Part shown: one piece after another, positions 1-64,000 of the stretch
Layout of the letters: every line of letters starts with the position of its first letter
Numbering within the stretch: the stretch's first letter is position 1
Assembly (NCBI GenBank): GCA_044892505.1
Contig: CM097882.1
Location: 292,144,001-292,208,000 of the forward strand
Length of the DNA stretch: 64,000 bases
Direction: 5' to 3'
Origin: Schmidtea nova
Taxonomy: Eukaryota
The notes under the pieces: generated by a model
Told to the model about the DNA's origin: nothing
Databases searched by the model: none
The model's input: only the letters and a program-made list of their open reading frames with translations
Translations under genes and position numbers: made by a program

Positions 1-122
1 AAATGTAAAAAATGGGTTGATATCCACAAAAATGAGCTCCGAGTTGATCAGAACTATAAATGACTGAATATCGCGATTGGGTTCAAGGGCGACTGATATG
101 CTAATTTTATCTGTCCCATAAC

Positions 123-1620
123 TAGAGTTGTGCAATTCTCGACGTTTTTTCATTCTCGAGAAATTCGAGAATGGAATTATTGTTTCTCGAGAATTATCGT
201 GATTCTCGAAAAACAATAAGTTAAAAATTTTAACTAAAAAAATTGAAAGATGAAGCAAAAAAGTTTTTCAGTTATTTATATACATAACGATACTTCTATT
301 AAATCATAAAAAATAAAAATAAATCATAAAATTAACAAATGATAATAAAAATAAACAAAGATTCAATAAATATTATTTAAAAAAATATCTGTTCAATAAT
401 TCATTATTTAAATTGAATATAAAATATTAAATAAAGGCTAATGTATGTATAATAAAATATTATTGAAAATAGAAACTTTATATAAAAACATTTAATTTTT
501 TATAAAATAATGTTTTATAAAACATAAACAGTCCGCAGATTTATTGTAACAAAGTTTCCCGATACAGAAAAATTACGCTCATTTTGCGTTGATGTTGGTC
601 TTATAGTTAATAGAGCTGTTTCTTAACAGTTCTAAGTTGCTGGTGATTTTTCCTGTTAATTCAAAAAGATTAACTTCTCTAGCAAATGTTGAAAAGTTAT
701 CATCAGTCACTGGTTCTGCTTGCTTTAAGCTATCTTGAATTGACTTTTCTAATAGTTGGTTTAATCTTACATTTTTTACTATTATTACATCATCATTGTC
801 TTCTTTATTGCTGGTATCTGGAAAAACAATTTTAGAACTCATTTCATTCTTTTCATTTATACTGAAAAGTCTTTTCATAAAAGTTTTTGCAACTTTTACA
901 ATGTCAGCTTTAGAGGTGAAGCTGAAAAAATCATCACCATCCCGTGAAAAATTTGGATCTTGAAGGAATTTAACTAGTGAAATTAATGATTTATTTCTTC
1001 TTTTTGACAATTGCATTTTTAGTTCAACTAGTAATTTTTGGCTCAAATTTGAAGATTCAGTTTTTAATGTGCTGAACAAGAATTTGAGTATTCCTTCGCT
1101 TGTAAGAAGATTTGCGTCTGCACGGCTTAATGCTTCGATTGCAACTTTGACAGGTTGTAATGTACCGAGTATAGATTTGGCTGCGTTTGTGTCTTTGATT
1201 GTCCATAGACTACTTAAATTCAATTCGTCCAACGCCTTCTCTATTTAAATAATTACTCTCAAGAATCTTTCTAACATAGTAAACAAGCTGTTCCATCGTG
1301 TTCGACAATCCAAAAATAATGATAATTCTTTTTTTTCAGCCTCTTTTTTTTATATTTTTGCAATATAAAATTTTTACTGGTGAATTTTTAAATAACTTGA
1401 CAATATTTCGCATTCTTTTAATCTTTTCGGATATATTCATATCACTAGTAAGCGATAAACAACTATCTGCAATGAACTCATCATCCTCACCATCGTCTAA
1501 ATTTTCTGAAGCTCCACATTGTTCATTTTCAAAATCCAATTCATCAATTTCCGTACCGCATTCGCTTAGTTCTTGATGATCTACGGTTTTTTTGTAATAA
1601 ATAACTGATATAATTGCCTT
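123..1620 (-). mobile_element. hAT DNA transposon remnant: one end plus frameshifted transposase C-terminal half
   Basis: End-like TAGAGTTGTGCAATTCTCGA at 123 with clustered TTCTCGA subterminal repeats. ORFs 1336..1539 and 579..1232 are followed by a frameshifted hATC-type tail (RPTSTQNERNFSVSGNF) and resemble the 48988..50220 transposase. Other end and TSD not found. Confidence 0.75.
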
Positions 1621-1774
1621 GGTCGATTAACTTTAAAAAACTTCATTCAAAAATTTCTCGTAAATGGTTCAATAAAAATCCTGAAGGAAAAGAATAGCAA
1701 TTGTTTAAAATATTTGTTGACTGATAAATATTATCACTTGCTCATGCAAATATATTACCATCAACAATATTTAT

Positions 1775-2200
1775 ACAATAATACCAATATGCAAAACTTT
1801 TATTCGAATTCATCCAAAACCTTTTATTATCCTTATTTGTTAGAGCTACCTTTATTGTTTTAAACGTATACAGTTGATAATTTTTGGATCCCTAGTCTCG
1901 TTTGTACAACTCTAGGTATTTTTATTCTGTTAAAACAATCAATGTTTCATTTAATCTAACAATTTTGTCTCTCATAGTTTTCTTAGGACCATCTAAAAGA
2001 CTATAAAACTTTGGTCGAAGAAAAATCCGCTCTTCATATAAGACTCCTTACTTTCGTCCTTAAACTTCCCTATAACAGAATCCAATCTTTTATTATACAT
2101 AAGATGAATAGTATTATAGTTGGATGTATCCAATAGTTTATCATAGATCAGTCACTAACAATATTTCACCTCAAAAATAATTACGAGTATCACTATTTCA
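1775..2200 (-). pseudogene. Degenerate Polinton pPolB C-terminal fragment
   Basis: Minus-strand translation gives KLLDTSNYNTIHLMYNKRLDSVIGKFKDESK, IFLRPKFYSLL and QLYTFKTIKVALTNKDNKRFWMNSNKSFAY, collinear with the C-termini of the intact pPolBs in this window. Confidence 0.85.
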
Positions 2201-2299
2201 TAAAGCGTAATAACTAAGCAATCTGTTAGATAAATAATCAAAAAAACGTGGCAATGATTTAATTATAGAAAAACGCCAACTCAGTAAATTCAACATAAA

Positions 2300-2338
2300 C
2301 GCGATATATTTCGATTGTATAACAATCTTCGTCAGGCG
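2300..2338 (-). ncRNA. Minimal type I hammerhead ribozyme in PLE 3' pLTR
   Basis: cgc-CUGACGA-A-GAUUGU(uau)ACAAUC-GAAA-UAUA-UC-gcg: intact core, 6-bp stem II, palindromic loop III. Confidence 0.85.
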
Positions 2339-2664
2339 GCAATCAGGACAATCAATAATAAAATAGAAAATATGCTAAATTTAAACAAATTAATCAATAA
2401 TAATCATCTCCATACCATATCAAAATTTTAATTTAAAAAATTTTATTTTATTTTATTACATAAAAATTTTTTAAAATTTAATTATAAACAAACTTTATAC
2501 ATAGAACAACATACGTATTATTTTAAAAATAAAATTTAATTTAATAAAATTTTAATACAACATAAAATTTACAAATTTTAAAATTTAAAAAAATTTAAAA
2601 TTTTTACAAAAAAAAAACAAACATAATTATACCACAAACATAATTCGCAACATTCAACCTTCAG

Positions 2665-4035
2665 TTACTTAAACACATTCAAAATATCAGTGGAACGGGC
2701 AACTTGATCATTTATTTTTGGATTAAAATATCTAATCAACAATGCCTCACAAGTTACTCGTTCCCAATAATTACTTAAACCCTTTGAAATAATTTTAAAA
2801 TCAGAGATACCTATTTTTTTACTGACACATTTCCTAAAATGATCACTAATATTAGTCAATCCTTTTGGTCGGCAATGCTCAAGAACTCGCGTGCAGAGAT
2901 GACGGGCAGTCTCTCCAATGTATGTGGCATTACACCCATTACATGAAAATTGATACACGAGCTCAGAACACAAACCAATTGGCGTTGGACATTTACTAGT
3001 GAACATACTGCTAACTTTGCAAGACGTGGAAACAATCCTAAATTGATCCTTGTCTACATGTTTGAGAATCTTATGCTTAAATTCTCTGAAGCCCTCAGAA
3101 TAAGGCAATACCAACACATATTTCGGCTCCGTGCGATTAGATCGATTTTTGTCACTTTCCGAAATTAACACAGTACTTTCATCAGGATCAATAGGTACCT
3201 CAGATTCAGACATACGCATACCAACATCATCAGATTTCAACATTAACTTATCCACGGTCACTTTTGTCATTTTCTCAAGAAAAGATTTAGAGTAACCGTT
3301 TTTAAGTAACAACTCAACCAATACATCAATACTTTTTACTGAATTCACAAACGTAGAAGATAGTGACCAAGCACGAAACACTAATCCTCTCACCATATTC
3401 CTCTTATATTTAAATTCACAAAAACTCTCCGGCGTTGTATACAAACCAGTATCAGTCGACTTTCTGTATATTTCAGTCTCATAATGTTTCGATTTGCGTT
3501 GAATGAGTAAATCTAAAAACGCAATCGATGATATTTTTTCTTCTTCACAGGTGAATTTAATATTCTCATGCAAATCATTCATAAAATTTAAAAAAGGCAT
3601 TACATGTTCACGACTCTCAAATACTAAAAAAATATCATCAACATACTGTTTGTACACAGTTGGTTTAACAAGATGGCATAAAGACATTTTCTTTTCCAAA
3701 CTAGACATAAAGATGGAAGCCATAGTTGGGGCTAATGGAGAACCCATAGCAACACCATCCACTTGTTTATACCATTCATTGTTAAACAAGAAATTAACAT
3801 TCGACGTCGCAATTTCAAGCAATTTGCGAAACGCAATTTTATCAACATTCTTATGTTCAGATTCATTGTCATTCCACATTTCACAACATAAATCAATCGT
3901 TTCCGCCAATGGAACATTAGTAAAAAGACTACAAACATCAAACGAAACCATAATTTCATCATCAGAACTTTTCTTCAACGCAGCAATAAATGAAGCAAAT
4001 TCAAAGCTATCCTTACATTCAAACTCAGAAATCAT
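2665..4035 (-). CDS. Penelope-like reverse transcriptase + GIY-YIG endonuclease (N-terminally truncated)
   Basis: SFDVCSLFTNVP, GVAMGSPLAP, YVDD, AFLDL, YIGETARHLCTRVLEH and EALLI motifs. Confidence 0.92.
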   Translation of the reverse strand: MISEFECKDSFEFASFIAALKKSSDDEIMVSFDVCSLFTNVPLAETIDLCCEMWNDNESEHKNVDKIAFRKLLEIATSNVNFLFNNEWYKQVDGVAMGSPLAPTMASIFMSSLEKKMSLCHLVKPTVYKQYVDDIFLVFESREHVMPFLNFMNDLHENIKFTCEEEKISSIAFLDLLIQRKSKHYETEIYRKSTDTGLYTTPESFCEFKYKRNMVRGLVFRAWSLSSTFVNSVKSIDVLVELLLKNGYSKSFLEKMTKVTVDKLMLKSDDVGMRMSESEVPIDPDESTVLISESDKNRSNRTEPKYVLVLPYSEGFREFKHKILKHVDKDQFRIVSTSCKVSSMFTSKCPTPIGLCSELVYQFSCNGCNATYIGETARHLCTRVLEHCRPKGLTNISDHFRKCVSKKIGISDFKIISKGLSNYWERVTCEALLIRYFNPKINDQVARSTDILNVFK

Positions 4036-4047
4036 TAAAGGTTTTAA

Positions 4048-4713
4048 AGAGACTGCTCGTCATCTCTGCCCGTCATCTCTGCACGCGAGTTCTTGAGCAT
4101 TGCCGACCAAAAGGATTGACTAATATTAGTGATCATTTTAGGAAATGTGTCAGTAAAAAAATAGGTATCTCTGATTTTAAAATTATTTCAAAGGGTTTAA
4201 GTAATTATTGGGAACGAGTAACTTGTGAGGCATTGTTGATTAGATATTTTAATCCAAAAATAAATGATCAAGTTGCCCGTTCCACTGATATTTTGAATGT
4301 GTTTAAGTAACTGAAGGTTGAATGTTGCGAATTATGTTTGTGGTATAATTATGTTTGTTTTTTTTTTGTAAAAATTTTAAATTTTTTTAAATTTTAAAAT
4401 TTGTAAATTTTATGTTGTATTAAAATTTTATTAAATTAAATTTTATTTTTAAAATAATACGTATGTTGTTCTATGTATAAAGTTTGTTTATAATTAAATT
4501 TTAAAAAATTTTTATGTAATAAAATAAAATAAAATTTTTTAAATTAAAATTTTGATATGGTATGGAGATGATTATTATTGATTAATTTGTTTAAATTTAG
4601 CATATTTTCTATTTTATTATTGATTGTCCTGATTGCCGCCTGACGAAGATTGTTATACAATCGAAATATATCGCGTTTATGTTGAATTTACTGAGTTGGC
4701 GTTTTTCTATAAT
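4048..4713 (+). repeat. Inverted pseudo-LTR copy of the PLE 3' end
   Basis: Reverse complement of 2262..2914; encodes the duplicated GIY-YIG tail in ORF 3990..4310; short CGTCATCTCTGC duplication at the junction. Confidence 0.92.
4637..4675 (+). ncRNA. Minimal type I hammerhead ribozyme in inverted pLTR
   Basis: Identical to 2300..2338 in the opposite orientation (core CTGACGA 4640-4646, GAAA 4663-4666). Confidence 0.85.
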
Positions 4714-4729
4714 CTGTTAGATGTTGTTT

Positions 4730-6865
4730 TTTAATATTTTGTCATTTTTTCAGCTCCTGCGTGGGATAGTAATCCATGCATTACTTTTATCATTTCCCGT
4801 TTCTTATTCTTCGGAATCCATATTTTTTCTTCTTGGTCGTTACTACTCTTCTATCAATATGCATTTCCAACATAACCCTTGTACTATATTTTCCTTTATT
4901 TGTTTTATTTCTTCATCATCTTGTTTTGCCATTTACAACTTTCCGTTTTCTTTATCATTTTTATACGTCGTGTTTTCATTTTCTCGGTCTTTGCATTCTC
5001 GTGATTCAAGAGACATTGTGTACAAGTTCCGCATGTACTTCCTGACAATGCATCGGCATTTGCGTGATTCACTCCCTTTCTGTATTCCATTTTAATGCCT
5101 AGACTACTGAGATGGTTGATCCAAGTCTGAAATTGCGCATTTATTGGCTTTTTTGTGGATAGCATGAACGTGATTGCTTTGTGATCCGTTCTCAACGTAA
5201 ATCTTTTGCCGTACAGGTAGTGGTTAAAATGATGACAAAAGTAGTAAATTGCAAACAGCTCTTTTCTCGTAATACAATACCCTTTTTCATGACTACTCAT
5301 CGCGTGTGACACATATGCGATAACCTTTTCGTAACCATTATCACCTCTTTGTGATAGTACAGCCCCAATCGTATCAAAACTAGCGTCTGTATCTAGGATG
5401 AACTCTCTTGTAAAATCTGGGTATCCTAAAACAGGCGATTCTGTTAGTACCTTTTTCATTTCTTTGAAGGCCCTTTCGCAGTTTTCTGTTCAGATTAATT
5501 TTGCATTGTTTTTTCCACATAATTCCTCCAACGTTCTAGCTTTCTTGGAATAGTCTTTGATAAACCTTCTGTAATAGTTACATATCCCTAAAAAACTCCT
5601 TAGATTCTTTATAAATTTCGGCTTCTGGAATGATTTTATTGCTTCTAATTTTGATGGGTTTTTTTGTATGCCATCCTTGTTTATAATGTGCCCTAGGAAC
5701 TTTAGTTCTCGAACCAGTATATGACATTTTTCTGGGTTTATTCTCAACCCTGCTAGTCTAACTCTTCCTAGTACCTCTTCCAGAACCGTACAATGTTGCT
5801 CTTTTGTCTCTGTGAATACTAAAATGTCATCCAAATAAACAACTGTACCTTTTATTTTTCCTAGTACTTTTCCCATTAACTCCTGAAATGTTCCTGGCTC
5901 CGCCGCTATTCCAAATGGCATTCTGTTGAAACAATATTAGTCAGTCGTGGTTGAAAATGCCGTCTTTTCTTTTGAATTTTCTTCAAGTTCAACCTGATAA
6001 CATTCATTTCCCAGGTCTATTGACGTAAAATGTTTTGCTCCTTCCAATCTATAGAAAATCTCAGCTATATTTGGCATTGGATACACTTGTCTATTTGTAA
6101 CAAGATTTAACTGTCTGAAATCTAGACATAATCTGATGTCTTGTTTATCTTTTTTTCCAGACACAAACCAGCGGCGTATTCCACGATGAATTGAATTTCT
6201 TAATAATTCCATTTTCAAATAAATTCTGTATTGCCTCCTCATTATTTGGTTCTAAATGAACTGGTTGCCTTCGTGGCTTGATATTTATTGGATTCCCGTG
6301 TGTATCTATTTTATGTTTTAACAAAGTTGTGCATCTGATGTCCCATTAGTTTGCCATAAAAACATCCTGATTATTCCTTATAATTTCTGTTAATACCACA
6401 TCGTTTACTTTTAATGCTTTTATTTTTCTGTCCTGTTATCAGTTTTCCAAACTTTGCTTCGATATTACACATGTGTTCATCACTCATTGTTTTTATCTCT
6501 TTCCAAAGCCATTGTATTTGAATTCCAAATTGTTTCCACAACTCTATACCCCCAATCACTTCTGGTGTTATGTGGTTCACAATTGTGAACTTTACCACTT
6601 TGCATATTCCCATTATTTCAACATTCATCATTACTTTACCTTTTGTTTCCAATTCGTTATCATTTGCACATCTTAGAACACTTGCCGTTTTCATCAATTC
6701 AATATTATTAAATTTTTTGTACTGGTTCAAACTCATGACGTTAACCGTTGCCCCTGAATCAAGTAAACAATCCATTTCTTGATTTTGGATTTTAATTACC
6801 ACACTAAGTCTACTTTTCATTATGTCACACTTGATAATACTTGGCCTCATTTTATCTTTTGTCAA
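4730..6865 (-). pseudogene. Gypsy pol (PR-RT-RNaseH-INT start), fragmented
   Basis: ORF pieces 6371..6865, 5937..6242, 5490..5921 and 4905..5459. Confidence 0.88.
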
Positions 6866-7119
6866 GATTTCCGTACTTATCTGCTCTTCATCTTCAGATA
6901 TCTCAGTCTCCTCAAAGTTCTTCTTAAAAAACCTATTAACTTTTTCTACTACTCGTTTGTCCTCGTCTTACTGCTTCTTTTCCTTATCCTCTCTATTCTC
7001 CCACAAGTCTATTTTCTCTTGTTTTGTCCTTGTGGGGTCTCCGATATCATTTAAAAAACAACCACGACAACGTCCTCTCTTGTCGGGGCCATCTCGTTTG
7101 GGGCACATGAGAACCTCTT

Positions 7120-8263
7120 TTAATCATCTTCCAAACTTTCACTTCTTATATATGCAACTTGTCCATTGTGTGTACCCTGATAGATCCTTGTTCCATTGTA
7201 ATTTCTTCTTCCTTTCGTGGTTTCTATTTCATAATTTCCTCTTTGTTGTCCGTTATCTCTATTTGTTATGTTTTGTTTCATCCTATTCAGATTTGTGTAA
7301 CTTTCTTCTGTCCTGTGACCTCCTAATCCACTTCTTTGACATCTGACTTTTTTACAATCTCTCCTTACGTGTCCTTCTACTCCACATGTATAGCATATAA
7401 CGACTCTTTTTTGTCTATTCGGGCAATCTCTCTGGATATAGCCTTGTTTTCCACATGAATAACATGAAATAATTCTTCGCTGCCTATTTGGACATTCTCT
7501 CTGGGTATGTCCCTGTTTTCCACATCCATAACACTCGATATTTCTTAGTTGTATATTTGGGCATTCCGTTTCTATATGGCCTTGACCCCCACAACAAAAG
7601 CATTTTATAATATTATTTATCTTGAAATACGTTCTATCTATATCGTCTGGTTCTATTTTCTGGTTCATCATATCTATTATTTTTACTGGTGACATCTTTA
7701 TAGCTTCTTTTTATTTCTCCTTCGAGTATTCTTTCCTTTACCGTGTAAATCTCTTCGATCATTTTCCTAATTTCCTGTAATTTCTTGATATTCTTTTTTA
7801 TTTCTTCAGTACCTCCGATTTCATCTGCCCTTAATTTCATTTTCAACTTCTTTTCATCGGGAAAATGTACCAATCGCTGTTCTTATAATTTTTCTGCTGT
7901 CCATTCATGACTCATAAGTTTGTCCACCAGACTCTTTATTTTTCCAAAATAAACCTGTGGTTCTTCATTAGTTTGCCTATATTCAAACGCGGCTTTAATA
8001 TCCTGCGCTATCGTGGTCTTTTTTGTATAAGCTATCCGAAGTCTTTCTCTATAATCTTTAATAGACGGATCAAGTTGGAAATATTTTTCTTTTATCTCAT
8101 TGTGGATCCAGAGTCCTACCAGCATATCTTGTCGGAAGCCAGTTAATTTGTCAATCTTAAAATATTTCTCGCATTGTTGGATAAATATTTCAACATCGCC
8201 ATCTTTTGTTAGTTCATCCGGCGTTAATTTTCGCAATAATAGTTCGATTGACGTGGTCGTCAT
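7120..8263 (-). pseudogene. Gypsy gag with five CCHC-type zinc knuckles, fragmented
   Basis: ORFs 7883..8263, 7634..7873 and 7120..7695; knuckles CFCCGGQGHIETEC, CYGCGKQGHTQREC, CYTCGVEGHVRRDC plus two degenerate ones. Confidence 0.8.
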
Positions 8264-8776
8264 GTTAGATGTTGTTAAAACATCTTCGGTTAACTCAAAT
8301 TCTAATGTTATCCAAAATACTTATTTAAATAAAGAAAATATTTGTCTCTTTGAGGATATTTAAACAAATTTAAAAACGAGCATTTTTTTAAAAGATTTAT
8401 AAAATTTCATTCATATTTATTATTTTTTAAAGTTAAAACTTTTTAAATTAAATTAAACTATTTTAATGTAAAATTATTTAATAAAATTTACTTAAATTAT
8501 TAATCTATTTAATATAAAATTTTTAATAAAACATTTAAAACTTATTTTAACTATCTCCAAATAATTATTTAATTTTAATTTTAATGCTCGCTAATAGTCA
8601 TATCTAAATATCCTCACACAATCCATAAAAGAAAATAGTTCAGTTTTTCTCAATCAAAAGAATAAATATTAAAATTTTGTTATGATTGACAAGTTATACA
8701 GGTTTTAAGATATAATAACAGTTTTATAAGAACGTACATAGGACGTGTAACAAGGTACAAGGATTTAAATAAATAA

Positions 8777-8779
<3 letters not shown>

Positions 8780-8814
<35 letters not shown>
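8780..8814. repeat. (TA)n microsatellite
   Basis: Direct reading; lies just before the assembly gap. Confidence 0.95.
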
Positions 8815-8820
<6 letters not shown>

Positions 8821-8852
8821 TTTAAATAATTTTAAGATGTATAACTTATATA

Positions 8853-9006
8853 NNNNNNNNNNNNNNNNNNNNNNNNNNNNNNNNNNNNNNNNNNNNNNNN
8901 NNNNNNNNNNNNNNNNNNNNNNNNNNNNNNNNNNNNNNNNNNNNNNNNNNNNNNNNNNNNNNNNNNNNNNNNNNNNNNNNNNNNNNNNNNNNNNNNNNNN
9001 NNNNNN
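8853..9006. other. Assembly gap (154 N)
   Basis: Run of N; ORFs 8815..9159 and 8837..9259 crossing it are artefacts. Confidence 0.99.
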
Positions 9007-10889
9007 TATAAACAGTTGTTTGAATAAAGGAAAAAGATGGCAGAAGATGAATTTAGAAAAATGCAAGCAGCACCAAGAATATAAAGAGAATATGAATTTA
9101 GATAAATGCAAGCAGCACCAAGTGTATAAAAGGAAATCGCAAGAGAAGATGGAGCTCAAACATGTTAATAAAATGCAGCCTCCGGCAACAACCCTTTATA
9201 TTTTTAATAAAGATCTTTGGCTGTTTATGTTTATTTATTCAGTCACGATAGGTAGCTAAACAATTATTGTTAAAAAGCAACTAGAATATTTCTAAATATG
9301 TAACTAAAGATTATTATTTTCATTAATCATATTTTGATCATAGATAAATTAATGTTTAACTATCTTCTTATGTATAAATAAATAATTTATTAATAACTGG
9401 TAACTTTAAATATTTAATTTCCTAATTATTGTTTAACTATAAAAATTATTTATATGATACCCATAGACAAATGATATTAAAACTCTAATTATTTAAACCA
9501 TGGAAAATATAAAATGTAACTTGGTATTAATTGAAAAAACTTCAATGAATGATGCTATGTTAATGAATCAAGATTTGAATATAGTTACACTGGATAGTAA
9601 CTTGGACACACCATTATTAAATTCTAATGTGAAAGATTGTTAATATACTAACATTGATGAAGAATTTAAACCTGAAATAAAATAGTGTGCGGATTATGCT
9701 TGTTCAGATTATTGTTAATTAAATGTTTGAAGTTGTATAAAAATAACTGTTAAAGTTGATAAATCTTTATTAAATATGTAATAAATATATTTAAACATTG
9801 AGACACTAATTTTATCCAAAAACATGATTGTATTTCTTTTATATGTTTCCAGTCACCATTTCCTTTGATCCATGGATAAATTTTATTTATTTCTTGTACT
9901 GACCAAATTAAATATTTTTGATGTTCATTTGGACATAAAAAGAATTTTTTAACGTAAATAAACTCATGATAACTTTGGAACAACAAATACATTCTTCAAA
10001 CAATGAATTAAAAACATCCTTGAATGCTTATTCTTTTCTATGTTTGTTTTCGGTGTTAAAATTAGTGAGAAATCAATGGTACATTGAAACTGCTTTTTTA
10101 ATTATTCCATTCAAACAATTAACTATTTGATCATCACTTCCATAGACCAAACCATTAACAATTGTATTTATATACTCATTAATCGTAAAAAAATGAATGT
10201 ATTGTTGGGCCCACCAAATGGTCTTAAAAGACAAAAATAATATGATAATTTAAACAAAAAATAGAAATAATAAATGCAAAAAACATTGGAAAGACCTAAA
10301 TTGAAAATCAAAATAAAATAATGAATAATAATAAATAGACTTCCAGCAAGGGTGAAAATCGGAATTGACACGGGAACGAGTGGCATGGGGGCCTGAAATA
10401 GGAAAATTGGAAATAAAATCAAATAATAGTGCAATTAATTAGTTAATTACTTGAAAAATCAGAACCACCCAGCGAGAAACCTGAACCGGAAATTTAATAT
10501 GGTTTATATTAAAATAAAATAACAAAATTACTTTGATGGACGGCCTGATCCTGATTGGTCGGTCTGACCAACTGGATCAGTATAAATACCGATCCAAAAA
10601 TCATAGAGACAGACATAAAAATTTGGTTACCGACTTGATCTATAAACAATCGATTCAGTAGCATCAATTTTTCACTATTATTTTTCGAAGTAATTTTTGG
10701 GAACGCATCGAAATCAATTGAAGCTTGGAGAGTAATTTTGTTTCTATTGTCATTAAATTATTGTATATGTTCTTATGATTCCCATTTGACGTAATTTTAT
10801 TCAATACAGTTTATTATTAATGATTTGGTTTACTTTCTTATTGCATTGTTTTATCATAAATACAATTCCTCAGTAGCTCACGCTGCCTG

Positions 10890-11750
10890 ATCGAGTTTTG
10901 TAGACAATTAAATTTTATCTATACAATATTACAATGAAAACTCAAAAAAGTTATTTTATTTAGGTGAAATATACAAATATACCTACAAAACACGTGTGCG
11001 CAACCATATACACAACATTTTGAATTTTTAATTCAGCCATTATGTAGACAATACAATTCTGTCTATCTATTGTTTCACTAAAAACTCGATCGGGCCGGTT
11101 TATTGACTCGAAAAAGGTGTTTAAAGTTTTGTAGTAGGAGGCTGTGTCCGGTCCAAACCACTACCCCCCATGTGTGTATGTTACGTAATCGATCGAGGAT
11201 TTATGTAATACACCTGATTACGTAATCATTACATAATCAAGCGTGCTTAATAAAACCTGACAATTATGTAATTTTATATATAATTACGTAATTTCATATA
11301 TTTGTTTAAATTGAGTGAATTTTTTTGTTTAAATTATGTGAATGTTTGTTTTATTTAACTGGAATATTGTTTTAATTAGATGAGTTTTTTGTTTTAACTA
11401 TTTAAAAATATGAAATTTTATTTTAAATTTAATAAAAAAAAATATACGAGTTCACACATGGGGGGGACAGACCGGACACTACCTCCTACTACAAAACTTT
11501 AAACACCTTTTTCGAGTCAATAAACCGGCCCAATCGAGTTCTTAGTGAAACAATAGATAGACAGAATTTTATTGTCTACAAAATGGCTTTATTAGAAATC
11601 TGAAAGTTTTCGTATTTTGCGATGCACACGTGTTTTATTTTGAATTTTCAAACTTTTAACAATATAAAGTAACTTTATGTATTTTTCATTGTAATAAAGT
11701 ATAAATAAAATTTAATTTCCTATAAAATGGCTTGATTAGAAAATTAGTTT
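10890..11750. repeat. Large fold-back (inverted repeat) with 276-bp spacer
   Basis: 11043..11176 is nearly the reverse complement of 11453..11580; weaker similarity extends outward into the 144-bp repeat unit. Confidence 0.88.
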
Positions 11751-12440
11751 GTTGGTGTGTTTGTAATGCACACGTGTTTTGTAATTAATTTTACATTTTT
11801 CATGTATATAAAATAACTTTTTTGAGTTTTGCTTGTAATATTATATGTATAAAATTTAAATGTCTACAAAATGGCTTTATTAGAAATCTGAAAGTTGTCG
11901 TATTTTGTAATACACACGTGTTTTGTAATTAATTTTGCATTTTTCGTGTATATAAAATAAGTTTATTGAGTTTTCATTGTAATAAAGTATAAGTAAAATT
12001 TAATTTCCTATAAAATGGCTTGATTAGAAAATTAGTTTGTTGGTGTGTTTGTAATACACACGTGTTTTGTAATTAATTTTGCATTTTTCATGTATATAAA
12101 ATAAATTTATTGACTTTTCATTGTAATAAAGTATACGTAAAATTTAATTTCCTATAAAATGGCTTTATTAGAAAATCTAAAAGTTGTCGTCTTTCGTGTT
12201 ACACACGTGTTTTGTAATTACTTTTGTAAGTTTTAGTTATTTAAAATAACTTTAGTGAGTTTTCATTGTAATTACATATAGATAAATTTTAATTGCCTAC
12301 AAAATAGCTTTATTAAATTTAAGTATATCGATATGTTTGTGATGCACACGTGTTTTGTAATAAAATACTGGGATTTTTTCGACTATTTAGCATAGATTTA
12401 TCGAATATTTATTGTAATCATGTGTAGATATAATTTTATT
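11581..12440 (+). repeat. Tandem repeat, 144-bp unit, about 6 copies, each with a CACGTG palindrome
   Basis: AAATGGCTT-type starts at 11581, 11725, 11869, 12013, 12157 and 12302 (variant). Confidence 0.92.
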
Positions 12441-12774
12441 TCTATCATAAACTAATGAAAATTATAAAAGTTTTGTGTGTGTTATTGACAATTCTAATGT
12501 ATTTTATCAAAATTAATTAAAATATTTTTTATAACTGACGTAATTATTGAAATGTAATATAATTTCGACGTAATTTACTGAAATATTTAGTCTAATATAT
12601 TTTAATCATATGACATGCATGGAATTCATTGAAATATTTTATAACTTTGATGTGTATTATAATTTGTTGAAATAACTTTTCTAGTTTTTTAAAATACTGC
12701 AACGTAATATATATTTAGTTATAATTCTCTATCATTTCTCTATTTGATGATAATAATACCTTTACTGCCTCTTA

Positions 12775-12870
12775 CTCGAATCTGATTGGCTGATAAGAAT
12801 AAATTTCCTACCCCTTACTCGATTTTTATTGGTCAAAGGTTATGTGTGTGTAATAACTTTGATATATAAA
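12775..12870 (+). promoter_or_regulatory. Putative pPolB-1 promoter: two inverted CCAAT boxes and a TATA box
   Basis: CTTACTCGA...ATTGG repeated at 43-bp spacing (ATTGG at 12785 and 12828); TATATAAA at 12863-12870, about 50 bp before the ATG at 12920. Confidence 0.5.
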
Positions 12871-12919
12871 CAATACTTTTTCATTCATTATTCACTTTAA
12901 CAAATAATAAGCATTTAAA

Positions 12920-15900
12920 ATGAACATTATAACAAGTTTTATGAACGAAAACCCAAGTGGAAAAGAAAATGGTAAATTTATTTTTTAATTTATTATCATT
13001 TAGTATTAATTTAGGTAATATCAATAATTCAATTGGGAAATCGATGTTAGAAAATGCGGAAGAAAATGGTACTTGATCATTAACTTAGTAAATTATTTAA
13101 TTTTTACTTTAGGTGATGTAAATATGACTGGAAAAACTACCGTACAAGCTGAGATTGTTAATAATGAGAATATTGTGAATAATGGAGTTATACCTGATGT
13201 GGTATTGAATGTTCAATGTAAGTTTTGATTAATTTTAATTATTTGATTAACTTTTAATTAATTTAGTAAATAAATATAGTAAAATATTTGTAAATATATA
13301 ATTTGATAATATTATTATTATTTTTAACATTACTTTACATTCATAGGTTCTTTATACCCAAATTATTGCTTTTCAACTGACCACAACGATAATTGTCGTC
13401 GATCAATGGAGCAATATTATGGACACTCTTATTATAAAATTCGCTATTATATATGTCCCGTATGCCAAACTTCCCAACCCTTTACATATAAAAATTTTTA
13501 CGATGAACATAAGGATCATTTAAATGAATATAGGTCTAAGAAAATAAAATTATTTAAAAGACCAAACTTGACTCAAAACCCTATAAATAATAAAAAGATT
13601 AAATTGAACATAGATATAATCAAGAAATCACAAAGTTTACAAGAAGAGATTAAAGACAAGATTTTATTAGAAGCGATGGATGCGGATGAAGCGGATGAAA
13701 ACAAGATTTTAATTGAAGCGGTGGAAGAGATTGAAGATTTTTGGAACGTTGGATTTTATCAAACTGGAGGAAGTGTTATAGAACCTCTCCCTGTCATTGA
13801 AAGTGATTTAAATGGATCGCATAGGATTTTAAAAATTAACACTAGTGATTTAAATATAAAGCAAATTATTTTTCCACAATCAATAATTAATAAATTAATA
13901 GAAATAATTAACGAACTAGGCTATGTGAAGATACAATTTGGTATCTGTGTTGAATTTGAGAAAGATGGAGAAATTAAAAGAAACAATATTTCCAATAGTG
14001 CAAAACCTCTGACACAGACATTTTTCGAAGAGGGAATTAAAAAATTGAATGAAAAGATAACTTCATTTGCGGAATTAGGTAGCAGTTGGGTACTTAATCG
14101 TATTACTGAAAAAAGTTTTGTTGTAACTAAGATTTCCAATATAAGTAGGTTAGCAGGTAGAAGCATTGTAAAAACTCCTGAAGGATTAAAAGGAAAGAGA
14201 TGTATATTAAACATTGATAATAAGGATAATTTATGTTTTTTATATAGCATTTTAGCTATATTAAAATATGATTCAATATCTAGAAATAGAGAAAGAGTAT
14301 CAAAATATACAAATTTTTTGTCAGAGCTCAAATATGATATATCAGAAATGACCATGAAACTAAATAGTATCAGAAAATTCGAGGCAAAGAATCCAGGATT
14401 GATCATAAATGTACTATGTTATAATAATGAAATTAATGAAGAGCAAGATGATTATATTTTAAAGCATCCTCATTTGGATATTATTCATCGGTCCAAAGTA
14501 ATAGAAGGAAAAACTATAAATTTATTGTTATTAAATGAAGGGGAAAAATATCATTATGTATCTATTATAAATTTAAAACGTTTAATGAATTGTCACCAAA
14601 GCATTTATTGTACTACTAGGATAAGAAGTGAATGGTGCAGTAGATGTTTAAATGGTTTCCAAAATAAATTATCGTTGGAAAAACATGAGATTTTATGCAG
14701 AAAAAATCAACTAGGAACAACATTATACACTTTCCCGGAAAATAAAATGCTAAAATCTACAGATTGGTCAAAAACTGTTACCCCACCATTTGTTATTTAT
14801 GCAGACTTTGAATCAATTTTACCAAAGGATGATGTATATTATCAGAAACACTTGCCTATTTCTGCGGGGCTTTTGTTAATAAATAACTTTGATGGGACAA
14901 AATCTTACCAACAATTCATTGGACTAAAATGTGTAGAAGAGTTTTTGACTGAAATCAATGATATAGGAGAAAAAGTAGTTTTACCTTACTTTATAAATAA
15001 TTCCAAAAAGAAAATGGAATATCTTTCTCCTGCACAAATAAGATCATTTCGTAGTTCTATAATTTGTTATTTGTGTAATAAACCTTTGAAAAATCCGGTT
15101 AAAGATCATGACCATTATACAGGTAAATACTTGGGTGCGGCTTGCGCTAAATGCAATTTTTCTCGGCAAATAAGATTCATTATGCCTGTACAATTTCATA
15201 ATTTACGCGGATATGATTTGCATCATATCCTCAAGTATGATTTAAATAAATTCGATAAATGGAATATAAGTTGTATTCATATTACAAGTGAAAAGTTTTT
15301 GACTTTATATGCAAGAGTCGATAGTTTAACTATTAAATTTATCGATTCTTGCCAATTTGTAAGCTCCAGCTTAAACGATGCTGTAAAGACATTAACAGAT
15401 TCTCCTCTTACTTCATCCAAATTTATAGGGACTATAGTTACTTCCAAAGGCATATTCCCATATAATTTTGCAACTTCTTTAGAGGTTTTACAAAATACAT
15501 ACGAGTTGCCACCGATTTGGGAAGGAGTTAATATCGACGAGTATGAAAAAGCTCAACATATATGGGATGAATTTAATTGTGAAACATTGTTTGATTATAT
15601 GATGTTATACCTGAAATTGGATGTTTTCTTACTTGTCGACTTTTTTCAGCAATTTAGGGCAAAATCCATTGCACATAACCGACTTGAGCCTCTTAATTTC
15701 TTGGGAATTCCAGACATGTCATGGAATTCAGCTTTGATGACTTTGAAATCTCCTATCAAATTGCTTCAAGATATGGAGATGTATAATATTTTCGAAGGGG
15801 GGATCCATGGTGGGTTAACATTTGTTAATAAACACCATGTAGTATCCTCCGACGACACTGAGCTTCTTTATATAGATATAAATAATTTATATGGGTGGGC

Positions 15901-17191
15901 TTTAAGCCAAAAACTACCTTATAAAGAATTTAAATGGGTAACTGATAGGGAAAAATTAAATAAAATAATTTATTACTGTGAATCTGCTGATTTAGAAGTA
16001 TTAACATTTGGATTTACATTAGAAGTCAATTTAGAAATTCCTGATTCGATTCACGACAAGTTGGATGATTTGCCAGTTGCCGCTGAAAAGATGTGTCAAC
16101 CTGGCTCAAAGGTTGAGAAGTTGATGCTTACGCATTATCCCAAGAAGAACTATGTTCTTCATTGGAGACTTCTCAAACTTTTTCTTTCTCTTGGAGTAAA
16201 AATAACTCATGTCCATAGGGCAATTAAATTTAAACAAGCATGTATTTTTAAGGATTACATCGATACCAATACCAGACTTAGAGCAGAATCAAGTAATGCT
16301 CTGGGTAAAAATTATTATAAATTATTAAATAATAGTCTCTACGGTAAAACCGTAGAGAATCTTAAAAAGCGCATAAATTTAAGATTATGTAATTCGGCTT
16401 CTAGGCTGATTACATATACTTCTAAGCCAACTTTTAAAAGGACCTTCGAAATTGACGATGATTTGGTTGCCGTCTTGCTGAATCAGGAATCGGTGTGTTT
16501 GGATAGACCCAGCTACATTGGTCAAACTGTACTGGATCTATCTAAACTTAGAATGTACCAGCTGCAGTATGAAGAGTTACAAAAATATCGTAACGAATTC
16601 AACTGCGAAATCAACATAGTTGCTGGTGACACCGATTCGTTTTTTCTTGAGATTAGAAATTGTAAGCTTGATATTCTTTTACCGGCCAAGATAAGAGATA
16701 ACTTACTTGACACTTCTAATTATGACCCGAATCACCCATTATATAGTAGGAACCTTGATTCTGTCATTGGCAAGTTCAAAGACGAGAATAAAGGACTTAA
16801 AGACGAGGAGTGGGTGTTTCTTAGACCTAAATGTTATAGTCTTTTAGGTGACGAGGAAACTAATAAAGCTAAGGGGGCAACATTAGCGGGTACTGACATA
16901 AAGCATCAGTCGTACCTGGACTGTTTTAATAATAACCAAATATTTTCTGTTCCCCAAACGAGAATCACAAGTAAAAATCACCAACTTTTTACTATTAAAA
17001 ATGAAAAGACTGCACTGACAAACGCAGATGATAAAAGGAAATGGGTGGCGAAAAATAAAAGCTTGGCATATGGCCATTATATTGGAGGTGACTTGGTTAT
17101 ATTTCAACATACCAATCCAAGAATCAATCCATATCACCAATTCCAAGATCAAACTGAAGAAGAAACAGTTTTATTAAATAAAATTTGTTGA
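12920..17191 (+). CDS. pPolB: Polinton protein-primed DNA polymerase B, copy 1; predicted 4 exons (12920-12971, 13015-13068, 13113-13217, 13347-17191)
   Basis: Exo motifs YADFES, FHNLRGYD and YLKLDV; pol motifs YIDINNLYG, KLLNNSLYGK and GDTDS; endonuclease-VII-like CxxC...DHDH...CxxC insert. Three GT-AG phase-1 introns join an upstream ATG in frame. Confidence 0.93.
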
Positions 17192-17339
17192 AGAACTTTG
17201 TTTTTAATTATTTAGTTATATATTGTACAGATTAGTTTCAGTCTGTTTTTATAATTTGGGTAATAACTTTTAGAAACTATGGTTACGTCATAGAAATAAT
17301 AGTAATATTATTAATAATAATAATAAATAATTAGTTTAA

Positions 17340-18373
17340 TAAATAAGAGAACACCATTTTTTAAAATATATTAATGCAATATATTTCGACAGCTTAGCTG
17401 TCATCATCAGGCTTTTCACAATCTCAATAAAATAAAAATTGATCTTAATTATACGCTTAATAGTGATTACATAATTACGTGTGCATAATCCAATAAAACT
17501 TTTATTTACCCTAATAAAATTAATTAAACACTCTCAAAATGCATGTAGATATTGCATTTTGTATATTTATTTTAGGATTAAATGATTTTATCATCAAAGC
17601 CTCACAATTCACACGTTCATAATAATTTTTAAATCCACTAGAAAGTATTTTGAAATTAGAAATATCAATGCTCTTCTTGCAAGTCTTATAATGCTCAATA
17701 ATGTTACTCTTTCCGCTCTTTCTGGCATGTTCTTGAACTCGTGTACAGAGATGACGGGCAGTCTCTCCAATGTATGTGGCATTATACCCATTACAAGTAA
17801 AACGATATACGAGATCAGAACACAGACCAAATGGCGTCACAGATTTATTACTGAACATGTCACGAACTTTGCAAGACTTAGAAATTATTTTAACATTAGT
17901 ATTTCCAATATATTTTATAATAGATTTTTTAAAATTTACAAATTTTTATTTAATAGTTTATTTAGATTAGATTGTACTTCAGTTCCAATATTCAAGAGAT
18001 ATTTAAAACTTTACAAATCTGTGAGGAAAAAAGAATTAGATATTTCATTTTTAGAAACGTGTTTGGAAGATCATATGATACCAGCATTTATTTTTAAAAT
18101 GAAATTGAATGATTGCCTACTCGATGATGACGTTCGAATGATTCATCGACGAACTTTAAGGAGAATTTTGGAATTGGAGAAAAGGCGAAGAAATTATCTT
18201 GTTAAGCAACTTTCAGTAGTATGATTGGTCTTGTACGAGGTGATTGGTGATTTTCATTTTTACATGTGCATTAAATCCGTAATTTTAAACTCACAACGTT
18301 GTTTAAGATCAAAAATTGATTGTCAAAATAAAAAAATAAAAAATTTGAGAAAATTGTTTGGTGCACCAAAATG
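17340..18373. mobile_element. Second Penelope-like element: inverted 3' pLTR (minus strand, ~17340-17880) followed by the 5' part of the ORF (plus strand, ~17880-18373)
   Basis: 17520..17858(-) is a GIY-YIG tail homologous to 2665..3040. The plus-strand frame ...ISFLETCLEDHMIPAF...KKIKNL resembles the PLE N-terminal domain. Confidence 0.8.
17376..17412 (-). ncRNA. Minimal type I hammerhead ribozyme
   Basis: gc-CUGAUGA-U-GACAGC(uaa)GCUGUC-GAAA-UAUA-UU-gc. Confidence 0.8.
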
Positions 18374-18374
18374 T

Positions 18375-19004
18375 CAATTAGTTGATGCAAAATTAATGAT
18401 TCGTCGAGTTCGTGTTGAATCATCGGTATTAGCTGGACATCAAATTGGACTAAATTCAAAACATGCAATTTATCCAATGAAAAACAAGGAAATTGTAACT
18501 TTTGCTATAGGCAAAGGGGCTTCATCATTTTACAAAGAACAAATATTTGGAGATAGAAGAATGCCTAATTTTATTCTTGTAGCTTTCCAAAGTGAAACTC
18601 AATACAATGGATCATATAATGCTTCAAGTTCAAAATTCAAACATTTTAATGTAACTTCTCTATCTCTATCGAAAAACACTGATTATCGGGAAACATATAC
18701 TCAAGATTTTGAAAACGATAATTATTGTACTACATACATGCAGTCTATTGTGAGAAATATGGGTTATTTGGATAAAAATTTGAATTGTGGTATAAGTCTT
18801 GCTGATTTTAAAGCAAAATATCCATTCTTTACTTTTGTTTTGGCTCCTGATTTTGATTTAAATCAAAGTCAATTACCTCAAAATGGAAATTTGAGATTGG
18901 ATATAAAGTTTGCAAAAGCAATTGAAGAACCGGTACACGTAATAATATATGGAGTTTTTGAAAATGAAATTCAAATTACGTCTAATCGAACAATACTGGT
19001 TTGA
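18375..19004 (+). pseudogene. Polinton major capsid protein (hexon-like), C-terminal half only
   Basis: LVDAKLMIRRVRV...IYPM...EQIFG..MPNFILVAF...FKHFNV...FVLAPD...GNLRLDIKFAKAIEEPVHVIIYGVFENEIQI matches my recollection of the Polinton MCP C-terminus. The N-half is replaced by PLE sequence. Confidence 0.85.
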
Positions 19005-19059
19005 GCAGAGCTGGTTTGAACTCTCAGTATAAATGAAACAATAGAGTATTAAAATTGTT

Positions 19060-19443
19060 ATGGAGTAAGTCTTTAATATTTTCAAATAAATTAATTTATT
19101 TAGTTCAATTCAGGTAAATCGAATTGGAAAACAATTATTGGGTACTGAATTTATTGGAGTGTATCCATTAGATAAAATCCCGTACTTGGATGACAATCAA
19201 GCTATTATCATCAATACACAGTCATCATCTTTGGGTGGGGAACATTGGATTGCTGTATATGTGAAACCAAACAAGATTCATGTATTCGATCCATTTGGAT
19301 GTTATTATCCAGGTTTATTAGTTAGTAAACTACAAACAATAGGTAAACCGATTGTATATAATAAAATTAGATATCAACATCCACTGACAATTACTTGTGG
19401 TCAACATTGTCTTGCATGTCTAAACTCAATGTTATATCTATAA
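19060..19443 (+). CDS. Adenain-like cysteine protease (Polinton PRO); predicted 39-bp intron 19065-19103
   Basis: GEHW, FDPFG and Q-x6-CG catalytic motifs. ATGGA|GTAAGT...TTTAG|T gives MDSIQVNRIGKQLLGTEFIGVYPLD. TATAAAT at 19028. Confidence 0.88.
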
Positions 19444-19460
19444 ACAATGTAGTTTAATAA

Positions 19461-19895
19461 ATGTTCTTTATAAAAATGACTTGTTATTTTATTGATATTT
19501 ATGGTTATAATGATAATGCAGGTGGATTAATTATTAAGGAATTGTGTATTATGAATGTAAATAATATTTTACGCCCAAAGTATTGGATATATAATGATTT
19601 ACCATTTTGGGCAGGAGTTGAATTTCCTGATCGATTGGAATGGTATGAAGGAGAAGATTATTTTTGTTCAACGTGTATTTTGAATGATATTGAAGATACA
19701 AGTGAAATTTTCTATGTCAGTGATCATGATAAACTTATTATTTTGAAAAAATATTTCCCGAATTTGAGACTAATTAAATATACATTAAAAGAAGCTCAAG
19801 AAGTTCCTGACAATATTTCATGCCCATATCGTGATCATTCTCATTGTGCTTATAAGAATTGTTTGGTTAATGCATTAGATTATTTAAAATGTTAA
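19461..19895 (+). CDS. Small Polinton-associated protein with DEDD-exonuclease-like start and Cys/His tail
   Basis: FIDIYGYNDNAGGLIIKEL motif and CPYRDHSHCAYKNC tail; lies between the protease and pPolB. Confidence 0.55.
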   Translation: MFFIKMTCYFIDIYGYNDNAGGLIIKELCIMNVNNILRPKYWIYNDLPFWAGVEFPDRLEWYEGEDYFCSTCILNDIEDTSEIFYVSDHDKLIILKKYFPNLRLIKYTLKEAQEVPDNISCPYRDHSHCAYKNCLVNALDYLKC

Positions 19896-20328
19896 ATAAA
19901 TATATTTAAATTGTTAAATAAATATATTTAAATTGTAAAATAATGTAATTATCTGAAATAAATGTATTAAATGTTATATTTTTGCAATTCAAATGCAATG
20001 CATATGCAATTCATATCCATGTATTACTCATAGGTTCATTAAAAAGGTCATAATAATAATACACACAGGCATAGGTCATGTTAACACACTTATGCATACA
20101 TACATAATAAATATATAAGCAAACATGCATGTATACACATTACACATACAAACACATTAGTATATCTTGTATAAACATGCATACCATATATATATATATA
20201 TTTTCCTATCCTAAATCGCTTTTCATTGGATGATTATAAATATTGAAAATTATAGTTATATATATACAATATCTTTTACTTTTTATTTCACTTTTACAAT
20301 CTAAATTTCAAACTATATTCAACACAAC

Positions 20329-23300
20329 ATGTTCAACACAATCAATAATATTAAATCAAAGGTTTTTACCAATATGGGTAAATTATTTATTTTATTTTAT
20401 TTATTATTTTAATTTTTATGATTTAGCAGCTTCGGCATCGGCTTTTTCTAATTATCGAGTCAGAAGAAATGTTGTTTTGGGTATTAACGGTAATTTATTA
20501 GTTATATTATTTATAAAATTATTAAAATATTTTAGAGATTAGATCAATTAATGCGGAGCAGATAAGAAACAATGAATCTATTACTACTTGTGATAATACA
20601 ATTAATGATATATCATCTCAAAATATGGTGGCCGAAAATATGACAGTTTACGATATGCCAGCGACGAATATGCTAAGCGGGAATGCCGATATAATAGGCA
20701 ATTTGATGATATTCAATGACAACTGTAAGTAGTATTTTTATTATTTGGTAATTTTATGATTTTAAATATTAATAAATTGTAAATGATTTTTCATTTTTAA
20801 TTAAGAAATTATTATAAAATTTTATACTATATAATAAATTATCATAAAATGTTACAAGTTTATTTTTATAACAAGTATTTTTAATAATAATTAATTTTTT
20901 AATATATATTCAGGCTCATTGTATCCTAATTATTGTGTTTCATCAATGGCACATAATAATCAATGCCATGATCTTATGGCGAAATATTTTCATCATAAGT
21001 TTAATGGCATTGACTTTTTTATATGTCCGAAATGTGAAACATCCCACGCCCAAACCTATTCCGACTTTTATAATGATCATAAAGTTCATCTTTCCCAATT
21101 CTTTAAAAATAAAAAATCCATCTTTAAAAATTCAAATATTATAAATAATATAAATACCATAAATACTAGAAATACTAGAAATACTAGAAATACAAATAAT
21201 ATAAATACTAATAAATACAAAAGACCTGCTGATATTAAAATCAATTACGCGTCAAAGAAAATTAAAAAAGATCTTATTATTATTAGTGATGATGAGGATG
21301 TTGAAATTCAACAACCCATAATTTTAAATAATGAAATTTTAAATAATAATCAAATAGGGGGATCTATTGATTTAGATAGTTCTATCAACATTGATGATGA
21401 ACCTGTTATTGAAACAGATTTAAAAGGAGCTCGTCGAGCATTAACATTTAATATAATTAAATTTAATATTAATAGTATAGTGTTAACAGATAGAATTACT
21501 ACCAGATTAGAAAAAGAAATTAATAAAATGGGGAGTGTTAAAATTCAGTTTGCCGTAAATATAGAGTTTGAGAAAGATGGGGTTTATAAAAATGAATTTT
21601 TATCAAATAGTGCTGAAGTGTTTTCCAATACTTTTTTAATAGAGGGTATTCGGAAATTAAATAAAAAAATTGAAAATTTTACACAAATGGGTAGCGGCTG
21701 GCATGTAAATAAAATTAGGGAAATCCATTTCATTTTAACTAAATATTCATCAATTAATAGATTAACTGAACATGGACACTTTAAAACTCCAAAAGAATTA
21801 AAGGGGAAACGTGCCATTATAAATGTAAACAATTCAGACGATTTATGTTTTATATATAGTATTTTGGCTATATTAAAGCGTAATGAAATAAATAATAATC
21901 AAAATGTAATATCAAGTTACACACAATTCTTAGATGAAATTAATTTTGACCCAATAGATGATTGCCCTATGAAACTCTGTAACATTCCTAAATTTGAAAG
22001 AAATAATCCAGGCTTAGCAATTAACGTATTATCGTATAATCCCACAAATGTTCCTAATGAGGATGATGAATATAATGAAGAATACGTATCTCATCATCCT
22101 CATTTAGATATTATTCATAGAACAAAATTAACCGAATTTACCCCAATTTATTTATTATTATTAGAAAATAATAGGAATTTCCATTATACTGCAGTAATTA
22201 ATTTGCAAAAATTAATGAATTGTCATAAAAATAATATAATAGATGTTAGGATAAGGTGCAATTGGTGCCCAAGGTGTCTCAATGGTTTCCGTCTCCAGGA
22301 AGCCTTTGATCGACATATTGAATTATGTAATAAAAATCAAGTGGGGACAACTTTGTATACCCTTCCCAAAAATAAAAATTTAGAATTTGGTGATTACTCG
22401 AAAACAGTAACACCACCTTTTGTAATTTACGGGGACTTTGAATCAATTTTACCAATTGATGTCCAATACCATCAAAAACATTTACCCATATCAGCAGGAC
22501 TATTATTAGTAAATAATTTTAATAATTCTAATTCATATTTTAATTTTATTGGACCTGACTGCATTTTCGAATTTTTGAAAAAGGTTGAGGAAATTGCTGA
22601 CACAATAGTACTCCCATATTATGAACTACATGGTAAGACTCCAATAAATACTTTATCTTTTGACGAGGAACGGTCTTTTAAAACTTGTTCACACTGCTAT
22701 CTTTGTAAAAAACCTATAAGGAATCGCGTAAGAGACCATGATCACTTTTCTGGTAAATATCTTGGTGCTGCGTGTAAGATTTGTAACGTTTCAAGAAGAA
22801 TTAGAAAACACTTACCGGTTATATTTCATAACTTGAGGGGCTATGACTTACATCACATTTTGAAGTATGGTCTTAGCAGTTTTCCATCTTGGGAATTAAA
22901 TATTATTCCAACAACAACGGAAAAATCTATTTCCTTAATAGCACATATAAATAAACTTGCTGTTCGTTTTATCGACAGTTATCAATTTATAACTGCATCT
23001 TTATCAAATGCAGTTAAAACCATTTCTTCATTACCTTTAACTGCTTCTGCTTTTAGTGGTGCAATCATGGATTGTAAGGGTATTTTTCCTTTCAATTTCG
23101 CGACAAGTTTAGAAATTTTGGAATCGACTTTTGAACTACCACCTATCTGGCCTGAAGTATCTGAGGCGGAGTATATAAAAGCACAACAAATCTGGCGTGA
23201 TAATAGTTGTAATACCTTACTTGACTATATGTTAATCTACTTAAAATTAGACGTATTTCTCCTTGCAGACTTTTTTCAACAGTTTCGTGCAAAGTCCATT

Positions 23301-24836
23301 GCTCACAATGGCTTAGATCCTTTAAATTTTTACGGAATTCCCGGTATGTCATGGGCTTCATCACTTATGACATTAAAGGAACCTATTGAACTTTTACAGG
23401 ACATGGAAATGTATAATTTCTATGAAGGTGGAATACGAGGTGGATTAACATTCGTCAATAAGCACCACGTTGTCACTGACGATAACACAGAGTTGCTGTA
23501 TATAGATATTAATAATCTATATGGTTGGGCTCTTAGCCAAAGTCTTCCTTTTGGTGATTTTAGTTGGATTATTAATGATTTGGATTCTATCTTGACTGAA
23601 TGCATGTCTACGGATATTGAAATCCTTCCATATGGTTACACATTGGAAGTTGATATCGATGTTCCGGAAAGCGTGCATGTGTTTTTGGATGATTTTCCTG
23701 TTGCTCCTGAAAAAATGTGCCCACCTTGCTCAAAAGTTGAGAAGTTGATGCTTACACATCACCCAAAGAAGAACTATGTTCTTCATTGGCGACTTCTCAA
23801 AATGTTTCTTTCTCTTGGTGTAAAAGTTGTTAAGATTCATAGGGCTATAAAGTTTAAACAGGCTAAAATCTTTAAAGAGTATATAGATACAAATACTGAG
23901 TTGAGGGCTAATTCAAATAATGATCTTGATAGAAATTACTTTAAGTTGCTTAATAACAACCTATATGGTAAATCTGTTGAAAATCTGAAAAAACGAATGA
24001 ATTTGCGACTATGTAATTCATCTGAAAAGATGATTATATATTCATCAAAACCGTCTTTCAGAAAGTGCATCAAAATTGATGACAATCTGATTGCAGCTCA
24101 TCTGAATAAAGATTTGATTTGTTTAGATAGACCTAGTTATATCGGTCAAACGGTTCTAGATCTATCTAAACTACGGATGTATCAACTTCAATATCTTGAA
24201 TTACGAAAATATAGGGAACTTTTTAATTGTAAGATTGACATTGTTGCTGGCGACACTGACTCTTTCTTTCTTGAAATTAAAAATTGTAAGTTAAGTACTC
24301 TTTTACCGGCTATGATATCTGATTGTCTTCTGGATACTTCAAACTATGATCCTAACCATCCCTTATATTCAAGAAACCTTGATTCTGTAATAGGAAAATT
24401 TAAAGATGAAAGTAAGGGTCTTGGATATAAGGAATGGGTTTTCTTGCGTCCAAAATGTTATAGTCTTTTAGGTGATGATGAAAGCAATAAAGCCAAAGGG
24501 ATTACATTGCCTGGAACTGGTATAAATCATCAATCTTATATTGATTGTTATAAAAATAATCGCGTTTTTAATGTACCTCAAACACTAATAGGGACTAAAA
24601 ATCATCAATTGTTTACTTTTAAAAATTATAAAACAGCATTAAGTAACAACGATGACAAACGTCAATGGGTGGGGAAAAATAAAAGTTTCGCTTTCGGACA
24701 TTATTTAGGAGTCAATGTCATTATTGATGAAATAGATGATGATCCTAATGATGATGATCCTGATAATAATCCAGATGAAAATCCAGATGAAAATCCGAAT
24801 AATGATCCAGATGAGTTACAATCAGACGAATTTTAG
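20329..24836 (+). CDS. pPolB: Polinton protein-primed DNA polymerase B, copy 2; predicted 4 exons (20329-20377, 20427-20489, 20536-20724, 20914-24836)
   Basis: Same motif set (YGDFES, FHNLRGYD, YIDINNLYG, KLLNNNLYGK, GDTDS); three phase-1 GT-AG introns; acidic D/N/P-rich tail. Confidence 0.93.
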
Positions 24837-24951
24837 ATTATTTTTAATAAATGATGTTAATTTTTATAAAATGCGTTTTCTTTGTTATTATATTAGTGAA
24901 ATATTTATTAAGGTTATTATCCTGTAAGAGTTTTTAAGATAATTAAGTTTC

Positions 24952-25010
<59 letters not shown>
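24952..25010. repeat. (ATT)n microsatellite
   Basis: Direct reading. Confidence 0.95.
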
Positions 25011-25013
<3 letters not shown>

Positions 25014-26760
25014 GACCTAGTTAATTTAAATATTTCTTTTAGCGTATATGACCTTACTTCATTTGTCTTTAAATATATGACCTACTTTAAATATCTACTT
25101 TTTCATATAAAAAGTACCTAATTTGACTTTAAATAAAAAATATTTTTCATATATTAAGTACTTAAATAAAAATATTTTCATATATAACCTACTTTATTTA
25201 AATATATGACCTACTTTATTTGTCCTTAAATTGTCCTTAAATTATAATATTTTAATTTCTCATATATAACCTACTTTATTTGACTTTAAATTGTCCTTAA
25301 ATTAAATTATATTAATTTTTCATATATGACCTACTTTATTTCTCATATATGACCTACTTTATTTTGTCTTAAATAAAAATATTTCATATATGACCTACTT
25401 CATTTCTCATATATGACCTACTTTATTTTGTCTTAAATAAAAATATTTCATATATGACCTACTTAATTTTAAATTAAATAATAATGTCTTCATATATGAC
25501 CTACTTAATTTAAATAAAAATATTTTCATATATGACCTACTTATTTTGACTTTAATAATATTTAATTTTCATATAAAAAGTACCTAATTTGACTTTAAAT
25601 TAAATATTTAAATATATGACCTACTTAATTTCATATATGACCTACTTTATTTGTCCTTAAATTGTCCTTAAATTATAATATTTTAATTTCTCATATATGA
25701 CCTACTTAATTTCTCATATATGACCTACTTTATTTAACCTTAAATTGTCCTTAAATTATATTAATTTAATTTTTCATATATGACCTACTTAATTTCTCAT
25801 ATATGACCTACTTTATTTTGTCTTAAATAAAAATATTTCATATATGACCTACTTAATTTTAAATTAAATAATAATGTCTTCATATATGACCTACTTAATT
25901 TAAATAAAAATATTTTCATATATGACCTACTTTATTTGATAATAAATATTTAATTTTTCATATATGACCTACTTAATTTAAAAATATTTCATATATGACC
26001 TACATAATTTAATTTAAATAATATCTAATTTTCATATAAAAAGTACCTAATTTGACTTTAAATTAAATATTTAAATATATGACCTACTTAATTTCATATA
26101 TGACCTACTTAATAAAAAAATTTTTCATATATGACCTACTTAATTTAATTTAAATAATATCTAATTTTCATACAAAAGTACCTAGTTTTAGTTTAAATTC
26201 AATATTTAAATATATGACCTACTTAATTTAATTTAAATAATATCTAATTTTAGCTTAAATTCAATATTTAAATATATGACCTACTTAATTTCATATGACC
26301 TACTTAATTTCATATATGACCTACTTAATTTAATTTAAATAATATATAATTTTAGCTTAAATTCAATATTTAAATATATGACCTACTTAATTTCATATAT
26401 GACCTACTTAATTTAATTTAAATAATATCTAATTTTCGTATAAAAAGTACCTAATTTTACTTTAAATTAAATATTTAAATATATGACCTACTTTATTTGA
26501 CCTTAAATTGTGCTTAAATATATGACCTACTTTATTTGACCTTAAATTCACCTTAAATAATGACCCTAAAGTGTCCTTAAATCGACCTAGATCTACTTTT
26601 TTGTCCTTAAAGTGCCCTAAAACCATAAATTTGACCTTAAACTCACCTAAAAGTGCCCTTAAAGTGTCCTAAAATCAAAAATTTGACCTTAAATTCACCT
26701 TAAGCGAAAAATTTGACCTTAAAGTGACCTTAAAATGACCTACTTAAAATTTGACCTACA
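25011..26760. repeat. Subterminal array: about 30 ATATGACCTACTT motifs grading into TTGACCTTAAA motifs
   Basis: Counted by eye; AT-rich spacers are themselves reiterated, with a higher-order copy about 400 bp apart (25395-25520 vs 25795-25920). Confidence 0.92.
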
Positions 26761-26769
26761 TAAAAAAAA

Positions 26770-26820
26770 TTTTCCCTGGGGGGGGTTGACCTATATATGA
26801 CGGGGACACATCCTACTACT
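26770..26820 (-). other. Polinton right terminus (5'-AGTAGTAGGATGTGTCC on the minus strand)
   Basis: Ends CACATCCTACTACT; AGT-repeat termini are typical of Polintons; related to the mini-element termini at 56788 and 58980. Confidence 0.8.
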
Positions 26821-27549
26821 AATGCTATCTTAAATTTCTACTCATAATCTCCTATTTCCACTATTTTCATTGTTTTTAATCTTTCGCTTGTGTTACTTTT
26901 TTCCTTTCAGTTTTTGTTTTCAATTGGATAATTTTCAACATATTTCAGTTATTGGCTTTCTATTCCCATTCATATAACCAGATTTATTTCACCATTGTAC
27001 TGTCATTTTTCTTCTTCATCGATTATCACACATTTCAATATTATCGTAAATTGACTTTTCATTACCACCATTGCAAGTAATTGCTCCATCATTGTGTTCA
27101 GTATATTTTCATTTCCATTTGTATTCACCAGTGCTAGATTAAACATTTAGGGAGCCCTGTGCGGCTGTGCCAAAAAATATCTGGTCCCCCTTTTGATGAA
27201 CCGGAAATCACACCAAGGTATTCTGATTTTTTGTGTGGTTGCCGATTCATCAATTTTATTTTTATTTCCCCGCTTTTAATTTTATGTAATCTTACAAATA
27301 AATTTAATAATACTTCGTTGTGTTCCGGTGGCCTAAGTTTGTGTTGCTTGGCAACTGCATTTGTGTACGGGGAATTGAAACTGTGAATTGAACTCTCATT
27401 TTGAATTTGAACTACCGGACTATATTTGGAAATATTTATTTTTAAAATACACAGAACGTTGTATTTATTTGGCTCCAGGGAACGTACGTCGTAAGAGATT
27501 TTATCAATATTATAGTTGCCTGTCACTTTAATGTCATTGTTTATTAATT

Positions 27550-28158
27550 CTAATGAGGTAAATTGGAGCTTTTGGAATAGTTATTATTGAATAAGACCAT
27601 ACAGTTTATGAAAATAGAATGTCTGTATATAAATATTGTTCTCTCCGGGGATAATTTCAATTGAGACAGATACTGGGGAGTCATTGCAACATAGCATGAT
27701 TTTATCGACAAGTATTTATTATTATCATCATTACAAATGATACAATAATCATCTTCTTTATCAGTAAGCTGTTTGAAGAATGTTGTGAACACTGTATCAC
27801 CAGCAGAATTGGAGGAACAGTAATCCTGGTGCACAAACGAAAATATGTCAATGAGAGTTCTATTGGTTGTTATTATCGACAGATAAAGTGGAGTACCGAT
27901 GGGTATTTCGCACTCATTAATTGAGATCAGATTGCGCATCAGAATATATCTTACCGTTCCTTCCTCCCCATCGATGACGGCGATATGCAGCCGATTATAA
28001 CCTGCTTTATATTCAGTCTGCGAGCAGTCATTTCTCTTCTCTACTATTTGTCTAATTTCTTCCATTGCTTTAGATAAGTCATGTTGCTCCAATTTGTAAA
28101 CTTTTTTAACCATGAAATCTAAAAATTTAATTCCATTTTCAATGGCAGAGATCTCCAA
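27550..28158 (-). CDS. Ankyrin-repeat-like ORF inside the hAT element, probably a decayed cargo gene
   Basis: NRLHIAVIDGEEGTVRYIL, TPLYLSI and GDTVF resemble ankyrin repeats; the frame opens further upstream to a homopolymer frameshift near 28245. Confidence 0.55.
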   Translation of the reverse strand: MEISAIENGIKFLDFMVKKVYKLEQHDLSKAMEEIRQIVEKRNDCSQTEYKAGYNRLHIAVIDGEEGTVRYILMRNLISINECEIPIGTPLYLSIITTNRTLIDIFSFVHQDYCSSNSAGDTVFTTFFKQLTDKEDDYCIICNDDNNKYLSIKSCYVAMTPQYLSQLKLSPERTIFIYRHSIFINCMVLFNNNYSKSSNLPH

Positions 28159-29059
28159 AAGTAAATGACCACTTTGTGCAGTGAAGTCATTAATTGCTTT
28201 AGCTGGACAATTAGCAGCAAAATATTCAAATTGATTTGAAAGAAAAATTTGTCAAGCATTATCAAATAGTGAGACAAATAATATCAAGTAACTAATAAAA
28301 TTCGTAAGCGTTAACTAATATATTTTTAAAATTTATTGTGCGCGGTATCCGCTAACATATTTTTTTAAAACAACTTTTACAACTCATACTTTAATTTATA
28401 AAAATAACAAAATATTCAGTATTACAAAATTTTTACATAGATAATTACACAACATTAAATATAAATAAGACAAGGCATTAAATGATTATAACATCTCTAA
28501 TCAAAGTATATAATATTATTATCAACAAACATATTAATTTATTTAATCAAAATTAGTAATTATTAATTCAAACAGACACAACTAAACACATACAGTTAAA
28601 AAAAATATCCAAACATTACTAACGAGAGCTATTATGGTGTATGAAATATACAATGAAACAACAAAATACATCGACATAAAAATAAAAAATATAAAACACT
28701 CTTTGATTGAATGGACATGATGTGACAACAGAACATTACACCCCTTTTCGCAAAAATTAAACCTCTGAAAACTACATTTTTAAAGAGTACTTCCTATAGT
28801 TATTTAGTCAAATTTGAGATCAATAGAATAATCAGAATAAATGTATAATGAACAAAGTAAATGAAAAAATTCTTATTTAGAATGATTTATCATTGATAAA
28901 ATAAATTAACTAAAAAATGAATTATTTATTAAATTCAATCGCTTCTTCGGTCTTCTAGGGTGTTACTGTTAGTTATAACGTCTCCATCACAATGACCATA
29001 CTTATTGATATTCGCGATTTAAAACGTATATAGTGCTATTTATTAGATGTTAATTTTTT

Positions 29060-31250
29060 GACGCTTTGCTAAAATGAAATCATTGATAACATCATCAAAA
29101 TCAATTTTTTGTAAGAGTTCACTTTCAATTGACATAAAGACAAGTTGTTTTATTGTTCTTGCAGCATGCATATTCTAAGTTCAATTTTAATGAGCTTCAA
29201 TTTTGATAATGTCCTCTCTCCACTAGCATTACTAACCATCAAGCTGAGAAATATTCTAAATTCAACTTCGATGTTTGGAAATGAACTGACAAGATTCAAG
29301 TCAAATAATAAGCTATACAACCTGTGAACTGATCGATTTTCTTCTGAATTTTTACTTTTAAGGAAATTCTGAAAGAAAAGTCTAAAATGCTGTAGCTCTT
29401 CCGAAAAAGAACTTTCTAAATCCTTTGGATACCATTGTTGGAGTAAATCAGCTCGAACAGCCGCATCATTTGTTGAAAGTTTCCAAAATTCTGTTAGAAC
29501 AATGAATAAGTTGTACACTGAATCATAAGCTTTTGTTAGACTGTCCAATTCAACTGACAATTTATCAATTATTGGCTAATATGTTTTCCGGCGGAATGTT
29601 TTTCTAATTTCTAGATTTGGTTCTTCAGCTGGGCCATCATCTTCAAAATTTTTACATATTTTCTTACGTTTATCTTCGTTTCTGTATCTAGTTTCTGGAG
29701 CTTTAATTTTGCTTGTGTTTCAAAATTTTCAAAATTTTCTCTTTGCAAACAAATATACTCTTGCAATGTTTTTAATAACTGCACGGCTGTACCAAGTTCC
29801 AAGTTTGGTTTTTGAAGATATAAATTGGTTTTATTAATGTTCTGAATAAAATCATTCTGCACAAAGCCAAATAAATTAACAGTGTCGACACAACATTCAA
29901 CAGCTGAAGTTCCAACTAAATTTAGGGAATCAGCAGCACATGGTATGAAGTGTGCTAATGGATTGTTTTCCCTAATTTTAGCTTGCCTGCCACTGTATCT
30001 CCCCGACATATTTGCTGCGTTGTCGCGACAATTTGATATATTCACCAATTTCGTTAAAAAAACCTAACAAGGTATTTGTTAGTGTTTCTCCTGTATGTCT
30101 TTCCAAAGACAGAAACTTCGAAAACTTCTCCTTAGCTTGATGAGATGATTTTTTCAACGCAGCGTTTGATATCAGTCAGTTGTTCGACGTGACTAAGATC
30201 CGGAATAGACTCAACAGAAACAGAATAATATTTTTGCTCCTTAATTTCTTTTGCAATAATTTTTAACAATTTATCACCCATAAGCTTGAGAAATCTTTCG
30301 CATATTGTGGATGACAAGTACGATGCTCTGGTTGCCGTATTTATCAATGTGGTTACTTAATAATGGATCAAACTGACTTAATAGCTGAAGACCTCCTAAA
30401 TAATTACTATTTTGGGAAAAATTTATCAACTCATCATTTGCACGAAACGCCAGACCTCGTTCTGCTAAACACTTTATGACTGCAACATTTCTTTTTAGAA
30501 TATTACGCCAATAATCCCCTTCTTTCGTAAATTCTAATTCCATTTGACCGTCTATTGTACCAGCATATTGTCATGGCATCTCTATGACATTGACTATTTT
30601 CATGCTGAGAAATGCATTTTGTCGAATGATCCCAGTCCCTAAATCCGTCGTCAGAAGCCAATGCAGAATTTGAATTTGACTTGAATAGTCGACAAGCAAA
30701 GCAAAATATACTTCCAGTTGACGGTGAATAAAGCAGCTACGAACGTAAAATCTTTTCACCAGATACATGTTTTCTATATAGATGATTCTACCATCGGGAT
30801 AAATTCTCTTCGAAGCTTCGAAATCTTCATCATAATGTTGGCAATCATTTGAACTTTTCTAATCCAAAATTCACGAATTTCATCAGAAATGTTAGTCCAC
30901 AATGCACAGTCATTACTAAATTCAACCTTTGTAAAGCCACGAGCATCCTGTGAAGGTTCTTCAATATTCAATAATGTGTTTTGATTTTCGACTTCAGTCG
31001 CTTCAGCCACTTGACTAACTTGTCTATTGTCTATTGTCTAACTAACTATTGTCTTTTTTAACTCTTTCTTTTAGCTTCCAATTTCTGTTTGTTTTCTTGT
31101 CAAACTTTGGATCAATTTTTAATCCGCTTCCCGATATCCAATCGATCTGAAAATTTGCGAGCAGACTCGTGGTGGCCCACAAATTATTCCATTGAAAAAT
31201 TGAAAAATTATGAAAAATTTTGAAAAATTTTGAAACATTGTGATTTTTCA
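29060..31250 (-). pseudogene. hAT transposase, fragmented
   Basis: Pieces 30274..30543 (LAERGLAFR), 30132..30347, 29611..30048 (DNAANMSG) and 29150..29560 (FPN...SNASGERTLSKLKLIK). Confidence 0.88.
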
Positions 31251-32879
31251 ATTTACTGTTGCCAAGAAACTACCAAACAATGAAACAACAATAAAATTAA
31301 CCGAGAACATGAGAAAAAGAAAGAGTTACATTATAAACTTGTTTTTATGGGTTCCTTTTTTTATGAAATCCTTCAGATTTTAATAAAATCTCGTCTTCTT
31401 CGGAAGCTACGCTTAACCTTTGAGAATCTGAACAAAGCACGTCAGTTTCTATGATGTTCATATCCTATTCCGACTGATAGTTAACAGTGTTCGTTGTAAA
31501 TCCCAATTTAAACAAATTCATGTTCTGACTGTTAACTAATTCTTTTTCTTTCTTTTCAACTTTTCGCTTACGTTTGAGTGCTACACTTAGATAAAGACGT
31601 TTGTCGGACATTATTTATTTCCGATTGATCGTTAAATATTTTTAAATATCTTTTTTATTATTAATCTGATTTATTTATTTAATTAATATTTTCTCTTGCT
31701 AACGACAACTGGTGATGCTGTCATGACGTATTTATTTTTTAAATAAACAATCACATACGGAGTCGGATAAGGGGAAATCGGAAATAAAAGTTTTATTTTT
31801 ACTTTTTTTACATTTTCGGGGCCGAGCTCCTGGGGCTCCATAAAATGTCGGGGCCCTGTGCCAAGGCAAAATTGACACAATGGATAATCCGGCCAAGGTA
31901 TTCACTATTTTTTCAGTATATTATTATTTTCACCCCTTTCGTGTTGATTGATCACTAGTATTTTAATTTATTCAGTGCCTCATTTTTACTTTAATAAATA
32001 TATTTTAATCGCTATCCACTCACAATAAATCTTTATTTAGCATTATTTTAATTTCATATTTTATCTTTTTCCTTTTTTTTATCGCATATTGTCACTCAAA
32101 TATCAATCATTTATATTGTTCATACTGGTCATTATTATTACAACTTATTTGTTCTACATTTATAAACATTTATATTAAAAGTTTGATAAATCTATCACTC
32201 ATTATGTTAAATACCGCAATCATGTTTGTCACTTTTCCTCAGTATTTTTGACTACCTGATTTAGCAATAGTACTAAATTGGTTGATTATCCTTAATCCCC
32301 ACTGAATTATTACAGTATTCGACTATGCAAATTACTTTGTCATATACCAACCACATTCAAATTATCATGTAACTGATACCGATTCTATAGTTAAAATTTA
32401 ACAAGTACATAAAATCGATCAATCTATTACAACAATTTCTTTAGAAATAGTATTAGTATTAACATTTATAGTTTTTTCCATAAATCTTTTACCTGAATAT
32501 TACCAATTGTTCTACTAAAATCATATTTTCACTCTATCATATTCCAACTTTCACTTTATTACCCAAGCTTGTCCACATTTCACCTGAAACAATCAATTAT
32601 TTTGTATTCGCTTTCGTACTTACCAAACCCATTCATATTTTTCAACATTTCAATAATTATTCTCACTGTCATTATTTTGAAGGTATTTTATAATTCTAGT
32701 ATCAATACCAACATCATATTGGTCCTTTTCCAGCATGAAACTCAATTACACTAACACATGACAGTTTACATATGAAAACTAGTATACATTGTACTCAAAG
32801 CACTTTCACGCTGATCAAAAAAAAACAAAATGCAAGCTGTTAACAATGATTCGATATACCCATTCACCCAAGACATTCG

Positions 32880-33035
32880 CAGTGACTCGTTTTCATCAAA
32901 TGACAACAATTATCAGTTCTACTCTAGTGGAGATTGTGTAGTCGATATTCAAAGAAGAAACAATTGCCAGTTCCGTAGATTGCAGAAATGTTCCGCTACT
33001 GGAATGCGTAAAGAAGCTGTACAAACTGGAAGATG
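32880..33035 (+). pseudogene. Nuclear-receptor DNA-binding domain fragment (second zinc finger, NR2-like), two Cys lost
   Basis: SGDCVVDIQRRNNCQFRRLQKCSATGMRKEAVQTGR; no first finger or ligand-binding domain visible. Confidence 0.75.
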
Positions 33036-33779
33036 CTTGTCAACAACTGGATCAATATTAATATACTATCCAGACAAATCTGAAATGACTAACTCAAAAA
33101 ATCTACAAATCAATACATTGGATCACAATCAATCTCGATTAAAGGATTATTCTCCAGCGCCAGAAATCAATCAATACGGACTGTCATGGAGCTTGCTCAT
33201 TTCAACTCTTGTTATCATCGGTCAAGATTTCCGGTTGCGAAAAACCGACTTATCAATTAGCAATCAATTTCTATTAATAAAATCTAATTTGCTTTTAGTA
33301 TTCCTATACATTGATTCATAAGTTTTTTTCTTAAAACTTTTGACAAATAAAATATTTGATAAATGACACCAAACTATTTAACGATTTCAACTCAATAATG
33401 ACAAGACTATATCATGATTCTACATGCAAAATATCAATCACAATTTCCACAAATTAATACCAAAATATTATTAAAAATAGTTAAAATCTCATCATGCCTC
33501 TGAATAAAAATTACTGAAAATGACGAATTTTATACCAAAATATACTTAAATTTAAGTAGACTGACAGTGTTTTTAAATAGAGAATACTGAAAATTAATCA
33601 AAATTTCCTAAATTATACCTACAAATAATCAAATTTCTAAGTATAGACTGACAATTTAAATAGAAAATATTGAGATCGACCATCAATAGAGATAGAAATG
33701 TCGGATGAATCATGTCCAATCAAACAACTAAGTTCAAATCGTTTTATTTTTATAAATTTCCATCATTGTCTTTCACAGA

Positions 33780-34560
33780 GTATGAATTCATAATTATTTT
33801 CCATCGTTATTTTAAAAACGTACCAGAACCCAAGTAGCAGTATCTTGGTAGAAGAACATTTTTTTGTGATGGTTTTGGGTGTCAAAGCTTCGTGTTCAAA
33901 CAAGTTGATTTGAAACTTATGTACTTTTGACTTAAAGCCCATCCATACAGATTGTTGATATCAATATACAAAAAAACTGTATCAGCATTTGATTTAACAT
34001 AGTGCTAATTAACAAATGTTAAGTATCCAGCTCTCAATAAGTTGTAGATTTCCATATCCCGGATAAGTTTGACAAGTTTATTCAGAATCATCAATACCGA
34101 ATCCCACGACATACCGGGAATACTCAAGAAATTTAAGGGTTACAATAAATTTTGTGCGATGAATTTAGATCCAAATTGCTGGAAAAAATCAGCACACAAT
34201 AACACGTCTAATTTTAAGTGGACCATCATGTAATCCAAAAGTGAATTACAGTTGGTCTCTCTCCAAATTACTAGAACAATAGCTTATTCCACTTCAATTA
34301 CGTCCTTCCAAATAAGAGGTAATTCAGTTATTGCTATAAGAACATGGGAATATCCCCTTTGTCCACCTAAATTCAGCTGAAGTCAATGGTAAAGATGTTA
34401 AGGTTTTTACAATTCGCTGATTGACCCTGACTATAACATAAATACTTTAATGGTCTGTTATCTCGATTAACTGGTTGACAATATCTACTGTCGAACAGTC
34501 CATGCTCATGCAGTTATACTCTTGCGCATTCTTAAAAATCAACAAATGCGGATCTTGTAG
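33780..34560 (-). pseudogene. Degenerate Polinton pPolB fragment (exoIII to pol motif A)
   Basis: LLDYMMVHLKLDVLLCADFFQQF, PLNFLSIPGMSW, DMEIYN and FLYIDINNLYGWALSQ with stops and deletions. Confidence 0.88.
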
Positions 34561-35078
34561 CATTGACTGTATAGGCCTACTATAATATGAAAAGATTAGC
34601 TAAAAACTTTCATTATAAAATTGCGTTATATAATAGATAAAGCTCCGTAAAAAACCCGCAGGATCTCTCAATAATGATTTCAAGTCAAATAAAACAATTA
34701 TTTTCATTTTTTCAGAAAATCGATAAATTTGTTTCCTAATCAACACTTTTGTGAACGGCCATGTTTTAAATGTTATTTAAAAATTGCAATGATAGTATTT
34801 GTGTCGAGTCAGAAAAATATTGTTTTGATACATTGTCTGAACAAAATGAAAATAAACAAAATATGTGCCATATGATAAGGTTATGCTTGGCGATCTAACA
34901 GCATTTCTACATTAAGGTAAAAAACTGTAATTTCTTGATTATTTCAAAATAAAAAAATAAATTTATTTTAAACAAATAAATTATCATAGGCTAAACTGTA
35001 CAAGGCTCCTGTCGTGATTGGTTTGTTTTAATCAAATATATTTTGTAAAATTAGATAAAATTTATCATTCAAACAAAA

Positions 35079-35830
35079 ATGAAATTGCAGATTTTAATAA
35101 TTTATGCTTATCAAGTATTTTGCCAAGCACAAAATTGTAAGGATCCCTTTAAGACATACGATTCAATTTGCGTTTACACATCCGAAATAGAATTGTCATA
35201 CTGCAATTCATGGGAGAAATGCTACCAAGACGGGGGGCGACTCGTAATAGAAGCAGATATCCCTATAATAAACAAATTCTCTATTCTAAACAAGTCCATA
35301 CATTATTATATTAGCTTAAATGATTTGGTAACTGAAAGACAGAGCAACAAAAGCGGCTGGGTGTTCAGTGATGGACAAGAGATACAAAATATTGCTCTAT
35401 GGTCACCGAACCAACCCGATGTCAATAATAATCATCAGGATTGCGTAACAATAAAATATGGGAAACTTTTTAATTGTAAATGTACACTGGCAAAACTCTT
35501 TATATGCGTAATGGAATCAAGAAACGAAATCAAATCCAGGAAATTGCTAATGGAAACCGAAGAAATATTTAATGACGATTCTTTTTACGAATGCTTTGAC
35601 TTTCTGAAAGTTGACAACAAATACGACTGCATAATAAAGTAATTGCCTTTTTTAATAATAAATAATCTATGAAATGTTGTTCTTATTCTAGAAGCCTTGA
35701 CAAATTATATTACAAATCAGTCTTCTTCAATAGCGCCACGAACCAGTGCATCGTGACCAAGTATGTCCACAGCCTTTTACCACTTTCCATGAAGAAAGCA
35801 CGAGAGAATGATATCTTACGTTTTTATTAA
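35079..35830 (+). CDS. Secreted C-type lectin domain protein with short Cys-containing (PAN-like) tail; 2 exons (35079-35638, 35692-35830)
   Basis: Signal-peptide-like start, CTLD cysteines, YISL and WSPNQPD motifs; a 53-bp GT-AG phase-2 intron restores the frame to TAA at 35830. Confidence 0.8.
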
Positions 35831-36842
35831 CTTGGAATAAATTTATATAAATGATAAATGATAATGGATAACTTGTTGTATTTTATGAGATTGTTTTTGT
35901 TGATTTATGTATTTGTTTACTTAACTGATATATTTGTTGACTTTGTTTGTTTTTTGTCTAAATAAAATTAATTCATTATCAATTACGGGATATTTTACCA
36001 AATTATTTCCACTTCCAATTATTGCACTATTCCGCAATGTGAGAATGATAAAAATAATAATAAAGTAAAAAATTTTCGAAAATTATCACAAATTTAGGAA
36101 TTTGTTATAATTTTTGAAAAAAAACAATTTAACCTTATAAGAATTTTTTGAGATGCTGTATAAATTTGCGCTTAATTTAGGCGTTAAAAGCCCGCTACAA
36201 TTATTTACAGCTGATATAAAATAAAATAAAATAAAAAGAAAAGAGAACACCAAACACAGAACCAAGGTTGCCGGATTTCAAATTTGACATATTAGGGAAA
36301 ATATCAGTAGAAGAAAAATAAGAAATAAAAGATTACATTTTCCTTTTATTAAATTATAAAAACGTAACAGAATACAAAAAATTATATCTGGAAAGAAATG
36401 AGCGTCTTCCTGTCATAAAAAGTGGGTATTATCAACCCATTTAACTTTGTTTTTTCAAAGATTTTTGAAGCCAGTAGGATCATGCTATATCGAAGTTCAA
36501 GGTACCGTAATAGATACGAAGATATATACAATTGTGGCAAATATAAATATCCTAAGTTTTCATTAAGCGGGACTGTAGGTAACACTTCGATATAACAGAA
36601 TTATATTGTATTACAATATTCACACCTTAAAATTACATAATATTTCATAAACAGATTAAAATGATGGTTTAGATCAGGCGCCTCAAACACGCGGCCCGCG
36701 AAGACTTTTTATTAAATTACCAAAAAAAGTTTATAATTTGAAATTCAAATTAATTAAATAACAAGAACTGCATAACACAGTTAAAAATCAAGTTTTTAAA
36801 TTGATTTTTTAATTAAAAGCATGACTTCAATATTTTTAATTA

Positions 36843-39773
36843 ATGCTTATTAAAGAAAAACTTTAGAAAATTGATATTCCTGGATTTAAATATTACTTTT
36901 ATAGGAATTTTAACTTATGTGTTGCTCTAAATATTGTAAATAATTCTGCAACTAAATATACTAATAAAATAGTTAAAACTAAAGATAATAAACTTGAAAT
37001 AAATACAAAGAAAATATCTCTTATTGATCATAATATCATCAGCATTTTCCCTACTTGTTCAGTTTACATCCCTGCTTCTCTCTCAATTAAAAAATTCCTT
37101 TTTAATTTGTCAGCGGATTTATCTGAAACCGTCTCAATCAAAGACGAAAAATATAGAGGGATTAAAATTAATAAAATAATAAACACATTAGCGAAAAGCC
37201 AGCAACTCCCTAATTACTTGATAAAATCAAAACTGAAATACGAGAATGGCGATTTCGTTTTGTTGGATCTTACAAATCCAAATATTTTGACAACTGATAA
37301 TATCTCTAATCTGACATTGAACGCAATAGAACTTTCAAGAACTCAAATTGTCAAACTGTATTCCGATTTTCCATCCATCAAGGAAGCTTGTTTTGTTGAG
37401 CACTTATCTACAAAATTTTCTTCGATTGCTAAAATGGTTAATGACCTTAAAGTTAATAACAATTTTCCCGAGCACATCTTTTATAGAGAAGGAAAATTTT
37501 ATCAATCTGTTGACAATAAAAATGAAATAAATTCTGCGCCTGACATCATGTTTAATCTTGGTCTTTTTGATCTTGTTGACATGTCAGAAACTGACACAGA
37601 TTTGAAATCTCTTTTAGTAAAAGAAAACTGTCATTTTAAAACTGTTGACATTGTATTCTATCTCAATTACTTGGGATTAACAGGGTCTCTGAAATTTGTT
37701 CAAAATCAAACATATGCTGATTATATAAGAAATTATATAAAGAATTGTAGTCTGATAACTTCTATTTGTTCTTTAAAAGATATTTCTTTGCTTTCCAATG
37801 ATGATTTTGATGTTTGGGGGGCAGAAATTGTCGAAAAGATCCCAAAATCGTCATATTATTTCGTAAGTTGTAAGGAAAAGCTCCTTAAGCTGAAGCAGTG
37901 GTTGATATCTGGTGAAATTAATAAAATTCACAATTTAATATCTCCACAAACGATATCGATTCTTAACATCTTTCTGGACACTATTGACGCAAAACACCCA
38001 AATACATTAGATCACTCTAAAATAATAAATAAATTAATGCAAGTCCTTAACGATATCAAGTTATTGGATGATGTACATGGACTAAAATCAAAGCGGTTAA
38101 TCTACTTTATGCTGAGGGATCTTAAGAGATTTCGAATTAAAAATAAAAAGTATCGACTCTTCGAAAACTGCAAGAAACATTGCACGGCAGAAATGGCTAA
38201 AACAATCTCGAATATTATCAAAGAACTGACACTAACAATCAATAATGATAATAATGAATTGCAAAAATCAAAATCTAAAGATTACATCGTTGATCCTGTT
38301 GAAATCATCAATACTCAAGAAATTACTTTGATAAATGAGGAAATCAAATGTATTAAATGTGGAAATATAATTGAAAATTGTATGCTGTTAAAAGAAGGAA
38401 TAAACACGAATGTTTGTGGACCTTGCATAATAGACGCCATTTCCTCTATAAAATCCAACATTGACAGCGAAGCCCAATTGTGTGAAAATTCCACCGATTC
38501 ACTTATAAAGAAAAATGCTTCAAAATCCAAAACAACATATTTGAGGAAGCAAACTCCGAATAATAAATGAGGATGTGTGCCTGCATCAGCTCAAGCTTCT
38601 GTCTTTCCTTCTATTGAGACTGATGCAGAGAGCACAATAATCTTAAATAACGCTTGTACAAATAATCGTGATCCGAAAATGTGGTTTTCTGACGATGATA
38701 TAGATTTTTATCTTGAAAATCACATTGAAAATCCAATGCATGGATACATGAAATGCTATATTGTAAACATTCTCTGCTCAAACATTCGAGAACAGATTGT
38801 TCCAATTCCAGCATCCCTCGATAGAGCTGAAATTATATTCTGTCCAATAAATATCAGCAATTCACACTGGATTCTCTATGTATATTGTAAAAATTCTCTA
38901 TCTTCTTATTTTATCGATCCAATATTCAATATTCGCCAGAAGTTGATTAATAAACAAATGGCTGGGAAAGTTAACATTGCACTAAATGTGCATTTCAACT
39001 TAAAAATTAAGATATCATCCAATCCCCACAAGTACTTGAAATATCAAGACAACAACTTCGATTGTGGTCCTTTCACTTGCGCTTATGCAGTGATTATTAG
39101 CAGAGAATGGAACTATTTTCCAGATGGGTTCATAGAAGAAATAAGAGAATATGTTCATCAATATCAAAATCAGATGATTCCAAAACTATGTGGGGGTGCT
39201 AATCTACCAATGGATGTCAGAGCAATAAATATCCAAAAAGCTCTTGCTAAAAGAAAAGCAATAGTGAAGTCCAATAAAGTTGCCAAAATTTTAATGTCTG
39301 AGAATCCATGTATATCATCCATAATTAAAAAATACTATGAAAATAATCTTCAGGTACTTGTTTTGACAGCGGAATTAACAAATAACCTTATTGCGCAAAA
39401 TGATAACTTTATAGCTGAAAACGTGACTTTTAAACAATTTAAAGGAATTGAGCACGTCATTAGCGTCATTCCTAAATTCAATAACTGGTGTCTCTATGTT
39501 TACTCTACTAAATTAAATAAAAGCTATATTTTTGATTTTAATTCTCGAAATATAGATGAGAGGCTAAGGGAAATTGGCGGAAAAATTACTGACTACCTAA
39601 ATAATTTCTTTCTTAACCGAAGGATTGAATTTAAAGCTAATCACAATATTTCACATACATCTTTTCACTCTGAAGACAATCAGTTTTTTGCATCTATGTT
39701 AACGAATTATCCGTATTCAATAATTTTTACTCAATTTTTTTCAATAGTTCCAAACAAAAGAAATAATATATAA
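36843..39773 (+). pseudogene. About 976-codon cargo ORF with C-terminal Ulp1/C48-type protease, interrupted only by TAG (36864) and TGA (38568)
   Basis: ORFs 37107..38570 and 38577..39773 share one frame that stays open back to 36867, with an ATG at 36843. Protease motifs WFSDDDIDFY, PINISNSHW, YFIDP and QDNNFDCG. Confidence 0.8.
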
Positions 39774-39789
39774 AATGCCTATGAAAAAG

Positions 39790-41030
39790 AAATAAAAAAT
39801 GGATGCTGAGTTGGAAACAGATATGGTTGCATAAAATAAAAAAATTGAAGATGAAAACAGAAAGTTTCAAGACAAGTGGGAAGATATGTATTTTTTATTG
39901 AAACAAAGGACGGAATTGTGTGTCTTATTTGTCAGCAAACAATTGCAGTAGCAAAAGAGTTCAATCTTAGTTGCCAGCAATGCTTTCAGAAAAAGTCGGA
40001 ATTGTTGGTCTACTTTAAAACTAACTTCAAATCCTCAGTCCTCACGGCAACAACTTTACTAGCATTCGTTGCATTTTGCATCAAGAAGCTCTGTGTAGAA
40101 AAAATATTAAAATAAAAGAAGTAATGGAAATTGTGGAAAAAATAGTTAATTTTATTAGATCAAGTGGTGTAAACCACCGACAATTTTCTTCTTTCCTTCT
40201 TACCAATGGTAGCCAATATGGTGAAATGTTATATCACACTGAGGTAAGGTGGCTTAGTCGTGGAAAGGTTTTAAGAAGATCTTTTGGATGAGATCGATTC
40301 ATTCATGAAAATAAAAAACAAAGAAGTACCAGAACTCACAGACTCAAATTTCATCAGCAATTTAGCTTTTCTAACTGATATTACAGATCACTTGAATGAT
40401 CTGAATACAAAACTGCAAGGAAAAGATTTGATCATAACTCAAATGTATGATCATATCAAATCATTCAAAATCAAGCTGAACTTGTGGAACAAACAAATTT
40501 CCAATGGTAACTACAATCATTTTCAAACAATCAAGTCACTGAAAAAGATTGAACCCAATTGCTTGATAGTATATTCAGGTATTCTTAACGAACTCTTTCA
40601 ACAGTTTGAGACACGATTTAACGATTTTAAAATGCTTGAACCACAGTTCCAACTTTTTTTCAACACCATTTGCTGCTGATGTTGAATCCGTGACAGAGGA
40701 AATTCAGATGGAATTAGTAGAGCTTCAGTGTGATTCTATTTTAAAACAAAAGTACTCTGATGCTGGAATTCTTGAGTTTTATTCATATCTCCAACAAGAA
40801 AGATTTCTACGGTTGCATTCTCAGGTAGTAAAGATTATTGCAATGTTTGAAAGCACCTATCTTTGTGAACAATTTTTTCATTTATGAAATTCAACAAATC
40901 TTCAACAAGAACAAAGTTAAGTGACGAACATTTACAAGCAACACTAAGACTGGCCACATCTCAAAAGATTGTTCCTAATATTGATGCTCTTGTGGTGGCT
41001 ATACGTTGCCAACTAAGTAGCCAGAAATAA
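39790..41030 (+). pseudogene. Buster/GTF2IRD2-like transposase, internally deleted and frameshifted
   Basis: RKFQDKWE...CLICQQ, HTEVRWLSRGKVL, LAFLTDITDHLNDLNTKLQG and FESTYLCEQFF. Confidence 0.9.
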
Positions 41031-41849
41031 AAATAATATATTTTCCGCTTTGTTTGTCTTTATTTAAATAATTTTGTGTTACATTTTTATGTTCAAAATA
41101 ATGTTTTTTCCCTATTTTTAATAAATTGCAATTATGATACATTCTCGAGTATTTATTTAAAAAAAAATTATGTTGCAGCCCGCCGGTTCATGATACTAGT
41201 CTAATGCGGCCCGCAGGCCAGTTTGAGTTTGAGACCCCTGGTTTAGATCAAATAAAATAAAAAATGTTCAAAGAAAATAATTAAAACTTAGACATGGTGA
41301 AAATTTAATTAATGCAAAATGCCACTTTTATGGCATCCGTAATGTGAGAGGATACGTTTTTAAAGACAATATATTTATTTTCAAAATTTAAAATATTCAT
41401 TTAAATTACAAAATAATTTATGAATATTAAATTATTTTAATAAGATGTTTAAACTAAAAATGTTAAAATTAAAAAAAAGCATTTTTAGAAAATAATTAAA
41501 TTTGAAAATATCGATTTGTCTTGAGAACAAAAATATTTGTTAAATAATGCAGAATTGTTTAAACAATTTTTTGGATTGTAGTGTCGAATGATTATATCAC
41601 TAGTCACAGGATGCGATGCAAGTTATGCATCGCATGGTGGTAGTTTCTATGATACGTTTCACTGTTGCGTAACATGTATTTACTTATAAATAGCGATTTT
41701 GATGCGTAGATAAGACACAGGAACAGAGAATATAAAAGATCGAATAAAAATACTACATAAAGCACGAAAAATGACAGAAGATATTTCGGTGATCGAACTG
41801 CGAAGTTATAGAGATACTGTCAAAAGCTCTATCAGTAGTCAGATACCGT

Positions 41850-43010
41850 ATATAAAAACTGGACGAGGTTTCATGCCTAGACGAAGAAAACAAGAAGAAA
41901 GACAATAATAATAAAAGATAGAGGACTGGAAATGTCACGAAGAAGGATTTATAAGCAAAGAGTGTCCAAGAAGAGTCATCAAGTGTTTCGCTTGCGGAGA
42001 AAAGGGACACGTAAGAAAAGTATGTATAAACGTCAGATGCAAGAGATATAACTGAGGTGGCCATCAAGAGAATGAGTGCTACACAAGGTTAGACAGATAG
42101 AACCCAGTAAGATTCAATGAATCGAAATCCATGGAAAAATGACAATAACAAGGCAATACAGAATATCGAGAAAATGAAGAGTATCAAAGAAACAACAAAT
42201 ATCAAGGAAATCAAAGAAATGCAAAAGGACACGAATTTAATAGAAAACGGAGTGATACGAATGGACAATACATAGAAAATTTAGAAGAAGAGTATTCCGA
42301 GAGATCAGACGCAAAAAATTGTGATTACCCAAAAGGGAAACCCTCGACAAAAGTGGAGCTAGTCGGGGAATAATTTCAGATAAAGAACGATTTTAAAAGG
42401 CCATGCAAATACTAAGGATTGAAGACCTAACAGTTATAGAAGTGATAAAAAGAAATCAAAGGGTTTTTATGGCAGAGAAGTGGGATATTGGATGCACAAA
42501 GCTGCTGAGACACAAAGTCGAAACATGAAGAAATCCTATGAATATTAAACCGCGAAGACAGCCAGTTATTTTTGGAAGGCAAGATAGTTTATGGAAGAAC
42601 AATATCATCAAGAAGTATAACTCTCCATTAAACACTCCATTAATTTGCGCATGGAAAAAAGAGAATCAGGATATTAGATTGTGTCTAGATTTCTGGCAAT
42701 AACCGAATAAGGGAAAGACAAGCATTTTCAATGCCAAATATAGCACAGATGTTAGACAATTTGAACGGAGCAAAGCACTTCAGCTCAATTGGGTTGGGTA
42801 ATACGACTACCAAGTGGAACTAGAAGAAGAATCAAAACAGAAGACTGAGTTTTCAACAAAAATTGGACAGTATTGTTTCAATAGAATGCCTTTTGGTATA
42901 GCAGCAGTATCAGAAACGTTTCAGGAACTTATGTTGAAGGTACTACATAATATGGAATGTACAGCAGTGTAACTAGATGATATTTTGATATTTACGGATT
43001 CAAAAAATCC
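41850..43010 (+). mobile_element. Decayed Gypsy remnant (gag knuckles + RT), related to the 4.7-8.8 kb element
   Basis: CHEEGFISKECP, CFACGEKGHVRKVC, DIRLCLDF, YQVELEEESKQKT and NRMPFGIAA, with stops. Confidence 0.8.
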
Positions 43011-43490
43011 TAATAATCATTATGGGGATAGGGTTTGGGATCTTTGAATCCAAAAATCAATGTTCAGAATCCGGTGAACATGTGCATTTGAATGCTTTTG
43101 GATATTTTGAATGTTAGCATGGATGTATTGTTGTATTAATTAAGTTGAATGATGAAATTGGTTTTGTTAAAATTAAGCAAATAATTTTTTTAAAATCTTT
43201 TTTAAAATTTTTAAAAAATATTTAAAATTTTTTTTAGAATTTTTAAATATTTGTTAATAATTGTAAATTTGTTAATGATTTTAAAATTAATTTTTGGATT
43301 GATTTTTAATAAATTAAAATTATATTTTTAAATATTTAAAATTTAAAACTTTATCTAATTATATTTTATAATTTGTTTCAATAAATTGAATTTAACAGTT
43401 TTTTCTCTGGATACCTGAAGATGAAAGAGAGTCTGTCGAAATATATAGCACGGATATTAAATAAATGGCGTTTTCCTATTAAAATTAATA
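43010..43490 (+). mobile_element. Penelope-like 3' end remnant
   Basis: LNPKINVQN-like GIY-YIG tail, AT-rich UTR like 4350-4560, then a hammerhead motif. Confidence 0.65.
43412..43450 (+). ncRNA. Degenerate minimal hammerhead ribozyme
   Basis: CUGAAGA-U-GAAAGA(gag)UCUGUC-GAAA-UAUA-UA; one stem II mismatch and weak stem I. Confidence 0.6.
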
Positions 43491-45841
43491 AAAGTTTAAT
43501 ATAAATTTTAATTAATTAAAATTTAATTTATTAAATAAAAAATTTTCAAAGTCAATAAAACGGAGGATCATTTACTGTTAGTCACAAATATTTAAAAGCT
43601 TGATTTGTTTGCAGCAATATTTTATCAACGGAAAAACTATGATAGTCATAAATCGAGTTGAATAAACAAAATGTATGATAAATTATCTATTATGTTTACT
43701 TCCCATCAAATGAGGGATAAATTCTTTTTCTTGTTTGCATTTTTGTTGTTATGATTGCATTTAAAAATAGACAAAATATTATGTAAGTTGTCTATGTTGT
43801 ATTATAATCCTGAAAATATCTCCTAAATGTTTCAATAAAATTTAGATTAAATCTTTATTTAAAGACAAATAATTTTATTATTGTTATTGATGAAAGATTC
43901 TCAAAACAATCATTGAAATTTTCACATTTTATTTATTATTTACGATTTTGTTTACTCTCATTTTTTCAGACAATCGATTCAATTTCCAACACTGCTTTTC
44001 TAAATGTTTATTTAAAAGACAATGCCGAAAATATGTGTTAAATTTTAAAAATTGTTGTAATAAAAAAGATAGAAAAGTGTGATCAAGAACAGAACAGATG
44101 ACTCAGGAAATTATAATGGAAACAGAATAGGATATGGTACAATGAGATTCAAAATGCAAAATGTGCAAATTTGAGATTAAAAAAATGAATAGGTGGTTAA
44201 TTTATCGAAATCGAATGTGGAAAACGGGACAGGTATAGATTAGCTATTGGTGAAGAACATAATGATTAGAAATCGGTCAGAAAATTTTCAGAAACTGTCG
44301 AAAAGAATGCAAATGCTTAAAAAAAGAAAATCGTTAATTAATTAATTAATTGGATAATGGAAACCCGAGCTAATGGAGAACCCGAGCGATGAAGAAAACC
44401 CGAGCTCGGCAAACAAGGAGAGTAAACAAAGAGGATTTCGGAAAAGCCATTAACTTATCATTATGAGTAATAGGAGTAAACAAAATTGGTTAATACGAAA
44501 GGGTAACAGAAGAGGACAATCAATCACTATAAGCTCTCAGACGAGAATCAAGAAAACCGATTATCAAAGCATTGTCAGACAGAGGCGATTTGGCCAAAAA
44601 ACTAATTAATCAAAATGATTATCTTAGTATATAAGGAAACTCAAAATTGAAAACAATCGGCATTTTTCCTCAGTTAGGGAGAAGAAAACGAGATTAGGTT
44701 AAATGTAGCAGAGGCAGAAGAAATAGGAAAAGACGAGAGAAAAAGAGTAAAGAAATTGAAAAAGAGCTGAATCAAAAGAAGACGAAATTCTTAAAGAAAA
44801 AAAGATCAATCCAGAGGATTCTGATATACAAGGTGATTATTGTTATAAAGCACACGAGGTCAAGACATTCTATGGCGGAGCTCGATCGAATAATTAGAAC
44901 GTTGTATTATTATTGCTGTGAATTCTAAAAAGATTGTATCGATTTAAACAAATATACGTTGAGAGTATTATTACTTATTGATTTGTTTGAACACGAGGAG
45001 TCAGACACCGACGATAATATCTGTTTTACTTAAATCCAACATTTCTGACTTTTCGTGCTCTGTTAATTAATAAAATAACTAAACCCCAACACAATAAATT
45101 TTATTTATTTCTATCTGACAATTTACAACAACTAAAATTAACACTCTTAAGTTTCTGCACACAACTTCTGCAATCTTTTTCTAAGCAATAGGGGTAGCTC
45201 TATCAAGATTAGATGATCTTTTCTGATACGCTTGATTTTCTAATGTTTCTTTTACAACAACTTTATTCTAACTTACCAAATCGTTAAATCTACTGACAAT
45301 TTTCTTCAACCAACTGACTATTCTGTGTTATTTCCATGCAGCTTTACTAGTTTTCCAGCTTGTCAACAAATTGATTATGTTTACTGACTTGAGATCAAAT
45401 TAGATTACGAATTGCCGTAATTTGATATTTTGTTGATTGGAATTGGTAATTATTCAATTTACTTGCTCCAAACTTTTCGTAATTTGATTTTATCTTGGTT
45501 TTTCCTTACTCAGGCTCTCCACTAGCCCGAGTATCTCATGCACTCGTGTTTCCCCTTGACTCAGGTTTTCTACATTTCTAATAAATTATTCATTAATTTT
45601 TCATTATATTCTATTTATTGAATATCTTTTTATGGGGAACCCACATTGATATTTGCCATCCTGACATACCAATTTCCCCAGTCATATGTTAAGTTTTCAA
45701 CTTTTTTCATTAATTTTTTGTACTTATTTGTTAATTGTGAATTTACACTTTTCAGCCTTTTTTTTGATTTCCCTTCAATCACCGCGGCACTCTCATTTTA
45801 CTTGGACTATTTTAGACTAATCTCAACATAATGATGTAATT

Positions 45842-48403
45842 CAGGGGTGGCCAACCTTTTTTACAGGCGGGCCAAAATTTTTACCCAAAAGGTTTGGCGG
45901 GCTAAAACATAAATCTATAAAAAATATCCATTACTTTTTATAAATGTTACAACAAAATAATCAATAAAATCAACAAATTAAGATACAATATAATTTATTT
46001 AAGAATGATAACATTAGAAAAATACAAATATGAAATGTGAAAACATAAATATTTAATTTGATAAATATTACTAACGTATTTCTGATCAATTTTGTCAATG
46101 CGGTTTTTGTACTTGAATTGACTTTACTAATTTCTCAATGTTAGGATTGATTTTTGTTGTTGATAATAATAACAGGTTGGTCAAGTGTTTATCTGTCAAA
46201 GTAGTTCTGTATTTACTTTTCACATAATTCATGGTCGAAAAAGTTTTTTCACAAATATAAGTTTTTCCAAATTTGCAAACAAATCTCAGTGCGATTTCAT
46301 GAAGTTCTGGAAAATCACTTTTGGTAACTATTTTCCAGAAAGCCGTGAGATCAGAAGAAACTTTGCGATCCACACAACTCTTGGAATTTAACTCTCAATC
46401 CTGAGTGGTTCTGAATGTCGGATATTTCTAACTGGATTTAAGGAGGATAAATATCAATTTCAATCTCAAATATTAAAAATGGATTGATGAAAAGGAGTAG
46501 GTTGTTTTTCTCAGATTCAAAGTTAGTAAATCTTGAATCAAATAATTTTGACAAATCAAGGATGGCTGATTTGTATTTCTCATAATACAAATCAGATTTA
46601 CTTTCCTGTTGATAACCTTGTAGTGTAGGAAAAAGAGCAACTTTCTTCTGAGATAGGCTGTTAGCAAACAATTTCAGTTTTGCTTTGAAAGAGTTGATCT
46701 GATTGAAAAGTGTGGGAAATAAAGCATTTTCTCCTTGTAATCCAGTGTTGAGACAATTCAAGTAATTAGTGAGATCAACAAGAAAAGCAAGATCACACAC
46801 CCAAGATTTGTTTTTTAATTGGATACACTCTGTTGGCAATTCTTTTTTAGACTCCAAAAATTACAGAACTTGGTCTTTTAGTAGAAAAAAGCGCTCCAGC
46901 ATTTTTCCCTTTGAAAGCCATCGAACAGAGCAGTGTAGAAGAAGTTCTCCATGTTCATTGGTTTCATTTTCAAAAAGTGACCCAAACTCTCTTCGATGCA
47001 ATGCACGGGCTCTTATTTTATTTACACAGTGTACAACGGTGTCAATGACATGGCTGAATTTCATGTCCTTTGTGCAGAGCATTTTTTGATGAATGATACA
47101 ATGGTATTTAAATAGTTTTCGTTGTTGGAAATTCTCCAGAAGTGAAACACAACCAGAATTTTTTCCCACCATTGCTGGAGCTCCATCAGTGCAAATGCTG
47201 TCTAATTTGTCCCATTCAAGCTTGTGACCGTTACTTGTAGAACTCTCGATGCACTCTTTTAATACTTGAAAGATGTCCGATCCTTTTGTTGTTTTCTGAA
47301 GCTGGCAGAGACCATGAAGATCTTGCACAACGTCAAAGTTTTCATTTACACATCTTATGTAAACAAGTAATTGAACATTGTCAGTCATGTCACAGCTTTC
47401 ATCAATTGCAATTGAGAAGTATTTGGAAAGAGACGAAGCAAGAATGATTTGTTGTGATACATCACTTGCCATGTCTTCTACTCTTCTCATAACTGTATTT
47501 CGAGAAAGTTCCATGTTTTCAATTTGTAAACTCAAACCCTTGTGTCCGCTGTTTTAAGCAAAAATTGACAAACACTCTTTTACAATTTCTCCGCCAGAGA
47601 AATTTCTCTTCTTCTGTGCTAGCAGAAGTGAAATTTGAAAAGATGCTGTAATCATATTGGCCATTTCTTCTTTCTTTTTAACAAAAAATGTTTTTCTGTA
47701 ATGACAGGGCAGTTTTTTGTTTTAAAATAAATTCACTTCTCAAACTTGATCCAATTGGAAACTTAAAGTTAATTTCTTTATGATATTGTTGAAAATGTCG
47801 CTCCACGTTGTATTTTTTTACAACTGCTAGTACTTTTGAGCAGATCAAACAAATGGGTTTTGATGAAACTGTTTGTGTAAAGAAGAATTGTTCTTCCCAT
47901 TGATCTTGAAAACATCTCAAAAGCAAATCATTTTCTCTTTTCTTTTTTGCCGTCATTATTTTACTTTGGTGCATTTTGACTGATTAGAACTAGTTCACTT
48001 TTTCAAGTTTTTCAATAATGTTTTTGATCAAAACGTTTTATAATTTTTAAAATGTTTCAGTCAAAGTATCAACCACAACTAAAACATTTTATACAGAGTT
48101 TGATTATTTAAAATTTAAATATTACGATTGATTAATATTTGATTCAGTTGAGAGAAACTTTTATTTTTTTAATCATTATTATTTTTAATTTTGTTTTAAT
48201 TTTGTTTTAATTTTTGTTTTGTAATTTAAATAGGAATTAATTTATTTTTCATGAACGTATTATCAAAAAATAAGAATAAATTAAAAAAATTATTAATTAC
48301 AGTTTGAAGTTAAATGTTTGGAAATTCAAAAATGTTAAGCGGGCCATTGAAAACGCCTTCGCGGGCCATTTTTGGCCCGCGGGCCTCACGTTGGCCGCCC
48401 CTG
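45842..48403 (-). mobile_element. hAT element (Buster/SPIN type) of 2562 bp with 8-bp TSD ATGTAATT
   Basis: TIRs CAGGGGTGGCCAAC / CAGGGGCGGCCAAC; TSD at 45834-45841 and 48404-48411. Confidence 0.95.
46095..47974 (-). pseudogene. Buster-type transposase, frameshifted
   Basis: ORFs 47678..47974, 46861..47535 (SIAIDES, CTDGAPAM, HCIIHQ, VRWLSKG), 46438..46857 and 46095..46373. Confidence 0.92.
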
Positions 48404-48444
48404 ATGTAATTGATGACGGAATAATAATATTTTATATTTAGGTC

Positions 48445-48609
48445 TGTAGTAAAAATAATTAACAAATTTTGGAATATTTATTATATAACATCAACTGCTT
48501 CTAAAATTTAAAAATCTATTTCACATACAATCAATATTAAAACAACTGAAATTAAATTAAACAATAATGAAATATAGTAATAACAATAATAATAATTAAA
48601 TTAAGCACA
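48445..48609 (-). repeat. 3' LTR
   Basis: Direct repeat of 54861-55025. Confidence 0.95.
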
Positions 48610-48761
48610 TATCCCCGTGATGTCGTCATCAATATCGCTCGTCAGTTCATAGTCATCCAAGTAACGTGGCGGATCTCGTACTCTTATACTTCTACGCACT
48701 GAATCGTCAACTTCTAACTCTGCGACCTCGGTCTTGCATTTGTAACTCGTCCTCTGTGGAA

Positions 48762-51513
48762 TAGGGCATGGTTGATTAATCGATTTTAGAGAAAAATGAT
48801 TAACGATTAATTGTTCAGTTTTTGAGTCGATTAATCGATTAATCGATTAATCGATTAATTTATTAATTTTTTATATGTATTTTAAGTAAATAATTTCTGC
48901 ATTTTAACAAAAATAAAAGTTTATTTCACTTCAAATTAAATTCAGTACATATATAGGTAAAAAATAAAATAATACATTATAAAATATTTAGTTTGTATTT
49001 TTTTCATTTAATAAATGTGCACGTAGGAAGCAGAGTTTATCCAACGTATTGTCGTTCAAGGATGTCCGGAGCTTTGTAAAGAACAAACCAGCAGCACTAA
49101 AGCTTCTTTCCGCCTCCACTGATGATGGCCGCACGCTCAACAATCCATTATAAATTTTTGATAGTAAATCTGTTTTTATTTTACTGTGTTCGTAAACCAT
49201 CATTTCCTTTTTTATATCTTGTAAACTATAGTTGAATGCAGCTGTTGAATTGGTTTTAGCAAGTTTTTTAGTTAAGAATTCCTGTAACTCATCTACTTTT
49301 AAATATTTTGCTCTTTTTTCAGATACAATTTCTATAACATCGTTTTCATCTTCGTAATCAGAATCAGCTTCGGATGGATTTTCTGTAAGCGGTATAAGTA
49401 ACCTATTAGCAAAGTCTTTAGCGGTATTAGCGAGCTCATTTTTGGTTGGTTTTTTAAAAACAAAGTTTTCATCCGATACACTTTCTAAATATTTTATTGG
49501 GTCATCCAAATACACCAGTAATCCTTCAAGATTTGGGTTCCTTCTCTCATTAATTCTGGTAGTCATTGACGTGCAAAACTTTTGTGCCAGCACACTTGAG
49601 TGGGATTGCTCTTTTAATTTTGTCAATAAGAATTCAAAGATTTTTGTTGCTTGTATTAAATTGCAATCTTTCCTGGCCAGGGCCAAGGAGCTTACTTCAA
49701 TTACTTCCAATGATTCGACAATATCCGAAATAACATTTAGTTCATAATTGAAAGGAAAAATTTGAACAACAGACAAATCATGTAAAACTGTTTTTATAAC
49801 GTCTTTCATTTCCAAGAACCGTTTAAGCATAGCCAGCAGCGAATTCCATCTTGTGGAGGTATCAATTATCAAATTTAATTCCTTACCAATTTCATTTTTA
49901 CAGGCTTTTTGCAGTACATCATTTTTAACAGGAGATTTACGAAACATTCGAGCTATTTTTCTTACTTTTTGAATAACTGTTGAAAAATAATCAGCTAGAG
50001 CGCAGTTTATGTGTTCTGAAGGATTTTCTTCCATCCAAAATTGAAGTTCACTTTCTGTTTCACTTTCATTTGAATCGTAATCAGATTGATCTCTAGCGTT
50101 TCCATTTTCCAATTGGATTTCCTCGTCTATTTCTTCAAACGTAGTTGAATTTTTTTGTAGAGGACATCTACAACTGCCAAATGTATTCCGTGGCTGTGGC
50201 AAACTTGATGGTAAATACACATCAAACGACCCATCTTTTTCATTACAGAGGCGCCATCTGTCACAAATGCCACTATGTGCTTTTTCAAAATAATGTCATA
50301 TTTGCTTAATTTTCTTTCCTACAATTTCAACTGCTTTGGCTGCTGGCATGGTTTCTTTTATTCTTATCATGCCAAGCCCAAAAACATCTTTATCTTTGGT
50401 GTTAATATTTAGACACATATATCGACGATTGCGTTTTGAAGTCCACTCATCCTAAGACAAAGAAAATCGTTCCCAAGCTTCGATTTTCAATTTAAGTTTG
50501 TTTTTCAGAGCTTGTTGAATCGTATCTGCGTAATCAACCACCATAGCCTTGATACCCTTTTCTGTTACAGGAATCCTTAAACCTTGGGCTTTCCATCCAT
50601 TTTTGATTTCTTCGATATTTGCCAGAGTAGCAAACGGTATGCGATCTAATGCAGTTAATTTAGCAAGTACGTATCCTGGGGATGATGCAGATTTTTTGGT
50701 AAAAAACGAAGTAACTTTAGATGCGTCATTATTTTGACTTGCTGCTGAAGTTGAAGCAACCACTTTACACAAATTATGTTTGTGTTGCATATGATACCTG
50801 TATGACGTCGTTGTTTTATGCGACCGAAATGTAGTGTCACAGTGTTTGCACTTTAAAATATTATTGTCTTTGCTGTTAATTAATAGATGAGTCCAAATTT
50901 CACTTCTCATTTCTTTGGATTGAATCCAATCGCTTTCATTTTCCTTCTCAGCCATAGATTAATCTAAATTTAATTTTTATTATATAAATATTTTATATAT
51001 TATATTTTGTAAAAGGTATACCTGTTTTGAAAAATAAGAGATTATTGATAAAATTGGTGTTGTTTTTAGAGGTTTTTCTCGAGCACAATTATTTAGATAA
51101 TTTTATATTTTTAAAAAATTTAAGTATTAATATACCGAAAAATAATTCACTTTTATATCAACCACTTTTAAATGTTTATTAAAAGAAAACTAAATGCTAA
51201 TAGCAATGTAATGACAAAATAACTAAAGAACTTTTATTTTTACTATGCCTAGCCTACTGTGATAAATTTCTATTTCCTACTTTAAATAAAATTCGCGGAA
51301 AATAGAAATAATAAAATTCGCGGAAAATAGAAATGACTCCTAATACTTTTGGGTGCAGGTGCAGGAAAACAATTGCCTTCCATATACGCAATTTTTAATT
51401 TTCTTGTTACAAATAAATACAAGCTACAAAAAAAACGATTAATCGAATTCACTAGAAATTGTTCGATTAATCAAACCATACATAAATTTATCGATAAATC
51501 GAACCATGCCCTA
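48762..51513 (-). mobile_element. hAT element (BED-finger type) of 2752 bp with 8-bp TSD CTGTGGAA, nested in the Gypsy integrase tail
   Basis: TIRs TAGGGCATGGTT at both ends; TTAATCGA subterminal repeats; TSD at 48754-48761 and 51514-51521. Confidence 0.95.
48988..50955 (-). pseudogene. hAT transposase with BED zinc finger, frameshifted
   Basis: IWTH...CKHC...H-x4-H (50452..50955); DTSTRWNS and PSSVEAERSFS (48988..50220). Confidence 0.92.
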
Positions 51514-54500
51514 CTGTGGAATTCTCTTTTTTTCTTATGTCGGAAACATGACGAAGCATACCGTCAATCTCAAAATTTGTAGATGAATTTACTTTTGTCA
51601 CTCTTCCTTCATTCCACCGAGAAGTACATCTTGCATCAGGAGGTTTTTCAAAAACCGCCTCTCCCACAGTAAACGCGCCTTCTGGATCCGTCAAGACATC
51701 TTCCACTTCATCTGGGTGTCTCCATACGTAATTGAACGTTAGGTCGAAAGAAGACAAGTCCTCACCAACATCGTCTCTTAACGCCACATTGTACCAATAA
51801 ACCATATCCAATGGTTCTCCGCCAGACCGTGCTGCCATACGCTTAATCGTTCTATGGTTCCGCTCGATTATCCCATTTCCAGCAGGTCGATATGCACATC
51901 TGAACATGCGCCTAACCCCCCCCCCCTTCTTGCACAGCGAATCCATCGCTCCAGATCTAAAGGATGTAGCGTTATCTACGAGTATTTCTACTGGTGAACT
52001 TCTTTCCCTAAATATCTGCTCTAAATTTCGAATTATGACTCCAACTTCCTCGCTAGCTATCTCCCTCCAAATTGCAAACCGACTCAGTCCACAATCAATA
52101 ATTGTTAAATACCTTTTATCCTTATAGTGAGTCACATCGATCGCGATCCTCTTCCAATTTACCTCGACATCAAGCTTCCCGTGCTTCCATGTAACCGGTG
52201 CTGTATCAATAGATCTGCATTCTACACATTTGCTAATGACATCTTGCACGTCCTTCTTAGTAATATTTGGGAATTTTCTCTTAGCAAGATGAACGTTCTT
52301 TCAACGCCTAAATGATGAGCATTGTGAGACTTTACTACGTCATCCATTCTTGTAATTACTACAGATGTTACAGCTTTTACCCAGTACAAGCACGTCTTAG
52401 GTACTCTCGTTAGTATATCCGCTTTGTTCCTCTCTGTAGATACTAACTCTATCGAAAGAGCTAAATTGAAACGATCTTGCAACTCCTTGATTATCTGTAA
52501 TCTCCGCTGAATTAACATCTCTGATATTCCGTGTGTACGTACTCTTTCTTGATTGGACAATATAGAGGTAACCAAACATTTCACAGTGGCTGAATCTGTT
52601 TTTATTAAGATATCTTTCAGGCCACAAGCTAGACTTACATTTATGCCTTTAATAACGGCATCTATCTCGGCTACATTAATATGACATACATCAATCTTCT
52701 TCCTCAACCAGGACGCATCTTCAACTACATGACCTCCAATTTCCAAACAAATATCCAAGGCCAAACTACTTGCGTCACTCTATACTACATCGTTAGGTTG
52801 TTCTGACACATGCCATTCGCCACGCGCCGGGTCGTCTTTGGAAACACGAGTAATAGTGTCAGTTAACATCTTTTGCAAAATATGCCCAATTTTATCATCC
52901 CATTTTTCTCCACTACTGTGACGTTTTATGAAACCGCACGCAACTCGCAACCAATTTGCTACTGGATAGTGACCGAGCAATTGACCACAAATTGAAAATA
53001 ATTGACGTCTCGACACTTCCTGCCCACTCTTCAAGACAGGAAGCTCATTACCTCTTGTCCAAATCCGATCCATGTTACGCATTGTTATTTGCAATCCTAA
53101 AACTCTTGCATCATCGAACTTCTCTGGATCTTTCACTTCTAACCCATATTTCTGTAAATGATTTATAACATCCGAGACGCAAACTAATGACTGGTCTACT
53201 ATTATGTCGTCTATATAACTATCTGTCGCTTCAGCAATGTCACTTCGTAGACTTAACACCTTTTTCAAAACACTAGACATTATCTTTGGGGCTACATTCA
53301 ACCCGAATCCCAGTCTAGTCAAATAGTAAAACTTATCGTCATAGCATACCTTTTGATACTTCCAACCTTCTTCATCGACATGCAACTGTAAATAAGCATT
53401 CTTTAAGTCGAGCATAATAACATCTCTACCCATCTTTCGCCATTGTCTCAATGACTCTACACACACATCACTTTGCCCAGTGTGACTCTTGACGAACTTA
53501 TTTAATTCTCGGAAATCCATAACAGGTCTACTTTATTCTTGTTCGGTTGATCCACTGCCATTAATGGAATCGTACCACCGACGCTTGATTTGGCCGGTAC
53601 AAGCCATCCTTCCTCTATCCAACGCCTCATCTCTGCATCAAACGGTGCTTGAATATCGTTTGCCATCTTATAACAAGCAATCTTGTTCCACAATATCGCT
53701 GGTCCAGACTTCCATTTCCATTTGACGACCCATTTCTTGTCGAATCTAGCTTCGAAATCTTCGTCTATAATAATGATGACGCTCGGAGAAGAACTTGCCC
53801 CAGTGACACACTTATCACTCAGCAAACATACCTTCTCTTTCGAAAAAACGACTCCATCTATACTAATCTAGACACCCCCTAATCTTCCAATAATATCCAT
53901 GCCCAGGATCATCTCAATATCGTAGGGTAATTTTTCGAGAGCCAGACAATTTACTCGTAAATCTATACCTCTAATCACCAAGTTTACAAATATATCACAA
54001 TAGCACGACACATAGGTTCCATTTGCTATCACTACCTCGTCCGTTCTTCTCAATTGTTTGCTTACCAATGAAGCCAAAACAACAGATCTTGAGCATCCGG
54101 AATCAATCAAAGCATTTGCCTCTCTCCCATCCACTTTAATTGTGATTATTTGCAACGCCATTACTGGTTCAATGAAGTAGACACCGACGTTAGTGTTACC
54201 CCGTTGTCGTTTTTTCAATTCTTATTTGGACATTCTCTAGATATGTGATCGGTGCAGTTACAAGACCAACACCTTGTACCAAACTTCTTAAAACAACGTT
54301 CAGCTACGTGGCCAGTCTTATTGCAATGAGTACAACGTTTTACTTTGTTATATGCAACGTTGACACATTCAATGTCTTGAACTCTCGTATTCATCATTGC
54401 TCGTGTTATCTGAACAATATCCTCCATTGGTACAGTATCAATCTTTGGAGTAGCTTGCAACAATCTCGACACGTCTTTAGGTAGTCCTACGACAAAAGCG

Positions 54501-54843
54501 TTCCTAAGAGAGTTCTCATTCTCTCTTGCAGGTTTTGCATGAAATCTTAGATCGGCCAAAAATACATCCACTGATTCTCCAGTCCATCTACAATTTCTCA
54601 TTTTTTCGTATGATAAAAACATACTTGGAGAAAAAGCCTTTTCCAATGCATCCTCGATTGCTTCAAAACTAGCCTTGTCTTTTTCTGATAAATGTTCGTA
54701 AATGCATCACCTTTCAAAAGAATAGGCATAAAAACCTCTATAGTTTCTATCTTCAACATCGTTACAATTGATTTGAGTTGAGCAAACCAGCTTGCAACAT
54801 TGCCAGTTCCATCGAATTTATCCAGATATTTCAAAACTTCCAT
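51488..54843 (-). pseudogene. Gypsy gag-pol (gag, PR, RT, RNase H, INT), fragmented
   Basis: FDGTG and CCHC knuckles; ALIDSG; LDLKNAY, GFGLNVAP, YIDD; KTDS; IAIDVT, LVDNA, GNGIIER. Confidence 0.92.
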
Positions 54844-54860
54844 CGATGGCCATGATAGCT

Positions 54861-55025
54861 TGTAGTAAAAATAATTAACAAATTTTGGAATATTTATTAT
54901 ATAACATCAACTGCTTCTAAAATTTAAAAATCTATTTCACATACAATCAATATTAAAACAACTGAAATTAAATTAAACAATAATTAAATATAGTAATAAC
55001 AATAATAATAATTAAATTAAGCACA
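54861..55025 (-). repeat. 5' LTR
   Basis: Direct repeat of 48445-48609; gag ATG is 18 nt downstream. Confidence 0.95.
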
Positions 55026-56099
55026 AGGTCAAAGGTCAATGTCGTTTTAAGCTAAAACCTTAAAAACGTCTTTCAAGACAACCATTTGTGGTATTTTTGC
55101 GTTCTATAGAGGTAGCTGTCGCATTTATAGGCACATAAAATGTTGGTGCTTCTGTTCGGTAGATCATCATCTAAATTGAATGAAAATCTACAAAGACTTC
55201 ATTCAGAGCGATGTTTGTGATTGTTTGAATCTAATATGGCAGGATATTAGGAGTGAAATATACAAGTTCTCGCACTAGTTTCGAATATACATCTTTCATC
55301 TTGAAAATGAGAACGCCTCTCAGTTTATCTAAAACAAACAGGCATGAACAGGCATAAATATATAAATAAAAACATACCGTAGTAATCATAACTTCTTTAT
55401 CAATGCATTTCAAGATGCAATCTAAGTCCCACATGTTTATGTTTTTCTTGATTTCATTCAATAATACAGTGATGAATTACGTGTTTGAACTGATATTTTC
55501 TATAAAGAAGGAACCATGGTTAATAAACAAAGTTAAATATCGGTTTGAAATTAATCATGGAACTTAAAGCACGTGTTAAACATCTAAAACTAGTTTCACA
55601 TAGAAAAACTTAATCACCAAATATTTCCACTAATGAATATTATTTAACGCTATTTAAAAACAAAGACCGCTACGACAAAAACTAAAAAACCGATAAAATC
55701 TCAAGATTATCGTAGTATTCAGTTTTCAATGAATTAGTCTCCAATCATTAGAAGAGTGAGTGTTTTACAATGGTTTCCAAATAATGTTATTGATGATTTA
55801 CTTGATGTTATAGTTAAAGTTGTCATAGGTAAAATTAATATCAGTAAATCAAATAAAACGGTTTTGAACAAACATAAAAAAACCATTATTAATGCTTGTA
55901 AATACTAATAATAGAAAACAAATGAGCAATAAATATATAAACAATATGGAAGATTTATTGTGACAGTTTTACCATTACCATTATCTTTATTAGATGGATT
56001 AGGATAATTAGGAAAACCCTCAACATTAATCGATCAACATAAAAAATGAGTTAATTACCAATTGGTCTTTTACCTAATCTTAAATTAAAATTTAATTCT

Positions 56100-56780
56100 T
56101 CTTGTTCTAATAGAGAAGATATAGACAAACCAAAAAGATACAGCCGGATTTGGTAGAGTTGAAAAACTAAACAAAAAAGTCCCAAACTCGAAAAAAAGAG
56201 ACTCAAAAATGGTTATCGGAATAACTGGCATATCGTTTAAACAAACCAGCATTAAAACAATATCCAGTAAGAGCATATAAAACATGATATTCATGACTTT
56301 GACAAATTAATTTGTTGATAATAATTCCCTATTTAAAAATTAATAAGGGATATAAAATTATTTTGACATGTATCGATGTTTTCAAACTATTTTGGTTGGA
56401 ATATTCCTACCAAAGCAAAATCTGCAAACGAAATGGCTATTACAATCAAAACAATGTTTGAATCTCGTCGTCCAGTTAATTTACAAACTGATTTGGTAAG
56501 AATATATTCATATTTTATGCATAGTTAATTATAATTTAGGGAAAAACTTTAAAATAGTCAAGTTAAAGATGTTTCGGCCGTAATTAAACATATATTGAAG
56601 AAGCAAAACGGATGGGAAGTAATCAACTTAAAATTATAAGTACACTGAAACAATATCAATTATAGTTTATGTTATTTGAACTGAATAGTTATTTGATAGA
56701 AGATATTAAAAAGATTTAGAAAGTGAAAAGCAATTTACATTAATGATTTATATGTAATACAACTTAAGATTTGTACAAAT
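56100..56780 (+). pseudogene. Polinton retroviral-like integrase remnant with a 44-bp intron (56496-56539)
   Basis: TAGFGRVEKL, NKGYKIILTCIDVF and RRPVNLQTDL|GK; GTAAG...TTTAG interrupts QTDL/G. Confidence 0.8.
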
Positions 56781-56787
56781 ATTTATC

Positions 56788-58980
56788 AGTAGGAGGAAGT
56801 GTGGACGGAGGAACAAAGACATATGACGTCATCGCGTGTGTGCATCCAATAAAAATCAAGTGACCCCCGGGGTACTTTTTTTTGCAACCCCCCATTTCTT
56901 TTACACACAGACGATGAGTCATAAATTTCTTTTAAGGTCAAATTTTGAGGTCACTTTAAGGACACTTTAAGGTCATATTTTGAGGACACTTTAAGGGCAA
57001 GTTAAGGTCAAATTTTAAGGTCAAAATTTTCAAAAATTCAAAAACATAAACAACTTAAAAATTTTTAAAAAACATAAAATTTTACAAAATATTTTTTCAA
57101 GAACACCAAGTGAGAATTAATCAACAATTATTAATAAATACACATATATATGACAAAAATGTTATTCCAACTATGCAATTCTTGCGCTTTTTATCTTCCA
57201 AATTGGAGACATTGATTCTTTTGGATCGATTTTATATCCTTGGATGGATATATCAATAAACCAATTTTCATTATCCGTATATTCAACTGATTGAAATGCA
57301 TCATGAAATTCGGTGTTCCTGTTGTTGATGAATATTGTTTCATTGCAAGATAATTTCTTGTTGATTTTCGTCAACACTTTATTGATTGCAACAACATCTT
57401 CTTTATAAATCTGACCAATTAAGTTGGAATATTGCGAAGTCGACAGCTTTACCATATTTGGGACCTTGAAAGAGATTTCGTTTACCAAGAAAAACATTTG
57501 GTAATCGTGAAACATCTGAACCGGTCGTAAATCAAATTTGTTTGATTAAAATATAAGTATTTTGACATATTAGAAAAATCCAATGAGTAATTAGTTGAAA
57601 ATTAATGGTTTTTACACTTGTAAAGATTTCTATAATTGAATGTACAGGGCAATAATGGTTGTTGTTTTATCATTTTTCATTCATTTTACAATAATTTAAC
57701 CCATTTTATATCATCATGAAGTATCTAAAATCATTGACTAATAAATGATTGGGTAATAAATACAGAAATTCTCAATATTCTTTACTAGTTTGTATTAAAT
57801 TTACTATGAAAATAATAAATAAAATTGATTAATATTTAAGGGAAATGTTAGAAAATATGCATGTTCTTGAATACCACAAGTGAATGATACAAGCAATAAA
57901 AGTGCATGAAATTTGCAATCACATTGATTTATATCAACAATTCAGACTTAAAATGTGATGAGTAACAATGTTATTGAACCCTATTAGCAGAACATTAATA
58001 TCAGAACATTGGTATCAAAACTGTGCAACCATTGATGAAAACTTTTGATAAATAATAAATGTTTAATTTTCTTTTGTTTGATTTTTAGTATTTTGTATTA
58101 CTTACTTTTGAAAAAATATTTCGTTCAATTTAAGCTCAATATAATCACAATATATGACATATCTATACACTTTCAATACAAATGCATTTCAAGTGCAAAA
58201 CAAGTGCATAACACTTGCGTAACATATGCGTAACATACATGAATCAATCACACATACACAGGTCATTTTACACATCATTACTTTTTAACCCGAATTTATC
58301 TACTTTGTTTTAAAATAAACCCATCAATATAGCAAACTTTTATTGATTTTTATAACTCTTGTCATTATTTTGATTAATCACCTAATATTTACAGTATTAT
58401 TGTGTTAAAAATCGATTTTATTCACATAAATACTATTAAATTTTACATAGACAAGAATGTAAAATCATTAAATTTTACACTCGTGACCTAACTAAAGTAC
58501 CATATATTTACCTAGTTTTACAATAAAATCTTTTAAAATCGTTAAATTATCAGTAAAAATAATAATATCAAACAAAAATACATTTATTTTCGATAAATTA
58601 AATTTACAATAGCATAAATGCTACAGAATCCAATTGTTATCTTCAATAAATATTTCAATTTTTCTTTGGTTTTCCTAATAGTTCTACTATTTTCAGCCAA
58701 TTCTATTAGTTTTTGCCATTGTCCATTTTCTTGAACCCAGGGGCATATTTCACTCTGGATAATCTAAAATAAAATATGACCTTAAAGTGTCCTTAAAGTG
58801 ACCTCAAAATCTAACCTTAAAAAATTTTTTTTTGACTCATCGTCTGTGTGTAAAAAAATGGGGGGGTTGCAAAAAAACAAAAAACAAAAAGTACCCCCGG
58901 GGGTTCACTTGATTTTGATTGGATGCACACACGCGATGACGTCATATTTCTTTGTTCCCCCGTCCACAATTCCTCCTACT
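56788..58980. mobile_element. Non-autonomous mini-Polinton, 2193 bp, ~200-bp TIRs, 6-bp TSD TTTATC
   Basis: Both ends start AGTAGGAGGAA; TIRs 56788-~57025 and ~58777-58980; TSD at 56782-56787 and 58981-58986. Confidence 0.92.
57171..57515 (-). CDS. Unknown ORF inside the mini-Polinton; possibly the C-terminal part of an OB-fold ssDNA-binding protein
   Basis: Ends FIDISIQGYKIDPKESMSPIWKIKSARI, a beta-rich pattern reminiscent of viral SSBs; upstream frame broken. Confidence 0.35.
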   Translation of the reverse strand: MFHDYQMFFLVNEISFKVPNMVKLSTSQYSNLIGQIYKEDVVAINKVLTKINKKLSCNETIFINNRNTEFHDAFQSVEYTDNENWFIDISIQGYKIDPKESMSPIWKIKSARIA

Positions 58981-59056
58981 TTTATCATTCAATTGATCTC
59001 ATATCTTTAAAACTCTGTAAATTAATAAATGGTTCAAATTTAGTCTCAATGATGAT

Positions 59057-59400
59057 TTGAGTGAAGCTAAATTCAATAAAATCTTGATTAACACTCCTGG
59101 ATTAAATAATCAAACATTTAGAGATAGAAACATTATTGATTGGACTGAGAAGCCTAAAATAATTGTTCATAATCAACAAATGTTCATTTACAGTAACATC
59201 ATTGAACCTATTATTGTTGGTGATTTATTGTTTCCTTTCCTGAAATTGCCTTGGATAAATTTATATGAACATGAAGAAGTTATTTAAAAACTAATGGAAA
59301 ATCCAATGTACTTACCTATTTCAACTTCATGTATAAAAAATTATAGAAATAAATATCAGTAACGATTGTAATAAATTATTAAACTTTTCAAAAGATTCAA
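59057..59400 (+). pseudogene. Polinton minor capsid (penton) C-terminal remnant
   Basis: MFIYSNIIEPIIVGD, ENPMYLPIS, IEINIS and LTLHF. Confidence 0.75.
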
Positions 59401-59899
59401 AAACATACTTGACATTACATTTTTGTAAATTAAATGATTAATCCAGATATAAAGTCATTGTTTAGTAATTGCCAAACTGGTTAGAAATTATCATATTTTG
59501 TTGGTAAACAGTATGGATCAGGTTGGCTATAAACTATTAGAAGAATTTCACTTTCAATTCTTAAGCAAATAGGTAGGTTTGGATTGAAAACTGCTAAAGA
59601 TGTGATCGTAAATGATCAGAAAATAGTGCCATAATTGAAAACAATTCTTTGTCTGAAATTATTAAAAAGTGATTTTCAAATGAATGTTTCTCGTTTATAT
59701 ACATTATTATTACATAATACACAATACACCAATGAAACCATGGACAGACACATGCGCACACAAACTAGATTACCGCAACGTAAAATAAAAAAAAATTTAA
59801 TTAAAAATGAAAAAACTTCAATCTAAAAATAATAAAAGATTTCAATACAAGAATTTATTAATTAAACATTTATTAATCACTTTATTAATAACTTCCTTT

Positions 59900-60345
59900 C
59901 GATAAAGTTAATGATTTGACATTAAAGTTATCGTAAATAGAATAAGTATCGGTAAATAAACCACCATGTATTTTATTTCCTTGAAATGCAACAAGAATAA
60001 AGTTTGGTAATCGTCTATCACCAAAGATTTGTTCTTAATAAAATGACGAAGAATCCATTGGTAATCAAAATTCAACAACTTCCTTATTTCTTATTAGATA
60101 AATTGCATTTCTTGTATCAAGTCAAATTCGATGTCCAGCGAAAACCAATGGTTCAACTCTTAATCTTAACCATTAATTTTACCTCGAATAATTTAATTAT
60201 AGGTTCAACGTTTGTGCATGTTAAAATATTGGCCGTGTTTGATCTCGTCAATTTAATTTGAACACTAACACCTGGTAATAAATAATTTAGTTGTTCCATA
60301 AAATCTAAATGTAATGGAGAACAAATTGCGAACAGCCTTGATTTT
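59900..60345 (-). pseudogene. Polinton major capsid remnant
   Basis: PLHLDFMEQLNYLLPGVSVQIKLTRS and EQIFGDRRLPNFILVAFQ, homologous to 18375..19004. Confidence 0.85.
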
Positions 60346-60711
60346 GCAATCCATGTTTTTCTAGTAAGCTATTGTTCATTATATCTTGCAAAGGTCAATG
60401 GAGGTTTATATTATAAATAGAATTGTAATAGAGGAATTTGTGATATATTTTAATATGTTTCTAGTGTTATTTATTTGAAGTTAAAAAATTGAAGAGCTTA
60501 ACCGTGTCACCGGTAAAAAATCTATCTTGGGACAGCTGGTGTGTGTTCTGTGTATATTTAGATATATGTTATTGAATATGTTTACAACAACCAACAATAC
60601 AAATTTTAATAATAAACTTTATTAATAAAAAAAGAAAAAATTAACACTACTCACTATACTTATGCAGAAGTTTTTCTTGGTCTTCCTAATCTTCATTTTG
60701 AAATTATTTCT

Positions 60712-62422
60712 TGCATTGTTGGATAAATATTTCAACATCGCCATCTTTTGTTAGTTCATCCGGCGTTAATTTTCGCAATAATAGTTCGATTGACGTGGTC
60801 GTCATGTTAGATGTTGTTAAAACATATTCGGTTAACTCAAATTCTAATGTTATCCAAAATAAAGAAAATATTTGTCTCTTTGAGGATATTTAAACAAATT
60901 TAAAAACGAGCATTTTTATTTAAAATACTTATAAAATTTAATTCACATTTATTATTTTTTAAAATTAAAACTTTTAAAATTAAATTAAACTATTTTAATG
61001 TAAAATTATTTAATAAAATTTACTTAAATTATTAATCTATTTAATATAAAATTTTTAATAAAACATTTAAAACTTATTTTAACTATCTCCAAATAATTAT
61101 TTAATTTTAATGCTCGCTAATAATCATATCTAAATATTCTCACATAATCCATAAAAGAAAATAGTTAAGTTTTTCTCAATCAAAAGAATAAATGTTAAAA
61201 TTTTGTTATGATTGACAAGTTATACAGGTTTTACGATATAATAACAGTTTTATAAGAACGTACATAGGACGTGTAACAAGGTACAAAGATTTATATTTAA
61301 AAACTATTAATAATTGAATAAGATATTATTAATAAAACTAATATTAATACAAAAACTTACATTTATCATCATAGACATCGCATTTCATAAAAGTGTTTCT
61401 AAAACTCTAAATTGTTTCTAAATATATAATTAAATCAATTTTGAATAGTTGATAGTTAACTTTTGTTATTAGGTAACTAAACAATTATTGTTAAAAAGCA
61501 ACTAGAATATTTCTAAATATGTAACTAAAGATTATTATTTTCATTAATCATATTTTGATCATAGATAAATTAATGTTTAACTATTATCTTATGTATAAAT
61601 AAATTATTTATTAATAACTGGTAACTGTAAATATTTAATTTCCTAATTATTGTTTATCTATAAAAATTAATTATAGGATACCCGTAGACAGATGATATTA
61701 AAACTTTAATTATATAAACCATGGAAAATATAAAGTGTAACTTGGTATTAATTGAAAAACTTCAATGAATGATGCTGTGTTAATGAATCAAGATTTGAAT
61801 ATAGTTACACTGGATAGTAACTTGGACACACCATTATTAAATTCTAATGTGAAAGATTGTTAATATACTAACATTGATGAAGAATTTAAACCTGAAATAA
61901 AATAGTGCGCGGATTATGCTTGTTCAGATTATTGTTAATTAAATGTTTAAAGTTGTAATAAAATAACTGTTAAAGTTGATAAATCTTTATTACATATGTA
62001 ATAAATATATTTAAACATTGAAACACTAATTTTAACCAAAAACATGATTGTATTTCTTTTATATGTTTCCAGTCACCATTTTCTTTGATCCGTGGATAAA
62101 TTTTATTTATTTCTTGTACTGACCAAATTAAATATTTTTGATGTTAATTTGGACATAAAAAGAATTTTTTAACGTAAATAAACTCACGATAACTTTGGAA
62201 CAACAAATACATTCTTCAAACAATGAATTAAAAACATCCTTGAATGCTTATTCTTTTCTATGTTTGTTTTCGGTGTTAGAATTAGTGAGAAATCAATGGT
62301 ACATTGAAACTGCTTTTTTAATTATTCCATTCAAACAATTAACTATTTGATCATCACTTCCATAGACCAAACCATTAACAATTGTATTTATATAATCAGT
62401 CATCGTAAAAAATGAATGTATT
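60712..62422 (+). repeat. Segmental duplication, copy 2 (Gypsy gag start + LTR + flanking block)
   Basis: Matches 8165..8765 and 9250..10205. Confidence 0.9.
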
Positions 62423-63195
62423 GACGTCATCAATATTTTTATGCAAGACTAATGCATATTTTGATTAGTTAATGCAAGATGCATGCACATCTTTGATTAT
62501 TTGATAAAAAATAAATGAACAAATCAAAAGAGAGATATGTGTATATGACACGGTGTGTATATACAAACTAAAAATATTATTATTTCTATTACAAGAAACG
62601 ATATCAGTAATTATTCAATGTTCAAACCAGTTTATATTTTCCATGATTATCAAATATATTTATTACAGAAACCATTAAATTACACATTGATGAAACCTGT
62701 TCAACTTGTGAAGACATGTTACAATTATTGAATAGAAGAATTCGAAAAAGAAGATAGAGAAGCTATAAGTACATTATTTGCTCGTGTCAATAATCAGCTT
62801 TTCTTAAAGAAATCGGTTCCTTGTATAAGGAAAAGAAACAAATCACTTTTAAAGAAATTTCAAAATGGGAATTGAGTATTCAAATACAGGGTTATAAAAT
62901 ATCGCAAATTGGTATCATAATACCAGTTTGGAAGATTATGAACGGAAAATTGTGTAAAATAATAACTGTTGAAAATAATATCTAATAGTTACAGAAAACT
63001 TGAAATGTGCAGTGTCAAAAAAAAATTATTAATGTAACCAAAATTAAGACATTGTAATGTAGAGAATAAGTTTTCAAGAAGATTGATGTAATAATATGTT
63101 AAAACATTATTTGAGCACCTATGAAAAAGTTGAAGCGCAGTGTGCAAAAAATAAATTCAAAATTATAACAAACTTTTATATATCAACTTGTAGAG

Positions 63196-64000
63196 CAGAG
63201 GTTCCCAAACTTCTTTGGCTCTGGACCCACTTGGAAATATTTTTGACATCTCGGACCCACTGAATAAAAGTAAGCATCGAGTACTCAGTAATATCTAATA
63301 AATTGGGTTAAAATATTCCGATTTACAGACAGCGTTTAGAAATTTTAGAAATTAGCACATTTAAAACATAAAAATGAAACTTAGGAAAACAGTAAAAAAT
63401 TTATTTCAATGCAAAAACAACAGTTTTAACAGTGTTATAACAGTTTAACTAATATTTATACTGTCAAGTTTAAAGAATCAATGTGAAGGATGGGCCTGCA
63501 TGTTATTCATAAGTAAGTCAATGCGTGGTTTAAAACAAGTCAGGCACAGTCTCATGTTGTGGTCTGTGCACAGCCTGTTCCTGTATTTAGTTTTCATTGC
63601 CATCAATGCAGAAAATCCAGCCTCACATAGGTATGTGGTTGAAAATGGCAACAACATTGACAAAGCAATATCAGAAAGTTCAGGAAATACAGTTGCAGTA
63701 TTAAGCCAAAAAATAGAAAGACTGTTTTCTGAGAACTTTTCCTTTAGAGTTCGATCACATGAAAGGTCTATAAGTTGTGCTTCATTTGCAGCGGACAAAG
63801 TAACTTTGGTGATATCCACTTGAAAAGGGTTACGGATCCAAGCATTTTGCTCTAGTTGTGCCATGTTTTCTGCAGGAAAATAATGAACAAACTTTGCATG
63901 TAGCAACTCCAGATGGCTTGAAATTGTACTTTTAAGGCTGACTTGAGTGGCACTATCATCCAAATTCTCCTGGGATAAAAAAAATTCTGTCAAACAAGGA
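63196..64000 (-). mobile_element. hAT element (Buster/ZBED5-like) 3' end running off the window
   Basis: End CAGAGGTTCCCAAAC at 63196; ORF 63478..63993 with LLPFSTTYLCEAGFS..MKTKYRNRL. Confidence 0.88.

Follow-up and report, generated by a model that had tools for sequence, protein, structure and literature searches.

An abundant Polinton lineage in the genome of Schmidtea nova carries conserved GT-AG introns in its polymerase, protease and integrase genes, and judging from the sequence it is very probable that these introns are removed constitutively by the host spliceosome. The core genes of Polintons are taken to lack introns, and intact copies are counted in surveys by their open reading frames. 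Such surveys would overlook an element whose integrase is interrupted by an intron, or record it as dead, yet the family that carries this intron is the dominant one here, with about ten thousand copies. The presence of introns implies a passage of the element's genes through the nucleus and the spliceosome of the host, and this is relevant to the question of a transposon or a virus lifestyle. Because splice junctions separate real Polinton transcripts from DNA background, expression of these elements is directly testable.

Introns of two polymerase genes

The window, that is, the whole 64,000-nucleotide stretch of contig CM097882.1 that was analysed, contains two pPolB genes on its forward strand. 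The first, pPolB-1, follows a predicted Pol II promoter (12785-12870) with two inverted CCAAT boxes, at 12785 and 12828, and a TATA-like box at 12863. Its 52-nt exon 1 opens with an ATG (12920-12971) and is followed by intron 1 (12972-13014, 43 nt), exon 2 (13015-13068, 54 nt), intron 2 (13069-13112, 44 nt), exon 3 (13113-13217, 105 nt), which varies fast among copies, and intron 3 (13218-13346, 129 nt), which interrupts a conserved Cys codon. The last exon (13347-17191) encodes a Cys/His module, an HNH-type insert and the Exo I-III and Pol A-C motifs; in the window copy it is a mosaic of two subfamilies. The second gene, pPolB-2, has a predicted Pol II promoter at 20225-20267 (inverted CCAAT box at 20225, TATA-like box at 20257), a 49-nt exon 1 with its ATG (20329-20377), intron 1 (20378-20426, 49 nt), exon 2 (20427-20489, 63 nt), intron 2 (20490-20535, 46 nt, but 47 nt in 29 of 29 other copies read), exon 3 (20536-20724, 189 nt), intron 3 (20725-20913, 189 nt), again interrupting the conserved Cys codon, and a last exon (20914-24836) with all six polymerase motifs and the HNH-type insert. 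Motifs similar to those of the pPolB-1 promoter precede the ATG in other subfamilies.

A preliminary description of this DNA had proposed the six introns, and re-reading the sequence bears it out: all six are GT-AG and phase 1, the internal exons (54 and 105 nt; 63 and 189 nt) are divisible by three, TATA-like boxes lie upstream of the start codons, and the third intron splits a Cys codon in both genes (TGT in pPolB-1, TGC in pPolB-2). Intron removal joins the ATGs at 12920 and 20329 to the long reading frames in stop-free frames of 1351 and 1407 codons, whereas the unspliced frames meet a stop at codons 23 and 28, and an in-frame stop is present within each of the six introns. GC content is 6-18% in these introns, as against 24-40% in the exons. 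Among 200 shuffled sequences per gene, any chain of an ATG and three introns arose in 0 and 1 cases for the two genes, and none reached the real score. A scan of the window in both directions gave such a chain at 11 of 5,659 AG sites, and the best 8 of those 11 chains all lie within the two pPolB 5' regions. First exons were set by eye. The splice model missed pPolB-2 intron 1 and predicted excess exons further upstream; what it predicted beyond the promoters was regarded as surplus and set aside. The introns in the pPolB genes are confirmed as an observation.

The leader across copies and subfamilies

The preliminary description had also stated that both genes share one three-intron plan. This holds for pPolB-1 and pPolB-2 and fails for the lineage as a whole, in which subfamilies carry 1, 3, 4 or 5 coding introns, one of them having four phase-0 introns. 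What is kept across the eight pPolB subfamilies compared, which are 52-81% identical, is the position of the last intron. Its acceptor falls at the same phase-1 site, followed by G-pyrimidine, in all 15 motif-bearing loci among the 34 loci read, and wherever another copy offered a usable donor, in 13 of 13 cases, the codon that the intron divides reads TGY, nine of these donors having been called by a splice model without a Cys term and four chosen by eye among the model's strong donors. Relatives L212 and P0122 have a Cys at a similar place within a single reading frame (a weak alignment, E 0.005), and the metagenomic relative L220 has three phase-1 pPolB introns of its own. All six splice dinucleotides are kept in 27 of 29 and 29 of 29 other copies, a weak test because members of one family share 95-99% identity. 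The genome holds no exact match to the family-1 exon 3/exon 4 junction in intron-less form. A homolog search with the pPolB-1 N-terminal region found no homologues, and the Cys/His module gave no usable Atlas match.

Upstream of the last intron, neither the sequence nor the length nor the exon count of the leader is conserved between subfamilies. The changes in family-1 leader exon 3 are almost exclusively non-synonymous, and leader amino acids thus show no visible purifying selection. This fast change would suit an untranslated leader, in which the polymerase starts at a conserved Met of the last exon and the open leader frame is incidental; a Met that could act as a downstream start lies four residues past the Cys/His module in 15 of 15 loci, and in the L167/L178/L200 subfamily the first intron is likely in the 5' UTR. 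Such a reading is nevertheless very unlikely, as the Cys/His residues before that Met and the junction Cys are conserved, and in 12 of 12 genes tabulated the reading frame runs on through the leader exons without a stop.

The internal leader exons are multiples of three with equal flanking phases in every subfamily, including the family-3 penultimate exon, which ranges from 144 to 219 nt and is divisible by three in seven of seven cases; intron lengths, unlike these frame-kept exon lengths, differ by single bases. Symmetric exons of this kind could be alternatively skipped, giving several polymerase N-termini with different roles, and an integrase-trained model scores the donor of pPolB-1 intron 2 (42nd percentile in the window copy) and the acceptor of intron 3 as weak. 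Frame-keeping gain of exon-intron units, however, produces symmetry anyway, and a tandem duplication of one such unit is visible in locus L183 as two near-identical 60-nt exons. As the leader itself is so variable between subfamilies, alternative N-termini are possible but unlikely, and constitutive removal of real introns is the preferred reading.

An intron in the protease gene

Between the two polymerase genes, on the forward strand, lies a putative gene for an adenovirus-type cysteine protease (exons 19060-19064 and 19104-19443), so labelled from its position and from a His-Asp-Gln-Cys motif order. It is interrupted by a 39-nt GT-AG intron in phase 2 (19065-19103), absent from the preliminary description. 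This intron is present in 27 of 28 readable 5' ends, one being atypical, has 10,085 matches in the genome, and occupies the identical place in six of six closer metagenomic relatives. Farther relatives are without it, and their Met-x-Ser/Thr spacing equals that of the spliced product.

An intron in the integrase core

In the integrase, a genome pattern search found the QTDxG-KEF motif interrupted by an intron of 40-48 nt in 10,494 copies. These GT..AG inserts compare with 10,786 matches when the insert is unconstrained, or about 97% (the length ranges differ slightly), and a reversed control gave 0. Retention would introduce a stop or a frameshift for 40 of 42 distinct introns. In a sister integrase family that lacks the intron, 76-82% identical, the motif is contiguous, as it is in 120 of 120 database homologues among the matches listed, although these were called as single ORFs, which biases them toward intron-less genes. 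On a tree of the integrase 3' exon the 20 intron-bearing rows form one clade (100/96), and support for placing the intron-less family as their sister is weak (92/76). Fourteen of the intron-less matches were read. Some come from old families in decay, 68-86% to either panel, others belong to the intron-less family or are unrelated, and no processed copy of an intron-bearing family was among them.

The intron lies between the second Asp and the Glu of the catalytic core, and without splicing the family-2 protein would stop after 139 aa, short of the catalytic Glu. Such an arrangement invites a regulatory interpretation, in which the intron is spliced in stem or germ cells and kept elsewhere to yield an inactive or repressing 139-aa fragment. 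The third intron of the Drosophila P element is reportedly a precedent for regulated splicing, and intron-bearing integrases exceed intron-less ones in the genome by 10,494 to 177. This contrast in copy number has no statistical weight, because intron gain is a single event on the tree. Both splice sites are strong and resemble those of the host, and the interior of the intron is not conserved between subfamilies, contrary to expectation for a regulatory element; regulated splicing is therefore rather improbable, and constitutive splicing is favoured here as for the polymerase.

Could the AT-rich segments instead be insertions, introners or products of decay, that entered dead copies after integration and lie outside the active element? 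Introners are known in dinoflagellate Maverick-Polinton-like proviruses, where the accessible text of PMC11957031 describes them as mostly post-integration. Here, some 10,000 dispersed copies have the segments at identical positions, as do relatives of other origin, the elements have 99.8% identical ends and intact target duplications, and intron interiors differ between positions and subfamilies, so that insertion into dead copies is scarcely credible.

Family 2 as a Polinton

The preliminary description had placed both polymerases in Polintons. This is correct for pPolB-2, which is the end gene of a full-type 17-kb Polinton (family 2). The complete element G of this family has terminal inverted repeats of 1,840 bp (99.8% identical, AG...CT type) with the ends AGTAGTAGG and CCTACTACT, and a 6-bp target-site duplication, GTGCTC, at both sides. 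The left part of the window copy is missing; what is left, all on the forward strand, includes the 3' half of the major capsid protein gene (18359-19004, 99.5% to element G), a small conserved ORF of 144 aa with no Pfam match (19461-19895) and the right terminal inverted repeat (24882-26820), which contains 23-bp arrays, matches both ends of element G and ends in CCTACTACT at 26820.

The gene content agrees with this assignment. With its Exo I-III and Pol A-C motifs, pPolB-2 has 2,409 homologues at E<=1e-30; PF03175 is matched by 5 of 15 close homologues scanned, and pPolB-2 itself has no direct PF03175 match and no PDB sequence match. The integrase 3' exon gives a weak rve_3 match and a chromo match, with PF00665 on all 120 homologues listed for the intron-less sister, and the packaging ATPase matches Pox_A32 (E 2.5e-6). 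A model of the full capsid protein of element G (pLDDT 84) is a double jelly roll whose best fold matches are iridovirus, PBCV-1 and mavirus capsids (E 2e-16 to 1e-13); when viral contigs were scanned with this protein, no relative came up. Candidates for the protease and minor capsid protein are conserved ORFs at the expected places, with no family match to either. Intronless core genes, a reported property of Polintons, are not what is found in the polymerase, protease and integrase here, but intronlessness stands outside the gene-content definition of the group. In a family-2 head-to-head pair (L089-L091) the flanks are mirrored too; it could have come from an inverted duplication in the genome or be an artefact.

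Family 1 as a polymerase-only palindrome

For pPolB-1 the assignment to a complete Polinton does not hold, as the gene belongs to a polymerase-only palindromic element (family 1). In the window, a left-arm remnant on the reverse strand (10896-11176), an inverted repeat of 11453-11727 and 93% identical to the arm of palindrome B, is followed by a non-palindromic central spacer of about 275 bp, which has no strand (11177-11452) and resembles the spacers of palindromes B, C and D, and by a forward-strand tandem array of a 144-bp unit at the inner end of the right arm (11453-12445), an array that lies upstream of 29 of 30 family-1 loci. Whole family-1 palindromes are about 14 kb, each arm of the six that were read holds pPolB alone, and no other Polinton gene occurs within 1.5 kb in any of 30 loci. 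AG...CT ends and 6-bp target duplications were found in 12 of 12 cases with intact ends (10 of 10 pairs selected from a terminus search, plus elements B and C), the other four palindromes examined having given no clean end pair. Because the target duplications are present, an assembly artefact was rejected. Opposite spacer orientations were likewise rejected as evidence of 'flip-flop' isomers, since the arms are identical and orientation is uninformative.

Palindromes with integrase and capsid genes only occur too. That the Polinton has divided into two complementary mirror-image halves, which insert independently and mobilise each other in trans, like a segmented virus, with splicing of the core intron as an on-off switch of the integrase, is rather improbable. 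In the mirror-image half-elements, which carry target duplications, the copying of the element has left its trace; this step is not known to have been demonstrated experimentally.

Probable host splicing of Polinton genes

The introns combine GT-AG ends, host-like size and make-up, and fixed positions with changing interiors, all of which fit U2-type introns, and candidate host introns, four in chaperonin genes, have the same look (46-52 nt, 12-17% GC). In four sequencing runs of unstated kind, with reads over introns and intergenic DNA, the predicted introns were unmatched among 15 joints listed, a result with no weight either way. The suggestion in the preliminary description that the lineage is adapted to host splicing is supported: the junction Cys is conserved across subfamilies, introns also lie in the integrase core and the protease gene, and the lineage likely depends on such splicing.

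Each gene would be read from its own CCAAT/TATA promoter by host Pol II. Splicing would then set a variable, low-complexity leader before the polymerase and form the Cys that opens the N-terminal Cys/His module of this protein, which likely binds zinc, attach Met-Asp/Asn to the protease, and rebuild the QTDxGKEF motif of the integrase. Intron gain was likely stepwise. The protease intron, common to metagenomic relatives, would be early; the integrase intron would have been gained a single time, in the ancestor of the radiation now dominant in the genome; and the leader introns were probably gained repeatedly, partly through tandem duplication of exon-intron units. A likely reason for their persistence is that Polintons are copied as DNA, without a cDNA step that would erase the introns. 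The palindromic derivative with pPolB-1 keeps the same introns and was likely inserted by integrase acting in trans.

Comparison with known systems

A DNA element that would rely on host splicing, be it for the addition of a short 5' exon or for a complete recombinase, has counterparts in the adenovirus E2B pol/pTP genes and in intron 3 of the P element, respectively. Unlike in adenovirus, no leader common to different genes is seen here, and a separate TATA-like box precedes each gene. The palindromes recall the snap-back (hairpin) defective genomes of linear DNA viruses and plasmids, in which one end is mirrored around a short spacer; unlike those genomes, they are integrated, with target duplications, families of their own and open genes.

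A literature search for conserved spliceosomal introns in the core genes of animal Polintons turned up no paper, although supplements could hold intron-bearing gene models. In the accessible text on vertebrate and nematode Polintons or Mavericks, core genes are stated to be intronless, and introns are reported in nematode cargo genes (PMC8097293, PMC10748475, 10.1101/2022.07.12.499685). As far as these accounts go, the elements described here share with them terminal inverted repeats, a 6-bp target duplication and a size of about 17 kb, together with pPolB, an rve integrase with a chromodomain, a packaging ATPase, a predicted protease and a double jelly-roll MCP, and differ in the conserved introns of the polymerase, protease, integrase and one small gene and in the half-element palindromes. 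By their motifs, the polymerases resemble the pPolB2 class (PMC10748475) and 'Beta' adintovirus PolB (PMC8502044) as outlined in the accessible parts of those papers, which make no mention of spliceosomal introns in these genes: six motifs, an endonuclease VII/HNH-type insert and the lack of a direct PF03175 match are common to them, and the N-terminus here, unlike theirs, is predicted to be a spliced leader plus Cys/His module. The introner-bearing dinoflagellate proviruses also have intron-type sequence inside a Polinton-like element (PMC11957031, accessible text). Those introners are recent transposon insertions, whereas the introns described here are fixed, conserved in position, and common to subfamilies and to relatives outside this genome.

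Conserved introns in the polymerase genes

Both pPolB-1 (window 12920-17191), the polymerase gene of the palindromic family 1, and pPolB-2 (20329-24836), that of the full family-2 Polinton, contain Exo I-III, Pol A-C and an HNH-type insert in a long ORF, and each had been described as preceded by three introns. The six introns (12972-13014, 13069-13112 and 13218-13346 in pPolB-1; 20378-20426, 20490-20535 and 20725-20913 in pPolB-2) are GT-AG and phase 1 when checked on the sequence, the internal exons measure 54 and 105 nt and 63 and 189 nt as claimed, and intron removal links the ATGs at 12920 and 20329 to the long ORFs with no stop between. Without splicing, the frames terminate at codons 23 (pPolB-1) and 28 (pPolB-2). 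Intron GC is 6-18%, as compared to 24-40% in exons. Under a splice-site model trained on integrase introns only, all but one of the six donors and all but one of the six acceptors exceed the 93rd percentile among all GT/AG sites of the window, the weak sites being the pPolB-1 intron-2 donor and intron-3 acceptor. A three-intron chain is possible at 11 of 5,659 AG sites, the top 8 all lying inside the two pPolB 5' regions, and none of 200 shuffles per gene equalled the real intron-chain score.

Within families, all six splice dinucleotides of a gene are kept in 27/29 and 29/29 other copies, but at 95-99% identity these make a weak test. A cross-subfamily comparison took in 34 loci picked for differing integrase introns, 15 of them with a readable pPolB start. 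The last-intron AG acceptor occupies the same phase-1 place in all 15, followed by G-pyrimidine, and the split codon is TGY in each of the 13 with an assignable donor (nine from the model without a Cys term, four by eye among its strong donors), extending beyond the window the claim that this intron splits a conserved Cys codon. No usable upstream exon exists at L176 or L182, and locus L197 is degraded. The three-intron architecture, by contrast, holds for pPolB-1 and pPolB-2 but not across eight subfamilies with 52-81% identity in the Exo I region, where coding introns, all GT-AG, number 1, 3, 3, 3, 3, 4, 4 and 5; exons are open and frame-keeping in 12 of 12 genes tabulated, first exons having been assigned by eye for both tallies. 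The last intron is always phase 1 and ranges from 129 to 1,158 nt among subfamilies, and one exon, 144 to 219 nt long, is a multiple of three in 7/7 copies. One Polinton locus of this genome, L183 (element orientation 5304-6109), has five introns in its leader, of which four are phase 0, and two near-identical 60-nt exons, which from the sequence likely represents intron gain through tandem duplication, seen in progress.

Since relatives L212 and P0122 encode a Cys at a similar place inside a single frame, the Cys formed at the splice junction probably acts as first ligand in a zinc-binding module. The metagenomic relative L220 (minus strand, contig end) has three phase-1 AT-rich 5' pPolB introns of its own at other positions, and the distant metagenomic relative L285 has AT-rich acceptor-like stretches at the pPolB 5' end.

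Introns in integrase and putative protease genes

In the full family-2 reference Polinton, element G, a 44-nt GT-AG segment (L084:4417-4460) interrupts the integrase motif QTDLG-KEF at its Gly. This phase-1 core intron (40-48 nt, in the Gly of QTDxG-KEF) has 10,494 genome matches, and a reversed-pattern control had none genome-wide. An insert of unconstrained sequence at the motif gave 10,786 matches, of which the first 100 comprise 99 GT-AG and one GC-AG. Retention introduces a stop or frameshift in 40 of 42 distinct introns collected, with loss of the catalytic Glu. The contiguous motif has 177 genome matches, mostly from one family whose integrase is 76-82% identical to intron-bearing ones and is read across the motif without interruption. 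In a 47-row tree of the integrase 3' exon, excluding copies with the exon broken before 190 residues, all 20 intron-bearing rows form one clade (support 100/96), with the intron-less family as its weakly supported sister; the single clade suggests that the integrase intron was gained once.

The intron of the putative protease gene (37-40 nt, phase 2, just after the start codon; window 19065-19103 in the family-2 Polinton) has 10,085 genome matches and is present in 27 of 28 readable 5' ends, the remaining one being atypical. It occupies the identical place in six of six closer metagenomic relatives; farther relatives lack it and have the start spacing of the spliced product. Four candidate host introns resemble Polinton introns in size and composition. 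A small conserved gene (L084:1742-2146, minus strand) has an AT-rich GT-AG segment behind a short ATG exon in several subfamilies.

The full Polinton and its palindromic derivatives

The surrounding genome is AT-rich and comprises 1.25 Gb. pPolB-2 lies at the right-hand end of a complete Polinton: window 18359-26820 aligns with element G (~16.9 kb, terminal repeats of 1,840 bp, 6-bp target duplication). Besides pPolB and small ORFs, element G encodes a TBP-like protein, ATPase, integrase, a putative protease, and both a major and a putative minor capsid protein, the major one predicted to adopt a double jelly roll. Another Polinton gene lies upstream at 29/30 family-2 loci. The TBP-like gene (L084:2212-2700, minus strand; Pfam TBP, E 1e-16) also occurs in other subfamilies, and the element's own genes have TATA-like promoters.

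Close pPolB-1 copies are frequently arranged as head-to-head pairs. Six such pairs are palindromes of 13-16 kb whose arms are ~98.5-99.9% identical, each arm carrying pPolB alone (L031-L048, e.g. G000:C1:598005642-598020094); the polymerases point outward from a central region of 144-bp arrays and a short spacer. The array lies upstream of 29/30 family-1 loci, and another Polinton gene of none of the 30. Ends read AGTAGG...CCTACT, and 6-bp target duplications flank 10 of 10 end pairs picked from a terminus search and likewise palindromes B and C, the other four palindromes giving no clean end pair. The end motif has 218 exact genome matches, and one family-1 element lies inside another Polinton. 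In the window copy (10896-17191), the right end and most of the left arm are missing. Its pPolB-1 is mosaic (11565-17341), 94% identical to main family 1 up to 14946 and then nearer another subfamily, its reading frame remaining open.

A second palindrome family (L186-L191; G000:C1:17243516-17257751 and a second copy; 14.2 kb) has genes for ATPase, integrase and capsid proteins in both arms, no polymerase, and the protease in the spacer; arms are 99.8% identical, and both copies have 6-bp target duplications. The protease intron is present and the integrase intron absent. Its end sequences differ from those of family 1 beyond the first six bases, so a partnership between the two families is speculative.

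Further degraded polymerase and capsid fragments lie at window 1694-2151 and 33909-34410 (minus strand), 58981-59666 and 59981-60193. We take the reverse-transcriptase element at 2262-4713, which contains a perfect inverted repeat of 648 bp, and the related fragment at 17520-18224, after pPolB-1 and before the capsid gene, to be Penelope-like by layout. The window also encodes a nuclear-receptor zinc finger, which indicates an animal host. A chaperonin C-terminal fragment (Cpn60/TCP-1 positions ~347-488) has dozens of dispersed genome copies, often 4.5-5 kb apart, which suggests carriage by a repeat.

Expression and origin

The sequence establishes where the introns lie, that they are conserved, that retention removes the catalytic Glu and that the ends are intact, and it is very probable that the introns of this lineage are spliced. 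Against this reading count a downstream Met conserved in 15/15 loci and a leader exon with rapid non-synonymous divergence. Leader exon 3 (window 13113-13217) shows 1-12 base changes relative to other family-1 copies, nearly all non-synonymous, and diverges more than its flanking introns. The proposal of a Polinton lineage adapted to host splicing is partly supported, by the conserved introns of pPolB, integrase and protease; a fixed three-intron plan is not. Host Pol II would transcribe the genes from CCAAT/TATA promoters, with constitutive splicing; introns may have been gained stepwise and retained because Polinton replication has no cDNA step. Alternative splicing, or a switch like that of the P element, would be less probable. 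Palindromes could have arisen through fold-back copying of one element end and been inserted by integrase acting in trans.

Comparison with published Polintons

In the portions of the literature surveyed, vertebrate and nematode accounts describe core genes as intronless: intact vertebrate Mavericks are without introns, consistent with Kapitonov and Jurka 2006 (PMC8097293), and nematode introns are confined to cargo (10.1101/2022.07.12.499685). The available text of PMC8502044 does not mention spliceosomal introns, and that of PMC6431247, PMC11296320, PMC2646287, 10.1101/2024.01.15.575659 and 10.1101/2024.03.25.586562 contains nothing on core-gene introns. HNH-bearing pPolB2 was defined in PMC10748475, where filtering was by ORF length, and a flatworm preprint reports Maverick expansions, its available part not giving gene structure (10.64898/2025.12.11.693146). 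Searches of the main text of open-access articles and preprints turned up no account of spliceosomal introns conserved in core genes of animal Polintons, nor of half-element palindromes. Dinoflagellate elements carry introners, mostly later insertions (PMC11957031), and cryptophyte elements carry group I introns (PMC12220804). The elements described here are a real and new Polinton variant, with conserved host-type introns in core genes, very high copy number, and both polymerase-only and integrase/capsid-only palindromic derivatives.

Follow-up and report, generated by a model that had tools for sequence, protein, structure and literature searches.

Inward-facing subterminal motifs that are kept in non-autonomous copies are a feature of CACTA, hAT and Foldback-type transposons. 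The element end described here resembles theirs in having repeated, inward-facing motifs that are retained in a non-autonomous copy; their repeats bind the element's own transposase, however, whereas Polintons work with an rve integrase and replicate by protein priming. Terminal inverted repeats (TIRs) in Polinton/Maverick elements (adintoviruses) are described in the accessible text of PMC8097293 by a 6-bp end motif, most commonly (AGT)2, and by lengths of 46–1447 bp, with no internal receptor-site arrays; in the literature accessible to us, a role is assigned to these 6-bp motifs only. At the adenovirus left end, packaging A-repeats lie beside the left ITR, overlap in role with the E1A enhancer and are bound by COUP-TF and Oct-1, COUP-TF binding being without a role in packaging (PMC5033970). 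The HIV-1 LTR carries a RORE (RGGTCA) through which RORC and REV-ERB act (PMC10391662), and RORE motifs in mouse RSINE1 circadian enhancers are bound by nuclear receptors (PMC8240256).

ROR elements in mobile DNA are hence already known. We found no report of receptor-site arrays in Polintons in the accessible sections of the literature searched, which included PMC8097293, PMC10748475, PMC11414722, PMC11296320, PMC8363768 and PMC8502044. The accessible part of PMC11414722 gives only putative factor sites near Polinton-derived repeats, and the accessible part of its supplement contains 0 TAGGTCA and at least 18 TGACCTA words, two of which were inspected and are the same non-terminal site. A motif search of the accessible supplement to PMC10748475, which may contain no end sequences, gave 0 matches, and matches in that to PMC8097293 were confined to the end-motif table.

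The Polinton end in the window, the 64-kb stretch of DNA analyzed here, shares with the adenovirus left end redundant short repeats of 21-bp spacing beside a protein-primed terminus, but it has 34 exact ROR-type sites where adenovirus has seven degenerate repeats. The HIV-1 LTR offers a single retroviral site with demonstrated binding, whereas this is a dense array in a DNA element, known from sequence. Its sites are already exact and multiplied, unlike those of RSINE1: these are for the most part imperfect proto-motifs, which mature once the element has inserted and which serve the host. In agreement with described Polinton/Maverick TIRs, we observed the (AGT)2 end motif, adjacent polymerase B and protease genes with part of a probable capsid gene and, in a mini-element, the 6-bp target duplication; the 1.8-kb array would exceed the published TIR range if all of it were TIR, the left end being missing here.

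The element terminus lies at 26798–26820 on the minus strand and starts AGTAGTAG. About 175 nt separate the array from the end of an open gene for a protein-primed DNA polymerase B (20895–24836, plus strand, 1313 codons stop to stop), the best homologue of which is 64% identical over residues 450–1250 and matches Pfam PF03175 and PF02945; the window polymerase itself matches PF02945 alone, and weakly. Upstream on the same strand lie two AGGTCA half-sites that are not ROR-type (20043–20078), a 144-aa ORF of no known family with unnamed eukaryotic clusters as look-alikes (19461–19895), an adenovirus-type maturation protease (19090–19443; PF00770, E 2.6e-5) and part of a gene for a probable major capsid protein, namely its C-terminal half (18369–19004). 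The capsid fragment has no direct Pfam match and reaches 57% to a 449-aa ORF in a related locus (L029), which in turn shows a weak link to double-jelly-roll capsids. An earlier note on this DNA had called the feature a Polinton end, and the polymerase, the protease and the (AGT)2 tip bear this out. The capsid gene is broken on its 5' side, and the window copy is without its left part, that side being where a second polymerase gene lies together with a GIY-YIG fragment. No left end matching 26820 was found in the 64-kb window, and the ORFs of relatives, distant queries that included the integrase and ATPase of L237, detected no integrase or packaging ATPase in it.

The window holds further remnants. 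The second polymerase B gene (13328–17191) is open, about 52–59% identical to the first, preceded by CCAAT-like words and followed by the GIY-YIG fragment (17520–17945). Decayed Polinton polymerase or capsid fragments lie at 1757–2256, 33909–34343, 59464–59643 and 59891–60362. A perfect 648-nt inverted repeat (2262–2909 and 4066–4713) surrounds part of a reverse-transcriptase ORF and could be an assembly artefact. At 36867–39773, a 567-aa ORF of no known family is followed in read-through by an Ulp1-type protease ORF. At 32878–33018, 6 kb from the array, a nuclear receptor's second zinc finger stands alone and has lost cysteines; no first finger was seen in 31900–35100, and a protein search gave no homologue. 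The finger, probably a decayed fragment that supports no subfamily assignment, shows that the host is an animal.

From the tip, the array extends inward to a (TAT)20 microsatellite (24952–25011). Between 25012 and 26820, the minus strand contains 42 AGGTCA hexamers and the plus strand none; allowing up to one mismatch, the counts are 66 and 0. Thirty-four of the 42 hexamers match WAWNTRGGTCA, the published monomeric ROR element (PMC5553892), spanning 25013–26797 with 32 wholly within 25011–26760, and the motif has no match elsewhere in the 64-kb window. The exact 10-mer core is present in 31 copies on one strand (25078–26736) and absent from the opposite strand. The earlier note's description of about 30 perfect ROR/Rev-erb-type copies in a single orientation was thus accurate, and a scan against shuffled controls agreed with it: 1000 dinucleotide shuffles of the array region gave on average 0.12 and at most two ROR-type sites. 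As a tandem array multiplies one word, this test is evidence of repetition, not of selection.

The array (18% G+C) interleaves two classes of co-oriented units. Class I, the ROR-type unit, consists of an A/T-rich 5' extension, AGGTCA and a TATAT flank, with a base period near 21 bp. The repeated unit thereby exceeds the receptor site, the TATAT 3' of the hexamer being kept in 34 to 41 of the 42 copies, depending on the position. Class II is a ladder of half-sites with a TTTA 5' flank every 11 bp, readable as TNA-extended half-sites or as DR5 pairs; its hexamer variants across the array comprise nine AGGACA, five AAGTCA, three AGGTGA and two AGGGCA. The inner array (25012–26533, minus strand) combines ROR-type units of about 21-bp period with 11-bp-spaced half-site pairs and six slots with a replaced core, while the terminal ladder (26498–26797, minus strand) is made of AGGTCA, AGGACA, AGGTGA and AGGGCA half-sites, the three nearest the tip being ROR-type. 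This ladder, with its AGG(T/A)CA half-sites and 5-nt gaps, forms a second layer absent from the earlier note. A DR5 dimer element is a direct repeat of two half-sites 5 nt apart. Of the 20 gaps between half-sites in the terminal 341 nt (26480–26820), 10 measure 5 nt and four 13 nt, a DR5-like arrangement that may simply reflect the 11-bp tandem unit.

The ladder also contains six copies (26498–26733) of TNAAGGTCA, the published ERR element, all with T at the N position, where C is preferred in the consensus (PMC5476932); five more copies, likewise with T, are found in the mini-element ends, where the earlier note had placed them. A switch of the core to TTAAGGTCA toward the terminus held insofar as a zone with this form exists; because the three tip-nearest half-sites (26736, 26752 and 26787) are ROR-type again, it is a zone and no gradient to the tip. 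Likewise, the proposed NR5A/ERR type stood for the ERR element, whereas NR5A sites were rejected, as the NR5A consensus YCAAGGYCR has 0 matches in the array.

Nested duplications with periods of 21, 41, 60, 83 and 454 run through the array, as expected if one ancestral near-tip word had been multiplied by slippage and unequal exchange into a neutral minisatellite and the array were inert. In the same line, a 21-bp unit describes the spacing of the cores (R 0.69) more closely than does the helical repeat (R 0.52). Helical phasing had been entertained as a sign of cooperative binding and was dropped, since the 21-bp unit accounts for it. Replaced cores were amplified, too: six core slots after the usual flank hold other words, five of them copies of one word that recurs in the mini-element (56788–58980), which makes them amplified dead cores or a second motif. 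Moreover, conservation of the TATAT flank, which lies beyond the receptor site, equals that of the core (substitutions in 2 of 76 columns). Comparing core with spacers in four paired duplicated blocks, one pair of which aligned poorly, we counted substitutions in 3 of 132 versus 24 of 379 columns (p=0.11), so that the conservation check proposed by the earlier note returned a difference that is not significant. Seven near-copies of the core contain nine changes, five of them at the two positions that the consensus tolerates; the sample is small and non-independent and gives a weak hint at a receptor site. What speaks against inertness is that the spacers have become near-pure A/T by decay, yet 42 hexamers are exact.

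The array is not confined to the window copy. Four of four public runs, which stem from one study and may be where the window comes from, each have 45 to 73 contigs that exit the reference exactly at 26820 into unrelated flanks, and contigs run on inward through additional array-like units that are arranged differently. As many contigs diverge at the terminus and continue into such units, terminus and array are features of a family. The variation in arrangement among copies, with its joints and loose ends, again suits an inert minisatellite. Copies differ mainly by AGGACA versus AAGTCA at ladder positions (16 differences listed for the end), and among the differences listed is one place where most contigs have a half-site that the window copy lacks. 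High contig depth at 27180–27280 marks another repeat family just beyond the Polinton end.

A non-autonomous element of 2193 bp (56788–58980), with AGTAGG ends and the 6-bp target duplication TTTATC, carries a left ladder of eight half-sites (56930–57025, plus strand; gaps of 5 nt in four of seven cases and 7 nt in three) and a right ladder of four (58771–58829, minus strand). Its left end aligns with the main Polinton end in the half-site ladder alone. The hexamer is kept in two repeat classes and in a second element whose ends are otherwise different, which, like the exact hexamers amid decayed spacers, counts against a neutral minisatellite, an origin that we consider unlikely. What the mini-element shares with the two classes of repeat is AGG(T/A)CA rather than AGTAGG, which weakens the earlier suggestion of a core descended from the AGTAGG motif at the terminus.

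Retention of the ladder at both ends of a non-autonomous element is, at the same time, expected of a signal needed in trans, and the strictly inward orientation (66 to 0) fits such a signal as well. The units could accordingly be recognized by a protein that the element itself encodes, be it the polymerase through its terminal-protein part, the integrase or a factor for packaging, with an incidental receptor match. Adenovirus packaging repeats, redundant and with 21-bp spacing, are bound by IVa2 and L4-22K (PMC5033970). The N-terminus of the window polymerase shows a CxxC...HxxH pattern. To our knowledge, however, no element protein has a specificity for these units, and the Polinton-type ends at 11133 and 11490 share the tip motif without having AGGTCA. 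In a related locus described below, moreover, the sites lie upstream of a gene and no terminus is in view. We judge binding by an element protein to be rather improbable.

Structural DNA was considered as well. Helically phased A/T tracts might bend or open the end for replication or exclude nucleosomes, the G/C of the hexamer merely punctuating the tracts. The low G+C content of the array is compatible with this, as is AA/TT periodicity, which peaks at 10–10.5 bp in the ladder and at 11.5–12 bp in the mini-element ladder. But the periodicity of the inner array is only weak, and bending requires no exact hexamer, of which there are 42 copies; a purely structural role seems very unlikely.

Beyond this genome, we compared 122 related polymerase loci (13 viral, 75 metagenomic and 34 from genome bins). 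Most of them lack termini, and the viral and metagenomic loci of at least 8 kb yielded no long terminal inverted repeat. One locus, L037, has a polymerase with 39% identity over residues 134–664, placed in a sister clade by a quick, unfinished tree. Its positions 183–350 hold three ROR-type sites and one TCAAGGTCA, at most 170 nt upstream of and facing the polymerase gene. The sites represent both core variants of the window array, with different flanks and no TATAT; two of the three ROR-type sites are one duplication. Among 5000 shuffles, two such sites appeared in one and three in none. Of the first 88 loci, L037 gave the best match to the terminal 340 nt of the window element (17 of 17 bases, E 0.009); no terminus is visible in it. 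Two sites adjoin a CCAAT box, the extended form of which recurs in the mini-element ends and in L022. Because the same sites lie beside CCAAT boxes upstream of a polymerase, L037 favors their being real host-factor sites; the same word in such a promoter-like setting is also at odds with a neutral minisatellite.

Among close relatives with at least 240 nt upstream, ROR-type sites occur in only one of eight, and none of the seven with downstream DNA has an array there, none reaching a terminus. In a hexamer permutation across the 122 polymerase loci, the true word ranked first of 60 for clustering; three of the 60 words reached two clustered loci, and three gave a triple. Weighing L037, the one-in-eight relatives and the permutations together, we regard the cross-element evidence for a receptor word as suggestive, near the 5% level. 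Upstream of the first gene in the distant L237 lies a 19-bp triple repeat containing two ROR-type sites. This 14,973-bp contig, binned in a bacterial MAG, is adintovirus-like and apparently near-complete, with integrase-chromodomain, ATPase, capsid, PLA2-like and polymerase genes. L152, another candidate, looked similar at a G-run, but was rejected as a phage-like contig without a Polinton gene.

In a control scan of viral contigs, at least 120 loci have three close TGACCTA words, and 11 of the 120 listed contain at least three ROR-type sites, up to 19 in a contig where they form a simple tandem repeat; some loci are giant-virus records by name. The polymerase profile was found in none of the 120 listed, 40 of which have short flanks only, and in none of 18 viral loci from a stricter TGACCTA scan. 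Viral contigs scanned with the polymerase alone and with the capsid fragment alone likewise yielded no relative. As ROR-type arrays thus occur in viral contigs without a Polinton, a consensus match alone proves nothing, and such ROR-like tandem repeats in unrelated contigs count toward a neutral minisatellite.

At other Polinton-type ends, different words that resemble host-factor sites are clustered. The mini-element ends contain words that are CRE-like (0 of 300 shuffles) and AP-1- and CCAAT-like (11 and 20 of 300). At 11133 and 11490, two Polinton-type tips face each other within a larger inverted repeat, and a direct target duplication is absent. Six TTAYRTAA words of PAR-bZIP/E4BP4-like type (0 of 300 shuffles) occur in the intervening 358 nt, which contain no AGGTCA. 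A 144-bp tandem repeat at 11565–12361 has six CACGTG words. E-box-, D-box- and RORE-like words are therefore all present in repeats of the window, a joint presence that may be coincidence. In a distant Polinton-like locus (L081, 1–250), a mirror-symmetric region with two TATA-like boxes lies upstream of the polymerase, as do four words that we read as the octamer motif (0 of 300 shuffles). Two close relatives (L015, 1–480; L019, 1–200) have GCGGGAAA and GTGGGAA words, which are E2F- and CSL-like, upstream of the polymerase.

Taken together, we favor, with a probability of roughly 45%, the reading that the array is a host nuclear-receptor module that slippage has amplified and that serves as enhancer or auxiliary origin; the enhancer or origin proposed by the earlier note is to this extent partly supported. 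Class I units would be bound by a monomeric NR1-type host receptor, ROR/HR3 acting as activator and Rev-erb/E75 as repressor, and the class II ladder by ERR-like monomers or DR5 dimers. Once bound, the array might enhance expression of the element's genes or provide an auxiliary origin beside the protein-primed core origin at the tip. Function would probably be carried by a few near-tip sites, and the 1.5-kb inner array may only raise the dose. Both unit classes occur at many of this genome's element ends and have expanded by local duplication.

Several observations argue for the receptor module: 34 sites match the published ROR element and six the published ERR element; mini-element and main end align only in the ladder; L037 shares the site types, and the true hexamer came first of 60; five of nine core changes fall on tolerated positions, and other Polinton ends carry host-factor-like clusters; and the HIV-1 LTR provides a RORE precedent (PMC10391662). 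It is opposed by the core-to-spacer p value of 0.11, the equally conserved TATAT flank and the six replaced slots; by the scarcity among relatives, one of eight with sites and none of seven with an array; by the single duplication behind two of the three L037 sites and the three of 60 words that reach two clustered loci; by the 11 of 120 listed viral contigs with at least three ROR-type sites; and by adenovirus, where COUP-TF binding is irrelevant to packaging (PMC5033970).

A broader proposal, which the sequence comparisons make possible but leave doubtful, is that tandem host-factor arrays at ends and promoters let animal Polintons set the timing of their activity by host physiology, with a word per lineage. 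If so, the family in the window would use ROR/Rev-erb sites, tied to the moulting cycle or the clock, at a density far above the single site of the HIV LTR, while other Polinton-type DNA would use PAR-bZIP-like or octamer words. An endogenous virus would have the array as its reactivation switch, and the ends, dispersed in their hundreds, would be receptor-binding platforms in the host genome, many of them ready-made host enhancers or receptor sinks. Should the array not bind, it would be a clear case of a repeat mimicking a regulatory consensus. If it does bind host receptors, it names the signal, and likely the time and tissue, of Polinton activity, and the switch-on of animal Polintons would become testable with short DNA fragments.
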